The notes: generated by a model from the letters alone, not told the origin. Shown: positions 1 to 64,000, counted from the stretch's first letter. The stretch: 64,000 bases of DNA from Eutreptiella sp. 'Long Island Sound 2002' (GCA_964036045.1 OZ038379.1:44206001-44270000); one strand, 5' to 3'. Program-made: numbers and translations.

Positions 1-2846
1 GACACACACACTTGTTTGACCCACGTGTGGCCGCGTGCTTAGAACCCGCCAGCTCTAGACAGCAATACAACCAGGCGCCTTGATCTCCCCCGCGGAGTGT
101 CTGCATGTGTGCATTGGTGTCCGGAAGAAACCGTTGATCCGGTGGTGGGCAGGGGGCAAGGGGGCGGGGTTATGGGGTAGGTGATCTGTGATTCATGATC
201 CCAACAACAGGAGGGGGGTTTATGGAGGAGTGATCCGTGGACTAGCTGCTGCATTAAGTTGGATTGGGGGTGTGATTATTTTTGCAAGGTAAGCCGTCAC
301 TGGGCCATCCCAATGTGCAAATGAGGGTGTGTGACGGTATCCCCGTTTTCAAGCTTTTCTTTTTTAAGAGCAGAAGGACAAGGATGAGAACGAGGAAAGG
401 CACACTCATAAACTAGAGCATAAATCAAACAACTTGCAGGTGTGTGTTGCAGGTGTGAGTGTGCAGTGGGTTGTGTTTGTGTGCATTTGTGTGTGTGTGT
501 GTGTAATTGTCGATGGGGGGAGGGTCTGTGTGATGTTGGGAAGGGGCCCCAATAGGATGTGGTGTGTGTGTATGTGTGTGTATGTGTGTCTATCTATGTG
601 TGTTGTGTATGGGTTGAAGGTTGGGTGTTGGGTGTGGGGGTTGTGTGGGGCTAGACGTGTTGCGGGCTGGATTGTTGGGTTTGTGGGTTTGTGTGTGTGT
701 GTGTGTGTGTCTGTGCGTGTGTTTGTGTGTGTGTGTGTGTGTGTGCGAGCACGCGGCGAGGCGGGGCTTGAACAATCCTCAGGCAAAATGTCAGCCGGTG
801 GTACAGAACACATAGTACATCCTCCCTCCGCTTCGCTGACTCGGAATGGGGAGAGTGTGTGTGTGTATGTGTCAAGGGGCAGGAGAGTCTGTGTGTGGTT
901 GAGAAGGGGGCCCAACAAGTGGTTAATGTGTGTGTGTGTGTGTTTGTGTGTGTATAAATGGGTTGGACGTTGGGTTGTTTGTGTTGGGCGATGTGCGGGT
1001 TGGATGTGTTTGTGGTTGGATTGTTGGGTGTGTGGATGTAGGTGTGTATGTGTGTGTGTGTATGTGTGTGAGTCTGTGTGTGTGTTTGTGTGTGAGCAGG
1101 CGGCTGCGTGGGTCAATAAATTCTTAGGCAACATGCGCATTGGTGCTTGCAATACGCGTAGTCCATCGTCCCTCTCCTTGGTTAATTTGGATTGCGGAGG
1201 GATGGGAGCCAGTGACTCATGCCAACCACCCCCTGCCCCCCCTCCCCTAGTCCCCCCCCCCCCCCCACCAGCTGGGCGCACCTGCTGCGGGGAGTGTGGG
1301 CATGCTGTGAGGCCCACATTGGGAACTCATCGGTGTTGGCCAACGACAAGAGAGGGTACACAAACGGGCACACCGCGGGCCGTGGTTTATTGCGCGCAGC
1401 CATGAGCTTGCCCGGGACCCCTAAAAGAAGACACAGGGTGGTGCACTAGGAGAGCGGACGCGAGAAGTGTGGAGAGAGGATACACTCTTGAGGCCCCTTT
1501 GGAGGCCGACCGCTGAAATGGGTCCTGTGCCTGCTCATAGATACCCGCACCAATGCATGCAATCCTGTGACCCTTTGTTTTTGACACCTGCTTGTAGTGC
1601 CCTACATTCTTCTCGAATCGTGTGAAATGCGGTATATGACCCTACATGTTCACTAGTTCCCCACATTGTAGTACGACTAGCAGGTGCACCTCCGCACTTG
1701 GGAGCCCGTGTGCGTGCAATGCGGCGACCCTCCCTCGCCTCAATGCGCCCGATGTGGGGAGGGGAGCGCCCTTGTAGCATGATAGACTCCCTCATCATAC
1801 GCAGCTTAGTTACCTCACCTCCCGCTCTCCCTCCACCTCGGTGTAAGCGGCATACCGGATTCTCCTCCTTTGCTTAGATTATCCTGTTTCGCCTTTTGCG
1901 CAGCCCAACCCCACCGCCAAGCGGAAGCAGTTGGCGGAGATTTGGGTTCGCCACGAATTCCGGGGTGCCCGGCACAAGACCGAACATTACGTGGGGTAGG
2001 GTGCCGTGGCCCAGCCACATTACACGGTGTCCACATGTGGCGTTGGATCTAGATGCACCTCACCAACAGTGTGGGCTGTTGCCCTCCTCTGCGTGGACCG
2101 AACACAGAGCAGTAAAGCAGGGATACTTTTGGGGTTTTATTTGCACAATGTACCGAGGTGCATGAAGGGTGAGTAGGGAGGTAAGCATAGACTAGGCAGG
2201 GAGACATAGGGCGGGAGGCCGAAGGGTGTGAGAGGCCGATGTGCGCCGCCGCGGAGAGAGGGAAAGGATGCAAGAGACGGGCAAGGGTAAGTGGCAACAA
2301 GCCAATCGACGCTTCCAGCCGTGGACAGCAATACACTCGGGCGTCTACGACTGTCCGCATATGTGGGCTGGTGTTCGGAAAAAGCCGTGGATCAAGTGGT
2401 ATGCGGGGGATGAGGGGCGGGGGAACGGGGTAGGTGATCCGTCACGCAGGAATGGAACAAGAGGAGGGGGGTTTATGGATGAGTGATCCGCGGACTATGT
2501 GCTGCACTAAGTCGTATTGAGTGCACAGCTGTTTTCCAAAGTAAGCCCTCACCGGGCCATTGTAGTGTTCCAGTAAGGTTTTGTGAGGGTAACCCCCCTC
2601 TTCAAATTTTTGTTTTCACAATGAAAAGTGCACGGATGATAACAAGGTCAAGCACAAGGACAAACTAGAGTATAGATCAAACAACTTGCAAGTTTGTGGG
2701 TATATGTTACAAGTGGTAGTTTGCAGCTAGTCCTGTGTGCATGTGTGCATGCGTGTGGGTGATTGTGTTTGTGTGTGTGTATGTCACGTGGCCGGAGGGT
2801 TTGTGTATGGTAGGGAAGGGGGCCCAATTGGTGGCTATTGTGTGTG

Positions 2847-2881
<35 letters not shown>

Positions 2882-5800
2882 GTGTATGGGTCGGAGGCTG
2901 GGTGGTGGGGGTGTGTGTTGTGCAGGGCTCGATGTGTCGATGGTTGGAATGTTGGGTGTGTGCATGTGTTTGTGTGTGTGTGTGTGTGTTTGTGTGTGAG
3001 CAGGCGGCTACCTGTGGCTAAAAGAATCCTCCAGCACCATGTAAACTGGTGCTTGCAAGACACGTAGTATGTCCTTCATCTCCCTCGTTGGTTCGCCATG
3101 GGAATGGACGGGACTCAGTGACCGATGCCCACCCCCCCCCCCGAGATACTTTGATCTTCATTCCCATGGATGATGATGACGAACCGGCCTCTGTCCATGA
3201 CTTAGCGAGGTCGGTGGAGTCGCATATGTCCATAGTGACCATACGAACGATGAGGACACAGGCTTCACAGTGTATAACGCCTTGAACTGCAGCTAATGGC
3301 ATTGGAAGACCCTAGCCGACTAGACACCACCCACTTGGACAAGTCTCAACAAGCAGAAAGCGACGCCCACCTCACAGTGTTGTATGTTGAACGTAATTGA
3401 CCCTAACCACACCTATACCCACTTGGGTTTTTCAACCTAAGGCCCAAGCAAAGCCCTACCAGGAGTGACCGAGTGGGGCCAGCACGCAGTGTAGCATGGG
3501 AAGGGAGTGACCACTCACTGGCATGTACGCCCACCCCAGTAGAGTCCTAAGCGCCCGCAATTGTAGCGGCCACATGCAGTAGAACTACTCATTTGAACCA
3601 CACTCATACTATGTTGGCGCCGAGCTCCAGCCAAATTAAAAGAAGGTGATGACGGCCGTGGGGCAAGCGCGCCTAGCGCGTAATGCGGACGCTGCAATGT
3701 GACCATATTGAAGCCCTAACCCTGGTTCCCCCGGCCACTAGTCGAGCGCCCCTGCCACGCGGAGTGTGGATGTAGACCAAGGCCGACGTCCGGAACTCCT
3801 CTCTGTTGGACCAAGACAAGAGAGGGTGCACAAATAGGCTAAGTGTGTAGTGTGGCTCACTGCACGCAGCCGTGAGCAAAGGGACACACAACCACCGACC
3901 CGCAGGACGCGTTGGCGGGATGCCTGCCCGGGACTCCACAAACAACAAACAGAGAGGTACACTTGGAGAGCGGACACGAGAAGCGCGGACAGAGGACACA
4001 CAGTGGAGGCCCCACCGCAGGCTCACTGCTCAAATGCATGCTTTCACTGCCTACTCGCAGATATGTGCACCATTGCATGCACCCACGTGACCCCTTGTTT
4101 TTGAAGCTTGCTTGCAGTGCCTCACATTCTCACTTGGAAACTCTATCAGGTGCAGCATATGACCCTACAAGATCCCCCCTTTTCCACATTGTAGTACGAC
4201 CGAGAGGTGCACCTCGCCCCTTGGGGGGCACTGCGCCTACCATGCGGCGACCCTCTCTTGGCTTAGCGCGCCTGATGTGCGGAGGGGAGTGCCCCTCGAG
4301 CATGATAGGTTGCCTCACGAGAGCTAGCCTAGTTCCCTCACATCCCACTCCCCTTCCACCTCGGTGTAAGCGACATGCTGGATTCTACGGCTTTGCCTAG
4401 ATTCTCCTGTTTCGCCTGCTACGCAGCCCACCTCAACTGCCAAGCTGAAGCGCTACGCGGAGGGCTGGGCTTGTCACAAAGCCAGCAATGCCCGGCACAA
4501 GACCGAATATTGAGAGGGGCACGCCTCCCTGGCCCACCCACAATACACATTGGCCACCTATGACGGTAGACTTTGATGCACCTAGTCAACGGCGTGGGGC
4601 GTTGCCCTCATCTTTGTGGACCCAACACAAAGCAGTGAAACAAGGATAGCTTGGGGGCTCCTTTGGTACGACCTACCAAGGTACAGGAACGGGGAGTAAA
4701 GATATGAGGATAGGCTAGACAAGGAGACACAGGGCAGAGGGGAGAAGGGTGTGAGAGGCCGATGGGCACTGCCCCCGAGCATAGGAGAAGGATGCAAGGG
4801 AAGGGCAAGGGTAAGTGGCAAGAGGCCAATAGACGCTGCCAGCTGCAGACAGCAATACACCTAGGCGTCTTGATCTCCGTGTAGAAGCGTTTGCATGTGT
4901 GGATTCGTGTTCCAAAAAAAACTCTGGATACAGAGTATGTGGGGGATGAAGGACGGGGGTATGGGGTCGGTGATCCGTGACCCATGATGCAAACAAGAGG
5001 AGGGGGGTTTCTGGATGACTGATCCGTGGACTACCTGCTGCACTAAGTGGTATTAGGTGCACAACTATTTTTTCGAAGTAAGTCCTCACCGGGCCATTGC
5101 AGTGTTCAAGTAAGGGTGTGTGAGGGTATCCCTCTCTTCAATTTTTTGTTTTCACAAGGAGAAGTGCAAGGATGAGAACAAGGACAAGCGCAAGACCAAA
5201 CTAGAGTATAGATCAAACAACTTGCAAGTTTGTGGGTATGTGTTACAAGTGTGACCGTGCAGCTAGTTCCGTGTTTGTGTGGATGTGTGTGTGTGTGTGT
5301 GTGTGTGTGTCTATTAAAGGGCGGGGGGGTTTGTGTGTGGTTGGGAAGGGGGCCCAATCGGTTGCTATGGTGTTTGTGTGTGTGTGTGTGTGTTTTTTTG
5401 TCTGCTTGTGTGTGTGTGTGTGTGTGTGTGTGTATGGGTTGGAGGTTGGGTGGTGGGGCTGTGTGTTGTGCACGGCTTAATGTGTTGGTGGTTGGATTGT
5501 GGGGTGAGCGCATGCATATGTTTTTGTGTGTCCGTTTGTGTGTTTGTGTGTGTGTGTGTGTGTTCGTGTGAGCAGGTGGCTACCCGTGCCTCAACGACAC
5601 CTCAAGCAAGATGTAAACTGGTGCTTCCAATACACGTTATGCCTCCTTCCTCTCCCTCGCTAGTTGGCCATTGGGAGTGACGGGAGCTAGTGACTAATGC
5701 CCCCCGATACTTTGACCTTGATTCCCATGGATGATGACGACCAACCGGCCTCGGTCCATGACTCACCGAGGTCGCTGGAGTTGCAGACGTCCCTAGTGAC

Positions 5801-8800
5801 CATACGGGCGATCAAAACAGAGGGTTGACAGTGTATAACGCCTTGAACCGCAGCTAATGGCATTGGAGGACCCCGACCGACTAGACACCAGCGGCTTGGA
5901 GAAATCTCAACAAGCAGAAGGCAACGCCCACCTCACAGTGTTGTACATCAAATTGTAATTGACCTTAACCGCACCTATACCTAGGCACTTGGGTTTCAAT
6001 CTAAGGCCCAAGCAAAGCCCGACCAGGTGTGACCGAGTGGGGCCAGCACACAGTGTAGCACGGGAAGGGTGTGGCCACTCACTAGGATGTACGCCTACCG
6101 TAGTAGCCGCAAGTGTAAGCGCCACAAACTGGAGAATTGCTCATCTCAACCAGACTCGCACTATGTTGGCGCCGTGCTACGGCCAAATTAAGACAAGGTG
6201 ACGAGAGCTGTGGGGCGGGAGGCCCCGCCGTTGGTTCCCCGGGCCACCAGCCGGGCGCCCTCTGCCACGCGGAGTGTGGACGTAGACCGAGGCCGACGTC
6301 GGGAACTCCTCTCTGCTCGACCATGGCAGAGAGAGGGTACACAAATAGGCTAAGTGTGTGGTGTGGCTCATTGCACACAGCCGTGAGCGAAGGGACACAC
6401 AACCCCCTACCCGCAAGACACGCTCGGGGGATGCCTGCCCGGGACCCCAAAGAGAACAAACGGGGAGGTACGCTTCGAGAGCAGACAAGAGAAGCTCGGA
6501 GACAGGACACACAGTGGAGGGTCCACCGCAGGCTCACTGCTCAAATGCTTTCACTGCCTACTCGCACATATGTGCACCATTGCATGCACCCATGTGACGC
6601 CTTGTTTTTGAAGCTTGCTTGCAGTGCCTCACATTCTCACCTGGAATCGTGTTAAGTGCGGTACATGACCCTACAAGATCCTCCTTTCTCCACATTGTAG
6701 TACGACCGAGAGGTGCACCTCGACCGTTGGGGGGCACTGCGCCAACCATGCGGCGACCCTCTCTCCCCTCATTGCGCCCGATGTGCGGAGGGGAGTGCCC
6801 CTCCAGCATGATAGGTTGCCTCACTAGAGCTGGCTTAGTTCCCTCACGTCCCGCTCTCCTTCCACCTCGGTGTAAGCGACATGCTGGATTCTCCGGCTTT
6901 GCCTAGATTCTCCTGTTTCGCCTGCTACACAACCCACCTCCACTGGCAAGCTAAAGCGCTAGGCCGAGGGCTCAGCTTGTCACAAAGCCAGCGATGCCCA
7001 GCACAAGACCGAACATTGAGAGGGGCACACCCCCCTGGCCCACCCACAGTACACATTGGCCACCTATGAAGGTAGACTTCGATGCACCTAGCCAATGGCG
7101 TGGGGCGTTGCCCTCATCTTTGTGGACCCAACACAAAGCACTGAAATAAGGATATTTTGGGGGCTCCTTTGGCACGACCTACCAAGGTGCAGGAACGGGG
7201 AGTAGAGAGATGAGGATAGGCTAGACAGGGAGACACAGGGCAGATGGAAGCAGGTTGTGAGAGGCCGATGGGCACTGCCCCCGAGCATAGGAGAAGGATG
7301 CAAGGGCAGGGCAAGGGTAACTGGCAAGAGGCCAATAGACGCTGCCAGCTGCAGATAGCAATACACCTAGGTCTCTTAATCTCCCCCTCACGTGTGAATT
7401 GCTGTTTCGAAAAAACTGTGGATCAGGTGGTGGGTAGGGGGATCAGGGGTGGGGGTATGGGGTAGGTCATCTGTTACCCATGATCCAAAGAAGAGGAGGG
7501 TGGTTTATGGATAATTGATCCATGGACTACCTAGCGCACTAAGTTGTATACAATGCACAACTATTTTTCTAAGGCTAGCCCTCACCGGGCGATCCCAGTG
7601 TGCAAATGAGGGCTTGTGAGGGTATCCCTCCCTTCTGTTTTGTTTTTCACGAGGAGAAGTACAAGGATGAGCAAAAAGGGAAGTGCAAGAACAAACTAGG
7701 GTATAAATCAAACATGTTGTAGGTGTGTGGGTGGGTGTTACATATGTGAATGTGTGGTTGGCTCTCAACAAGCAGGAGGCGACGCGCACCTCACAATGTT
7801 GTATATTAAAATATAATCCACTTTAACCGCACCTCTACCTACCCAATTGGGTTTTTCAACCTAAGGCCCAAGCAAAGCCCGACCACGTTTGACCCAGTGG
7901 GGCCAGCACGCAGTGTAGCACCGGAAGGGTGTGGGCACTCACTAGGATGTACGCCTACCGTAGTAGCCGCAAGTGTAAGGACCTTAGGCACGAGAACTGC
8001 TCATCTCAACCAGACTCGCACTATGTTGGCGCCGTGCTACGGCCAAAATAACATAAGGTGATGACAGCTGTGGGGCGGGAAGCCGCGCCCGTGGTTCCCC
8101 GGGCCACCAACCGGGCGCCCCTGCCACGCGGAGTGTGGACGTAGACCGAGGCCGACGTCGGGAACTCCTCTCTGCTCGACCATGGCAGAGGGAGGGTACA
8201 CAAATAGGCTAAGTGTGTGGTGTGGCTCACTGCACGCAGCCGTGAGCAAAGGGACACACAACCACCTACCCGCAGGACACGCTAGGGGGATGCCTGCCCA
8301 GGACCCCAAAGAGAAGAAACGGGGAGGTACGCTTCGAGAGCGGACAGGAGAAGCGCGGAGAGAGGACACACAGTGGAGGCCCCACCGCAGGCTCACTACT
8401 CAAATGCTTTCACTGCCTACTTAGAGATACGTGCACCATTGCATGCACCCATGTGACGCCTTGTTTTTGAACCTTGCTTGCAGTGCCTCACATTTTCACC
8501 TGGAATCGTGTTAAGTGTAGCATATGACCCAACAAGGTCCCCCTTTCTCCGCATTGTAGTATGACCGAGAGGTGCACCTCGACCCTTGGGGGGCACTGCG
8601 CCTACCATGCGGCGACCCTCTCTCGCCTCAGTGCGCCCGATGTGCGGAGGGGAGTGCCCCTCTACCATGATAGGTTGCCTCACTAGAGCTAGCTTAGTTC
8701 CCTCACGTCCCACTCTCCTTCCACCTCGGTGTAAGCGACATGCTGGATTCTCCGGCTTTGCCTAGATTCTCCTGTTTCGCCTGCTACACAACCCACCTCC

Positions 8801-11566
8801 ACTGGCAAGCTAAAGCGCTAGGCGGAGGGCTGGGCTTGTCACAAAGCCAGCAATGTCCGGCACAAGATCGAACATAAAGAGGGGCACACCCCCCTGTCCC
8901 ACCCACACTACACATTGGCCACCTATGAAGGTAGACTTCGATGCACCTAGCCAACAGCGTGGGGCGTTGCCCTCATCTTTGTGGACCCAACACAAAGCAC
9001 TGAAATAAGGATATTTTGGGGGCTCCTTTGGTACGACCTACCAAGGTACAGGAACGGGGAGTAGAGAGATGAGGATAGGCTAGACAGGGAGACACAGGGC
9101 ACAGGGCAGCAGGTTGTGAGAGGCCGATGGGCACTGCCCCCGAGCGTAGGAGAAGGATGCAAGGGAAGGGCAAGGGTAAGTGGCAAGAGGCCAATAGACA
9201 CTGCCAGCTGCACAAAGCAATACACCTAGGCGTCTTGATCTCCCCCTCACGTGTGAATTGCTGTTTCGAAAAAACTGTGGATCAGGTGGTGGGTAGGGGG
9301 ATCAGGGGTTGGGGTATGGGGTAGGTGATCTGTGACCCATGATCCAAACAAGAGGAGGGGGGTTTATAGATAATTGATCCATGGACTACCTGGCGCACTA
9401 AGTTGTACACAGTGCACAACTATTTTTCTAAGGCTAGCCCTCACCGGGCGATCCCAGTGTGCAAATGAGGGCGTGTGAGGGTATCCTTCTCTTCTGTTTT
9501 GTTTTTCACAAGGAGAAGTACAAGGATGAGCAAAAAGGGAAGTGCAAGAACAAACTAGGGTATAAATCAAACATGTTGTAGGTGTGTGGGTGGGTGTTAC
9601 ATATGTGAATGTGTGGTTGGCTCTCAACAAGCAGGAGGCGACGCGCACCTCACAATGTTGTATATTAAAATATAATCCACTTTAACCGCACCTCTACCTA
9701 CCCAATTGGGGTTTTCAACCCAAGGCCCAAGCAAAGCCCGACCACGTTTGACCCAGTGGGGCCAGCACGCAGTGTAGCACCGGAAGGGTGTGGGCACTCA
9801 CTAGGATGTACGCCTACCGTAGTAGCCGCAAGTGTAAGGACCTTAGGCACGAGAACTGCTCATCTCAACCAGACTCGCACTATGTTGGCGCCGTGCTACG
9901 GCCAAAATAACATAAGGTGATGACAGCTGTGGGGCGGGAAGCCGCGCCCGTGGTTCCCCGGGCCACCAACCGGGCGCCCCTGCCACGCGGAGTGTGGACG
10001 TAGACCGAGGCCGACGTCGGGAACTCCTCTCTGCTCGACCATGGCAGAGGGAGGGTACACAAATAGGCTAAGTGTGTGGTGTGGCTCACTGCACGCAGCC
10101 GTGAGCAAAGGGACACACAACCACCTACCCGCAGGACACGCTAGGGGGATGCCTGCCCAGGACCCCAAAGAGAAGAAACGGGGAGGTACGCTTCGAGAGC
10201 GGACAGGAGAAGCGCGGAGAGAGGACACACAGTGGAGGCCCCACCGCAGGCTCACTACTCAAATGCTTTCACTGCCTACTTAGAGATACGTGCACCATTG
10301 CATGCACCCATGTGACGCCTTGTTTTTGAACCTTGCTTGCAGTGCCTCACATTTTCACCTGGAATCGTGTTAAGTGTAGCATATGACCCAACAAGGTCCC
10401 CCTTTCTCCGCATTGTAGTATGACCGAGAGGTGCACCTCGACCCTTGGGGGGCACTGCGCCTACCATGCGGCGACTCTCTCTCGCCTCAGTGCGCCCGAT
10501 GTGCGGAGGGGAGTGCCCCTCTACCATGATAGGTTGCCTCACTAGAGCTAGCTTAGTTCCCTCACGTCCCACTCTCCTTCCACCTCGGTGTAAGCGACAT
10601 GCTGGATTCTCCGGCTTTGCCTAGATTCTCCTGTTTCGCCTGCTACACAACCCACCTCCACTGGCAAGCTAAAGCGCTAGGCGGAGGGCTGGGCTTGTCA
10701 CAAAGCCAGCAATGTCCGGCACAAGATCGAACATAAAGAGGGGCACACCCCCCTGTCCCACCCACACTACACATTGGCCACCTATGAAGGTAGACTTCGA
10801 TGCACCTAGCCAACAGCGTGGGGCGTTGCCCTCATCTTTGTGGACCCAACACAAAGCACTGAAATAAGGATATTTTGGGGGCTCCTTTGGTACGACCTAC
10901 CAAGGTACAGGAACGGGGAGTAGAGAGATGAGGATAGGCTAGACAGGGAGACACAGGGCACAGGGCAGCAGGTTGTGAGAGGCCGATGGGCACTGCCCCC
11001 GAGCGTAGGAGAAGGATGCAAGGGAAGGGCAAGGGTAAGTGGCAAGAGGCCAATAGACACTGCCAGCTGCACAAAGCAATACACCTAGGCGTCTTGATCT
11101 CCCCCTCACGTGTGAATTGCTGTTTCGAAAAAACTGTGGATCAGGTGGTGGGTAGGGGGATCAGGGGTTGGGGTATGGGGTAGGTGATCTGTGACCCATG
11201 ATCCAAACAAGAGGAGGGGGGTTTATAGATAATTGATCCATGGACTACCTGGCGCACTAAGTTGTACACAGTGCACAACTATTTTTCTAAGGCTAGCCCT
11301 CACCGGACGATCCCAGTGTGCAAATGAGGGCGTGTGAGGGTATCCTTCTCTTCTGTTTTGTTTTTCACAAGGAGAAGTACAAGGATGAGCAAAAAGGGAA
11401 GTGCAAGAACAAACTAGGGTATAAATCAAACATGTTGTAGGTGTGCGGGTGGGTATTACAGATGTGAATGTGTGGCTGGCTATGTGTCTGTGTGCATGTG
11501 TGTGTGCGCGTGTGTGTCTCTGTGTCAAGGGACGGGAGGGTCTGTGTGTGATTGGGAAGGGGGCCC
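1..11566. repeat. Large-unit tandem satellite (long unit ~2.5 kb with TG-rich block; short unit 1858-1859 bp)
   Basis: The anchor CTCAACAAGCAG recurs at 3345, 5906, 7764 and 9623 (spacings 2561, 1858, 1859). Identical spurious ORFs recur exactly 1859 bp apart (8021/9880, 8037/9896). Confidence 0.95.
430..1100. repeat. (TG)n-rich degenerate microsatellite block, part of the long satellite unit (also ~2690-3000, ~5225-5575, ~11445-11560, ~18200-18600)
   Basis: Long imperfect GT runs are directly visible and produce the His/Thr and Val/Cys ORF artefacts. Confidence 0.95.
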
Positions 11567-12357
11567 GAGGCCAACAAACAGCTGTACGCAGGGGGACTCT
11601 TGCGAACTCACCACTTGAAAAAGGGCAACGCCATTCTCCAACGCCTCCGGAACGGCGACCTCATGGCAGGCCCCGATGGGGTCATTCAGTCTCGTGACCG
11701 GGAAAAGTCCGGGGACGAAGGCCGCAAGCGACGCCAGTCCCCCTCCATGTCTCCACCACGGGCGTCTCGCCGGTCGGAGGAGGACTGCGGCGAGGAGGCG
11801 CGCACCCCTCCCCGGAGGAGCAGCCTTACCGGGGAGGCTCGCGGCATACTCCCTAGTGTGCGGGGGGCCCGCGGGACGGTCGATACGATTACCACCCGCC
11901 GGCACAGGGCGAGCACAATTGCCAACCGCCGCAATGGCTCCCTCGGGAAGACGGATGGGGGCCGGAACATCGGTCATACCAATCCCACGGGGGCTATGGG
12001 GAGCGTCTTTCTTACCCTCGCCCGGAGTCCTATCCGATGGCCCAGGCGCACCAGACTCCTATGGCGAGCCCCCCGCCGGCTGCTTCTTGGGGACCACCAC
12101 CCATGGACCCCCGCTATTCTGGGGACGGCCGGTTGTCCCCCTACGGGGTGACCATGCCCCCGCAGGGGACGAGCATCCAGCCGACTCCGTGCTGGCACCA
12201 ACCGTACGTGCCGATGCCCCCGGCCGCGGACGCGGCAGCGAGTCCCTCGGGATACTCGGGGCCCTGGTACGGGGAAGCGGTGCAAGCGGCCGTTGCCGCC
12301 CCCCCGGCGGCCCCGGTGGCCCCGGTGGCAACCCCCGTTTGGGGGCCCAGCCCTTGA
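11567..12357 (+). pseudogene. Probable ORF1 (gag-like) remnant of the LINE, Arg/Ser- and Pro-rich
   Basis: An open frame runs from the very junction (11552..12151) and overlaps a Pro-rich frame (12037..12357), upstream of the APE. No diagnostic motif was found. Confidence 0.4.
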
Positions 12358-13029
12358 GGGGCACCTCGGATGTTACAGAACTTCCCGCGCCCATCACTGT
12401 GGGGTGAGAGGGCGGGGATGTCCTCTCCCCGGGTGCCGCGGCTCACGGCCAACTCACGCGTCTGGCCCGCGCCTCCGTGTGCCAGGGACGTCCCGTGGCC
12501 CAGTGGGGGATAGTGTTCGGTGTGTCCGGCGCTCGACACGGCGTACGTGACATAGCTGCAGCACTGGAGAACCTGCCGGGTCTCCATCCCGCGTCGGGGC
12601 ATGTATTCCTTTTTCAGGGCGACTGGCGCTTGCCCGCCATTTTGCAACAATGGGCAGCCCACATGGCCATATACCAGGTCTCGGGCGGCCACTCCATACA
12701 TTTGTACAACAGGGGGGGGGGGGGGGGCGTTACTCACCTGCCCGGGGCGGAGACCTCCGTGACGCGGGTGCCGCGGTCCGCCTTCAGTCGTGGGCCCGTG
12801 ATCCTCAAGGCTGCGTCAAACAGCTCCACCTCCTACGTTGCGGCTAACATCGACGCCCGGGCGCTAGGACGGTAGACGCTCCACGGTGCTGGAGCTCCCT
12901 TCAAGGCCCGACAGGCCGTCCTCCGTCGGCTGGAGAGCGCGGTGGACCAGAGAGGCCTGGGGACACCCGGCCCGCCTGCCGCCGAAACGTCCAACGGCCC
13001 CCGGGGGGGACGGAGGGGTTCCGGGCGGT

Positions 13030-13690
13030 TACCCTAAACCTCCGCCGGGGACTCACCGGCAAGGTGCAGGCCTTGGGATCATGTCTACGTGGCTGGGGCT
13101 ACCCAGACGTGGTGGGAGTGCAGGAGGTTGGCAAGCTACCTACCCACATGGTGGTCCATGCCATGTACTGGGCCACTTTCACCCAGGCGGCGCATCCGGC
13201 GGCCGGGGTAGGGGTACTGGTGCGTTGCCACCCCACGTTTCTGGAAGTGGGCAGACACATCCACTCTAGTGGGCGAGGCATAGCCCTGGAATACCGGAGC
13301 CGCGGTGGGCACGTCCTGGCCGTGGTGGTTTTTTTCCCAGTGGACCAGGACGTGGACTTATTGCGTAGCCTTCTCGCATGGGTCCTGGGTGTCATGGCTC
13401 CCCGTCGTCGGATGTAAACCTTGATGTTGGGGGACCTCAACGCTAACCCGGGGTGGGCAACAGGGTCCCGGCTGGCCCCGGCTGCCCTTTGCATCCTGTG
13501 GGGGGATTTCCTGCAGAACGCCGGGCTCGCCCGCTGCGTTCCCGCCATGGAGGTGCCCACGTGGACCAACGGGCGTGGGTGCGTGGGGGTCATAGACCAC
13601 GTTCTGCACGGACCCGTCCCAAAGGAAGGACACCTGTGGGTGGTCGAGGCCTCACCCTTCCCCTCGGACCATAGCCCGGTGGTGGGGGAC
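13030..13690 (+). pseudogene. AP-endonuclease (APE/EEP) domain of LINE ORF2
   Basis: Motifs VTLNLRRGL, DVVGVQE, LGDLNA, IDHVL and SDHSPV appear in the canonical order, with one in-frame stop at 13415-13417. Confidence 0.9.
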
Positions 13691-14499
13691 GCTCGGGACG
13701 TCCTTGACCCGGAAGACAGGCCCCGGGTGCTCCTGCGCGCCCGGCACTTTCAGGTCCGGGACCCGGGCATCACGGGGGTCTACCATGCGGCCTTAGCAGC
13801 AGCCCGTCAGGAGCGGGGTGCGCGGCTGGGGCACTTGGCGGGTCTGTACGCTTACTTGGTGGCCTCGACCATCCAGGGGCCGGAGAGTGCCCACGGTCCC
13901 CCCCGAGAATTCAGGGAGCTCCCCGGGCGCGTGGACCAGGTCCATCGACAGCTCCGGGCACACGCTAAGAGATGTCCCCGATGATGGGAGTCTTTGGACA
14001 CCCTCAAAGAGCGGCTTGATCTGCGCAAGGACCTGGCAGAGGCTTGGGAAGTGGGGAACTTGCAATGGTACCTCGCCCACGTCCCGGAGGTGGCCCCCTT
14101 CGCCCGGCCCTGCCCGGGGGCCTTCCGGTGCCTGTACGGGACGGCCCGCACGCCGCGGGTCCAAGCGCGGTTTTCTGCCCACCCGGACGTGGCTCCACGT
14201 ACCAGGGCCAAGGTGGCCTCGGACCAAGTCCGGCAACGGCACCGGAAGACGCTAAGGGAGTTGACGCCGGCAGACGTTAGGAGCATCACAGGGTGGGTCA
14301 CACCGCCACAGCCGTTGGGCTTGCCCACGGCGACAACCCCGCATCTGCGCCGCATTCTCTAGCGCAGTGGCAACACGGCGCCGGCTTGGGACCGGCTGCA
14401 GTATTGGATGTTGCGAGAAATGGACGACGACGGCCTCGCCATCGTATGCGAGGTCGTCAACCGCTACATGCGGGGGTAACGCCTGGAGGCCCTGGGGCA

Positions 14500-15300
14500 A
14501 GGGAACCTCCACCTCCTCCCGAAGAAGCCTCTGCATGGTATTGGGGCCAATGACCGCCCACTCACTAACCTTGTTCTCCTGCGTAAGGTTGTGGGCCTGG
14601 TGGTGAAGGAGGAGGAACAGCCCTAGCTTCGGGAGCACGGCTTCCTGCCCCCCAACCAGCTTGCCTTGTGGCCAGGTACGTCCGTGTGGGACTTCCTCAG
14701 AGTACTACATGATTATTTTTGGCACCGGTGGCCCTCGGGGGGCGAGGCCTGGCCCATACTTGACGACGTCCGGCACGCCTTCGGTTTCCCGGACCACGTG
14801 ACTCGGGACTCGGTGCACCGGGTGGTGGGCTACGGTCCGGACTCGTGTCGCCTGCACCGTTCTCTGGTTGAGGACATGCGCCTCGACATGGGCGGCACGG
14901 ACGATGTCGACCACGCCGAGGGGTGGTTTGATGCGGGGTCTGGGCAGGGATGTCCTCTCTCCCCGTTGGACTACGCGCCCATGGGGGAGGTACGGGCGAG
15001 GATGGTGTCCAAGGCCTACCCCGGAGTGCTCACCCCGGCCGGCCTACTGCACAGCTTGGCCTGGGCCGACGACACGGTCTGGTTGCGGGGCTCCTCGGAG
15101 GACGCGTCTGCCATCGCTAGGGCCCTCCCCGCCGTGGAGGACGCCGTGGCCTTGGGGTCCGACGTGTCTAAGATGCACGTGCCGCGGACCTGGTTGGAGG
15201 AGCAGCGCGTACGGTAGGGGGTGCCTTCGATCTAGATGAATGGGGTCCGGTTACCAGTACCGTCGGAGCCGGAGTACATCCGCTCCCTAGGGCGGGACGC
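14500..15300 (+). pseudogene. Non-LTR reverse transcriptase domain
   Basis: Motifs LLPKKP..NDRPLT, LDDVRHAF, GQGCPLSP, WADD (15062-15073), SDVSKM and YIRSLG. The frame is interrupted by stops and frameshifts. Confidence 0.9.
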
Positions 15301-16029
15301 CCTCCCACGTACCTACCACAAGGAGGACTTTTGGAAACTTATGACGGCGGCACGCTGTGCGTCCGCGGTGATCCCCATCAAGTCCTTACGGTCGCAGTAC
15401 CCCCCCGCCATGTATAACCCAAAGGCTGGTGGCATGGCTCGGTTTCAAGCCGGGGTTCGGACCCCCCCTGTCAGGGTGTGGCATCTCGCGGACCTCCCCG
15501 CCGCTTCTGCCCTGCGGGCGGTCGTGGGGGAGAACCTACCGGCGCACCGCCTGCTCGGGCCAGTGCAGGCGGGTCTCTCGGGCATATTGCCCATGGGGCC
15601 CGACGTGTTGACAACATTCGTGCTCAGCTACGCCCGCCAGTTGAACCACCCCAACCCCCTCACCCGTGCCACCGCCACATGTGCGCCCTCGGGCGGTTTA
15701 CCCCGGAAATGCCGTGTGTACTCAGGGGTTGACGGACTGCGACTACCACCCCACGGACCACGATCGTTTCCTTCGGTATACTTGGCTCATGGAAATCCGG
15801 GTTTGGGCTGTCCCGGAGAGCCATTCCGTGGAGGTATCCAAACACCCCGTGGGTACGGCGAGCACCGCCAGCGAGGCAGGTGATGCCCATGCGGTCCTGG
15901 CGGCCGGCTACAGGGACTGGTCTAGCACCCGAAGGGCGCGGTGGCCATCGCGCTTTTGCGGGCCGGAAACTCTCCCCCTGTGGCCCCGGCACGTGCGGTG
16001 GGCCCGGGAGCTACACCCTGAGGGAATTA

Positions 16030-16550
16030 CCCTGCGGGACATACCGGACGAGGTGGTTTTCGTACAGGACGCCGCTTGGTACCCCAAACACACGGCCGGT
16101 GGAGGTCTGGTGGTGGCGGATCCAGTGACAGGGTGGAACCAGACGTACCGGCTGCCCATCCCAATTCCCGTGGATGGGTCTTACCAGGCGGAGCTGTACG
16201 TGGGCTGGGAGGTGCTGCGGGCGCGCGGGGCCCACCGCGTGGTTTGGGGCACCCGGGGCCCACAGTGGTCCTTCTATGAAAGCAAAGGGTACATCGATGC
16301 CGTCCAGTCCCGGAACCCGGGGTCCTCTCCGCTCTCGGACGACCTAATACGGGCTTGCCGGGGGCTACTAGCCGAGGGGGTTTGTGCCCCACAGCACTTG
16401 TATTCTCACCGCGTCGGCACCTTTCTGGATTCCCTGTTGGATACGGCCGACGTGGAAGTAAAGAGGCAGGCCGCTAGGGCCCGGCCACAGGTGGGCTGGG
16501 TCCGGGGGCTCCAGACGTCCCGGGTCTGTTTCACCCACAATGACGTGTAG
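16030..16550 (+). pseudogene. RNase H-like domain of LINE ORF2
   Basis: VQDAA / YQAEL / FYESKGY / HLYSH / DTAD fits the D-E-D(E)-H-D spacing of RNase H, within ORF 15666..16550. Confidence 0.7.
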
Positions 16551-17678
16551 GTGCACAACCTGGACCACCTGGTCAAAACCGCGGCACGCCGCCTATGGGG
16601 TCTCCACATGGAAGCCCCGGAACAAGTGGTGCGCAAGTCCCTGGCGGTTTATCACGCCATCGCCATCACGGAGCGCGGCTTGGTTCAGTGGGGGGCCCAC
16701 CTCCGCACGATGGCGCGTCGTGAGGGATTGGGGCATGCCGGGGACGACCGCCCCTGCCCCGCTTGCCTCAAGGGGGTGGGGACACGTCATTGGGTCTCTA
16801 CTTGCCCGTGGCAGCACTTATTTCGGTTGGCCGTTCACACCCAACTGCACATGCGCTTGGACACTTTGTGTGCGCGTTGGAAGCGGCGCGCGGTATCCCC
16901 TTGGGGGGTCATAGTTCTGTATGGGCCGGATGCCTTTGCCCTCAGTGTGGGCTTGCCGGACGACGACCACCCCCATCCCGGGCCGGGGGTCCCTACTTTA
17001 TACCTGTATCCTTCCAGGGACTGGGAGCCCGAGGATCTGCAGTACCTGTATGACCGGGGGCTGGTGGTGGGTGCCGCACAGCGGTTGCTGGCCACCATCA
17101 TAAATTTTTGCGACGCTTTGGACCGTAAGCGGGAGATGCCCATCATCCCGGCGGCCCGGGAGGTCCACTACCGGGACACCTGGGGGCAAACGTGGGATCT
17201 GTCGGTCCGGGTCCCGGAGAGGTTTGACCCGACCGCCTACGAAAGTGGGGCCCGGCCGGCCATGGCAGGGGTCTGGCCCGGGGCGAGCCTGCTATGGCCC
17301 GTATGTGAGCGATGTGAGCTCTCCGCCATCATGCCCCCGGGGCACCAGCAGCCCCCGGACTGGGGCAGCTCTCAGCGTGTATTTTGCTACTCCGACCGTC
17401 CTCTGCCCAGGACCCTGGGCCGTTGGCCCGGTGCTGTCCGGGGGGCACATGTGGTTGTCATAGACGGGCCGGGGGGTCTCCCCGCACGGCGTTTGGTCTG
17501 GCTCATCGGCTACGGGCCGCCCCACCGCTACGTGGGGCTGTACGAGACGAGAGAACCCCATGACCGGCGGCTGGTATGTCGGTTGCGGGATATGCTGTTA
17601 GCCACGCTGCGCATGGCCGGGTACCAGCCGCGGGTCAGCTACCAGCTGTTGGGGCTTGCCCTTCGATCCCCTCGATAA
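16551..17678 (+). pseudogene. LINE ORF2 C-terminus: CCHC finger plus ~290-aa unknown extension
   Basis: This is in frame with the previous ORF across a single TAG. CPACLKGVGTRHWVSTC matches C-X2-C-X7-H-X4-C. Confidence 0.75.
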
Positions 17679-18190
17679 GCTCCGTGACATGTGCCGTACC
17701 AGGTACGTTTCCGTGGGCGGGGCCGGAGGGGTGTAGAGGATAGCTCCGCGCACGCACACCTTCGGTAGAAGTACCGTGCGCCGGGGGGGGCGAGGTCAGG
17801 CCACGGACCAAGCCCCCATGACCCGCCGGCCATACGCCGCCTAGTCGGTAGTCACTGGTGGGCTAAGGGCCCACACCCGTGAGACTGCGTCCCCCTTCCC
17901 GTGGGGGGGGGGTGGACCGTGCCGGAAGTGGAGCCGGCGCTCCGCCTCGCCCCCCAATCCGTGCCCCTGGGGGGATCCAGCAACGTGTAGGGCGGGAGTG
18001 CATGCGTGTTGTGCGGGCCAGGGGACAATGGGAGGAGACGAAGAGGAGAGCCGCCGCCATGATGCTTTGCCGGACGGGTTGGGACGGGAACCCCCCTCTC
18101 AGTCGCGGCCAGACCGATGAGGGCTGGCGGGCACCATGGGGATGTGCCGCGGGTGCGCCCTACCGGGGGACTACATCTCCTCCTCCTCCT

Positions 18191-18725
18191 CATGGGTGGC
18201 TATGGTGTGTGTGTGTGTGTGTGTGTGTGTGTCTGTTTGTGTGTGTGTGTGTGGGTTGGAGGTTGGGTTTGTGTGTGTGTGTATGTGAGTCTGTGCGTGG
18301 GTGTTGGTATTGTGCCGGTTGGATGTGTTGGTTGTTGGATTGTTGGGTGTGTGGATGCATGTGTATGTGTGTGTGTGCTGCCACAGGCTGCCCTTCGCTT
18401 GATGGAGGTCCCGGTGCATCCCGCACGATGCGTATCCATCTCTGCCCAATACCTGTGCTGCAGAAAGGCGCCTATTGGCGTCCGACATGCTCTGTCTTGT
18501 TTGACGATCCAACTGACGAGGATTTCGACACTCGGAACCTGAGTTGTGCCCGTTCGTCTTGCAATTGTGTGTGTGTTTGTGTATTTGTGTGTGTGCGAGC
18601 AGGCTGCTACGCGTGGCTCAAAGAATCCTCAAGCAACATGTAAATTGGTGCTGCAATACACAGTACATCCTCCCTCTCCCTGTCTCGGAATGGGGAGGGG
18701 CAGGAGCTAGTGACTCATGCCACCC
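18191..18725. repeat. Continuation of the satellite unit after the LINE
   Basis: The TG block is followed by GAGCAGGCTGCTACGCGTGGCTCAAAGAATCCTC...CTAGTGACTCATGCC, matching 1095-1225, 2998-3125 and 5570-5700. Confidence 0.9.
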
Positions 18726-18789
18726 CCCCCCCCCCCCCCAGCCCTGGTAGCAGTAGTGGCGGCGGTCCTCTCTTCTGCATCTTTGTCAG

Positions 18790-19833
18790 ATGCAAACATG
18801 TAATGGTGCACAGAAGTGTGCTTTCTGCACCAATATGGCAATGACCAAATGCATCAACGCGAATGAAGGGAATGGCTCAGGCCCCTCATTCTACAGCACA
18901 GGAGGCAGCCAGCCCTCGGGATGCAAATCTGTGGGCTGCAGTGCCCCTGGTCTATGTCCGCATGTGGAGAGTCCTGGAACGTTGCTCTTTTCATCCTGAG
19001 CCTCCTGGGCAGCCACCTGTCGTGGACGAATTTATGGCCCCAAAGCTTTTCCAGTGGCGTCTCCAAGAAGTTTGGTGTTCTGGCGTCCCAGGATCAACGC
19101 TGGGATCCAGAGTCGCCCGGCACCAGCAGAGTTTCTGCGCATCGGTGGGCATCTGCAATTAGTGAAGTTTGCAAAGCAGGAAGCCCGATGGCAGCAGTTG
19201 CGTCCTGTCTCATGCCCCCCCCCCCCCCCTGCACATGCACGGTAAGCATGGTGTGGGCGTTGAACCGCCGTTTTGAGGAAATTTTGAGACCACTGTTTTT
19301 GTGGTCCAGAATGGAGGATTGGGTGTTTGTAGAGCGCTTGTGCAGGGAAAGAGGGGCTCAGTCATGTCTGTGATGGTGCATTATGATCATTACAACATTG
19401 TACTACACATTGCCACCCCATGCTGTTTGTTCTGATGTGAAGCTCAGCCATGGCTAACAATGCTATTCCTGGCATGGCTGTCACGTACGTTCAGAGCACC
19501 GGGGAACATGCGTCTGCCACTATCATTGATCCCTCTCGGCATGGGGACAACTACATCCATTTGAACCTGATGCACGTGATGCCCCCGACAGTGAATCGGG
19601 ACAAGCAGAGTGTTTGGAGAGTTGCTTGTGCATTGTACCATGCTTCATGTAAGGTTCGAGGCCGGCGCGTGCTTTGCTGTCACATGTGTCGCGCGCATGC
19701 ACAGCCTTGTCTAAGCATGGGGTGGGCATTGAACCGCCGTTTTGACCTGATTTTTGGGACTGCGGCTGTGCTTGCGCAAGAGGGGGGGGGTTACACACCA
19801 TCTGTTCTGTCCTTTGATAGCAGGTGCACTTGA
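18790..19833 (+). pseudogene. Fragments of an unidentified decayed coding sequence
   Basis: Short protein-like stretches (CAFC..KC; YVQSTGEHASATIIDPSRHGDNYIHL) are separated by a repeated ~55-bp segment. No family was recognised. Confidence 0.25.
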
Positions 19834-21169
19834 AAGCACACCAAGGTCTGGCGCGTTTGGCAGATGCTTTCATCCCAGTTGGATCCTACACGCGTGCCTT
19901 GTGATTTGTTAACCTCGGACTCCTTGTGTATTGCCATGTTCCCTGTGCATGTCCTCTAACCTGAACACTGCCACCCACTTGCATGTCGCATCCTGTTCCA
20001 TGCCTGCATTCCTGTGGACACTCGATGTAGTACTGTCATATCTCACGTTTAGGTGGAAGCAAAAGCCACTTCTCTCTTCTCACCTGACCTCTGTCCCACT
20101 CACCCTTTCTGTTGTTCCGTACCTCCTGACCACACATGGATTGTACCTCACTGCATAGGCCATGCTGTGCCAACCTTAAATTAGCAGCATGAACAAGAGT
20201 GGCAAACCAAATTGTTGGACCGATGGTTTATCTCTGTCGTGGTATCTTTTTTCCAGGGGGGTTTCTTATCTTTTATTCCCATAACATTGTTCTCAACGAA
20301 GGAGTGCTGCACTGTGATGGTTGAGGTGCATTTCAGGGCTCTGACTTACTTGAGCAATGTTCTGCCCTTGTGCAGGGGCAGACATCCGCTGCATTTATTG
20401 TGGATGTGGGTGCCCTAGACACCCAGACTAAATCCAAAAATTTCAATTTTTGCCCAAAAATTAACATGCTAACCTGAAGTACAAGCTTTTTTGATGGGAC
20501 TAGGGGGTCAGTAGGGACAAATACTACCCCCATAGGTTGCCGTACAGGTTTTGGTGTCATTTTCCCCCAAGTGTTGGGGGGATTTATCAGCGTGAAGGTA
20601 TGGATTTATTAAAACAGTCCTGGGCTTTAATTTTTACTCTTAATTTTTGAATCTGCATTTCATGTGCTAAAAATTCACGAACTGCCAGTATTAATGTTGA
20701 CCTACTAAATATTAGGTGCGTTCTCCTCAAATTAACCCTCCCTACAAATGCACAAGAAGACATAAAATACTTTTTACTAATGTCTTTACAGTCGTGCATG
20801 ACCAACATGGCCAATCTTGTCCTACAGCCACAGTGGCAATGCCTCTTGGGGCCCCGTTTGGGGGTCCCACAATGGGGCACTCTGTTGTGTTGGGTCCGAG
20901 GGAGGGTTGGTTGGGTTGGGCTTGGTCCCAGTGGCGGGGGTTGGTCTTGGGCTCAGTCTAGGCTTGGGGTTTGGACTTGGGGACCTTCTTCCCCTTGAAG
21001 ATGCTCCCGGGCTGCCTCGGGGTCGGGAAAGAGGAGGCTCCGAGCTACCCCGTAAATGGGGTGGGGGCTGCCCGGGTATTCCACCCACACAGCAGCACTT
21101 TTGCGTGGGTGGACCTCCCGCAGGGTGCCTTGCTCTACCCCCCCAGGGTAGGGCATGTGGGTCACTTAC

Positions 21170-23430
21170 CCATGATGCGGTCTTCGGCGCTCTCCTCCTC
21201 TTTCTCTTTCTTGCCCCCCCCCCCTTTTTTCCGTGATATACATGTGCTGTTTTATGCGGATGACCTCTTGATCTACATCCCCCTCCCCCCGGCCCAGGTG
21301 ATACTGCTAGACAAAGTATTTGATGTGATCAATGTCTATGCCTGTAACGTAGGTCTGAAACTCAACCTAGACAAGTTAGCCTTCCTCCTCAAGGGGCATT
21401 GGCACTAGCGGTTGCGGGAGTGGTTGCGGCAGTTTGGGGTAGAGGTAAGCACCAGAGTCAAGGACCTGGGCATCCTCAATGGGCATGTGTCTTCGGAAGA
21501 AGCCTCAGCCCCGATATTGGCACGCGCAGCCACCAGGGCTGCTTTTATACGGCTACTCCCCCTAACATTTAGTGAGTGCATCGCTCTCTTCCAAGAGTGG
21601 GTCCTACTTTGCTTCGTCTTCTGGGCCAGAGCGTTCTTTCCAACCGACCACGTGGAGGCAGAACTGGCTGTGATCTAAAGAACAGCACTCAGGATAAGTT
21701 GCTGGGCCCTGAGCTTGCCTATCCTAGAGTCATCCCTATCCTTGGGGGAGGGAACAACCTGCCCCAGCCGCGCACATTTGTCTTCTGGCAGCATGCCAGC
21801 TGCTTTCTTGATGTCCAACAAAGAGCCACTGCCTGTCCCGCGGATCTCTAGAAGTCATTTCTAGCTCTAGGCGTCGACCTTTGGTGTTCCACCGGACCTA
21901 GTGCAACTCCAATCATTGCAACTAGGCCCAATCCCGTGGAAAACCATGCCTTTTTTGGGCACAACGTGCAAAGAATACTTGCTGCTACGAAAAGCGGCGC
22001 CGGTTGGCGTCCCAGCGGCGCATTTGGCACGCCGCCTACCCTTTTTGGCACTCCACCCTCTGCGAGGACACAAACTCCACCACATAATATTCTCCCAGCC
22101 CGATCAAAGCGGGCATTCATTCCATCCAACGGCTAATGGACATAGGGGTTCACCGAGAGTTCTTCGCCGCACCCGGGCGCCCGTTTAGAAGGATGTGGCC
22201 CAGAAACTTCTGCCCCCCCCCGCCTCTGGCGGGCCAAGCGACAAATTAGCCATTCATGGAAAACAGAGCAGCTTTCTGTGCAACCTGGAATAACAAGAAA
22301 ATGCTACGCTACTTGATGCAGCTCCGGCCAATCCCAGCCAGGCAATCACCAAAGACGTGGAAAGAATGGGCTAGGGTTCAACTGCCAGATGGCGACATAA
22401 AATTCATCCAGCAGGCAGTGTGGCGCAAACTGCCGGTGGGAACAAGGTTGACAGGGAGGCAACCCCGGGGTACGGCATGCCCCCTAGACACCCAGCAAGA
22501 GACATCATAGCACGCTCACTCCTTTGCCACTACTTACCGGAAGCATTTTGCTTAGCAACTTGGTGTATGGGGCCGCTTTGGGTAGAGAATGGCACCAAAG
22601 ATGATGAAAAGGAAATCTTGTCTTTACTGCCAGCTCTCTCTTTCTCCTCCTTTTTGGGTATAGTGATGTTGTCCGCGGTGCGCGCCGATTGGCGCATGCA
22701 ATGCTGACACAAGTTTCACCCGAGGCCCAGCCCTCCGCATTGGAACCGCCTTCTGCACTTTTGGATTAATGCCGTGGACCTTTGGATGGGCCACCCCACT
22801 ACTGTCCTAGGCTGAAGTCAAAATGCTGCTACATAGCGTACACCAGCTAGACGGCCTTGACTGCGTACTGGATCACCCAAGGACCACGCCACTAGCCTCA
22901 TGTCCCCCCATGCGACTCCGTTACACAACGCGCAAAAGGGCCCGAAAACAAGGCCATAAGGTGGCCCTACATGAATATATTGAGGAGCTAATTGTCCCGT
23001 ATGAGGTGCAGAATGGGGAGATCATCTACCTGAATGAGTTTTCTGAACTGCTCTCTGCAGTTGGGCGAGGGGTTGGACATGGCATGTTCTTCGGAGGCTC
23101 TAGAGATGTGGTGGAGCCCTTCGCTGTAACTCTCCAATAACGGAGACAAACTGCGTATGGCACAGCGTTCTCTGCAAGATAGCACGACGATAAACCATGG
23201 TCACAGTCCCTAACATGCCGTGATTCCACGTTTTTGGTGAAACAGGGGTTTGGGAGGGCACAAAAGTAGCGGTGCCACGGATTGCAGACCACGTTAGGCA
23301 CTGCCCGGCACATGGACGTGTGGACACAGGTCCCGGATGTCCTGGTGAAAATTGGCTGTGAAGTATAGTGGCTCCACGTCCCGGCCCACATAGGGATCCC
23401 CCGTAATGAAACGGCACACACCGTAGCACA
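21170..23430 (+). mobile_element. Second decayed LINE fragment: RT C-half, zinc-finger-like region, RNase H
   Basis: LFYADDLLIY, GLKLNLDK, VKDLGI and WRKLPVGTRL..CPLD..ET..H are followed by IIYLNEFS..GHGMFFG and WLHVPAHIGIPRNETA (RNase H C-terminal motif). There are many stops. Confidence 0.8.
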
Positions 23431-24818
23431 CAAAGAACGACGCCGGTGAGTCAAGCTGAGGGGGCATGTGCCGGCAAGGTTTGCAGTACCAAACAACGAG
23501 GAACCGCTCTATTTGGAAGTGTTGTACCAATATTCTCCGGAATCGCTCAAAGAACCTCCCCTTTCCCCAAGCTGCAGACACTGGAACACCACGAAGACCC
23601 GTTAGAAAGTACACCAAGGAGAACAGTCTGTATGGACGGGCCCATGGACGGAACCCTCCTGCGACCAAGGACCCGAGCGCAATTCGTACAAGGCATCGGG
23701 ATCTTGGCTCCCACCACCGGGCGGAAACACCATTGCATCTGGTTTCCCCTTCTTCCCCCGTACATGCTAGCCTCGTTGTGGAGATATGCACTGCATGCTC
23801 TCTTTTCCATGACCCGAGCATTGGAGCCCTTTTCAACGATGACGCACAGAGGGTGCCAAAATCTGCTGAGTTCTTAAGACTTGGTGCGCATGCGCTCACC
23901 CTCTGCTTTAGCACTTGGGACAAAACCGAACAACCATGCGTCTTCGAACATGACATCCACATATGAGTGCAGTACAAAAGGGTCTAGGCGGCTGACGCCT
24001 CACAGGCTATCGGAGCCCACTGAGGACGACAGCATTCCGCCGTGGAGCACGCCGGCCTCCGAGAGTACAAACCTTACCCTCTTACTTAGAGAGACATACA
24101 CGGCCCAACGGAGAGCACAATGGCGGAGGTTCGATTTCTAGTTCTCTCTGGACACACAACTTTCCAATAGGCGTCGTTAGAACTACTAGCCGGTACATCA
24201 ACACGTGCCACCACTAGTAGTGCCCGTGTATCGAGTGGAGGTTTCTTATATTTGTTTGGCGTATCCCCGACTAAAAGCAAACCGCGTTGCGGCGCCACAC
24301 ACGTGTAGCAAGGCGCGCCGCCAGGGGTACTCCAATGGACCAGAGGAGGTCTCCCTCGCACCACGAGAATAGAAATTGGGCTGGGACTAGCACGGCTGGC
24401 GCTAGTTGCGCTACAACTCAAGTAACGGCCTTCACGGTCTGCATTTGTGTATCCACTCCGTACAACATTTTTGAATGAGTACCCTTACTTTGTTGATTTT
24501 TTGCCCGTTTTGCCCGTGGTGCCTTGCGTTTGTGCCTGTTTGCGGTGCTTACTCCAGCCCAGAATCATAAAGATTCAAACAAAGTGAATTTTGGGTCGAA
24601 TCCGTCACAATGTAGCTTAAATTCACAAAAAAACGAAATTTGCGTTTCAATTGGCAACCTCCTGCGCAACTGTATTGGCATCTGTATGCGCATTCACATT
24701 TGCGCGAGCTTTGCGCGAACTTCCTGCGAACTTCGCGCCATTATCCTTTGAGTTGTGCATGAGCACATTGTTCTTGCTGTGTGCCTTTTGTTCAGACCTC
24801 ACCTTCGCTTTCTTTGTG

Positions 24819-25371
24819 AAAATGCCCACTCAACAGCAACATTCCCTTTCCCATATCGGGTCACTCTCACTTCCCGACCCGTCCGTTGGCACCCTTGGCC
24901 ACTACCAAGGCATCCCCCTTCGCCCCGGCACATTTGAGGAGGCCACGTACACGGAGTGCTTGGCAGTGGAGGAGGTGGGGTTGGCCACAGCCCCCAAAGT
25001 TGATTTATGTTGACATTCCCACAGCCGACAGGGCGGGATGGCTTGCGAAAGAAGGTTGGGCCACTCACCTTTTCCGGGATTGGCAGGTGGCCTTCCCGGG
25101 GTTGCGGGTTGTTCGGCTTATTGCCACCGGATCAACCGTTGACAGCCTTTTAGGAATCATGGCCACACACACCATGGACAACCCCAAGTCCGGCCTCTTC
25201 GCCATCCAGCCTACCATGAACGTCGTTCACTGCCCGAAGCAGATGGACATGATTGCCATCAATAAATACCTTCCTGCCGGTGAGCCGCAGGCTGACCACT
25301 CTAGCCTTCGGGGTCCGGAGAGCAAGGCCACACAGCAACCCGCACCACAAGGACGTCCATGCCGAAGGTAG
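24819..25371 (+). pseudogene. Frameshifted ORF of unknown type (possibly the 5' ORF of a retroelement)
   Basis: MPTQQQ..TAPK continues by a frameshift into LIYVDIPTAD..(24886..25371). The composition is protein-like but no motif is recognised, and it is truncated by the CA-rich tract. Confidence 0.25.
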
Positions 25372-25977
25372 CAGCACAACAAGACAGGATGCAGCTGAAC
25401 AAGGCACATCGCGCAGCAGCACCACACACCGCACACCCAACAGCGCAGCGCAACACCGTACCACAACACATCAAAGGAAAGAGCACAACACGTAGCAACG
25501 CGCCACGGCACCAGGCACCGCAAACCGCACAGAACGAACGAACAGCACGACGCAAGCGCACCAGCACAGCGCAGCGCAGCACCGCGCAGAGCGGGGATGA
25601 CAGGGAACACACAACATGACACCCCACGACACACAGGGCACAAAGCACAGCGGCGAACAACAGCGCGGCAAAGCCCACAAGGAAACACCACAAAACACAG
25701 CGCCGGAAGGCACAACAGCCCAAGGTGAAGGACAAAGCCCGAGGGCGCGACACAAGAGGCAGCGGCACCACACAGAACGAGACAAAACAACCCAGCGCAT
25801 GATAGCACAGCGCAGTGTTGAAGGACGCGAAGCAACACTGCGCAGCACAGCAACCAAGGACACAGCACAGCACACAGCGACGTAGACCAAGACTAGATGG
25901 CAAACCACAAGGCGAACAACGCAGCGGGATAACACGACCAAAGAGGCGGCACAACACACAGCAGGAACCAACAACAC
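25345..25977. repeat. CA/GCACA-rich low-complexity, T-depleted tract
   Basis: Visible runs of GCACA/ACAGC/CAACA with very few T. Confidence 0.85.
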
Positions 25978-26066
25978 GAGTAAGAAAAAGTCAGTACCAT
26001 ATCTGCGTTGGGGGACTTGATCCAGGCCAAGCCCCCCTTGAAACCCTTTTGTTGATGTTGAGACTA

Positions 26067-29000
26067 AGGTAAGCTGACCAGCCAACTCCCGACATTCGTT
26101 GCTGAACATTTTGACATGGATTAATGCCAACAGAGATTTGAAGTTTCAGATACTCAAGTTAGATGTGGAACTAGAATTATAACTCCCAGATGCATTATTT
26201 ACCTTACTGTTGCAGCTGCAGCCAAGCTAACAAAATGCCGCAAAAGCGGTGTCACAGCCGCCAGACCTTATTATTCCCGCCCGGTGATTATGTAATTAGG
26301 CAAAATTATTCAAGAAATAACATTGAAGTGCAGTCTTTTTTAAACTATTTTCGCTATTTTAATGATTAAATGCCTTATGCCTTATGCCTTATGCTTTGTT
26401 TGCTGCGTGCAGCACAACAAATTGCCGTGGACGGCCGTATTCCTGTGTTGCGCAGGCCGTGCTGTCTGTTGACCTATGCGCAACCCACGTAGAAGCAAGA
26501 AAACAGCCCGCAGAAACATCAAACGGTGGTGCACAAACAATAAAGTGGCGCGTAAGCACATGGAACCGAGCCGTAAGAGCAAAGGAAGAACTGGTCAGGT
26601 AAGCGCGCAGCAAGGTGTGTTGCAAGTGGAAGTGTGTAGCACGTAAGGACAGGCACACAGAGCCCGTTGGAAAACACAGACGTTGGAAGACACAGACCGT
26701 GTCCCTACCCAAGTTCTCCTGCCGGTCAGCCTGATGAGCTGTAGCTAGCAACACTGCAATTCTGCGTCAAGCAAGGACACGCAAACAGTAGCAGACAGTG
26801 TCGTAACCCAAGTGCATCTGCAGGTCATTCTGATGAGTCATTCTGATGAGGTGCATCATCGTCATCGTCCTCTGCCTGCTAGGTTCCGCGCCAAGGGCTG
26901 ACCACGCACCTCAGGCAGCCGCCACGCACGGTTGCCGCTACACTTATGCTGCTTATCCTCTGCCAAACAACCCAAGCTTTGTGATGCAAGCAGTGGCTGA
27001 GGTGGTTAGTGGACAAGCAAGCTTGGCTTCGTGTGCACGCCGCTATCCTGTCAGTGACAAGACGATCCGAAAGGGTGTCCGCAACTGCATCAGTGGAGAA
27101 GTGGTGCAGCTTGGGCGAAGCGGACCAAAGCCTGCGGTTGATGATGGGAAGATCGCCGCCTGGTTGGAGGCACAGCGCAAGGCCAGTCTCACTCCCTACA
27201 AGTATGTAGATGTGACTAGACTTGCAGTGTATAGCAGTGTACAACAGTGCCAAGTGTACTGTGTTCTCCACAGAGCAGAGGTTGTAGAAGAGGCGGTCAA
27301 GATGAGTCTGGAGCACCGAGTCTACGGACACCCAACAAAAATAACATCCGGCAACAAGTGGTTCACACTGTGGAAGAAGTGCCACCCCGAATACACATCC
27401 CGCACACCGCAGCTAGTGGAGTCCGACCGTGCAGACGCGCGCCTAACAAGAGCAGAGTGGAAAAAGTTCTTCTTCGAAGTGGTCCGCCCTGTGTACAATG
27501 AAATTGGGTTCCACGAGTCACGCATTTACAACCTTGATGAGTCGGGGTTCTTCCGCCAGTTCATCACCAACTCTGGGGCACGGAAGGTCATCACCAAGCG
27601 TGGGTGAAACGATGTGTATCGCCGGCGTGGCTATGGACGCGAACACATAACGGGGATCACTTGCATACGTGCTGATGGAATTGGAACTGTGCCATTGACG
27701 ATGATTTTCAAAACCAAGAAAGTGAAGGGTGACTGCTTTCGACATGCTTCTACCCCAGTGGTGTTGCTAGGCAATGGGACAGGACGAAGCACAGCGTCTG
27801 ACTTCCAGGTTTACTTGGAACGAGTGTTCCAGCACTACACCGGATGTTCGGAAACGGAGGATGGACTGGTTGTTCTGCTGGTCGACGGTTCAAAGACGCA
27901 CCTGACCGCCGACGTGTTGTTCGCAGCAAAAAAACTCCGAGTCTTCCTGATCAGCTTCCCATCGCACTCAACGGACGTTGTGCAACCTCTCGATGTCAGC
28001 ATTCTCGCACCGCTGAAGCGCAAAATCCGGAGGAGCCAAGATCGCTGCGTCCATTCCCATCAGGGACATTCACTGACGCACAGCCGGTTTGTGGAGCTTG
28101 TCACTGGTGCTTGGGGTAGTGTAGCCAGAACTACACAAGTGAAGGAGTCCTTTCGTGCCACTGGGCTATTCCCGCTGTCCTTCGATGGGTTCATGGAACA
28201 TGCCCCAGTTCCTCGAATTAGAGATGATGTGCCTGCTCCGAACATTGGAATTGAGCCCCCCGATGAGGGTGTTGCGAACACATCAGGCAACAATGACCCC
28301 CCTCCACCGATGTCTGATGCCTCCTCACAAGTTTGCTCACGCGCCATCAACAGCGCCATGCACGATGACCCGACTTCGATGAACTTTGGTGGCTTTGTCA
28401 CCAGTGAGGAGCTGTTTAGGGCGTGCACTGCCGCAAATTCTACACGGGCTTCAGCGGCACAGCCCTCAGGGGACGTCCCAGAAGAGCAGCACAGCGTTCC
28501 GCGTCTACCGGGACCCCACCGTCACGACGCAGAGCTGTTGCTGCAGACGATGACGATCCAGCAAACCCGTGTCCTGCAGTGCCTTCGACAAGAACGCGGT
28601 TGCGACGAGGTCGATTTGTGGTCAACCACCAGGACCGCCGCAACACCCAAAACCATGCTGGCGCCGAACGGGCAACCTGACGGCTGCAGCGGGTTAGTGA
28701 CTCTGACTCCGATAGCGACGCACCAGCCGCAAAACGCGTCTGCTCAGATTTCTTGCAGCTGTTTCTAAGCGCTGCCTCCGGACTGTCAGATTCATGACTG
28801 TGTTTCTGTTTGCTGTCAGGTGAACACTTAAATTGTACCCCATTCTCGGATGCATAGATTTGCAATGTTTAGAGCCACGGGAAACAGATGTGCATGGCCG
28901 CTGATATAATGTGCAGCCAACTCTGACGTGTATTTTTGAATATATGTTTAACGATTGGACTGTTTGTGCCCGCCGTTGCACCTCAGGCTGCATTGTGTGG

Positions 29001-29922
29001 TCTGAGTCCTGGCAGGACTGATTGCCCTGAAACTTGATTGTGTAACCTTGGAGAGAAGTACATGTCGCAACATTGGGGTATTACGGCTTGTTTTTTTGCA
29101 AGTGTGCAAGGGGATAGAGGTGAAGTTCTCATTGCTTTTTTATAAGCAGAGAAATGGAAATGCAATATAGCGAAGAAGCCAGATTTTATAAATGATAAGG
29201 CAGAAAACATTTTATCTGAATGGCACCATGGTTTCGATAAATAGTGAGCAAAAACATTCATTGCAGAAAACATTTTGTCCGCATGGCACACTGGTTTAGA
29301 TAAATAGTGGACAACAACATTTGTGGCTAATCAGCCAAACAGCCAAACAGCCAAACAGAAAAATTAAACTTGAAGGCACCACATTTCTAAAACCTTTAAT
29401 AGTTCACCTTGAGAAGAAAAGCTCAAAACCTGTTTGCTGTACTTCGGGATGTACCCGGGGAACAAAGAGACACCGGGGACATGCGTTTTAACCTGATTGT
29501 AGAATCTACTCTGACACATTCCCAAAACTGTTTGTAAAGTGTCTTTAATGCATGTAGGTTCCATACGCAGGGTACCTGGCAGGTGCGTCTGGAGTGAGGG
29601 CAATAAAAGATTTTGTAAAACTGTTTTGAGAATGGTTTTGAGACATGGGGCGCTGGAGCGAAGACATTGAAAACGTTTGTAAACCCCAGGGGTGTTTCTG
29701 AAAGGTAGACCATACAAAGATCAAAAACATGCTGTACAATCTGTACATGAGGGCGAACAGGGACCAATGCTGTCACAACCAATGGCCGGTAGTGTACAAT
29801 GCCGGCAAACACTAGGTTTTTTGGTCCCTGACCAGTTTTTTCCTATGAGGAACAATTGGGTCTTGGGGTGAAATGACCCCCGGAAGAAATTGGTCGGGCG
29901 GCATTATTTGGTCAGCTTACCT
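26067..29922 (+). mobile_element. pogo/Tc1-mariner-superfamily DNA transposon, 3856 bp, 14-bp TIRs, TA TSD
   Basis: TA|AGGTAAGCTGACCA (26067-26080) pairs with TGGTCAGCTTACCT|TA (29909-29922). The empty site GAC-TA-AGTT occurs in the paralogous repeat at 57600-57601 (minus strand). Confidence 0.9.
26846..28768 (+). pseudogene. pogo-like (DDE_1/CENP-B-type) transposase with one in-frame TGA
   Basis: There is an N-terminal HTH-like segment (LASCARRYPVSDKTIR), then YNLDESG, LLVDGSKTHL and TDVVQPLDV. ORFs 26846..27607 and 27614..28768 are in the same frame, separated by TGA at 27605-27607. Confidence 0.9.
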
Positions 29923-31322
29923 TAACTTAATCATTGTTATCACTCTTTTGAACTTTAAAGTACACTTTCTCAAAGTGGCTAGGGTTATAACCCTAGCCCC
30001 GCATGAGGTTTGAGGTTTGAGGTTTGATTTTGCGGGTACTAGACGCCTTTCAGCCCCGGGGGGCCACCTGGTCGGGCCAGGTGATATGGTCCCCACCAGG
30101 TACTTTCTCAAAATGGCTAGGGTTATAACCCTAGCCCCCCATGAAGTGCACCACTACCTATCAACTGAGCGGAGGTATCTTCCTTCATGGAGGTAATACC
30201 AAAAAAAAGTAGGCACCTCTTGCCTAAGGCCTTGCAGGTTAAGCCTAGTTGCCCCCCACCTCAAGACCCCTATACTCAGCTGATTCTACCACTTGTTGTG
30301 GTTCTACCTTTTAACTGATTCTTAATTCAGTTGCTTGGCCATGCTGGTTAAGCCATATCCTGTGTCTGGCCCACCTCCTTTGCCCCAGATTCCTAACCAA
30401 CTCCATTTTATCCAAAAGTCATGCCAGCTTTCACATAAAATCATCTATTTTGTTTATAAACCATTGGAGCTTTGTATTTAGATCTATTATTGTCTATCTG
30501 CAGCCCCTCTTTGTTACACGTGTTTTGATTGTTGAAGAAGTTATCCTGATTTGATTGATCCGGTGCCTGGACGTGCTCTACATTACCTTTGTGTGGACTT
30601 CATTTTGAGTTGTGGAAAATCAGCAATGCTTTTGTAAAACAAATACAAGGAACAATCACAAGTGTGAGCAAACCGGAAACCTTTTCCTGAAGCAGAGGAA
30701 GGCCCTAGAAGACTAAAGCAGAACACGAAGAACATGAAGAAAAACTTGTTTCCTAAACTGTGAAGATGTGTATCGCAGTCAGTGCCAAAACAGTGCTGAT
30801 CACAAGCACCAGGTCCAAGACTGATGATGTGAGAGGACGACCTACATCTACAAGTGGTGTACACGTTGATGGTTGTCCTCTCGGAGAACTTGCAGTAACA
30901 AGAGGGGCGGAAGAAATCACAGAGATATATACAAAGGAGTCCGCCCGAGCGCAAACGCTGAGGCGCCCGGCTTAACGCAGGCAAACCTCAGGCGCCTTGA
31001 AGGCAAGAACCCTGTGGCAGCCGCCTTAGCTTCCATCGTGTCCCTCGATGCACCCGTCCGAAACTACGCCTACCCCAGGGATCGAAATGGCTAATGCCAA
31101 GGTCAAGGCCTAGAGAAGAGCTGCAAGGAAAGCAGAGGGGAAGTATGCGCCTTTGGGAACGATTTTCGGAGCCTCTTGGGGCGAGGAGACGTTCGAGATA
31201 CCTCACGGCGAAATGGACTGGTTGTCGTCGGCCCAATCATCAGAGCGGGAACCGGAGTGGTTGTCTGGAGAACGTACGCCTTTGGAGGAACCTTAGGAGT
31301 ATGAATGGCTGAAGCCTGGCCC
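28707..31322 (+). repeat. Segmental direct repeat, copy X
   Basis: It matches 33792-36323 from CTCCGATAGCGACG to GAAGCCTGGCCC and contains the pogo 3' end, the LTR-like repeat and the gag start. Confidence 0.95.
30007..30099 (-). mobile_element. 93-bp retroposed insert with (TCAAACC)n 3' tail and 45-47-bp TSD
   Basis: It is flanked by direct repeats 29960-30006 and 30100-30144 and is absent from the duplicate at ~35060-35106. The minus strand ends ...AAAATCAAACCTCAAACCTCAAACC. Confidence 0.75.
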
Positions 31323-33791
31323 GGCACACCAGGAAGGGGAAGGACAAGGGCAAGGGGAGGGCAAGGGACACCAAGGGGCACTCAGGCAATAGGGCACGGA
31401 GGGGCCCCAAGTGAGGGCAGGCACCCATAGGGACAGGGCGCCGGAAGAGACACCACATGGGGGCAGGAAACCACCTAAGAACCAGGAAGGGGCAGGAGCG
31501 GGGACCAAGGCGTGGAGGAAAAGGGCACCACGGCAAACGCCACGACCCACACCCAGGAAGGGCATACCACGACGGGGGGACCAGCGCCGCCCCATCCCCA
31601 CCGAACGCCCCACGACTCCCGGGGGCGCACCCCCCAACACGCACCGCCGAAGCAAGCATTGGACGCCGTACGGATCACACCAGTGCACACCCAGCAGCCA
31701 CCGGAAACCACACGGGGAACGGAGGGCACACCTACACGGGGAGAACGGGCCACACCCACAGAGGAAGCCGCAGGGAACGCCGCCGCACGGCGCACCACCA
31801 TGCCCTCACCGCCAGGCGACGACCCCGGCTGCCACAAGGGCCACCTCACAGGCACCGGAAGAGGACAAAGGCACGGCCACAGCGACCAGGGCTAGGGACC
31901 GAAACCCCCAGAGGACACGGGACCAAGGCACAGGCCCCCAGGGAGGGCAACCCGACGGACGCCTACCCGACCCACCAGCCCGAGCGACACGCCCAGGGCC
32001 CCACAGCACGGACCCAGCGAGACACCCACACCTAACCGCACCCCCCAGCCACCAGCCAGCCACACTCCGGCCCGCACTCCGCACCACGACACAGGCTAGG
32101 CTGACCTCCACTGACCCACCACGGCACAACGCGAGACCACGGCACACTGCACCACAGCACGCCACAGTGCAACGCGCCAAAGCACGAGGCGACACGATGC
32201 GGCACAGAGCGGCACAACACGGCACAACTGACCCTACCCAGAAGGACTAACTGAAGCAAGCCACCGCACACCATGGAAGGCGCCGCACCAGCACGCCACA
32301 CACCGGCACCGCAGGCCACACACGGGGCCACCGCGCGCCCAGCAACAACGGTGGCGGACCACCCAGAAGGTGAAAACCGGCACCGCAGAGGGGAAAGGAC
32401 ACGAACAACCCCAGCCCCCTAACCCAGAGCCACGCGCAGCCGCCTGGCGCAGCCGCCCAGCTGGCAGAGCCAGGACCTAGCCCGGCAAGAAGGGGTGCCG
32501 AGTCCAACGTGTACATAGCCCACCCGACCCATGGGGCTGGAACACGGCTAAACAGCAGGCAACCGCAAACAGTTGCCCGGAAGACCACACTGAATGCAGG
32601 TAAGTGCGTGCGCCAGCCCAGGGAAGGCAGAGGGAGGAACAGGCAGCCCCCCCCCGAAAAAAAAAAAACCAGAGGGGGGAGCGCGAAAACAGCCCACAGC
32701 CACCAAACCGCCCGCCAACACCACCAGAGGCGGCCAAACCCCCCACCCAGAAGGCACCGAAGACAGGACCCCCAAAGAGGCACAGGGGGACCACCAAGCC
32801 AAAACCGGCAACACCAAGCCAGGAACAGCAGCCCACCGGGAAAAGGGACACCGAAACATGCAGACACACACCACGGAAAAAAAAAATAAGCCAGCAGCCC
32901 AGCCCGAAAGAAAGGGGATGGGGGGACAGGGACCACAAGGCCCGGGACAGGGACACCCAGCAACCAACACCACAAAGCCAACAAAAAAAAAAGCGCAAAA
33001 AACAAACCCCGACAACCCAGCCAAGAAGGGCGGGGCATAGCTGAGACCCGGGCCCAGCACGCACGCCCACACCGCACACCGGAACCGGAAACGGCAGGGG
33101 GCAAGTGGAGCGGGCACGAAACCACACACGTCCCATAAGCAGGCCGAAACCTAAGCCCAACCACGAACACCACAAACAGCCGGCACTAGAGGGACAACAC
33201 CACAAACCGTGCCCAAACACACCCACCCAAGACCCCAGCCAGGACTGGCGGGGTTAACAAAACCCACACCCAACCGCAAACCGGACCCAAACACAAACGC
33301 CGCACAACAGTAGGAAACCCAGTGCCCACAGCCCGGGCACTGAGGCAGCCCGTGCCATGCAGGTGACCCGGCCAAACGAGATCCGGAGACCGGGGGTAAG
33401 GCTGCATCCTAAGGCCTGCGCTGCTTTGGGAATCGAGGCGGAGCGTGCGACACCCAAGCGTCTTGGAACCCTAGTACCAAGAACATGCAAGCATGCCTTG
33501 GGAACGGAATACGCCAGGAAGTCCGGTGAACCCCTAGGGTTCCGCTCAAAGGAGGGGACGTGCGCAAGCGCGGGGGCACACCCTCCAGGCGAGACAAGCA
33601 CGTCACGCCGGCAGCGATCAGCCCTCCCGGTGTTGCCCGGGGCCGCTTTTTTGGGGGCCAACAGTCAGGTCTAGCTGGATGTAAGCCGCCTCCCCTCTTC
33701 ACGCGCAGAGCCTCTTGCTGTTCGTCACAGGGGCGACGCCAGGGGGAACCAAGGGGCGCCTCTCCACGACAGAGTGCACCTACCTACCTAC
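31323..33791 (+). other. Insert Y: ~2 kb T-depleted low-complexity sequence, ~460-bp complex segment and (ACCT)4 tail
   Basis: It sits exactly between X and X'. ACCTACCTACCTACCT lies at 33778-33793. Confidence 0.6.
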
Positions 33792-36323
33792 CTCCGATAG
33801 CGACGCACCAGCCGCAAAACGCGTCTGCTCAGATTTCGAAGTGCAGCTGTTTCTAAGCGACGCCTCCGGACTGTCAGATTCATGACTGTCTTTCTGTTTG
33901 CTGTCAGGTGAACACTTGAATTGTACCCCATTCTCGGATCCATAGATTTGCGATGTTTAGAGCCACAGGAAACAGATGTGCATGGCCGCTGATATAATGT
34001 GCAGCCAATTCTGACGTGTATTTTTGAATATATGTTTAACGATTGGACTGTTTGTGCCCGCCGTTGCACCTCAGGCTGCATTGTGTGGTCTGAGTCCTGG
34101 CAGGACTGATTGCCCTGAAACTTGATTGCGTAACCTTGGAGAGAAGTACATGTCGCAACATTGGGGTATTACAGCTTGTTTTTTTGCAAGTGTGCAAGGG
34201 GATAGAGGTGAAGTTCTCATTGCTTTTTTATAAGCAGAGAAATGGAAATGCAATATAGCGAAGAAGCCAGTTTTTATAAATGATAAGGTAGAAAACATTT
34301 TATCTGAATGGCACCATGGTTTCGATAAATAGTGGACAAAAACATTCATTGCAGAAACCATTTTGTCCGCATGGCACACTGGTTTGGATAAATAGTGGAC
34401 AACAACATTTGCGGTTAAACAGCCAAACAGCCAAACAGCCAAACAGAAAAAAAAACTTGAAGGCACAACATTCTGGTCACACATTTCTAAAACCTTTAAT
34501 AGTTCACCTTGAGAAGAAAAGCTCAAGACCTGTTTGCTGTACTCGGGATGTACCCGGGGAACAAAGAGACACCAGGGACATGCGTTTTAACCTGATTGTA
34601 GAATCTACTCTGACACATTCCCAAAACTGTTTGTAAAGTGTCTTTAATGCATGTAGGTTCCATACGCAGGGTACCTGGCAGGTGTGTCTGGAGTGAGGGC
34701 AATAAAAGATTTTGTGAAACTGTTTTGAGAATGTTTTTGAGACATGGGGCGCTGGAGCGAAGACATTGAAAACGTTTGTAAACCCTAGGGGTGTTTCTGA
34801 AAGGTAGACCATACAAAGATCAAAGACATGCTGTACAATCTGTACATGAGGGCGTAAAGGGACCAATGCTGTCAAAAACCAATGGCCGGTAGTGTACAAT
34901 GCCGGCAAACACTAGGTTTTTTGGTCCCTGACCAATTTTTTCCTATGGGGAACAATTGGGTCTTGGGGTGAAGTGACCCCCGGAAGAAATTGGTCGGGCG
35001 GCATTATTTGGTCAGCTTACCATAACTTAATCATTGTTATCACTCTTTTGAACTTTAAAGTACACTTTCTCAAAGTGGCTAGGGTTATAACCCTAGCCCC
35101 CCATGAAGTTCACCACTACCTCTCAACTGAGCGGAGGTATCTTCCTTCATGGAGGTAATACCGAAATAAAGTAGGCACTTCTTGCCTAAGGCCTTGTACG
35201 TTAAGCCTAGTGGCCCCCCACCTCAAGACCCCTATACTCAACTGATTCTACCACTTGTTGTGGTTCTACCTTTTAACTGATTCTTAATTCAGTTGCTTGG
35301 CCATGCTGGTTAAGCCATATCCTGTGTCTGGCCCACCTCCTTTGCCCCAGATTCCTAACCAACTCCATTTTATCCAAGAGAGTGCACATGAAGTGCTTGG
35401 TGCTATCTTGGAGGCCTGAGTCATGCCAGTTTTAACATAAAATCATCTATTTTGTTTATAAACCATTGGAGCTTTGTATTTAGATCTATTATTGTCTATC
35501 TGCAGCCCGTCTTTGTTACACGTGTTTTGATTGTTGAAGAAGCTATCCTGATTTGATTGATCCGGTGCCTGGACTTCCTCTGCATTACCTTTGTGTGGAC
35601 TTCATTTTGAGCTGTGGAAAATCAGCAAGGGTTTCGTAAAACAAATACAAGGAACAATCACAAGTGTGAGCAAACCGGAAACCTTTTCTTGAAGCAGAGG
35701 AAGGCCCTAGAAGACTAAAGCAGAACACGAAGAACATGAAGAAAAACGTGTTTCCTAAACTGTGAAGATGTCTATCACACTCAGTGCCAAAACAGTGCTG
35801 ATCACAAGCACCAGGTCCAAGACTGATGATGTGAGAGGACGACCTACATCTACAAGTGGTGTACCCGTTGATGGTTGTCCTCTCGGAGAACTTGCAGTAA
35901 CAAGAGGGGCGGAAGAAATCACAGAGATATATACAAAGGAGTCCGCCCGAGCGCAAGCGCTGAGGCGCCCGGCTTAACGCGGGCAAACCTCAGGCGCCTC
36001 GAAGGCAAGAACCCTGTGGCAGCCGCCTTAGCTTCCATCGTGTCCCTCGATGCACCCGTCCGAAACTACGCCTACCCCAGGAATCGAAATGGCTAATGCC
36101 AGGGTCAAGGCCTGGAGAAGAGCTGCAAGGAAAGGAGAGGGGAAGGGTGCGCCTTTGGGAACGATGTTCGGAGCCTCTGGGGGCGAGGAGACGTTCGAAA
36201 TACCTCACGGCGAAATGGACTGGTCGTCGTCGGCCCAATCATCAGACGGGAACCCAAGTGGTTGTCTGGAGAACCTACGCCTCCGGAGGAACCTTAGGAG
36301 TATGAATGGCTGAAGCCTGGCCC
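33792..36323 (+). repeat. Segmental direct repeat, copy X'
   Basis: See copy X. The pogo right-TIR copy is at 35009-35022, and the copy runs continuously into gag. Confidence 0.95.
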
Positions 36324-38530
36324 CAGTCCCAGGGCAGTGGCACCCGAACCTACGTGCGTGGATCGAGGTTTGCCCTCACGCATGGCAGGCCCTAAGCTGG
36401 GTCTCGATGAGACCATGGAGTTGCTTTCCCAGGTCCTGGGCGCAGGCGATGAAGATTTAGATCTCGGTGCATTGTCAGCAGCACTCAAAACGAAATCGGG
36501 GCTCTCCAATTTGAAGAAGCTCCCACATACTATGTCCCCAGTTGTTGAACTGCTAACCAGGAACGTAGAGAGCTGCGGAGGCATCCGCAGCTCCCCAATT
36601 GACACCTGTCCTAGCCCTTTCCACCCTCGTGTGAGAACTTTGCCTGTGTGCAGTGTAGGTGACACCACAGAGGCTGAGATGAAAGGCTATGGTCTGGCAG
36701 CACTGGCCCCATTGGCCACAGGGTACCCCCCACCCCCTTCAGGTGGTCCAGGTGACACAGGCGTCCCAGGTAGGGGGACGGAGGGCATCACTACGGTGAA
36801 CCTTTAGATCGATCTCCCCGAGTTCGATCCCAAAAACCTGCCTGAATGGGCTGAGGAGTTTTCTGAGGTTTTGCTCCTCACGCGTCAGCAACACGCTGAT
36901 GTCCGGACCAAATGCACGCTCATCAAAAGGTCGTGCAAAAACAAATTCCTACAGCGGCAGGATAAGACCGCTATCAGGAAGAGCTCCAACTGGGGCGACT
37001 GCCTGAAAAGACTAGAGCAAATGCATCTAGTCTACGAAACGGACTTGAGTGTCCGAACGCAGATTAAGGAGTAGCCTCCTCCCCCCGAATATCCCACAGC
37101 TGCACGCAATTATGAGTTAGTGGCGCAGTTGGAAGGACTCATGGGGCGCATGAACCCCTCGTCCTATGGGCCGACTGAGCCACATATGTGGCTTGTGGGG
37201 AAGATTCCTACCAGGACATGGGAGAACTGCAGAGAGACGTCCGAGAGGAAATCTTGAACGCACTCTTACGATGACCTGGTCGATCGGTTGATCGAATTGG
37301 CCATGGAGAGGGAGAATGACTCCCACATGGACAAGTATCTGCGCAAACATCTGCGAAGGGAGACCCCTGCTGAGAAGTCTCATGGAGGGAGGTCGCCTCA
37401 TCTCCACCCTAACCCTCGGAATGGCCGTGGTGGCAGCTGAAGCACATGAATGAGACCCCCCCCTCCAAAGGTAAAGGTCCCCCAATCTTTTCTACTGTCG
37501 TCCTACGGAAGATAAGGGTGGACCCTGCCACGCGCCCGAATGTGATGGGCGAAGTGCGTGCATGCTCCAACTGAAGCGCACGCAGAAAACCAAAGATGGT
37601 CAGGAGGTAAAGCACCAAGAACATTTCAGCACACGATAACGTGCGGATATTGCGGCAAGCGGAGGCATTATGAGGATGACTGCCACATAAAACGCCGCGA
37701 ATCCCAAAAACTAAAGAAAGCGGAAGAGGAACAGCGTAAGAACGCTGGTAAGGGTGGAAGACCTGAAGGGGGGGGCCTAACCCTGGAGGTTTTAAGGGTA
37801 AGGGTAACCCTGGTGGACGACGAAGGTCCTCAGCCCCCCCCACTGGTGGAAGAGGAGCACCCAACGCCACACCTAAGGGTGAGCAGTCGGGTGAAAAACG
37901 GCCAGCCCCCTCAATCCCCTGCGCTGGTGGCGCCGACAAGAGCAGCGAGAACGCCAAGAAGCGCCGCCTAAATCGGCACTCTAAGTGACTACAGGCCGCT
38001 GAGGTTGGAGTCAAGTTCCCTGAACAGAGATAGGAGGGCGGCTCCGAGGATGAAGATTTGGTTTTCTGGATCACCGTGAAAATTGGTGATGAGGTCTACA
38101 AGGCTTTCTTAGACACGGGCGCTACACTTTCAATCGTGGCCCGCAGACTGCTGAAACAGGCCAACATCCGGAAAACCAAAACCGTGGCCATAAGGGCTTG
38201 GGATGGTTGGACCATCCATTCCTTGGGGGGGCTGGATGTGACCGTGTGTCTGGGCGATGAGCAGGTGACTCAGCACTGCGAAGTGCTCGACACGGACGCC
38301 TTTGACATTGTCATCGGCACAGATGTTTTGCGCCGTAATCCCCAGGTAAAAGGTACTGTTGTCTTTGCAACGTCCCTATGCCCTTCACTGCGACTTTGGC
38401 AGTGGCTTTTTTCTGTCCCTCTGGCGCTGTCGGGACAAAAAGAATCCGGTCTGCGCTACGTGAACCGGTCTTTTTGAACTGAAAACTTTCAGTTGGTGCG
38501 GCCCGTCTTGGAAAATGGACCGGTCGCCCT
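36089..38530 (+). pseudogene. gag-pro: Ty3/Gypsy gag-protease, decayed and truncated before RT
   Basis: It starts MANARVKAW. There is a capsid-like segment (LPEFDPKNLPEWAEEF), a zinc knuckle CGYCGKRRHYEDDC (37642-37683) and a protease FLDTGATLS (~38112), with several stops and frameshifts. Confidence 0.88.
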
Positions 38531-38579
38531 GCGGTGTTGTGCTCAATGAGGAGCTGTGTTAAGTTGACCTGATAGATTT

Positions 38580-39582
38580 GGACTGATCCAGACAGCCCAA
38601 TTTGAGGTCCACACCCCTGTTATTGCTGTACCCAAATTTGGGCGCAAGGAACTGAAGATTGACACGTGCATGGAGTATGGCCAATGCAGGCTCATCGATT
38701 GGGACCACGTGGCAGAGGAAAAGGAGGACTTACTGGCAAAACCTTCCTTGATTGCCGACTGCAGCTTCTGGTCTGGGACGACAAAGGTATGGGAATGTTG
38801 CCACGCAATTCGGCACCAGCGCAATTGCTTGTGTGGCCTGCCCCGTGTGATGTGCCATGCTGTTGTATTCAGTGGGAGCCCTGTTGCTGATTGGAGGCGA
38901 ACACAACGTTGCGGCGTATGATAAAATTTGAAAGGATGTAACAGCAAGGGTGGGCATGGTGGAGGACTGGATGACGGATTTTGACGTGCGCATCATCAAG
39001 TTTGATACATCCCTCGAGATCAGTTGAAAGCTGGCTCGACAACACAATAGGGCGCATCACAGTGCACGTGAGAGCTGTGTACCCCAACGTTTGAACAATT
39101 TCCTACCACTGGCGCCTAAGGACACACAATGTAAGAAGTCAATTGTCACCTTGATGTGTGAGGCAATCGTGGAGGCGGGGCTGACGGCGGAATCCGGCAA
39201 CGCGGAGAGAATCGTCAATCAAATGAGGCTAGCTGCCCATATGGCCTTGGCGTGTGGTACCTACTTCACGGACGCGCTCGGCAAGATAGTGGAAGGCAAG
39301 CAGGTGATTGCCCTTTATACAATGCGATGCTTTGCTGGAATGCAATTCGAAAGTTTGTGGCGCGTGTGTCACTACGCGGCCTCGCCAAAGAGTACAATAC
39401 CGGGCTTCCAGAAGTTAGCAAAGGAGCTGTGCGCGGGGGTCTTGTGGTGGTATCACTTTGGTCATCCCGACATGCTGGTTGAACGCACCCACCCTTCAAG
39501 ACGTATGTTGTTGCCTTGTAAACCACCTGTTTTTTCGACTGATTTGGATTCAGTCGGCCGCTACCAAAGAGAGCCTGCATGA
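38580..39582 (+). pseudogene. Decayed unknown ORF (Cys/His-containing)
   Basis: About 1 kb of protein-like frames (38670..38921 and 39091..39582) joined through stops or frameshifts. The family is not recognised. Confidence 0.35.
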
Positions 39583-39619
39583 AGTGTAATGACCGATTTT
39601 AGTGTGACACAAAGCAATT

Positions 39620-40640
39620 TGAGTCTGCTCGGCTCTGCAAAGCCCAGGGTCCAGTGCGATGCACATTGATTGTATCTAGGAAGACGCTATGCCTGTTGGA
39701 ACTTCCGTTACTTCACTCCCGATGACTGGTGCAACCTTGCCAGCTGATGTCCAAGAAAACCCCCCCCACCAAGACACCCCAAAAATTACCATTTTCTTTG
39801 TGCTCGGCTCTGCAGAGCCCGGGTCCAGCAGAATGACCAATTTCAGCCGTCAAGTTACGAATTTGAGAGTATTGGGCTCTCCAAAGCCCAGGATTCCATG
39901 GCATGCCCATTCACTGGATCGACAAATTCGCTGTGCCTGTTGGAACCTCCCCAAAATCACTCCTGATGACTGATGCAACCTTGCCTGATGACGTCCAAGG
40001 ACCCCCCACCCCCAAGAAACCCCCTAATTCGCCATTGTTGTCATGCTGGGCTATGTAGAGCCCACATCCAGCACATTGACCAATTTCAGCCGTGAAGTTA
40101 CCAATTGGAGAGTACTGCGCCCTGCAGAGCCCAGGATCCCATGGGATGCCAATTGACGGGATCTACAGAGACGCCGTGCTTGTTGCACTGTTGGAACCTC
40201 CGCAGCTTCACTCGTGATGACTGGCGCGACCTTCCCTGATGATGGCCAAGGACCGCCCCCCCTGAGGACGCCCCCAAAATTCACCATTTTGGTCATGCTG
40301 GGCTCTGCACAGCCAAGTGAAGCACATTGACCAATTTTAGCCGTCATAGTACCATCTTGTGAGTTCCGGGCTCTGCAGAGCCCAGGATCTCCTGGGATGC
40401 CAATTGACTGGATCTACAAAGAAGCTGTGCCTATTGAAACTCCCGCGACTTTTTTGATGTCCACCCGCACAACCTTGCCTCATGATGTCCCAGCATCCCC
40501 CCACCCCGACAACCCCCTCATTTGTCGATTTCGTCATGCTGGGCTTTGCAGACCTCACATGATGCACATTGACCCAGCTTAGCCGTCATATTACCAATTT
40601 AATAGTACTGGGCTCTGCAGCCCAGGATTCCAAGGAATGC
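39620..40640. repeat. ~245-bp tandem repeat (about 4 units), each unit with two GGGCTCTGCAGAGCCC-type palindromes
   Basis: Anchors at 39802, 40045, 40297 and 40538. The perfect palindrome is at 40368-40383. Confidence 0.85.
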
Positions 40641-40849
40641 AAATTTACGCTGTGCCACATCGCTGTGACTTGGTGGATCGCTGAATCCTGTTGCAACGTG
40701 CCCTCCTCTATGCCTCCTGTGCACACAGGCACTAAGACTGAAGTGGCTGGCATCTCTAAGAAGTTTAGGACCGTTTAGCGAGTTTTGGTGCATGGCAAGG
40801 GAGCTGGGAGTACAGCGAGGGCACGCCATGGCCACCCCTCCAAGCGCCG

Positions 40850-42078
40850 TTGAAGGCAGGTCTGTGGGTCAGCGATCAAGAAGATGTCGAAGCACATCGC
40901 AGACTGCTTGTGAGACCAGTGTTGAACCCGGCTATTGAGGTGTCTGGTCGCCAGGTGGCAAAGGTGAATGCCGGCAAGGGATCAGATCCTGAAGGACTTC
41001 GGGCGTACGGTGGATCGGTAACCGCAGTGCCCAATGAGATCAAAATGCTGAAGTACAATTCTGTCATTGCTGAAGTCCCGTGGCGAGGAAGGTGCATCCC
41101 CGGTGCGCAGATTGTGCTTCTGCTATCTCAAGGGGTACGCCGCGCCTTTCATCAACACCATGGGGATTTAGTCGCTTATGAACAACACTTACGTTCGCCA
41201 TTCCAAAATTTGTACCCAACAGTTTTGCGAATCGCTGTCTACAAAGTTGGACGCCGAGAAAAGTGGTATTTGTTCGAGTAGTCAACTCTGTTGCTTGTGA
41301 AAACCCATGGGCTGAGCCCTGCAGTGCCGCACTGCCTCACACGAAAGTCGTTGACTGAAGGTCCATGGCTCGGTCTAACTCCCCTGTGGTGGTTGGTGAA
41401 TTTGCTGGAGGACCCCAACGACGACTGGGATGACACGCACATGGATGTTGATGCATCGCGCTGCCTGTGGGCACTAAACTACGGCCGCCGCCCGGGACCT
41501 GATCAGTCTGTATTCACTTGCTTGCCCCGTTGAATTGCGCATGTGGTCCCTACAAGGCAGTAGATCTGGTGACCATGCTGCAGACAAGCGTCCGGAAAGG
41601 GGACACACAGGAGGATGTTGAGTGGCACGTGTCATGCACTGGGCAAGTACAGGCCAGCCTCTGTTCCAGCAGCGGGAGTACTCTGGCCAGGCAGTTGACT
41701 GGGACCCTAGAGAATCACAATTTGAGGCTGTTCGTTCCGCAAACTCCCAAAACAAAGGCCAAAACCGATAAACAACGACAGAGGGAGCAGGAGAAGGCTG
41801 AGTGCGAGTTGCAGAAGCAAGAGGAGGCACGGGAGCGGCAACGTAAAACGGAGGAGAAGGAGGAGGAGAAAAAGGCCAAAAAGGACGAGCGAGCAAATCG
41901 CAAGAGGAAAGAAGAGGAGGATAAACTGGCAGCGGCAGCCGCTGCGGCATCCCCACCACAGAAACAAGGGGCAGTTGAGGGGCTCCAGGGCACCTTCCAA
42001 CGTGGAGTCCCGGTTGGCTTATCCAGGAGCAACAGCAAGAGCAACAACAAGTGGCTGGAGGCCCCACATACCGATTGA
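40850..42078 (+). pseudogene. Decayed unknown ORF with a C-terminal charged coiled-coil
   Basis: 40850..41281 and 41291..41533 are in frame across one TAG, and a frameshift leads into 41518..42078 with an E/K/R-rich tail. Confidence 0.4.
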
Positions 42079-42249
42079 TCATGACTGTCGCTGGACCATA
42101 CCGGACATACATGCTGGAATTGTTAGCGCCTGATATGGCTGGGCCTGTCCTGTGCAATCCCAAACAGCTGTGGCAGCGTGAATGATTTATGCTGTTTGTC
42201 TCTGTAGGTGTTTGCGACTGAATTAGACTGTTATTTTCTTAATTTGCTC

Positions 42250-42400
42250 TGAGCCGGGCTTTGCAAAGCCCAGCGTGCCAGATTTGCTTGATTTGCCCCT
42301 GAATATGACGAATTTTGTACTGCTTGGCTCTGCAGAGCCCAGCATGCTGGTTCAGGTCAATTTGCATGCCGCCTGGTTGATCACAGTGTTGCTTTCATCT
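42250..42400 (-). repeat. Inverted single copy of the 245-bp palindrome unit
   Basis: GGGCTTTGCAAAGCCC (42256-42271) and TGGCTCTGCAGAGCCCAGCATG (42325 onward) are 69 bp apart, in mirror order to the array. Confidence 0.65.
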
Positions 42401-45400
42401 CAACAATGTCGCAATGTTCCTGTGTGAGTTTGGTTGTATCAGCACAACATTGTGCTATGACACTTCTTTTGGTACGTCCTTCGTGGGCAGAGTGTATGAG
42501 CTGTCGCGTTTCTTCACAATTTTAGTGCATATGAGGTGCCACGTTTGTGTGTATGACCCCCATATCCTCTGTTTATTTGCTATTTTTTCGCCACCTCATC
42601 ACCTCATGCGCAGCAAAGTCCAGATGCCATATGTACCCTTGATTGGTTCGTGACATGTTCTGCTACCTGTTCCTTGCCCCTGCAGAGCTGAGGCGAATAT
42701 GTTTGTCATATTGATTTTACCAGGTATGCCCAGTGTCCAATCTGCAGTGTGTATTTTGGGCACAGGTTTGCGTTTTTTCGCCGACCCACATTACATTTTG
42801 TGCTGTCATGTATGCCACAATTTCATTGAACTGTCCGGCCAGTGTTTTTTGATTTCACCAGCGGTTGACAGTGCCTATGTTGGGCAGTACTTTGACACTG
42901 TCCACTGTGCGATGATTCAATTTTAGGTGCCATTTGTGACTCGTTTTCGTTGGTGTCAACCATTTGTTGATAATTCCACATTTGCTCAGGATTTAATAGG
43001 GGTAACAATGTTTCTGTGTCCAGGTGTTAGTACGTGCTTCTGAAGCACATCTCGGGACACATTAGTCCATAGTCAGTACACCATCCAATTCTAGAGTTCT
43101 GACGGACCTCCTACAGCGCACGTAAAGGTTTTTACAATTTCTGTGCTTTGTTTTGTGTGTGTTTATGCTTTATAGTCGTCAGCTCGTGTGTAGGTAGCTT
43201 CCATGCCTTGTCTATGACTGGTGCTCTGGTGGTTTAACGCTTATGTGGGGACTGAAATTTCGGGGGGGGGGCATACAGTGCGATGCTTATGGTATCCGTT
43301 ACCACTGGTGGTCCGGCCTGTTTATCATTAGCGAAATTCATGTGTGCTTTCTGTTTTTTCTATTGAGCTGGGCTGTGCAGAGCTCAGCCAGTAGGAATTC
43401 TCTAGTTGAGGCCCTGTTACTACCTGGTTGCCTATGCATTGTTGTGTTGGTGTACAACCCTGTATTAGTACTCTTGTATTTAGTGAATTTCCTGTTTTTT
43501 GGGTCTGCACAGCCCAGCCTTTCAGAAATACTACTTTGCAGCCTCCTTTCATACAGTTGCTGTTCTCTGTTGTTATCGGGTACACCTTCTTCAAGGGCAG
43601 TCCATCTAAGGTCATCATTGCCGCCACAATGCTACGACTGCTAAGAGATCCGCAGCAGGTGCTGTTGACAAATAAGTGCTCCATTTGTGATATCAGACCG
43701 TGAAACATAATTTATCGCGGGGCCGGTCCATTTTCCGTAGTTCAGACCTCCAAAATGGGAAAACATAGTGGCTGCGCTTGTATGCTTTGCGGGCCCAAAA
43801 ATGGTGTTTTTTTGCTGCTTCGCACCACTAAATTGCGTGTCCTTGCTTCTCCCCATACACCCTGGCTGGGAACCACCCCTCTATTACGCTTGGCCATGCA
43901 GCAGAGAGGCTACGCTCTGTGCACGACGTGAGTTTTTTTTGAACAGACAATAAGGGGCACTATGGGCCTCCTAAGTTGTAGCCATTTGCCAATTTTGTGC
44001 CCGGCTATGAAGCATTAGAGACCTTTGAAACTGCTACGGTTGTGTTGCCAATTCCCCTCTTGTGCAGGAGTTTTGATCTTCGTCACTGCTGTAAAGTGTA
44101 GGGGAGCCCTCAGACGGCACGGGTTGTGTAGCCGGTGTACACACGTTTGGGCCAGTACTCATTTTCTCCCCCACCTTTGAAGCTTTGGGCACCCTGCAAA
44201 CGGCAGGGGTCCTGGAGTAGATTTGCTCACTTCTAGGTCGGTGCTGAGTGTTTCCGCTACCCCAAAATGTTACGGAGAGTCAAAGGGCAGGGATTATTTA
44301 CGCCGTTTGCCCACTCGTGGATCACCGCTCATTTTGCCTTCTGCTCAAAAGTGTAGGTGACACCCCACATGGTAGAGTTGATGTAGGCAACTCACCTACT
44401 TATGGGCCATTTCTAATTTCATCTTCAATCCTGAAGTGTAGAGTACCTATACATGGTAGACCTTATGCTGCCAAGCTGCCCATGCACGCCAGTGCTCATG
44501 TGGTCCCCACCCGTGAAACGTAAGAGACCCCCCGAACGTCATGTGTGATGTAGATCATGTGCCTATGTGTCCAGCAGCACTCATTTTGTCCTCCGCTCGG
44601 AAGCGCAAGGGAAACAAAAATGGCACCGTACAGCTTCCTTCGTTGCCCCAATGTGGGCCAATAACGATTTAGTTTGCTGCTTTGACGCGTAGTAGACCCC
44701 GAAGATGGCAATGGTAGTGTTGCCAGATTACCCGCTTGTAGGCCGGTGCTTATGACTCTGTGGTTGTGAAAGCGTCGGGACACTTGGACTACATATGTCA
44801 TGTACACAATGTACTGATTTCTCGGTCCATGCTGATTTTCTTTTCGGCGATCAAGCATTAAGGATCCTCCAAATGACTTAGGTTATGTAGCCATTTGCCC
44901 TCTTGCATGGGAGGTGTGCTTGTCTACCATACTCCGAACCAAAGGCAACCCCCCTTCCGGCCCAGGATATGTAGCCAAGTTGCCCACTATTGGGCGTATA
45001 TTTTGAAGTGCCGAAACTTCTTCACACAGGAGAGGTGTGTTGCCTAATTGACCAATGGTGGGCCGCAGCGCAGTTTGTTCCGCGTCATGAAGCGTAGGAG
45101 TCACCCCCCCCCGGCAACGCTGAGTTCTGTTCCCGATTTGCCCGCTTGTGGGTCACTTTTAGTTTTGTATTCCGCTCTAATGCACTGGCGACCCCCCCCC
45201 CCCCCAACGGCAGGGTTATGTAACCACTATGGCGAGTTGCGGGCCACGAGTGTTTTCATCTTTTGCTTGTAACGGTTGGAGAGCCGTCAAAAGGCACAGT
45301 TTAAGGAGCCCATTTGCCCATTTGCTTCTTTGGTCCCAGGCTCTGACTGTTCTGCATCTTTTGCTTGTAACGGTCGGAGAGCCCTCAAATGGCCTGGTTT

Positions 45401-47746
45401 ATAGAGGCCATCCGCCTATTTGCTTATTTCATCCCTGGCTGTAAAGCGGTCGGTACCCCCCCAACGGCATAGCTTATGTGGCCAATGACTCCACTTTCGG
45501 CCACTACCGATTATGTCCCTGAGTTGAAAAGGTTTGGGGACCTTCATGAGCATGTGGCCCGATTTGTACCTTGTGGGCCACCGGTGATATTGTCCGCCGC
45601 TCTGAACTGTTGGGTACCGCCTAGATAGTAGGGCCTGTGTAGGCAATTTGCCCAATTTTGGACCACTTCTGATTTTGTGCCCCGCTGTGAAGCGTAGAAG
45701 ACCCCGAAGAAGGCAAGGGTTGTGTTGCGATAATGCCCACTTGTTGGCCATTGTGGATGGTCATTTTGGCTGCCACTCGTTGCGCACTGCTAATTGTCTC
45801 TCTAGTTGTGAAGCGCTGCGGACCCTCGGATCACATGAGGTATGTACCCAATGTGTTGCGTTGTGGACCGCTACTAATATTTTTTTCGGCCATTGCGGAC
45901 CCTCCAAATGGCCTTGGTTATGTCGCCAATTGCCCTATTGACTGCTTTGCTTGGAAGTGTAGGGAACCCCCAACCAGCCAAGGATATGTAGCCAACTTGC
46001 CAACCTTTGGGCCAATTATCCCTTTCTCAAGCATTATGAAGCGCTGGAACCCTTCAGACAGCCGGGCTGTTTCGCCCAACTCCCCAGGTGTGGGCTGTAG
46101 CCGAGTTTTCTCGCCGCTGCGATCCCTAGGGCTCACATCCGCGGTGGGCACCGGTTGTGTTCCCGATTTACCCACTTCAAAGTCCCTTTTCGATTATTCT
46201 CCAGTGTGATGCATAAACGACCAAGCCCCACAACAGAAGGGGTTTTGTGCCCGATGTGGCTACTTGTGGGCCACTGCTGTTTTCATCTTATGCCTGTTTG
46301 GGTTGGGGACCCCTCAAGTGTGTCGCATTATTATGCCAAATTTGCCTATGTGTGGGCAACCACTTATTTTGTGACTGGCTCTAAGGTGTTCGGAACCCCG
46401 CGGAAGGTACACGTCATGTAGCCAATCAGCCCACTTCTAGGCCACTACTGAATATGTCCGTCGCTTAGAAAGGTTGGGAACCCTACAGACAGCAGGGGTC
46501 TTGTGGCCCATTTGCCACCTTGCGGGCCACTGATGATGTTGTCCCATGCTCTGAAGTGTTTGGTACTGCCTAGATGGCGAGGCGTGTGTGGCCAATCTGG
46601 CTCCTCATGGGCCATATGTGATTTTCGCTCCCGCGTTGAAGCGTAGAAGAAGGCAAGGGCAGTTTTGCCAGTGAGCCCCGTTGTTGGCCACTGTTAATCG
46701 TCGCTTTTGCAGCCACTCGTTTGCCACGGCTAATCGTCTGTGTGGTTGTGAAGTGGTGCCGGCCCTTGGGTTGCACGAGTCATGTATCCAATGTGCTGAA
46801 TTCTGGACCGGTGCTCATTTTCTCTCCGGTGATGGAGTATTAGGCACCCTTCAAATGGCCGGTGTTATGTAGCCAATTGCCCGCTTGCGGGTGACTTCTA
46901 ATTTTCTCCCGTGCTGTGAAGCGTGCGGAATCCGCCGTGCGTCCCGGGGTATTTAGCCAAGTTGCCCACACTCAGGCCACTTGTGAATTTTTCCACCCTC
47001 GAAATGGCAGGGGTGTGTTGCCCATTTGCCGAATTGAAGGCCGCAACCAAGTTTGTTCCCCGATCCCCCGCTAAGGGATCAGCCCCCCCCTCCCGGTTAT
47101 GTTCCCAATTTGCCCGCTTGTGGGTCAATTTGGATTGGTCCTCCTTGCTTATACATACACACACACACCCATTACGCAGGGGTTACGTACCCATTGTGCC
47201 GAGTTATGGGCCTCTGCTCAAATTACCTTCTGCCTGTAAGGGTTGGTGACCCCCCAAATGGCATGGATCGTAGAAGCAATTTGCCTATGTGCACGCCATT
47301 GCTTTTTTCCTCCTTGTTTGTGAAGCGTTTGGTACCCCTCCTACCGCACGGGTCATGTAGCCAATGAGCATGCTTTTCCGCCACTTCTGAATACGTCACT
47401 CAGGTAGAAATTTTGGGGACCCTACAGACAGCATGGGCCGTGTGGCCCATTTGCCACCTTCTGGGCCACCAGTGATGTTGTCCCCCCCTCTACAATGCTG
47501 GGTACCGCCGGGACGGCAAGCGTTGTGTGGCCAATTTGCCCACTTGTGAGCCACTTTTGATTTTCTCCCCCGCTTTGAAGCCTAAAACAGCCCGAAGAAA
47601 GCAAGGGTTGTGTTGCCAGTCTACCCATTTGTTGGCCACTGTTGATTACCTTTGTTGTTGCCAGTTGTTGCCCACTGCTAATTGACTCTTTGGTTGCGAA
47701 GTGCTACGGACCCTTGGGTCGCATAAGTGATGTACCCAAGGTCTTA

Positions 47747-49450
47747 GGCGGCTCAAGTTGCATGGTATAAAACGACGGAAAGTGCCCTAAATACACGGCC
47801 TGAAAAAACATCAAAAGAACCATTCTTTGGCTTGCAAAAAATCAAGCCGTTTTTGAAACACCAAAGAAACTCTTATGTAAGGAATTTTGGCCTTTTCTTG
47901 GTCCTGATGGGTCCAGAAAATGCTTTTTCTGGGGCAATGGACTGTTCTTTGCGCGAGGTCTCGCGCAAGGAGCAGTCCATTGCCCCTCCAAAGTCAGGTA
48001 ATGATGGTAGAATTGAGGAATCAAGCAGGCGCCTACACTGGAGTGACATTACAGGCACCCTTGACTTGATCACATTGTACAATATGTTTACGCGGGCGGA
48101 CATTCAGTGCTCTAAACAAGCCTCGCAAATCTAATTGATGACTCAAGAAATCATTTCAAATGTTGTTGCATTCCTAACAAAAGGAGCACATACGTTGGAG
48201 GTGTTGCACAGGGTGCATCCTTCAGCATTGCTCATGATGCACACCTGCCACAACTTATGGGGAGTGTCAAGCAAAAAAAAAAGAGTATCACTGGTAACAC
48301 ATGAAACATGTCCACTCAACAGATGACGCTCAGCTGGACAGGGACCCCCCTTGTAGCTTTGGCTGAAGAAAAATTGATCCTTCTGTTGTTCACTATAGAT
48401 CAAAGTAAAATGTGCAAAGAAAATATGAATTTGCCATGCGTGGCACTTTTTTGAGCGTTTGTTTGGGCCAAATAAACTGATATTTTAGAGAGTAAAATGC
48501 AATGTAGTGCAAACGACACCAATTATCAAGATGATGTTCGATACCTGGAGAAAGAAGGTGCCCTGGGGGAAGCAGTCTGCCAAGCGCAGGGGCTGACCAA
48601 GCCCAAAAAGAGTTTTTCCGCCTCCGGGGGGGGCAAGCTTCTGGTAAATTTCAATGACTGAACGACAATTTAGGTACTCGTTGCTTCAGTGAAGGTTGTG
48701 CACAAGCGCTATCAGATGAAAACCCATCACAATGGTACAAAGAATATATTTTCTGGGCCTTTTTTTGCGCGAGGCCTCGCGCAATGAGGACTGCAATGCA
48801 GTCCCAGAACTTGAAAGTCACAACCTATACCTCTTTCTTCAGGCAGTGCAAATCGAAAATCAAACCGTGGGCTGGGTACTAAGACCACTCGACCCTGAAG
48901 CCGTCTTTCCTAAGGAAAATGAATCGGGTCAGGTTTTTTTGTTTAGTAAGTTATGCGCGAGGCCTCGCGCATGGGGCAGCCCTTGAACCACATGTTGCAT
49001 ATGTTTTGCATTGATATTTAATCCGCCATGCTTCTGTTTCAATTATCCTTGGTCGTGATTGCGCGAGGCCTCGCGCATGGAATTCGATCAATAAATTATT
49101 TTTCCAGGTATGCAATGAACATGCAGAACAGAAAATGATGTTGCAATCATTTTTTCTGCAGACCATGTTCATCCAAAAAACAAGGGGAACACAAAATGTA
49201 TTTCTTGGCCAATTTCCGCTAAAAGCACATCATTTTCCGCTGCAATCATAAAGTTTATTTATTCTTTTCATAGTTTTGTTTTGTTTTCGGCTGTCCGAAA
49301 AAAGCCACGAAATGGCACAAATGGTAAGAAAGATACTTTCTTTGGACTAATATTCTGTTTTCAAACAACAGAGCCTGGGAAAAACTGTCTTTTTGCATGG
49401 TCCAAATTGGGTGCATTTGCTGTGATTTTGACCATGCAACTGGAGCCGCC
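47747..49450. mobile_element. Non-autonomous TIR DNA element (1704 bp, 20-bp TIR, flanked by TA)
   Basis: TA|GGCGGCTCAAGTTGCATGGT pairs with ACCATGCAACTGGAGCCGCC|TA (1 mismatch). The AT-rich interior is unrelated to the satellite, and no transposase motif was seen. Confidence 0.85.
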
Positions 49451-50619
49451 TAAGAAGCTGCTGACTTGTGGGCCGCTGCTGATTTTCTCTCCAGCAATTG
49501 AGCATTAGGGACCCCCCACATGGCTTGGGTGATGTAATTAACTGCCTTTCCTACTTTGAAGGCTAGGGAAGCGTGTGACCGACCCAAGATATGTGGCCAT
49601 TTTGCCCGGTTTCAGGCCAATTATGAATTGGTCCCGCTTTCTGAAGCTCCAGGGACTCTTCCGTCGGCAGGATGTGTCCCCCACTTGAGGGTCGGTTTTG
49701 ATTTGTCCACCACTGTGATGCATACACGACTGCTCCAGCCCTCCCCAAAAGAGGGGCTTGTGTACTCGTTGTTTTGACTTGTGGGCGACAGCTATATTCA
49801 TCTTCTGCTTGTAAGTGTTTCAGAGCCTCCAAATGGCGCGCATTGTGCAGCCAATTTGCCTATTTGCGGCCCCCTTTTTTTTTGTCACCGGAAGCGGTTG
49901 GTAGCCCCCCGGACGGCACGGGTCATGTAGCCAACAGGCCCATTCCGGGGCCACTACTGATCATGTCCCTCACTTAAAAAGGTTGGTGACCCTCCAGATA
50001 GCGTGGGTCCTGCGGCCCATTTGCCACCTTGTGGGCCGCCGCTGATGTTGTCACGTCCCCTGAAAGGTTTGGCACCACCTACACGGCAAGGCTTGTGGAG
50101 CCCATTTGTCCACAAGTGGGCCAAATCTGATTTCGCCCCCCCGTCTCGAGGCGTAAAAGAAGGCAACAGTTGTGTTGCCAATCAGCCCACTTGTTGGCCA
50201 CCGTTGACTGTCTCTTTGGGTGCCCTTCGTTGACCACTGCTAATGTCCTCTCTAGTTGTGACGCCCTCCGGGCCTTTCGACTGCACAAGTCATGCAACAA
50301 TGTGCTGAAATGTGGACTGCTGCTGATTTTCTCTCCGGTGATCCAGCATTAGGGACCCTCCAAGTGGTTGGGCTTATGTAGCCACTTGCCCTCTTGTGGC
50401 GGACTTCTGATATTCTCCTGGAGGATGAAGTGTGTTGAACCCCACGGCACGCCCGGGATGTGTAGGCAACACACCAGCTTCTGAGCAAAGTATGAATTTG
50501 TCATGCATTCCGAAGCACCGCAAACTCTTCAAATAGCATGGCTGTGTCCCCCATTTGCCCACTTGTGCGCCGCAGACAATTTTTCTCCCCCCTTTGAAGC
50601 ACAGGGGTGAGCCCCATAA

Positions 50620-51540
50620 GCGGGCCAGAAGCACATAGCAAGGAGGGGGGTGTGAGATACCGTGGTCGTAGCTTATCCGTAGCGTGCTGCACCCATGGGG
50701 TGGGGGGCGCTGGTTGCAGATCCGGGGTGGCCTGAAATGAGGCGGCCTGTATAGGTGTTGTGATCGTTAAATACTCGGGTATCTTCTGGTAGGATACATT
50801 TTGTTGCACGTCTACTATGTGAGGGTTCCGAGCTTGCCCAACCTTCCCACACCGCGCTTCGCTCGGACGCAATGCACAAGATATCAAGTGTGCTATGTCA
50901 GGTGTGAGTGTGAGCGGTGGCGGGAGTGAATGAACGCCGGGGTACTACCATACCTGAAACAGACGTGACTCCCGCATCACGGTTCTTTTCGTGGCAGAGG
51001 CGCAAGGCTTGCTGCTGCGGATCCACCCATCACGCGGTCAATCTTAGTTCTGGGGCGCAGAGAAACGGGGGAAGCCAAGACACACTAGGTGCCAGTCGCT
51101 CCTCGTGGTTTTTGAGTGTCGGCAAACAACCACATCGGGCAATAGCATACCGGTAACACACAAGTCTCCCACGCCATAGATCCTGGGTTCGAGACGCAGA
51201 GACATGCCGCCGGGTTTTATTTTTTGTGCAGGCAGAATCAACAGCCTAGCACCTCTCAATCCCTCCCGGCGTGACATGTACGGCGGGGTGACGAGCCTGG
51301 CGGGAGAGGAGCCCGAGCTAGCTCAACAATTCGACGCCGCGCCTTGCTTCGGCGCGATCCACAAGACATCAAGTGTACACAGGCAGGCGTAGGTACAGAG
51401 CCGTTGCACCATAGATTTGAAGTGAGGACTGAAGCGTGTGGTCAGTGATAGTCTTCAATGAACTGATGTGTGCGGAGCCGGATCCTGTGAGCGGGGGTAC
51501 CCGGTTAGCCAAGCATACGACTCTATGCCAGCCCAGAAGC
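50620..51540 (-). other. Non-satellite insertion with broken coding-like frames, origin unknown
   Basis: Satellite periodicity is lost over ~0.9 kb. The boundaries are approximate. Confidence 0.3.
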
Positions 51541-51817
51541 GGACCGTTAATGTTCCAGATCGGCCTACTGGTGGGTAACGTTTGATGTTTCCATGGCTCT
51601 AATGCATACACGACCCCCCCTGCCCCGATCGGCAGGGGTTCTGTACCCATTGTGCCGACTTTTGAGCCCTTGCCAGTTTTATCTCTTGCTTGTAAGTGTT
51701 TCCGAGCCTCCGCATGGCACGGATAATAGCGCCAATTTCCTTATTGGCGGGCAACTGGCTTATTTTGTCCCCGGCTTTGAAGCGTCTAGTACACCCCGAG
51801 CAGCACGGGTCATGTAG

Positions 51818-53407
51818 TGTATACCCTATGGGGTACTGGACTGATCTCTTTTGCGGCGAGCAATTTGCAAAGAACAACACCAACTCCGTTGATCACTCTT
51901 TGAAATTGTCGAAATCCTTCATGATCAGTCCATACAGAGAACCGTGAAATATAAACAGAAATTTCTCATATAAAACAGAACTCTTGAGAAGCGTAAAATC
52001 CTTTATTTCTGCACGCGCGCGCCGCACCCTAAGCTACAGGATCGCGATCTGGCTTCGGGCAGCCCCTGCTGGGCATAACCCGTCACACCCCCCGCTGAGC
52101 CGTTGCCGCAGTCACTAGGCCACCTGCAAGGGCTGACACACACCCAGGGGTATGCACAGCCATTACTAGCCATTACTGTACAGAAAAAATTGCTGAAATG
52201 GACTGAGATATTATACACTGTCCTAACCCCAATACCTGAAATCCTGAACTGAGGTCCCTCTACGTTCCTTCGGGTATCCTACACACTATCCTGAGTGGGG
52301 GGGTCACTGCCACCTAAAAACCCAGCTGACTATGGGACAAAATACCTGAGAAAGCACTAAAGGTTTTCAAACAGAAAATCACCTAAGCCAAATGCTGCTC
52401 TAAACTCCTGGCCTGAAACTCAGAGGGGCAGTTTTCCAAACTGATGTTCAAAAGAGTTTCACTGATTGTGTTCTACTTACTGCCCATGCCACCAGTCTGA
52501 TTCAAAAACATTTCCTGCACCCAAAAAAAAAACCCTGCTCAGAAGTTTGAAAAACAATGGACACACAGGCACAAAAGCAGCAACAACAGGGCACAAAAAA
52601 AGACAGTGAATACACACTGTGCTGCCCCCCTGAGCTTTAGGACAGGAGTTTAGAGCAGGATTTTGCTTAGGTGATTTTCTGTTTGAAAACTTTTAGTGCT
52701 TTCTCAGGAACGCTTCTCCATAGTCAGCTGGGTTTTCAGGTGGCAGTGAAACCCCCCTTCAGGACAGTGTAGGGTACCCGAAAAACAGTAGAGGGACCTT
52801 AGTTCAGGACTTCAGGTCCTGAGGGTAGGATATTGTACATTATCTCAGTCCATTTCCGCAATTTTGTTTGTACAGTAATCGCTGTGCATACCCCTGGGTG
52901 TGTGTCAGCCCTTGCAGGTGGCCTAGTGGCTGCGGCAAGGGCTTGGGGGGGGGTGTGACGGGTTGTGCCCAGCAGGGGGCTGCCCGCAGCCAGATCGCGA
53001 TCCTGTAGCTTAAGATGCGTCGCGCGCGTGCAGAAATAAAGGATTTTACGCTTCTGAAGAGTTCTGTTTTATATTAAAATTTATGTTTGCAATTCAGGGT
53101 TCTCTGCATGGACTGATCATGAAGGATTTCGACAATTTTGTATACCCTATGGGGTACTGGACTGATCTCTTTTGCGGCGAGCAATTTGCAAAGAACAACA
53201 TCAACTCTGTTGATCACTCTTTGAAATTGTCGAAATCCTTCATGATCAGTCCATACAGAGAACCCTGAATTACAAACAGAAATTTTAATATAAAACAGAA
53301 CTCTTCAGAAGCGTAAAATCCTTTATTTCTGCACGCGCGCGACGCATCCTAAGCTACAGGATCGCGATCTGGCTGCGGGCAGCCCCTGCTGGGCATAACC
53401 CGTCACA
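51818..53407 (+). mobile_element. TRIM-like non-autonomous element: 270/269-bp TG..CA direct terminal repeats, TGTAG TSD, fold-back interior
   Basis: LTR1 is 51818-52087 and LTR2 is 53139-53407. TGTAG lies at 51813-51817 and 53408-53412. The inverted arms are 51903-52431 and 52622-53138. Confidence 0.9.
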
Positions 53408-54404
53408 TGTAGCCGATCAACCCACTTCTGGGCCACTACTGAGTATGTCCCTCATTTAGAAAGGTTGGGGACCCTGCGGACAACAGGGGTCATGTGGGCC
53501 GAAGTGCTTCACAATGCAAGAGACAATTAGCAGTGCCGTACACCTGGCAGACTAGCAGCACAATTCTTGCCTTCCTCGGGGTCATCCACGCTACAAACCT
53601 AAGCACAAAATCAAAAGTGACCCACAACTGGCGATTTGGCCACTGCCGTCTGGGTGATACCCAGCACTTAAAAGCACGATTGAACATCACCAGTGTCCGA
53701 CAAGGCGGCAAATGGGCCCTCGGACCACATAGGTCATGCATTCAATGTTCCGAGTTGTGGACCGCTGCTTATTTCCTCTCCGGCAATCAATCATTAGGGA
53801 CCCTCCAAATGGCGGTGGTTATGTAGCCAATTTCTCTTTTGGCCACCGTTGATTATCTCCCTGACTGCCACTGCTTAGCCACTGCTTATTGTCTCTCTAA
53901 TGGTGATGCGCTTATTGCCTCTTTGGGTGTGAAGCGTTTTTTGCCCTTGAACTACATGAGGGATGTACGCAACATGCTGAATTGTGGATTGGTGCTGGTT
54001 TTCTGTTCGGCAATCAGCCATAAGGGAATGCTCCAAATGGTTTGCGGTATGTAGCCAATTGCCGTCTTGCCGGGGACTTCTGATTTTCTCCCTTGCTTTG
54101 AAGCGTGCGTAACACCCTGTAGGCCCGGGAGATGTACCCAATATGCCAGCTTTCGTTCCACTGATGAATTTGTCCGGCGATCTGAAGCACTGCGGAATCT
54201 TCAAAAAGCAGCGGTGTGTCTCCCATTTGCCCACCTATGGGCCGCAACCAAGTTTGTTCCCTGCTGTGAAGCATCGCATTTAGCCCCCAGGAACGAACCG
54301 TTTATGTTTCGATTTGCCCGTTGGTGCCTCACTTTTGGTTTGTCCATCACTCTAATGCGTACACGACCATCCCGAACAGCAGAAGTTATGTACCCATTGT
54401 GCCG

Positions 54405-56940
54405 TTGTAGATTGACTCCAGCAAGTCGAGTACCTGAAGGAGTATGGAGACATCTACAAACCCCTGGAGAAGCGTCTGGAACCTGTCCTGGTCAACCAAG
54501 AGCAATGGAAACGGGACAAGACCTACCTCTGGTATGAGAACCGGATAGTCGTGCCAAGCGAACGTATCCCAGCACTCCTCAAGTGGACCCATGAGTCCAG
54601 TGGTCATGTTGGGGCCGACCGTACCTTGAAGCTATTCAAGAAGTGGTTCCCCTCTACGTGGAGTGACGAGGAGCTGCGGAAAAACCCCCAGCCCATCGTG
54701 GACAAGTGCCCGTTTCGGTCCTGCAAACCTTGGGATATCAGGGACAGAGGTCTGTATTCGGCCCTTCCTATCCCACACTCTGCCAACAGTGTTCTCTATG
54801 TGGACTGCACTGAGATGCCTGAGTTTTGGGGGCTATGACGTCGCCCTAGTGGTAACCTGTGGGCTGACCAGGTTTGCCAGAGTAATCCCGTGCACTAAAC
54901 GCATCATCGGCGAGGAGACAATCAAGATACTCCTGGAAGAGTTGTTCTGTGTCTATGGGGCAACCAAAGAAATTAACTCAGACCAAGACGTCTGAGTACG
55001 CTCCGACACTGGCGGGTACAAGAGACTCCTGAGGTCCCTCAATGTCCGGGTGTCAACGGCGATTCCCTACACTCATACGAGTAACCCTCTATGTGAGCGA
55101 CAGATTCGAGATCTCAAAGATAACGTGAGGATATGGTGCAAGACTGAGCGCACCAAGGACTGGGTGAGACTACTCCCCGTGATATCCCTCATGATGAACT
55201 CCCAAGAGAGTTCGGCAACTGGCTATTCGCCCCATGAGCTGTTCATTGAAAAACCCGGCTAGGCTCCTACACGCTCCCTATCCTGAGGATTCCTACTCTA
55301 CGGTGGGAAAATGGATGAAGGAGCAACAAGATAAGGTGGACAGGGCAAGGGGTGCTCCACAGAGTGAGGCACCGAACGTGGAACAAGAAGGACAAGCACC
55401 GAGATCCTGCCTCCTATCAAGAGGGAGACTGGGTGCTGGTGCACCACAGTTGGCTGACCGCCTGGCCACCCTCCACCAGCGATGACGCCTACTTTGGGCC
55501 CTACAAGATCCTCTGTGTGGATGGTCACCGCATCACTGTGCGTTGTTCGGCCCCACTAGAGAAGACCCTGGTGTGCCAAGCTCAGCAGCTGAAGCGCTAC
55601 TGGTTTGGAGTGGGGAAAGCTAACTGGGAGCCCTTTTCTGCCTTCATGCTTCCTGAGGGGAGCCTGAACTCTGTTCTTGTAGAGTACATTTCCCATTAAC
55701 AACCTAGGAGTGTTGCTGAGGCGCGCTGAAACGCTTGCCTCGCCGAAGAAGCCTAGTGACTGAACCCTTCCTATACCTGCCTATGTATGTGTGAGTGTGC
55801 TGAGCCTGAGGACCTATGAGCAAGCTGCAGAAATGGTGTCCCAATTATATCCAACTTTGCACCCTTGCTAAACGTGGCGGATGTCTTTACACGGTGCCAT
55901 GGGGTACACCCCAGGTCTCTCCGCCCCTAGGTGCCCTATTTCTGTGCTGGCACCAAACATCCTTGGGCGAATGCCGGGCGCTAAAGCCAAAGTATTGGTT
56001 TTGCCTACCTACCTGCCTACTACAGAGGAGGGGTGGCCAAAAGCTACGAGGCACGACAACCGCCTGTTTGCTAGACGGCCAGAACCTGGACTGCCACTGC
56101 CACTGCCGACCAAAAACCCTGATATAATTTCAGGATACAGGCGGGACAGTGACACACTCACTACAGGTCCTTAACTGATTCCAATGGCACCAGCATTTGA
56201 AGGGTGAGCGAACACAGCTGTGCTCTAGCCCTCACCCAGGCCTACCACGCCTACAGTCACACATTACTTGGTGTTGTTCATGAAGAGTTCACGGGCCCTA
56301 GTGGCCCCCCTGTGAGAATGCAAGAGAACACGGCGCTAGTAAGCTGCTGTCGCCTAACAGGGACGTCAAAACACGTTTCCCTGCTAGGGCTTGGAGGGAA
56401 GGAGTGTTCTGTTTGCGTGCACAGCGTGTCAGCTTGTTGTCTTGACGCGATACACGGCCTCGCGCAGGCAGGAGAAGAGCTGCTGTGGTGTGATCGGCGC
56501 CTGTTTTACCTGGGTAGAAAGAAATTGCTGCTGCACCAATCACCCTGACCTTGCCCACCTGAGAACAGAGGCAAATGCAGGATTGCTTTTAGCTGAGGAA
56601 CCTAACCTGCATCGCCATATTATACGGGTCTCCGACAGGAAAAAAAATACAGTGTCTAAAAGCAGCCCTATCAAACAAGCAAACTCAAGGAACGCCGCCC
56701 GTTCTTTTATAGAACGTAGGGTGGAGCCTCTGCGTAATCTAAACAAGGGCCATACTGAGCGCACTTTGCGTGGCCTACCCTTTGATGCGTCATATGCAAG
56801 AACGAGTATGCACGAGTTGGTCAGTCCCCTATTTCTCAACCACTCAATCACAATCAATGCATACCCAGCGTTGGTCACAATCATTGACTCAACCAGGGGG
56901 TGGCCCCCCCTGGGCTTACTCACTTTACCTACTGCTGGGG
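54405..56940 (+). mobile_element. Ty3/Gypsy 3' fragment: decayed integrase and chromodomain remnant plus 3' region
   Basis: HESSGHVG, VLYVDC, INSDQDV, SNPLCERQIR, YFGPYKI and ANWEPFSAF are homologous to the minus-strand pol. The 3' region is homologous to 58850-59950 (reverse complement). Confidence 0.88.
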
Positions 56941-56964
56941 AGAGGGAGCAAGTGACTGGTTGAA

Positions 56965-57688
56965 ACGAAACACAAGCAGAAAGATGTCCTTGATTAATGC
57001 CCTAGATATGTTGATGAAATCCTGCAGGTTTTGAAGTTGAAAACCCAAACCAGAGCAGCAGGTAGAGCAAGAGCAGGATGTGGATCGAATGAATGAATAG
57101 TTTTGAAATCCAGTGTAACACAGAAGGGCTGCAGATAGACAATGCAGGTATAAACACAAAGATTCAATCACAAATGGATAATACAAAAGATTTTATATGA
57201 AAACTGGTCTGACTCTGGCCTCCAAGATAGCATCAAGCACTTCATGTGCACTCTTTTGGGTGAAATGGTGCTGGTTAGGAATGTGGGGCATAGATGTCAG
57301 GCCAACACAGAAAATGACTTGGCCAAGCAACTGAATTCAGAAACAGTTAAAACGTAGAACCACAATAAGTGGTCGAAACATTTGAGTATAAGGTTCTTGG
57401 GGTGGGAGACCACTAGGCTTAACCTCCAAGGCCTAAAGCATGAAATGCCTATTTTATTTTGGTATATCCTCCATGAAGAAAGGTACCTCCGCTCAGTTGA
57501 GTGGCAGGGGTGAACTTCATGGGGGGGCTAGGGTTACTACCCTAGTTACTTTGAGAAAGTGTACTTTAGGCTTAAAAAGAGTGATAAAAACACCTAACTT
57601 AGTCTTACCATCAGCAAAAGGGTTTCAAGGGGGGCTTGGCCTTGATCAAGCCCTCCAAGAAAGACATGGCAGTGACTTTTTCTTACTC
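56965..57688 (-). repeat. LTR-like repeat, probable 3' LTR of the minus-strand Gypsy
   Basis: Its reverse complement aligns with 25978-26066 + 29923-30600 and with 35023-35600. A G-tract (CCAGGGGG on the minus strand) lies immediately upstream. The left boundary is uncertain. Confidence 0.55.
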
Positions 57689-60383
57689 CCCCCTGGAGTA
57701 CTAGTTAGCTAACCTAGTAGGACCAAGGAAAAAGGCTCAAATATTCCCAAAATTACCTCAGAAAATGCATTGAACTTACCAAAAACATCCTCATCAGTTC
57801 ATAGAAGCCTATCACACTGTAGGTACCCTCGAAAAACAGTGTAATGTACCGTGAATGATGTCCCTTCGATGGGGCATTCCTCAAAAGTCGCCGGCGTGCG
57901 ACGAAAACTTTTGGTGGAAATTTGGGGGTAGTGGGGTTTGAACCCAGGACTCCCTCCCTAGAGCACACATGCTTGCCCGCTAGGGTACAGTGGAACACTC
58001 TGATGCGGACGGCTACTGCTGTATAAACAGCGTTTTGGTAAACGTCCTGACCAAGGGCCAGGGCGGAGCAATACTCCCAATGGAGGACACAAATCTCCAG
58101 GAGCTGAAAAAAATAGAAAATGGAACCAACAGGGAGTGATTCCTGCGGTTTAGCGAAAGGGGTAGCGATATAACAAGTCCAATCGCTAAAAATTGACGAA
58201 ATCACGCGAGAAATCGTCATTTTTACACCACACTCAAAGTCGCAGACAAGCGCAATGGAAGCGGACTTAAAAAACAAGGTTGCGCAAGCGTAAACGGCTT
58301 TTGAAAAAGGAGGTATGAGCCGTAGTTTTTAAAGTTCTAAAGGAAATTTTTGCACAGTTGCATCGAAATTTTTGTAAACTTTAGAGAAAAGTATTCAGAC
58401 TCAACCGACACAACAGAGCAGGTGGACAACCCACCTCTCAGGTATGCCATTGTCATCTCACACGCATGCATTGCGTTCGTGTTGGTTCCTTCGTTAAAAT
58501 TTTAGGGTTGTCAACGCTGTGTTCGTTGGGGGTTTGGGCGCTCATCTACTTTGCCCTGCACAGGTCAAAACAGGAATGAAAGGTATGCGATGCGAATCGA
58601 GCGCGCAGCGCGCATCTAGGGTTAGAATATGCGCTGTGCTCGCGATGGATGTGCCTATTTGAGGCATTCACACGCTGTGACGCTTTCCCTGTACCCCAAT
58701 TCATCCTCAATCTCTCTTCACAGGTAAGAAAAGAAAGTGTTTGCTCGTGTGTAGCCGTAGCGTTAAAGTAGGGTTGCTTAAAACGCTTAGGCTTGTTGAT
58801 AACTCGCAATAGGGTCGTTTTGCGTTCGCTTCACTTCGGCATTCACACGATGCATGGTGAGTAAGGTAGGTTAGCCCAGGAGGAGCTCAGCTCCTGGTTG
58901 AGTCAGAGTTGTCATGGTTCCACCTCCCTTCCCTGCATGTGTGCACACGATGCATTAAAGGGTAGGCCACGCGTAATGCGCACGGTAAACCTTGTTTACG
59001 TTACCCAGGGGCTCCTCGGTACGTTCTTTAAGAGAACCTGAGGAGTCTCTTAACGCTTGCTTGCTTGACTGGGCTTGTTTGAGGACAGCGTATTATAGGT
59101 CACACTGAGAAGCGTATAATACGTGGAGTGTGGCTTGGTTCCTCAGCCGCAAACACCCCTTCATTGGCCTCCGTTGTACAGGTGGGAGAGGTTCAGGGTG
59201 ATTGGTGCACGCAGCAGCTGCCTTCGGCGGCTATCCCATTTTTCTGCACCAGCTAAACAGGGGCGCTGATCACACAATCAATTGACTGCTCCTCAGCCAG
59301 GAGTGGCGTGGGCAGTTGGCCTCCATTGACATCCGCGCTGTGCACACAACAAGAGCACCCCTTCCTTCCAAGCCCTAGCAGGGAAACGTGTTGTGACGTC
59401 CCTGTTAGGCCACAGTTGCTTAGCAGCGCTTTGTTCTCTTGTCTTCTTCACAGGAGGGTCATTAGGACCCGAGACCTCATTGACAGCAACACCAAGTAGC
59501 GTGTGTAGGGGTTAGTGTCAGCAGGCCTGGCAGGAGTTGAGTGCAGGTGATGAGTGCTCACCCTGCCTTCGAAGGCCGGTGCTGGCGTTAGTGAGTGTAG
59601 TGTAGAGGTGTCTCCTGTCCCGCGTGCTTTTCCTCGTGGGCAGGGGAGTTCGTTAGCTTTTGGCCCTTAGCAAAGATGGGCGTTTTGTATGCCCTTAGCA
59701 CACTTGGCCACCCCCCCCCTCTAGTAGGTAGGGCTTCTGCCGTCTTCCCCAACGGATAGGCGCCAGCACAGAAATTGGGCGCCATAGGAGTGGTAATAGT
59801 ACCTGATTGGGACCTTCGGTCCGACGTCAGCGAAGCCTGGTCTCCGGGAGCCACGCCGGGGAGAGAAGTGAGACACACACAGACATACGTAGCACACATA
59901 GGGGTATGGTAAACCCTGTAAGGAAGGGTAGAGCCCCATGGGTCTGGACGAGTCAGGGGTCCTAACTGTGGGCTCGCTTGTCCCCAAGGAGGGAAGACAC
60001 ACCTTTCCTCATAACACCTTGCTTGTCATTCCCCCCTGGTGTAGTAAGCCACCGTTCCTCGTTGGCTCCTCAAGGTCATTACATCAGGGCAGTCCCCATG
60101 CAACACATGGTCAGCAAGGCATACACTCGCTGGGTGGCTGCAATCCTGATAAGTGGCCACCTGGCCCACGCTGGAACCCATAGGCATGGGTCTGCAGGGC
60201 ATAGACAGGGTCAGTGCAGTGCTCAGTAAGCAGTAGTCTGTGAAAAACCAATGGCCGTCGGCCAGGGAGTGGTTGTCACGGGGGGCTAACGGTCCTGTCC
60301 TGCGATGCAATGCGGGGCAACTGTGACAACTGCTCTAACACCCATACACAGGCACGTCCCCAGAAGAGTGCTCACTGCACCTG
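57689..60383 (-). other. ~2.7-kb 3' region between pol and the putative 3' LTR
   Basis: Over 1 kb of it is shared with the + strand copy, including a conserved hairpin and codon-conserved patches. Confidence 0.5.
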
Positions 60384-63300
60384 TCAGTAGACTGACACAG
60401 GGAATGCGTTTCGCTTTTTACGCTGGGACATAGTCTCAGCACGGGTTAGTAGCTGCCCCTCGTTGTTCTCAACGAGGTAGGTGCGGAAGATGGTGTTGAT
60501 ACTCCCGTCTGGTTGTATGAAGGCTGACATAGGTTCCCAGGTCGCCTCAGATAACCCATAGCCATCCCACAGGGTTAAGAATTTCCAGCCCTGTTTATAC
60601 TCCTGGCGAGCAATACCTGCAACCACGTAGTAACCATCGACTGCCATCTCATCAGCAGTCATCTCTTCGAGTTTGTCTGCCTCCTCTGGACTGGCAGAGT
60701 TCTCTAGGTCTATACGCTCAACCTCACTGTCGCTGAGGCGCCACTCATCCCAAGACAAATCGTCAGGGGAGTGATAGTGCCTCAACTGTTTAGGTACACA
60801 CAGCAGTTCACCACCTAGACGTGGACTGCACCTGACATGGATCCTGGATCCATCTGACCTGATGATACGATAGGGTCCAAAAGAAGGGTCCTGTAGGCAG
60901 TTACGTGGCCAGGAGTGTAGGCCTGAATGGTGTACCAAAACAAGGTCACCAACCTTGAAGCTGGCAGGTCGCCGTAGGCGGTTCCATCGGCTCAGTTCAC
61001 GGTCACGAATGTGTCTTAGGTTAGGCCCAGCCTGGTTAGCCAGACACTGCTTGTGTTCCAGCCAATCTCCCACAGGGCTCTTGAAGTCCTCAGGAAAGGG
61101 GGTTTTGAAGAACCAAGCAGGTCGCCCTCCATGGAACAGTTCCTGGGGGGTGAAACCCGTAGAGGAGCTCCGCTGTGAGTTCATGGTCAGCACTGCCCAG
61201 GGCACTAGGCGTACCCAGTCCTTGGTACGCTCCTGTTTCATCAGGATTCTTAAGTTTTGCTCCACGACACGGTTCTGTCTCTCACAGAGAGGGTTAGACG
61301 TGTGGGTATAGGGCACACCTGTGGTTCCCTCCACGCTGAGGGCATTTAGCACTCGTTTGTACCACCCAGTGTCACTGCGGATGCGTACATCCTCATCAGA
61401 GTGCACCTGCTTAGGTGCTCCATAGGGTTCGAACCATTGTTCCACCAACATTTTCACAGTCTGCTCACCTGTGATTTTCTTATTGCAAGGGAACACACGG
61501 GTGAAGCGAGATAGGCCATAGGTGGCCACTAGGCAACTATCATAGCCGCCGAAGTGTGGTAGGCCGTGGATGAAGTCCACGTAGAGAAGAGAGTTAGCAC
61601 AATAGGGTATGGTTAAGCTGGGGATCAGGCCCCTATCCCTACTGTCGCTCTGCTTGCTGGCATGACAGCCACAAGCATCCACAATGGTCTGCATACGCGA
61701 CCTCAGTTCAGTCAGGGTTAGACCAGAGTAGAAACACTCACGGAAGAAGTCCACTGAGCGATTAGCGCCAGTGTGACCAGAACTGAGATGGGACCACTGT
61801 ATGCACCCATCCAGTCGTGCCTCAGGCACCACAATTCGGTCCTCGTAGAAGAGGTACTTATTGTTCTTATACCACTGGTGCCCGTCAATGACACGGGGTT
61901 CGAGACCAGTGCTGAGGGTTTGGAGAATTTCTTTGTACTCTGACTGATAGTCCGTTAAACTCCAACCCTCCAGTATTCCAGCAGTGCGCATGGACAGGTC
62001 AAGCTGGACATCCATACGCTGGAAAGCCTCTCCGGCGAGCGCCTCAGAGCTCTCACCTATAAGCGCATCGAAGTTGTTGCGCGATATATAGTCAGACAGT
62101 TCATTCTTTATTCCGGGGATGTGATGGACTGTCAGCTTGAACTGGCTCAGGTAAGTCGACCACCGCTTTAGCTTTGCTTTCTCTGGTGGTGGGCCCTTCT
62201 GAAAAGACTTCTCAGGCTCCTGGTCACACAGCCAGACAATAGGGTTAGATCCCAGGAGTCGGGTATGTGACGAAAGCACCAACATACCGGCCAGGAGTTC
62301 CTGGTCATAGGTGCTGTAATTGGAACGTGCCTGGTTCCATTTCCAATTCCAGTGTCCCAGTGGCACCAGTCGCCACTCACTGGTAGGATAGTCATGTTTC
62401 AACAAACCATCACGGTTCAGTCCACTAGTACGATAATGGCAGTGGGTTAGTTCAGCGGGGTTAAGCTCCTGCCATTGGTAGATCGTACCACCCCCGCCTA
62501 CATCACTGGCATCAGTGATCAGGACTATCTCGCCCTCAGGGCGGGGTACTCCCAGGCAGTTGGAGGAGGCAATCTTCTTCTTCAACTCCTGGAAACACTC
62601 TTCCTCTCTGGCGGTCCACCTCCAGGGAGTAGTTTTCTTGATTAGGTCAGTGAGGGGGGCAGGGAAGTAAGTAAAATTGTGGATGTGACGCCGATAGAAA
62701 TTACAGGCGCCAACAAAGCTCCTCACGTCGTGTAGACCCTTCTTAGAGTCATCGCGAATCTGCATGTCCTGTAGCGGCTGCATCTTGGACGCGGCTGGTT
62801 TCCACCAACCATACCCCACGTCAAAACCCAAATACTCCATCTCCTCTTTGATAAACTCACATTTTTCGAGTTTGATTCGGAGATGGCTTTCTTCACAGAC
62901 AATGAAAAATTCACGCAGGAGAAGGACATGGTCCTCTTGGGTATTAGTACCCAAACTCACGTCGTCAATGTGAGCCTCCATTTCTGCACCCCGAGAAATC
63001 AACTCCTGTACTAGAGGCCTGCGCCTCAGTATGTACAAAATCTTGTTCATTAGCTCCTGGAAGAGCGCTGGGGCATTAGCCACCCCGAAAGGCATAACCT
63101 TCGACTTAAAGACACGGCCCCTAGGGGTTATAAAAGCCAGCAGCTCCTGAGCTGCGGCGGTTGGGTCCACCTGCCAGTAACCAGAGCGTTTGTCCACTTT
63201 GGTCTTGTACCTGCATTTGACAATACGCTCCAGGGTATTTCCCATGTTAGGAATACTCCCTGAGTGGTTCTGGGTTTTCTTGTTGACCTCACCATAGTCA

Positions 63301-63992
63301 ACAACCATTCGTAGGGCAGTCGACCCTGGTTTGGCAACCAGGAAACAGGGACTGCAGTGATGGGGGTAGTCCCCCTGCTTATATTCTTCAACGAGGCCAG
63401 CATCAATACATTCCTGGATCTGGCGCTCGATTTCTTCAACCTGTTCCTGTGGAGCGGGATAGGGACGACGCCTCACTCGCGTCTTTTCAAATTCAGGTTT
63501 CAGTTTCAGGTCCATCTGGACCAGTTTTTTACAAGAGAGGGGAGGCGGCAAGGCGCCGAACACCTCCCCATAGGTTATCAGCAGTTTCTTCAGTCGGGGG
63601 TCAAGGTTAAGACTCTCGAGTTTCTGCAGGAACTCCTCCTCAGCATGGAGGTTGCTCTTTCCATGTTCTTTCTTTTTCTGCCGATCAGCAGTTTCGACAG
63701 GCACACAAACATGGTCCCACTTAGGGGGACATTGCTGCCCATAGTGCAGAGAATACACTAGCGGTATCTCAGGATCAGGCAGCGTATAGGAATCATCGTC
63801 CTCCTCAGACCAGATGGAGGATTTCCAGGTCTGTCTGAGGTATTGCAGCCGCTCCTGGCGTTCAATACCTTGGGCCTTCAGGTACAACAGCCGCCGGAGT
63901 TCCTGAGTGTCATCCTCAGACAATGGCATGTTATTAGAAGCAGGTCGCGCCAGAGCATCAGCACTCCAGGCCTCGGGTTCACCTATGTGCAC
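60384..63992 (-). CDS. pol: Ty3/Gypsy chromovirus-like Pol (RT-RNase H-integrase-chromodomain), uninterrupted 1202 aa; 5' part probably beyond the window
   Basis: RT: SPCFLVAKPG, RMVVDY, MPFGVANAPALFQ, HIDD. RH: TDAS, YDQELL, CDQ. IN: HLSSGH..CGC, YVDF, HSD, ERQNR, FGPY. Chromodomain: YVVAGI..WDGYGLSEATWEP. Confidence 0.95.
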   Translation of the reverse strand: MHIGEPEAWSADALARPASNNMPLSEDDTQELRRLLYLKAQGIERQERLQYLRQTWKSSIWSEEDDDSYTLPDPEIPLVYSLHYGQQCPPKWDHVCVPVETADRQKKKEHGKSNLHAEEEFLQKLESLNLDPRLKKLLITYGEVFGALPPPLSCKKLVQMDLKLKPEFEKTRVRRRPYPAPQEQVEEIERQIQECIDAGLVEEYKQGDYPHHCSPCFLVAKPGSTALRMVVDYGEVNKKTQNHSGSIPNMGNTLERIVKCRYKTKVDKRSGYWQVDPTAAAQELLAFITPRGRVFKSKVMPFGVANAPALFQELMNKILYILRRRPLVQELISRGAEMEAHIDDVSLGTNTQEDHVLLLREFFIVCEESHLRIKLEKCEFIKEEMEYLGFDVGYGWWKPAASKMQPLQDMQIRDDSKKGLHDVRSFVGACNFYRRHIHNFTYFPAPLTDLIKKTTPWRWTAREEECFQELKKKIASSNCLGVPRPEGEIVLITDASDVGGGGTIYQWQELNPAELTHCHYRTSGLNRDGLLKHDYPTSEWRLVPLGHWNWKWNQARSNYSTYDQELLAGMLVLSSHTRLLGSNPIVWLCDQEPEKSFQKGPPPEKAKLKRWSTYLSQFKLTVHHIPGIKNELSDYISRNNFDALIGESSEALAGEAFQRMDVQLDLSMRTAGILEGWSLTDYQSEYKEILQTLSTGLEPRVIDGHQWYKNNKYLFYEDRIVVPEARLDGCIQWSHLSSGHTGANRSVDFFRECFYSGLTLTELRSRMQTIVDACGCHASKQSDSRDRGLIPSLTIPYCANSLLYVDFIHGLPHFGGYDSCLVATYGLSRFTRVFPCNKKITGEQTVKMLVEQWFEPYGAPKQVHSDEDVRIRSDTGWYKRVLNALSVEGTTGVPYTHTSNPLCERQNRVVEQNLRILMKQERTKDWVRLVPWAVLTMNSQRSSSTGFTPQELFHGGRPAWFFKTPFPEDFKSPVGDWLEHKQCLANQAGPNLRHIRDRELSRWNRLRRPASFKVGDLVLVHHSGLHSWPRNCLQDPSFGPYRIIRSDGSRIHVRCSPRLGGELLCVPKQLRHYHSPDDLSWDEWRLSDSEVERIDLENSASPEEADKLEEMTADEMAVDGYYVVAGIARQEYKQGWKFLTLWDGYGLSEATWEPMSAFIQPDGSINTIFRTYLVENNEGQLLTRAETMSQRKKRNAFPVSVY

Positions 63993-64000
63993 AGGCTTCA

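Follow-up and report, generated by a model that had tools for sequence, protein, structure and literature searches.

An old fold-back insertion of a non-autonomous LTR element in Eutreptiella, probably a one-off product of aberrant reverse transcription

In DIRS elements, the terminal repeats are inverted or split; these elements rely on a tyrosine recombinase and lack a target site duplication (TSD). Mu killer of maize is an inverted-duplication derivative of a transposon that gives rise to a hairpin RNA. Among LTR elements, Tf1 and Tj1 are self-priming: the 5' end of their mRNA is complementary to their primer binding site (PBS) (PMC4600332). The strong-stop DNA of HIV-1 can fold back and prime itself in vitro, which results in dead-end products (PMC6088434). 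A literature search returned no account of fold-back derivatives among self-primed LTR elements, which is not proof that none exists. The copy described here, located at positions 51818-53407 of a 64,000-nt stretch of the genome of Eutreptiella sp. 'Long Island Sound 2002' (OZ038379.1:44206001-44270000 of GCA_964036045.1; hereafter the window), combined features that recall each of these systems. An original prediction made from the sequence described it as a "hairpin TRIM", an element with the layout a-b-B-loop-B'-b'-a-b in which a and b make up the terminal repeat, and this layout, together with its TGT..ACA ends and TGTAG TSD, was confirmed by a repeat search of the window, by alignments and by empty insertion sites.

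The direct repeats were located at 51818-52087 (LTR1, 270 nt) and 53139-53407 (LTR2, 269 nt), and both ended in TGT...ACA on both strands, as did the LTRs of all normal copies of the family. The two copies of the TSD, read directly, occupied 51813-51817 and 53408-53412. The inverted arms (51903-52431 and 52622-53138; 529 and 517 nt long) were separated by a 190-nt loop and formed collinear blocks of 84-93% complementarity, and the RNA of the fold-back region was predicted to fold into a stem of ~520 bp (-900 kcal/mol). Furthermore, b' (52976-53138) and the b part of LTR2 formed a 163-nt inverted pair of 98%, 85 nt apart, in the repeat search. Global alignments gave 96.3% identity between LTR1 and LTR2 (10 substitutions and 1 indel), 97.3% between b' and LTR2-b, 92.9% between b' and LTR1-b, and 86.7% between B and B' (83.7% when gaps were counted). 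These values reproduced the earlier hand counts of ~96% for LTR1/LTR2, ~96% for b'/LTR2 and ~87% for B/B'.

With respect to the window, the element is on the minus strand, on which LTR1 and the LTRs of normal copies read TGTGAC...TATACA; LTR1 is the 3' LTR and LTR2 is the 5' LTR on this strand, and the left TSD copy is downstream of the element. Three paralogs of the flanking repeat represented empty sites in which a single 5-bp target joined the left and the right flank (window about 49926-49930, C2:45123439-45123443 and C2:45096343-45096347). The flank alignments overlapped by exactly the 5-bp target at all three paralogs, and the predicted empty site was collinear with the paralog inside the window. 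Because the paralogous empty sites hold one TGTAG, the 1,590 bp entered as one insertion. The assignment to a non-autonomous, integrase-inserted element of the LTR type was supported by the direct LTRs, the TG...CA ends, the 5-bp TSD and the lack of recognisable coding capacity. The DNA that served as the target is a dispersed or local repeat with 70-86% identity among its copies (window about 46415-46509, 47187-47360 and 49761-50018; G000:C2:45.09-45.12 Mb). No further DNA of the family was found elsewhere in the 64-kb window. The window also contained a tandem repeat of 243-bp units at 39615-40645 (4.2 copies, 73% matches), a 6-kb block of 66-68% G+C at 12001-18000 (44-62% in the remainder), and a 2-kb stretch with a very strong AT skew (0.53) at 32001-34000.

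The parent family is abundant in the 2.28-Gb assembly, with about 800 candidates for the LTR at first look and about 650 for the segment that follows LTR1, and LTR matches occurred as pairs about 3.0-3.1 kb apart. Twelve family loci were read, and ten of these held LTR pairs: nine copies measured 3,186-3,355 bp, and the tenth (L070) measured 4,611 bp and carried an internal duplication. The paired LTRs differed by 0-3 mismatches in about 270 nt (99-100% identical, n=10), and the 5-bp TSDs were exact in seven of the ten copies and agreed at 4 of 5 bases in the other three. Every sampled normal copy had the order a-b-B-loop-about 2.2 kb-a-b, and none of them contained the inverted B'-b' arm. B and the loop are the ordinary interior of a young, abundant family, because all normal copies carry them collinearly. 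The loop (52432-52621, minus strand) is a natural interior segment, X. All normal copies have it next to Y, the 344-nt stretch that precedes the 3' LTR. The arm at 51903-52431 (arm D, minus strand) comprised Y, U3 and 11 nt from the start of the putative R; it was collinear with normal copies and equivalent to positions 2743-3264 of a normal copy. On the other hand, the arm at 52622-53138 (arm P, plus strand) was an extra inverted copy of Y, U3 and R1-11 in place of ~2.27 kb of interior. The window copy lacked positions 282-2549 of the normal element, including a conserved ORF of 150 aa.

The ORFs of the family lie on the minus strand in the orientation of the window. Among them, this ORF was located right after the PBS and was open in 8 of 9 normal copies; its true-strand element positions were about 297-748 in L061-L069 (e.g., L062:3062-3511:-). 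It may encode a Gag-like protein of a helper-dependent family. The ORF had no Pfam match and no usable ESM Atlas match, no recognisable gag or pol was detected by Pfam in three interior ORFs, and an Rfam search of the whole window gave no match. No helper with the same LTR was found. A 13.8-kb LTR-to-LTR interval on C12 (L071) was considered as a helper and rejected, as its ORFs had no RT or IN domains; the sole domain match in this interval was a weak RNase H on the opposite strand, which was probably contributed by a nested element. Rearranged copies were also observed. L064 (G000:C8:59145691-59150543) contained three tandem LTRs within a single TSD, CACGG, forming units of 3,329 bp and a shortened 1,796 bp that have the middle LTR in common. 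L070 (G000:C12:15711709-15716319) carried a second block of part-b, B and loop, and L072 (G000:C5:136312358-136313469) contained part-b, B and loop followed by a more diverged B fragment. The internal duplicates in L070 and L072 indicate that internal rearrangement occurs readily near the 3' end in this family.

The original prediction reported neither a PBS after LTR1 nor a polypurine tract (PPT) before LTR2. This is literally true on the plus strand, but both are present on the minus strand; they appeared to be lacking because the element had been read on the wrong strand. In normal copies, the 5' LTR was directly followed by AAATTGTCG(A)(A), with AAATTGTCG unchanged in 8 of the 10 copies and altered by one base in L063 and L065. 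The PBS is the reverse complement of an LTR site at 51903-51917 (minus strand), 96 nt from the LTR end, which reads TTCGACAATTT on the true strand and is extendable to 15 nt. A probe across the boundary of b' and LTR2 matched many family copies over the 9-11 nt before LTR2 (TTCGACAATTT), which is the reverse complement of 51903-51913. The PBS and the LTR were complementary over 9 nt, with an extension to 10-11 nt in a number of copies and to 15 nt in L075; by calculation, a 270-nt LTR should contain an exact 11-nt complement by chance about 6e-5 times. The L075 motif at the PBS position (L075:1561-1576; 15 nt complementary to the LTR with one mismatch, as against 9-11 nt in most copies) suggests that the ancestral complementarity was longer. 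The PPT of the window copy, GCGGGGGG (52088-52095, minus strand), was located directly upstream of the 3' LTR, and its G-run recurred in normal copies, 8 of 10 of which had GGCGGGGGG immediately before the TGTGAC of the 3' LTR, while the other two had the one-base variants GGCGGGAGG and TTGCGGGGGG. From this geometry we infer that, as in Tf1, the family's own RNA serves as the primer of reverse transcription, and that the LTR site at 51903-51917 is the start of R and acts as the self-primer.

Both junctions of the inverted arm were located at short homologies. On the true strand, the element has the order 5'LTR(LTR2)-PBS-rc(U3)-rc(Y)-X-Y-3'LTR(LTR1), in which rc denotes the reverse complement and rc(U3) and rc(Y) belong to the extra copy. 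Junction J2 (53128-53138, minus strand) is the PBS itself, AAATTGTCGAA on the true strand, and the 517-nt inverted arm here begins with these 11 nt; the complementarity to the LTR, 9-15 nt in normal copies, runs on for 517 nt. Junction J1 (52622-52628) lies in a 7-nt microhomology, CTGCCCC, which the normal interior has in common with the beginning of the inverted arm. Normal copies read CTGCCCC followed by AGAGGG, and the inverted source at J1 reads AAAA, CTGCCCC and then CCTGAG. Matches of normal copies to a J1 probe extended only up to 52628, and the inverted matches began at 52621/52622. In normal copies, CTGCCCC flanks X as an inverted repeat.

The ancestry of the two arms was analyzed by aligning both with 28 distinct normal copies, followed by tree reconstruction and an AU test. 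Arm P was placed inside a clade of 18 rows (support 92/97), whereas arm D was placed outside it, and forcing the arms together cost 23.7 log-likelihood units (AU p=0.021). Of the 74 columns in which the arms differed, 32 had both alleles segregating in normal copies, and these included a 9-nt indel as well as a series of linked subfamily markers; the remaining differing columns were private to one arm. Each arm showed 93.6-93.8% identity to its nearest normal copies, compared with 88.4% from arm to arm. The nearest relatives of arm D were normal copies (93.8%), and the best genome-wide match of arm P was at 94%. The excess divergence of B and B' is mostly due to two different parents, because the arms are not sisters and their differences segregate in normal copies. 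The claim that the fold-back is older than the insertion, and was hence inherited, was not sustained by these results. Arm P belonged to a subfamily other than that of arm D, and the arms appear to have differed largely from birth, the inverted one having apparently been copied from another family member. No pattern of an editing or deamination type was detected between the arms, as the private changes mixed transitions and transversions. An intramolecular snap-back, which would generate identical arms at birth, is disfavoured by the subfamily-diagnostic differences, although later ectopic gene conversion could mask such an origin.

LTR1 and LTR2 both contained a run of 4 C, whereas b' and 47 of 47 other LTRs contained 5 C. 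Because of this common 4-C run, LTR1 and LTR2 are the true pair of one replication event, and b' was derived from another template. LTR2-b was identical to the family majority everywhere except in the 4-C run and had no private change, whereas the b region contained nine private changes in LTR1 and five in b'. Thus, b' is closest to LTR2 because both are near the family majority. The claim that b' had been homogenised with the LTRs failed, since the 1-nt deletion common to the LTRs was absent from b' and LTR2-b merely equals the majority sequence. Gene conversion between b' and LTR2 was rejected on account of the five private changes in b' and its lack of that deletion. LTR1 carried nine private changes versus two in LTR2, an asymmetry (roughly p=0.07) that counts against the explanation favoured below. 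The LTR pair was 3.7% diverged versus ≤1.1% in sampled normal copies, and the window copy is older than these because of this divergence; later gene conversion at such an old copy is conceivable.

We consider it probable that the locus goes back to a single old insertion, and that the inserted element was a defective fold-back derivative of a ~3.35-kb non-autonomous family, formed as a one-off product of aberrant reverse transcription. As the PBS is the reverse complement of R1-11, a DNA 3' end that terminates in the PBS could anneal to R, the template being the 3' end of a co-packaged RNA or a plus-sense cDNA. One such DNA is plus-strand strong-stop DNA, for which this mis-annealing would take the place of the normal second strand transfer. 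Extension through U3 and the upstream 344 nt would then write these sequences in inverted orientation, and a second switch at CTGCCCC/GGGGCAG would return synthesis to the normal template at X. The resulting product would be 5'LTR-PBS-rc(U3)-rc(Y)-X-Y-3'LTR, with 2.27 kb of interior lost, and would have been integrated with a 5-bp duplication. In a mirror route, the minus strand would have switched onto another minus-strand cDNA at the 7-nt repeat, reached R1-11, which equals rc(PBS), and undergone a premature second transfer. Both routes would involve two template switches at the observed homologies and would provide two complete LTR ends for the integrase, and a second, different genome as the template would yield chimeric arms. 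The original prediction had offered, as an alternative, a persistent copy-back defective genome of an LTR element. The copy-back part of that proposal is close to the explanation favoured here: an inverted genome end replaces positions 282-2549, and the junctions fall at the PBS/R complement and at a 7-nt homology.

The same final sequence could have been generated at the DNA level, which we regard as unlikely overall, though it is the strongest of the alternatives. A second family member would have been nested in inverted orientation in a normal copy at TGTAG. Two deletions, each bounded by short direct repeats, would then have removed the remaining sequence: the first had its ends in the 11-15-nt PBS and in the PBS-like complement carried by the inverted LTR, the second in the 7-nt GGGGCAG repeats. 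Template switching at a replication fork (MMBIR/FoSTeS) could have had the same effect. Microhomology-mediated deletion predicts that both junctions lie in short homologies, as observed, a nested second insertion would naturally explain arms of different subfamilies, and nested or tandem rearranged family copies do exist (L064, L070 and L072). However, this route requires three rare events at one locus, which retained no trace of the U5, TSD or interior of a second element, and no other family copy was available in the 64-kb window as a local template. Moreover, the J2 junction was found again at a locus on C10 (L074; L074:1286-1639, G000:C10:10180031-10180384), so that the same chain of events would be needed twice. 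L074 is a 344-bp unit with its own perfect TSD, CATAG. In it, a full LTR is followed by 56 nt that extend the PBS into the reverse complement of U3, and the unit closes with the final 18 nt of the LTR. Judged from its sequence, L074 arose and was integrated independently, by the same mis-priming but with a different second switch. The LTR/PBS junction in its extended form occurred in three places only, namely the window, C10:10180298 and C3:14176674, in a genome-wide pattern search (30 nt, up to 3 mismatches; more decayed fold-backs could escape it). At the C3 locus (G000:C3:14176674-14176703), the LTR end was followed by the extended PBS complement with 3 mismatches in 30 nt, which is perhaps a third case of the mis-primed junction.

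A replicating "hairpin TRIM" lineage, with an inherited fold-back propagated by a snap-back or ICR-like step and a homogenised b', is very improbable. The higher divergence of B/B' (86.7%) relative to LTR1/LTR2 (96.3%) and the proximity of b' to LTR2 had pointed to it, and mobilisation is possible in principle, as neither LTR has been lost and the PBS and PPT are retained. On the other hand, no second copy of the fold-back layout was found in 2.28 Gb by junction probes, with the best 40 candidates per query scored, or by the pattern search of the whole genome (≤3 mismatches in 30 nt). Among the best 40 candidates, the J1 probe was spanned only by the window copy, and the 400-nt J2 probe was spanned in full by the window copy alone. 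The layout is single-copy, and the sampled relatives, which measure 3.2-3.35 kb apart from a rearranged copy of 4.6 kb, are ordinary in their interior, PBS and PPT. Copies that retain the layout with different TSDs, which the original prediction expected of a family, were not found, and this is the outcome that it had itself set against its proposal. The arms are not sister sequences and differ largely by alleles found segregating in normal copies, and the derived deletion common to the LTRs is absent from b'. An assembly artefact (a chimeric or fold-back long read, or the collapse of two inverted copies) is equally improbable, because although palindromic chimeras are a known artefact of long reads, fold-back artefacts have identical arms whereas those seen here match at 88% and differ in ancestry, the junctions are not arbitrary and fall on the PBS and a 7-nt homology, and the unit is bounded by a TSD that was confirmed by empty sites.

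Under the favoured explanation, an aberrant reverse-transcription product, no new replication strategy needs to be claimed, and the "hairpin TRIM" becomes a single defective derivative. The copy kept the LTRs, PBS and PPT, lost most of the interior together with the conserved ORF, and had no detected progeny; it is probably dead. With L074 as a second, independent case, it would provide a clean natural illustration that a primer site with self-complementarity can lead strand transfer astray and yield integrated fold-back copies. If transcribed, the hairpin locus would be a candidate source of dsRNA against a high-copy family. A more far-reaching idea, which we consider doubtful, is that self-priming LTR elements possess a built-in failure mode, in which mis-transfer of strong-stop DNA onto R, made possible by a PBS that equals the reverse complement of the R start, generates fold-back proviruses, and that the hairpin locus silences its own family in a manner similar to Mu killer. 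If this were true and the locus were transcribed from its intact 5' LTR, about 500 bp of dsRNA would be directed against the U3/PPT-proximal part of a family of ~800 copies.

Among the described systems, DIRS elements resemble the window copy in having an internal segment that is complementary to terminal-repeat sequence. In contrast to DIRS, the window copy has direct repeats, TG..CA ends and a 5-bp TSD, and the complementary region is absent from normal members of the family; the direct LTRs and the 5-bp TSD also argue against the DIRS-like or ICR-like replication step that had been suggested. The family is similar to TRIM and LARD elements in its short LTRs, its lack of recognisable gag/pol, the presence of a PBS and a PPT, and presumably its mobilisation in trans. 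The window copy, at 1.59 kb, is TRIM-sized, but its small size is the result of a one-off deletion-plus-inversion of a 3.35-kb family, the normal members of which exceed TRIMs in size and contain the conserved 150-aa ORF. Similar to Mu killer, it is a single rearranged copy of a multicopy transposon with a long inverted repeat, and its transcript, if produced, would fold into about 500 bp of dsRNA. In TAR-dependent self-priming of HIV-1 minus-strand strong-stop DNA, a 3' end likewise anneals off its proper acceptor and is extended into an inverted copy (PMC6088434). The HIV-1 products are dead ends formed in vitro, whereas the product in the window was apparently rescued by a second switch, completed with both LTR ends and integrated, and the complementarity used was the element's own PBS/R pair. 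The family as a whole resembles Tf1 and Tj1 of the Tf1/sushi group: its PBS after the 5' LTR is complementary to an LTR site, taken as the 5' end of the RNA, rather than to a tRNA, and it has TG..CA LTRs, a 5-bp TSD and a PPT that abuts the 3' LTR. The family differs from Tf1 and Tj1 in having no recognisable gag/pol (no Pfam match), and it would need a helper. These features add sequence-level support to the view that this protist genome hosts large families of Tf1-like self-priming, helper-dependent LTR elements.
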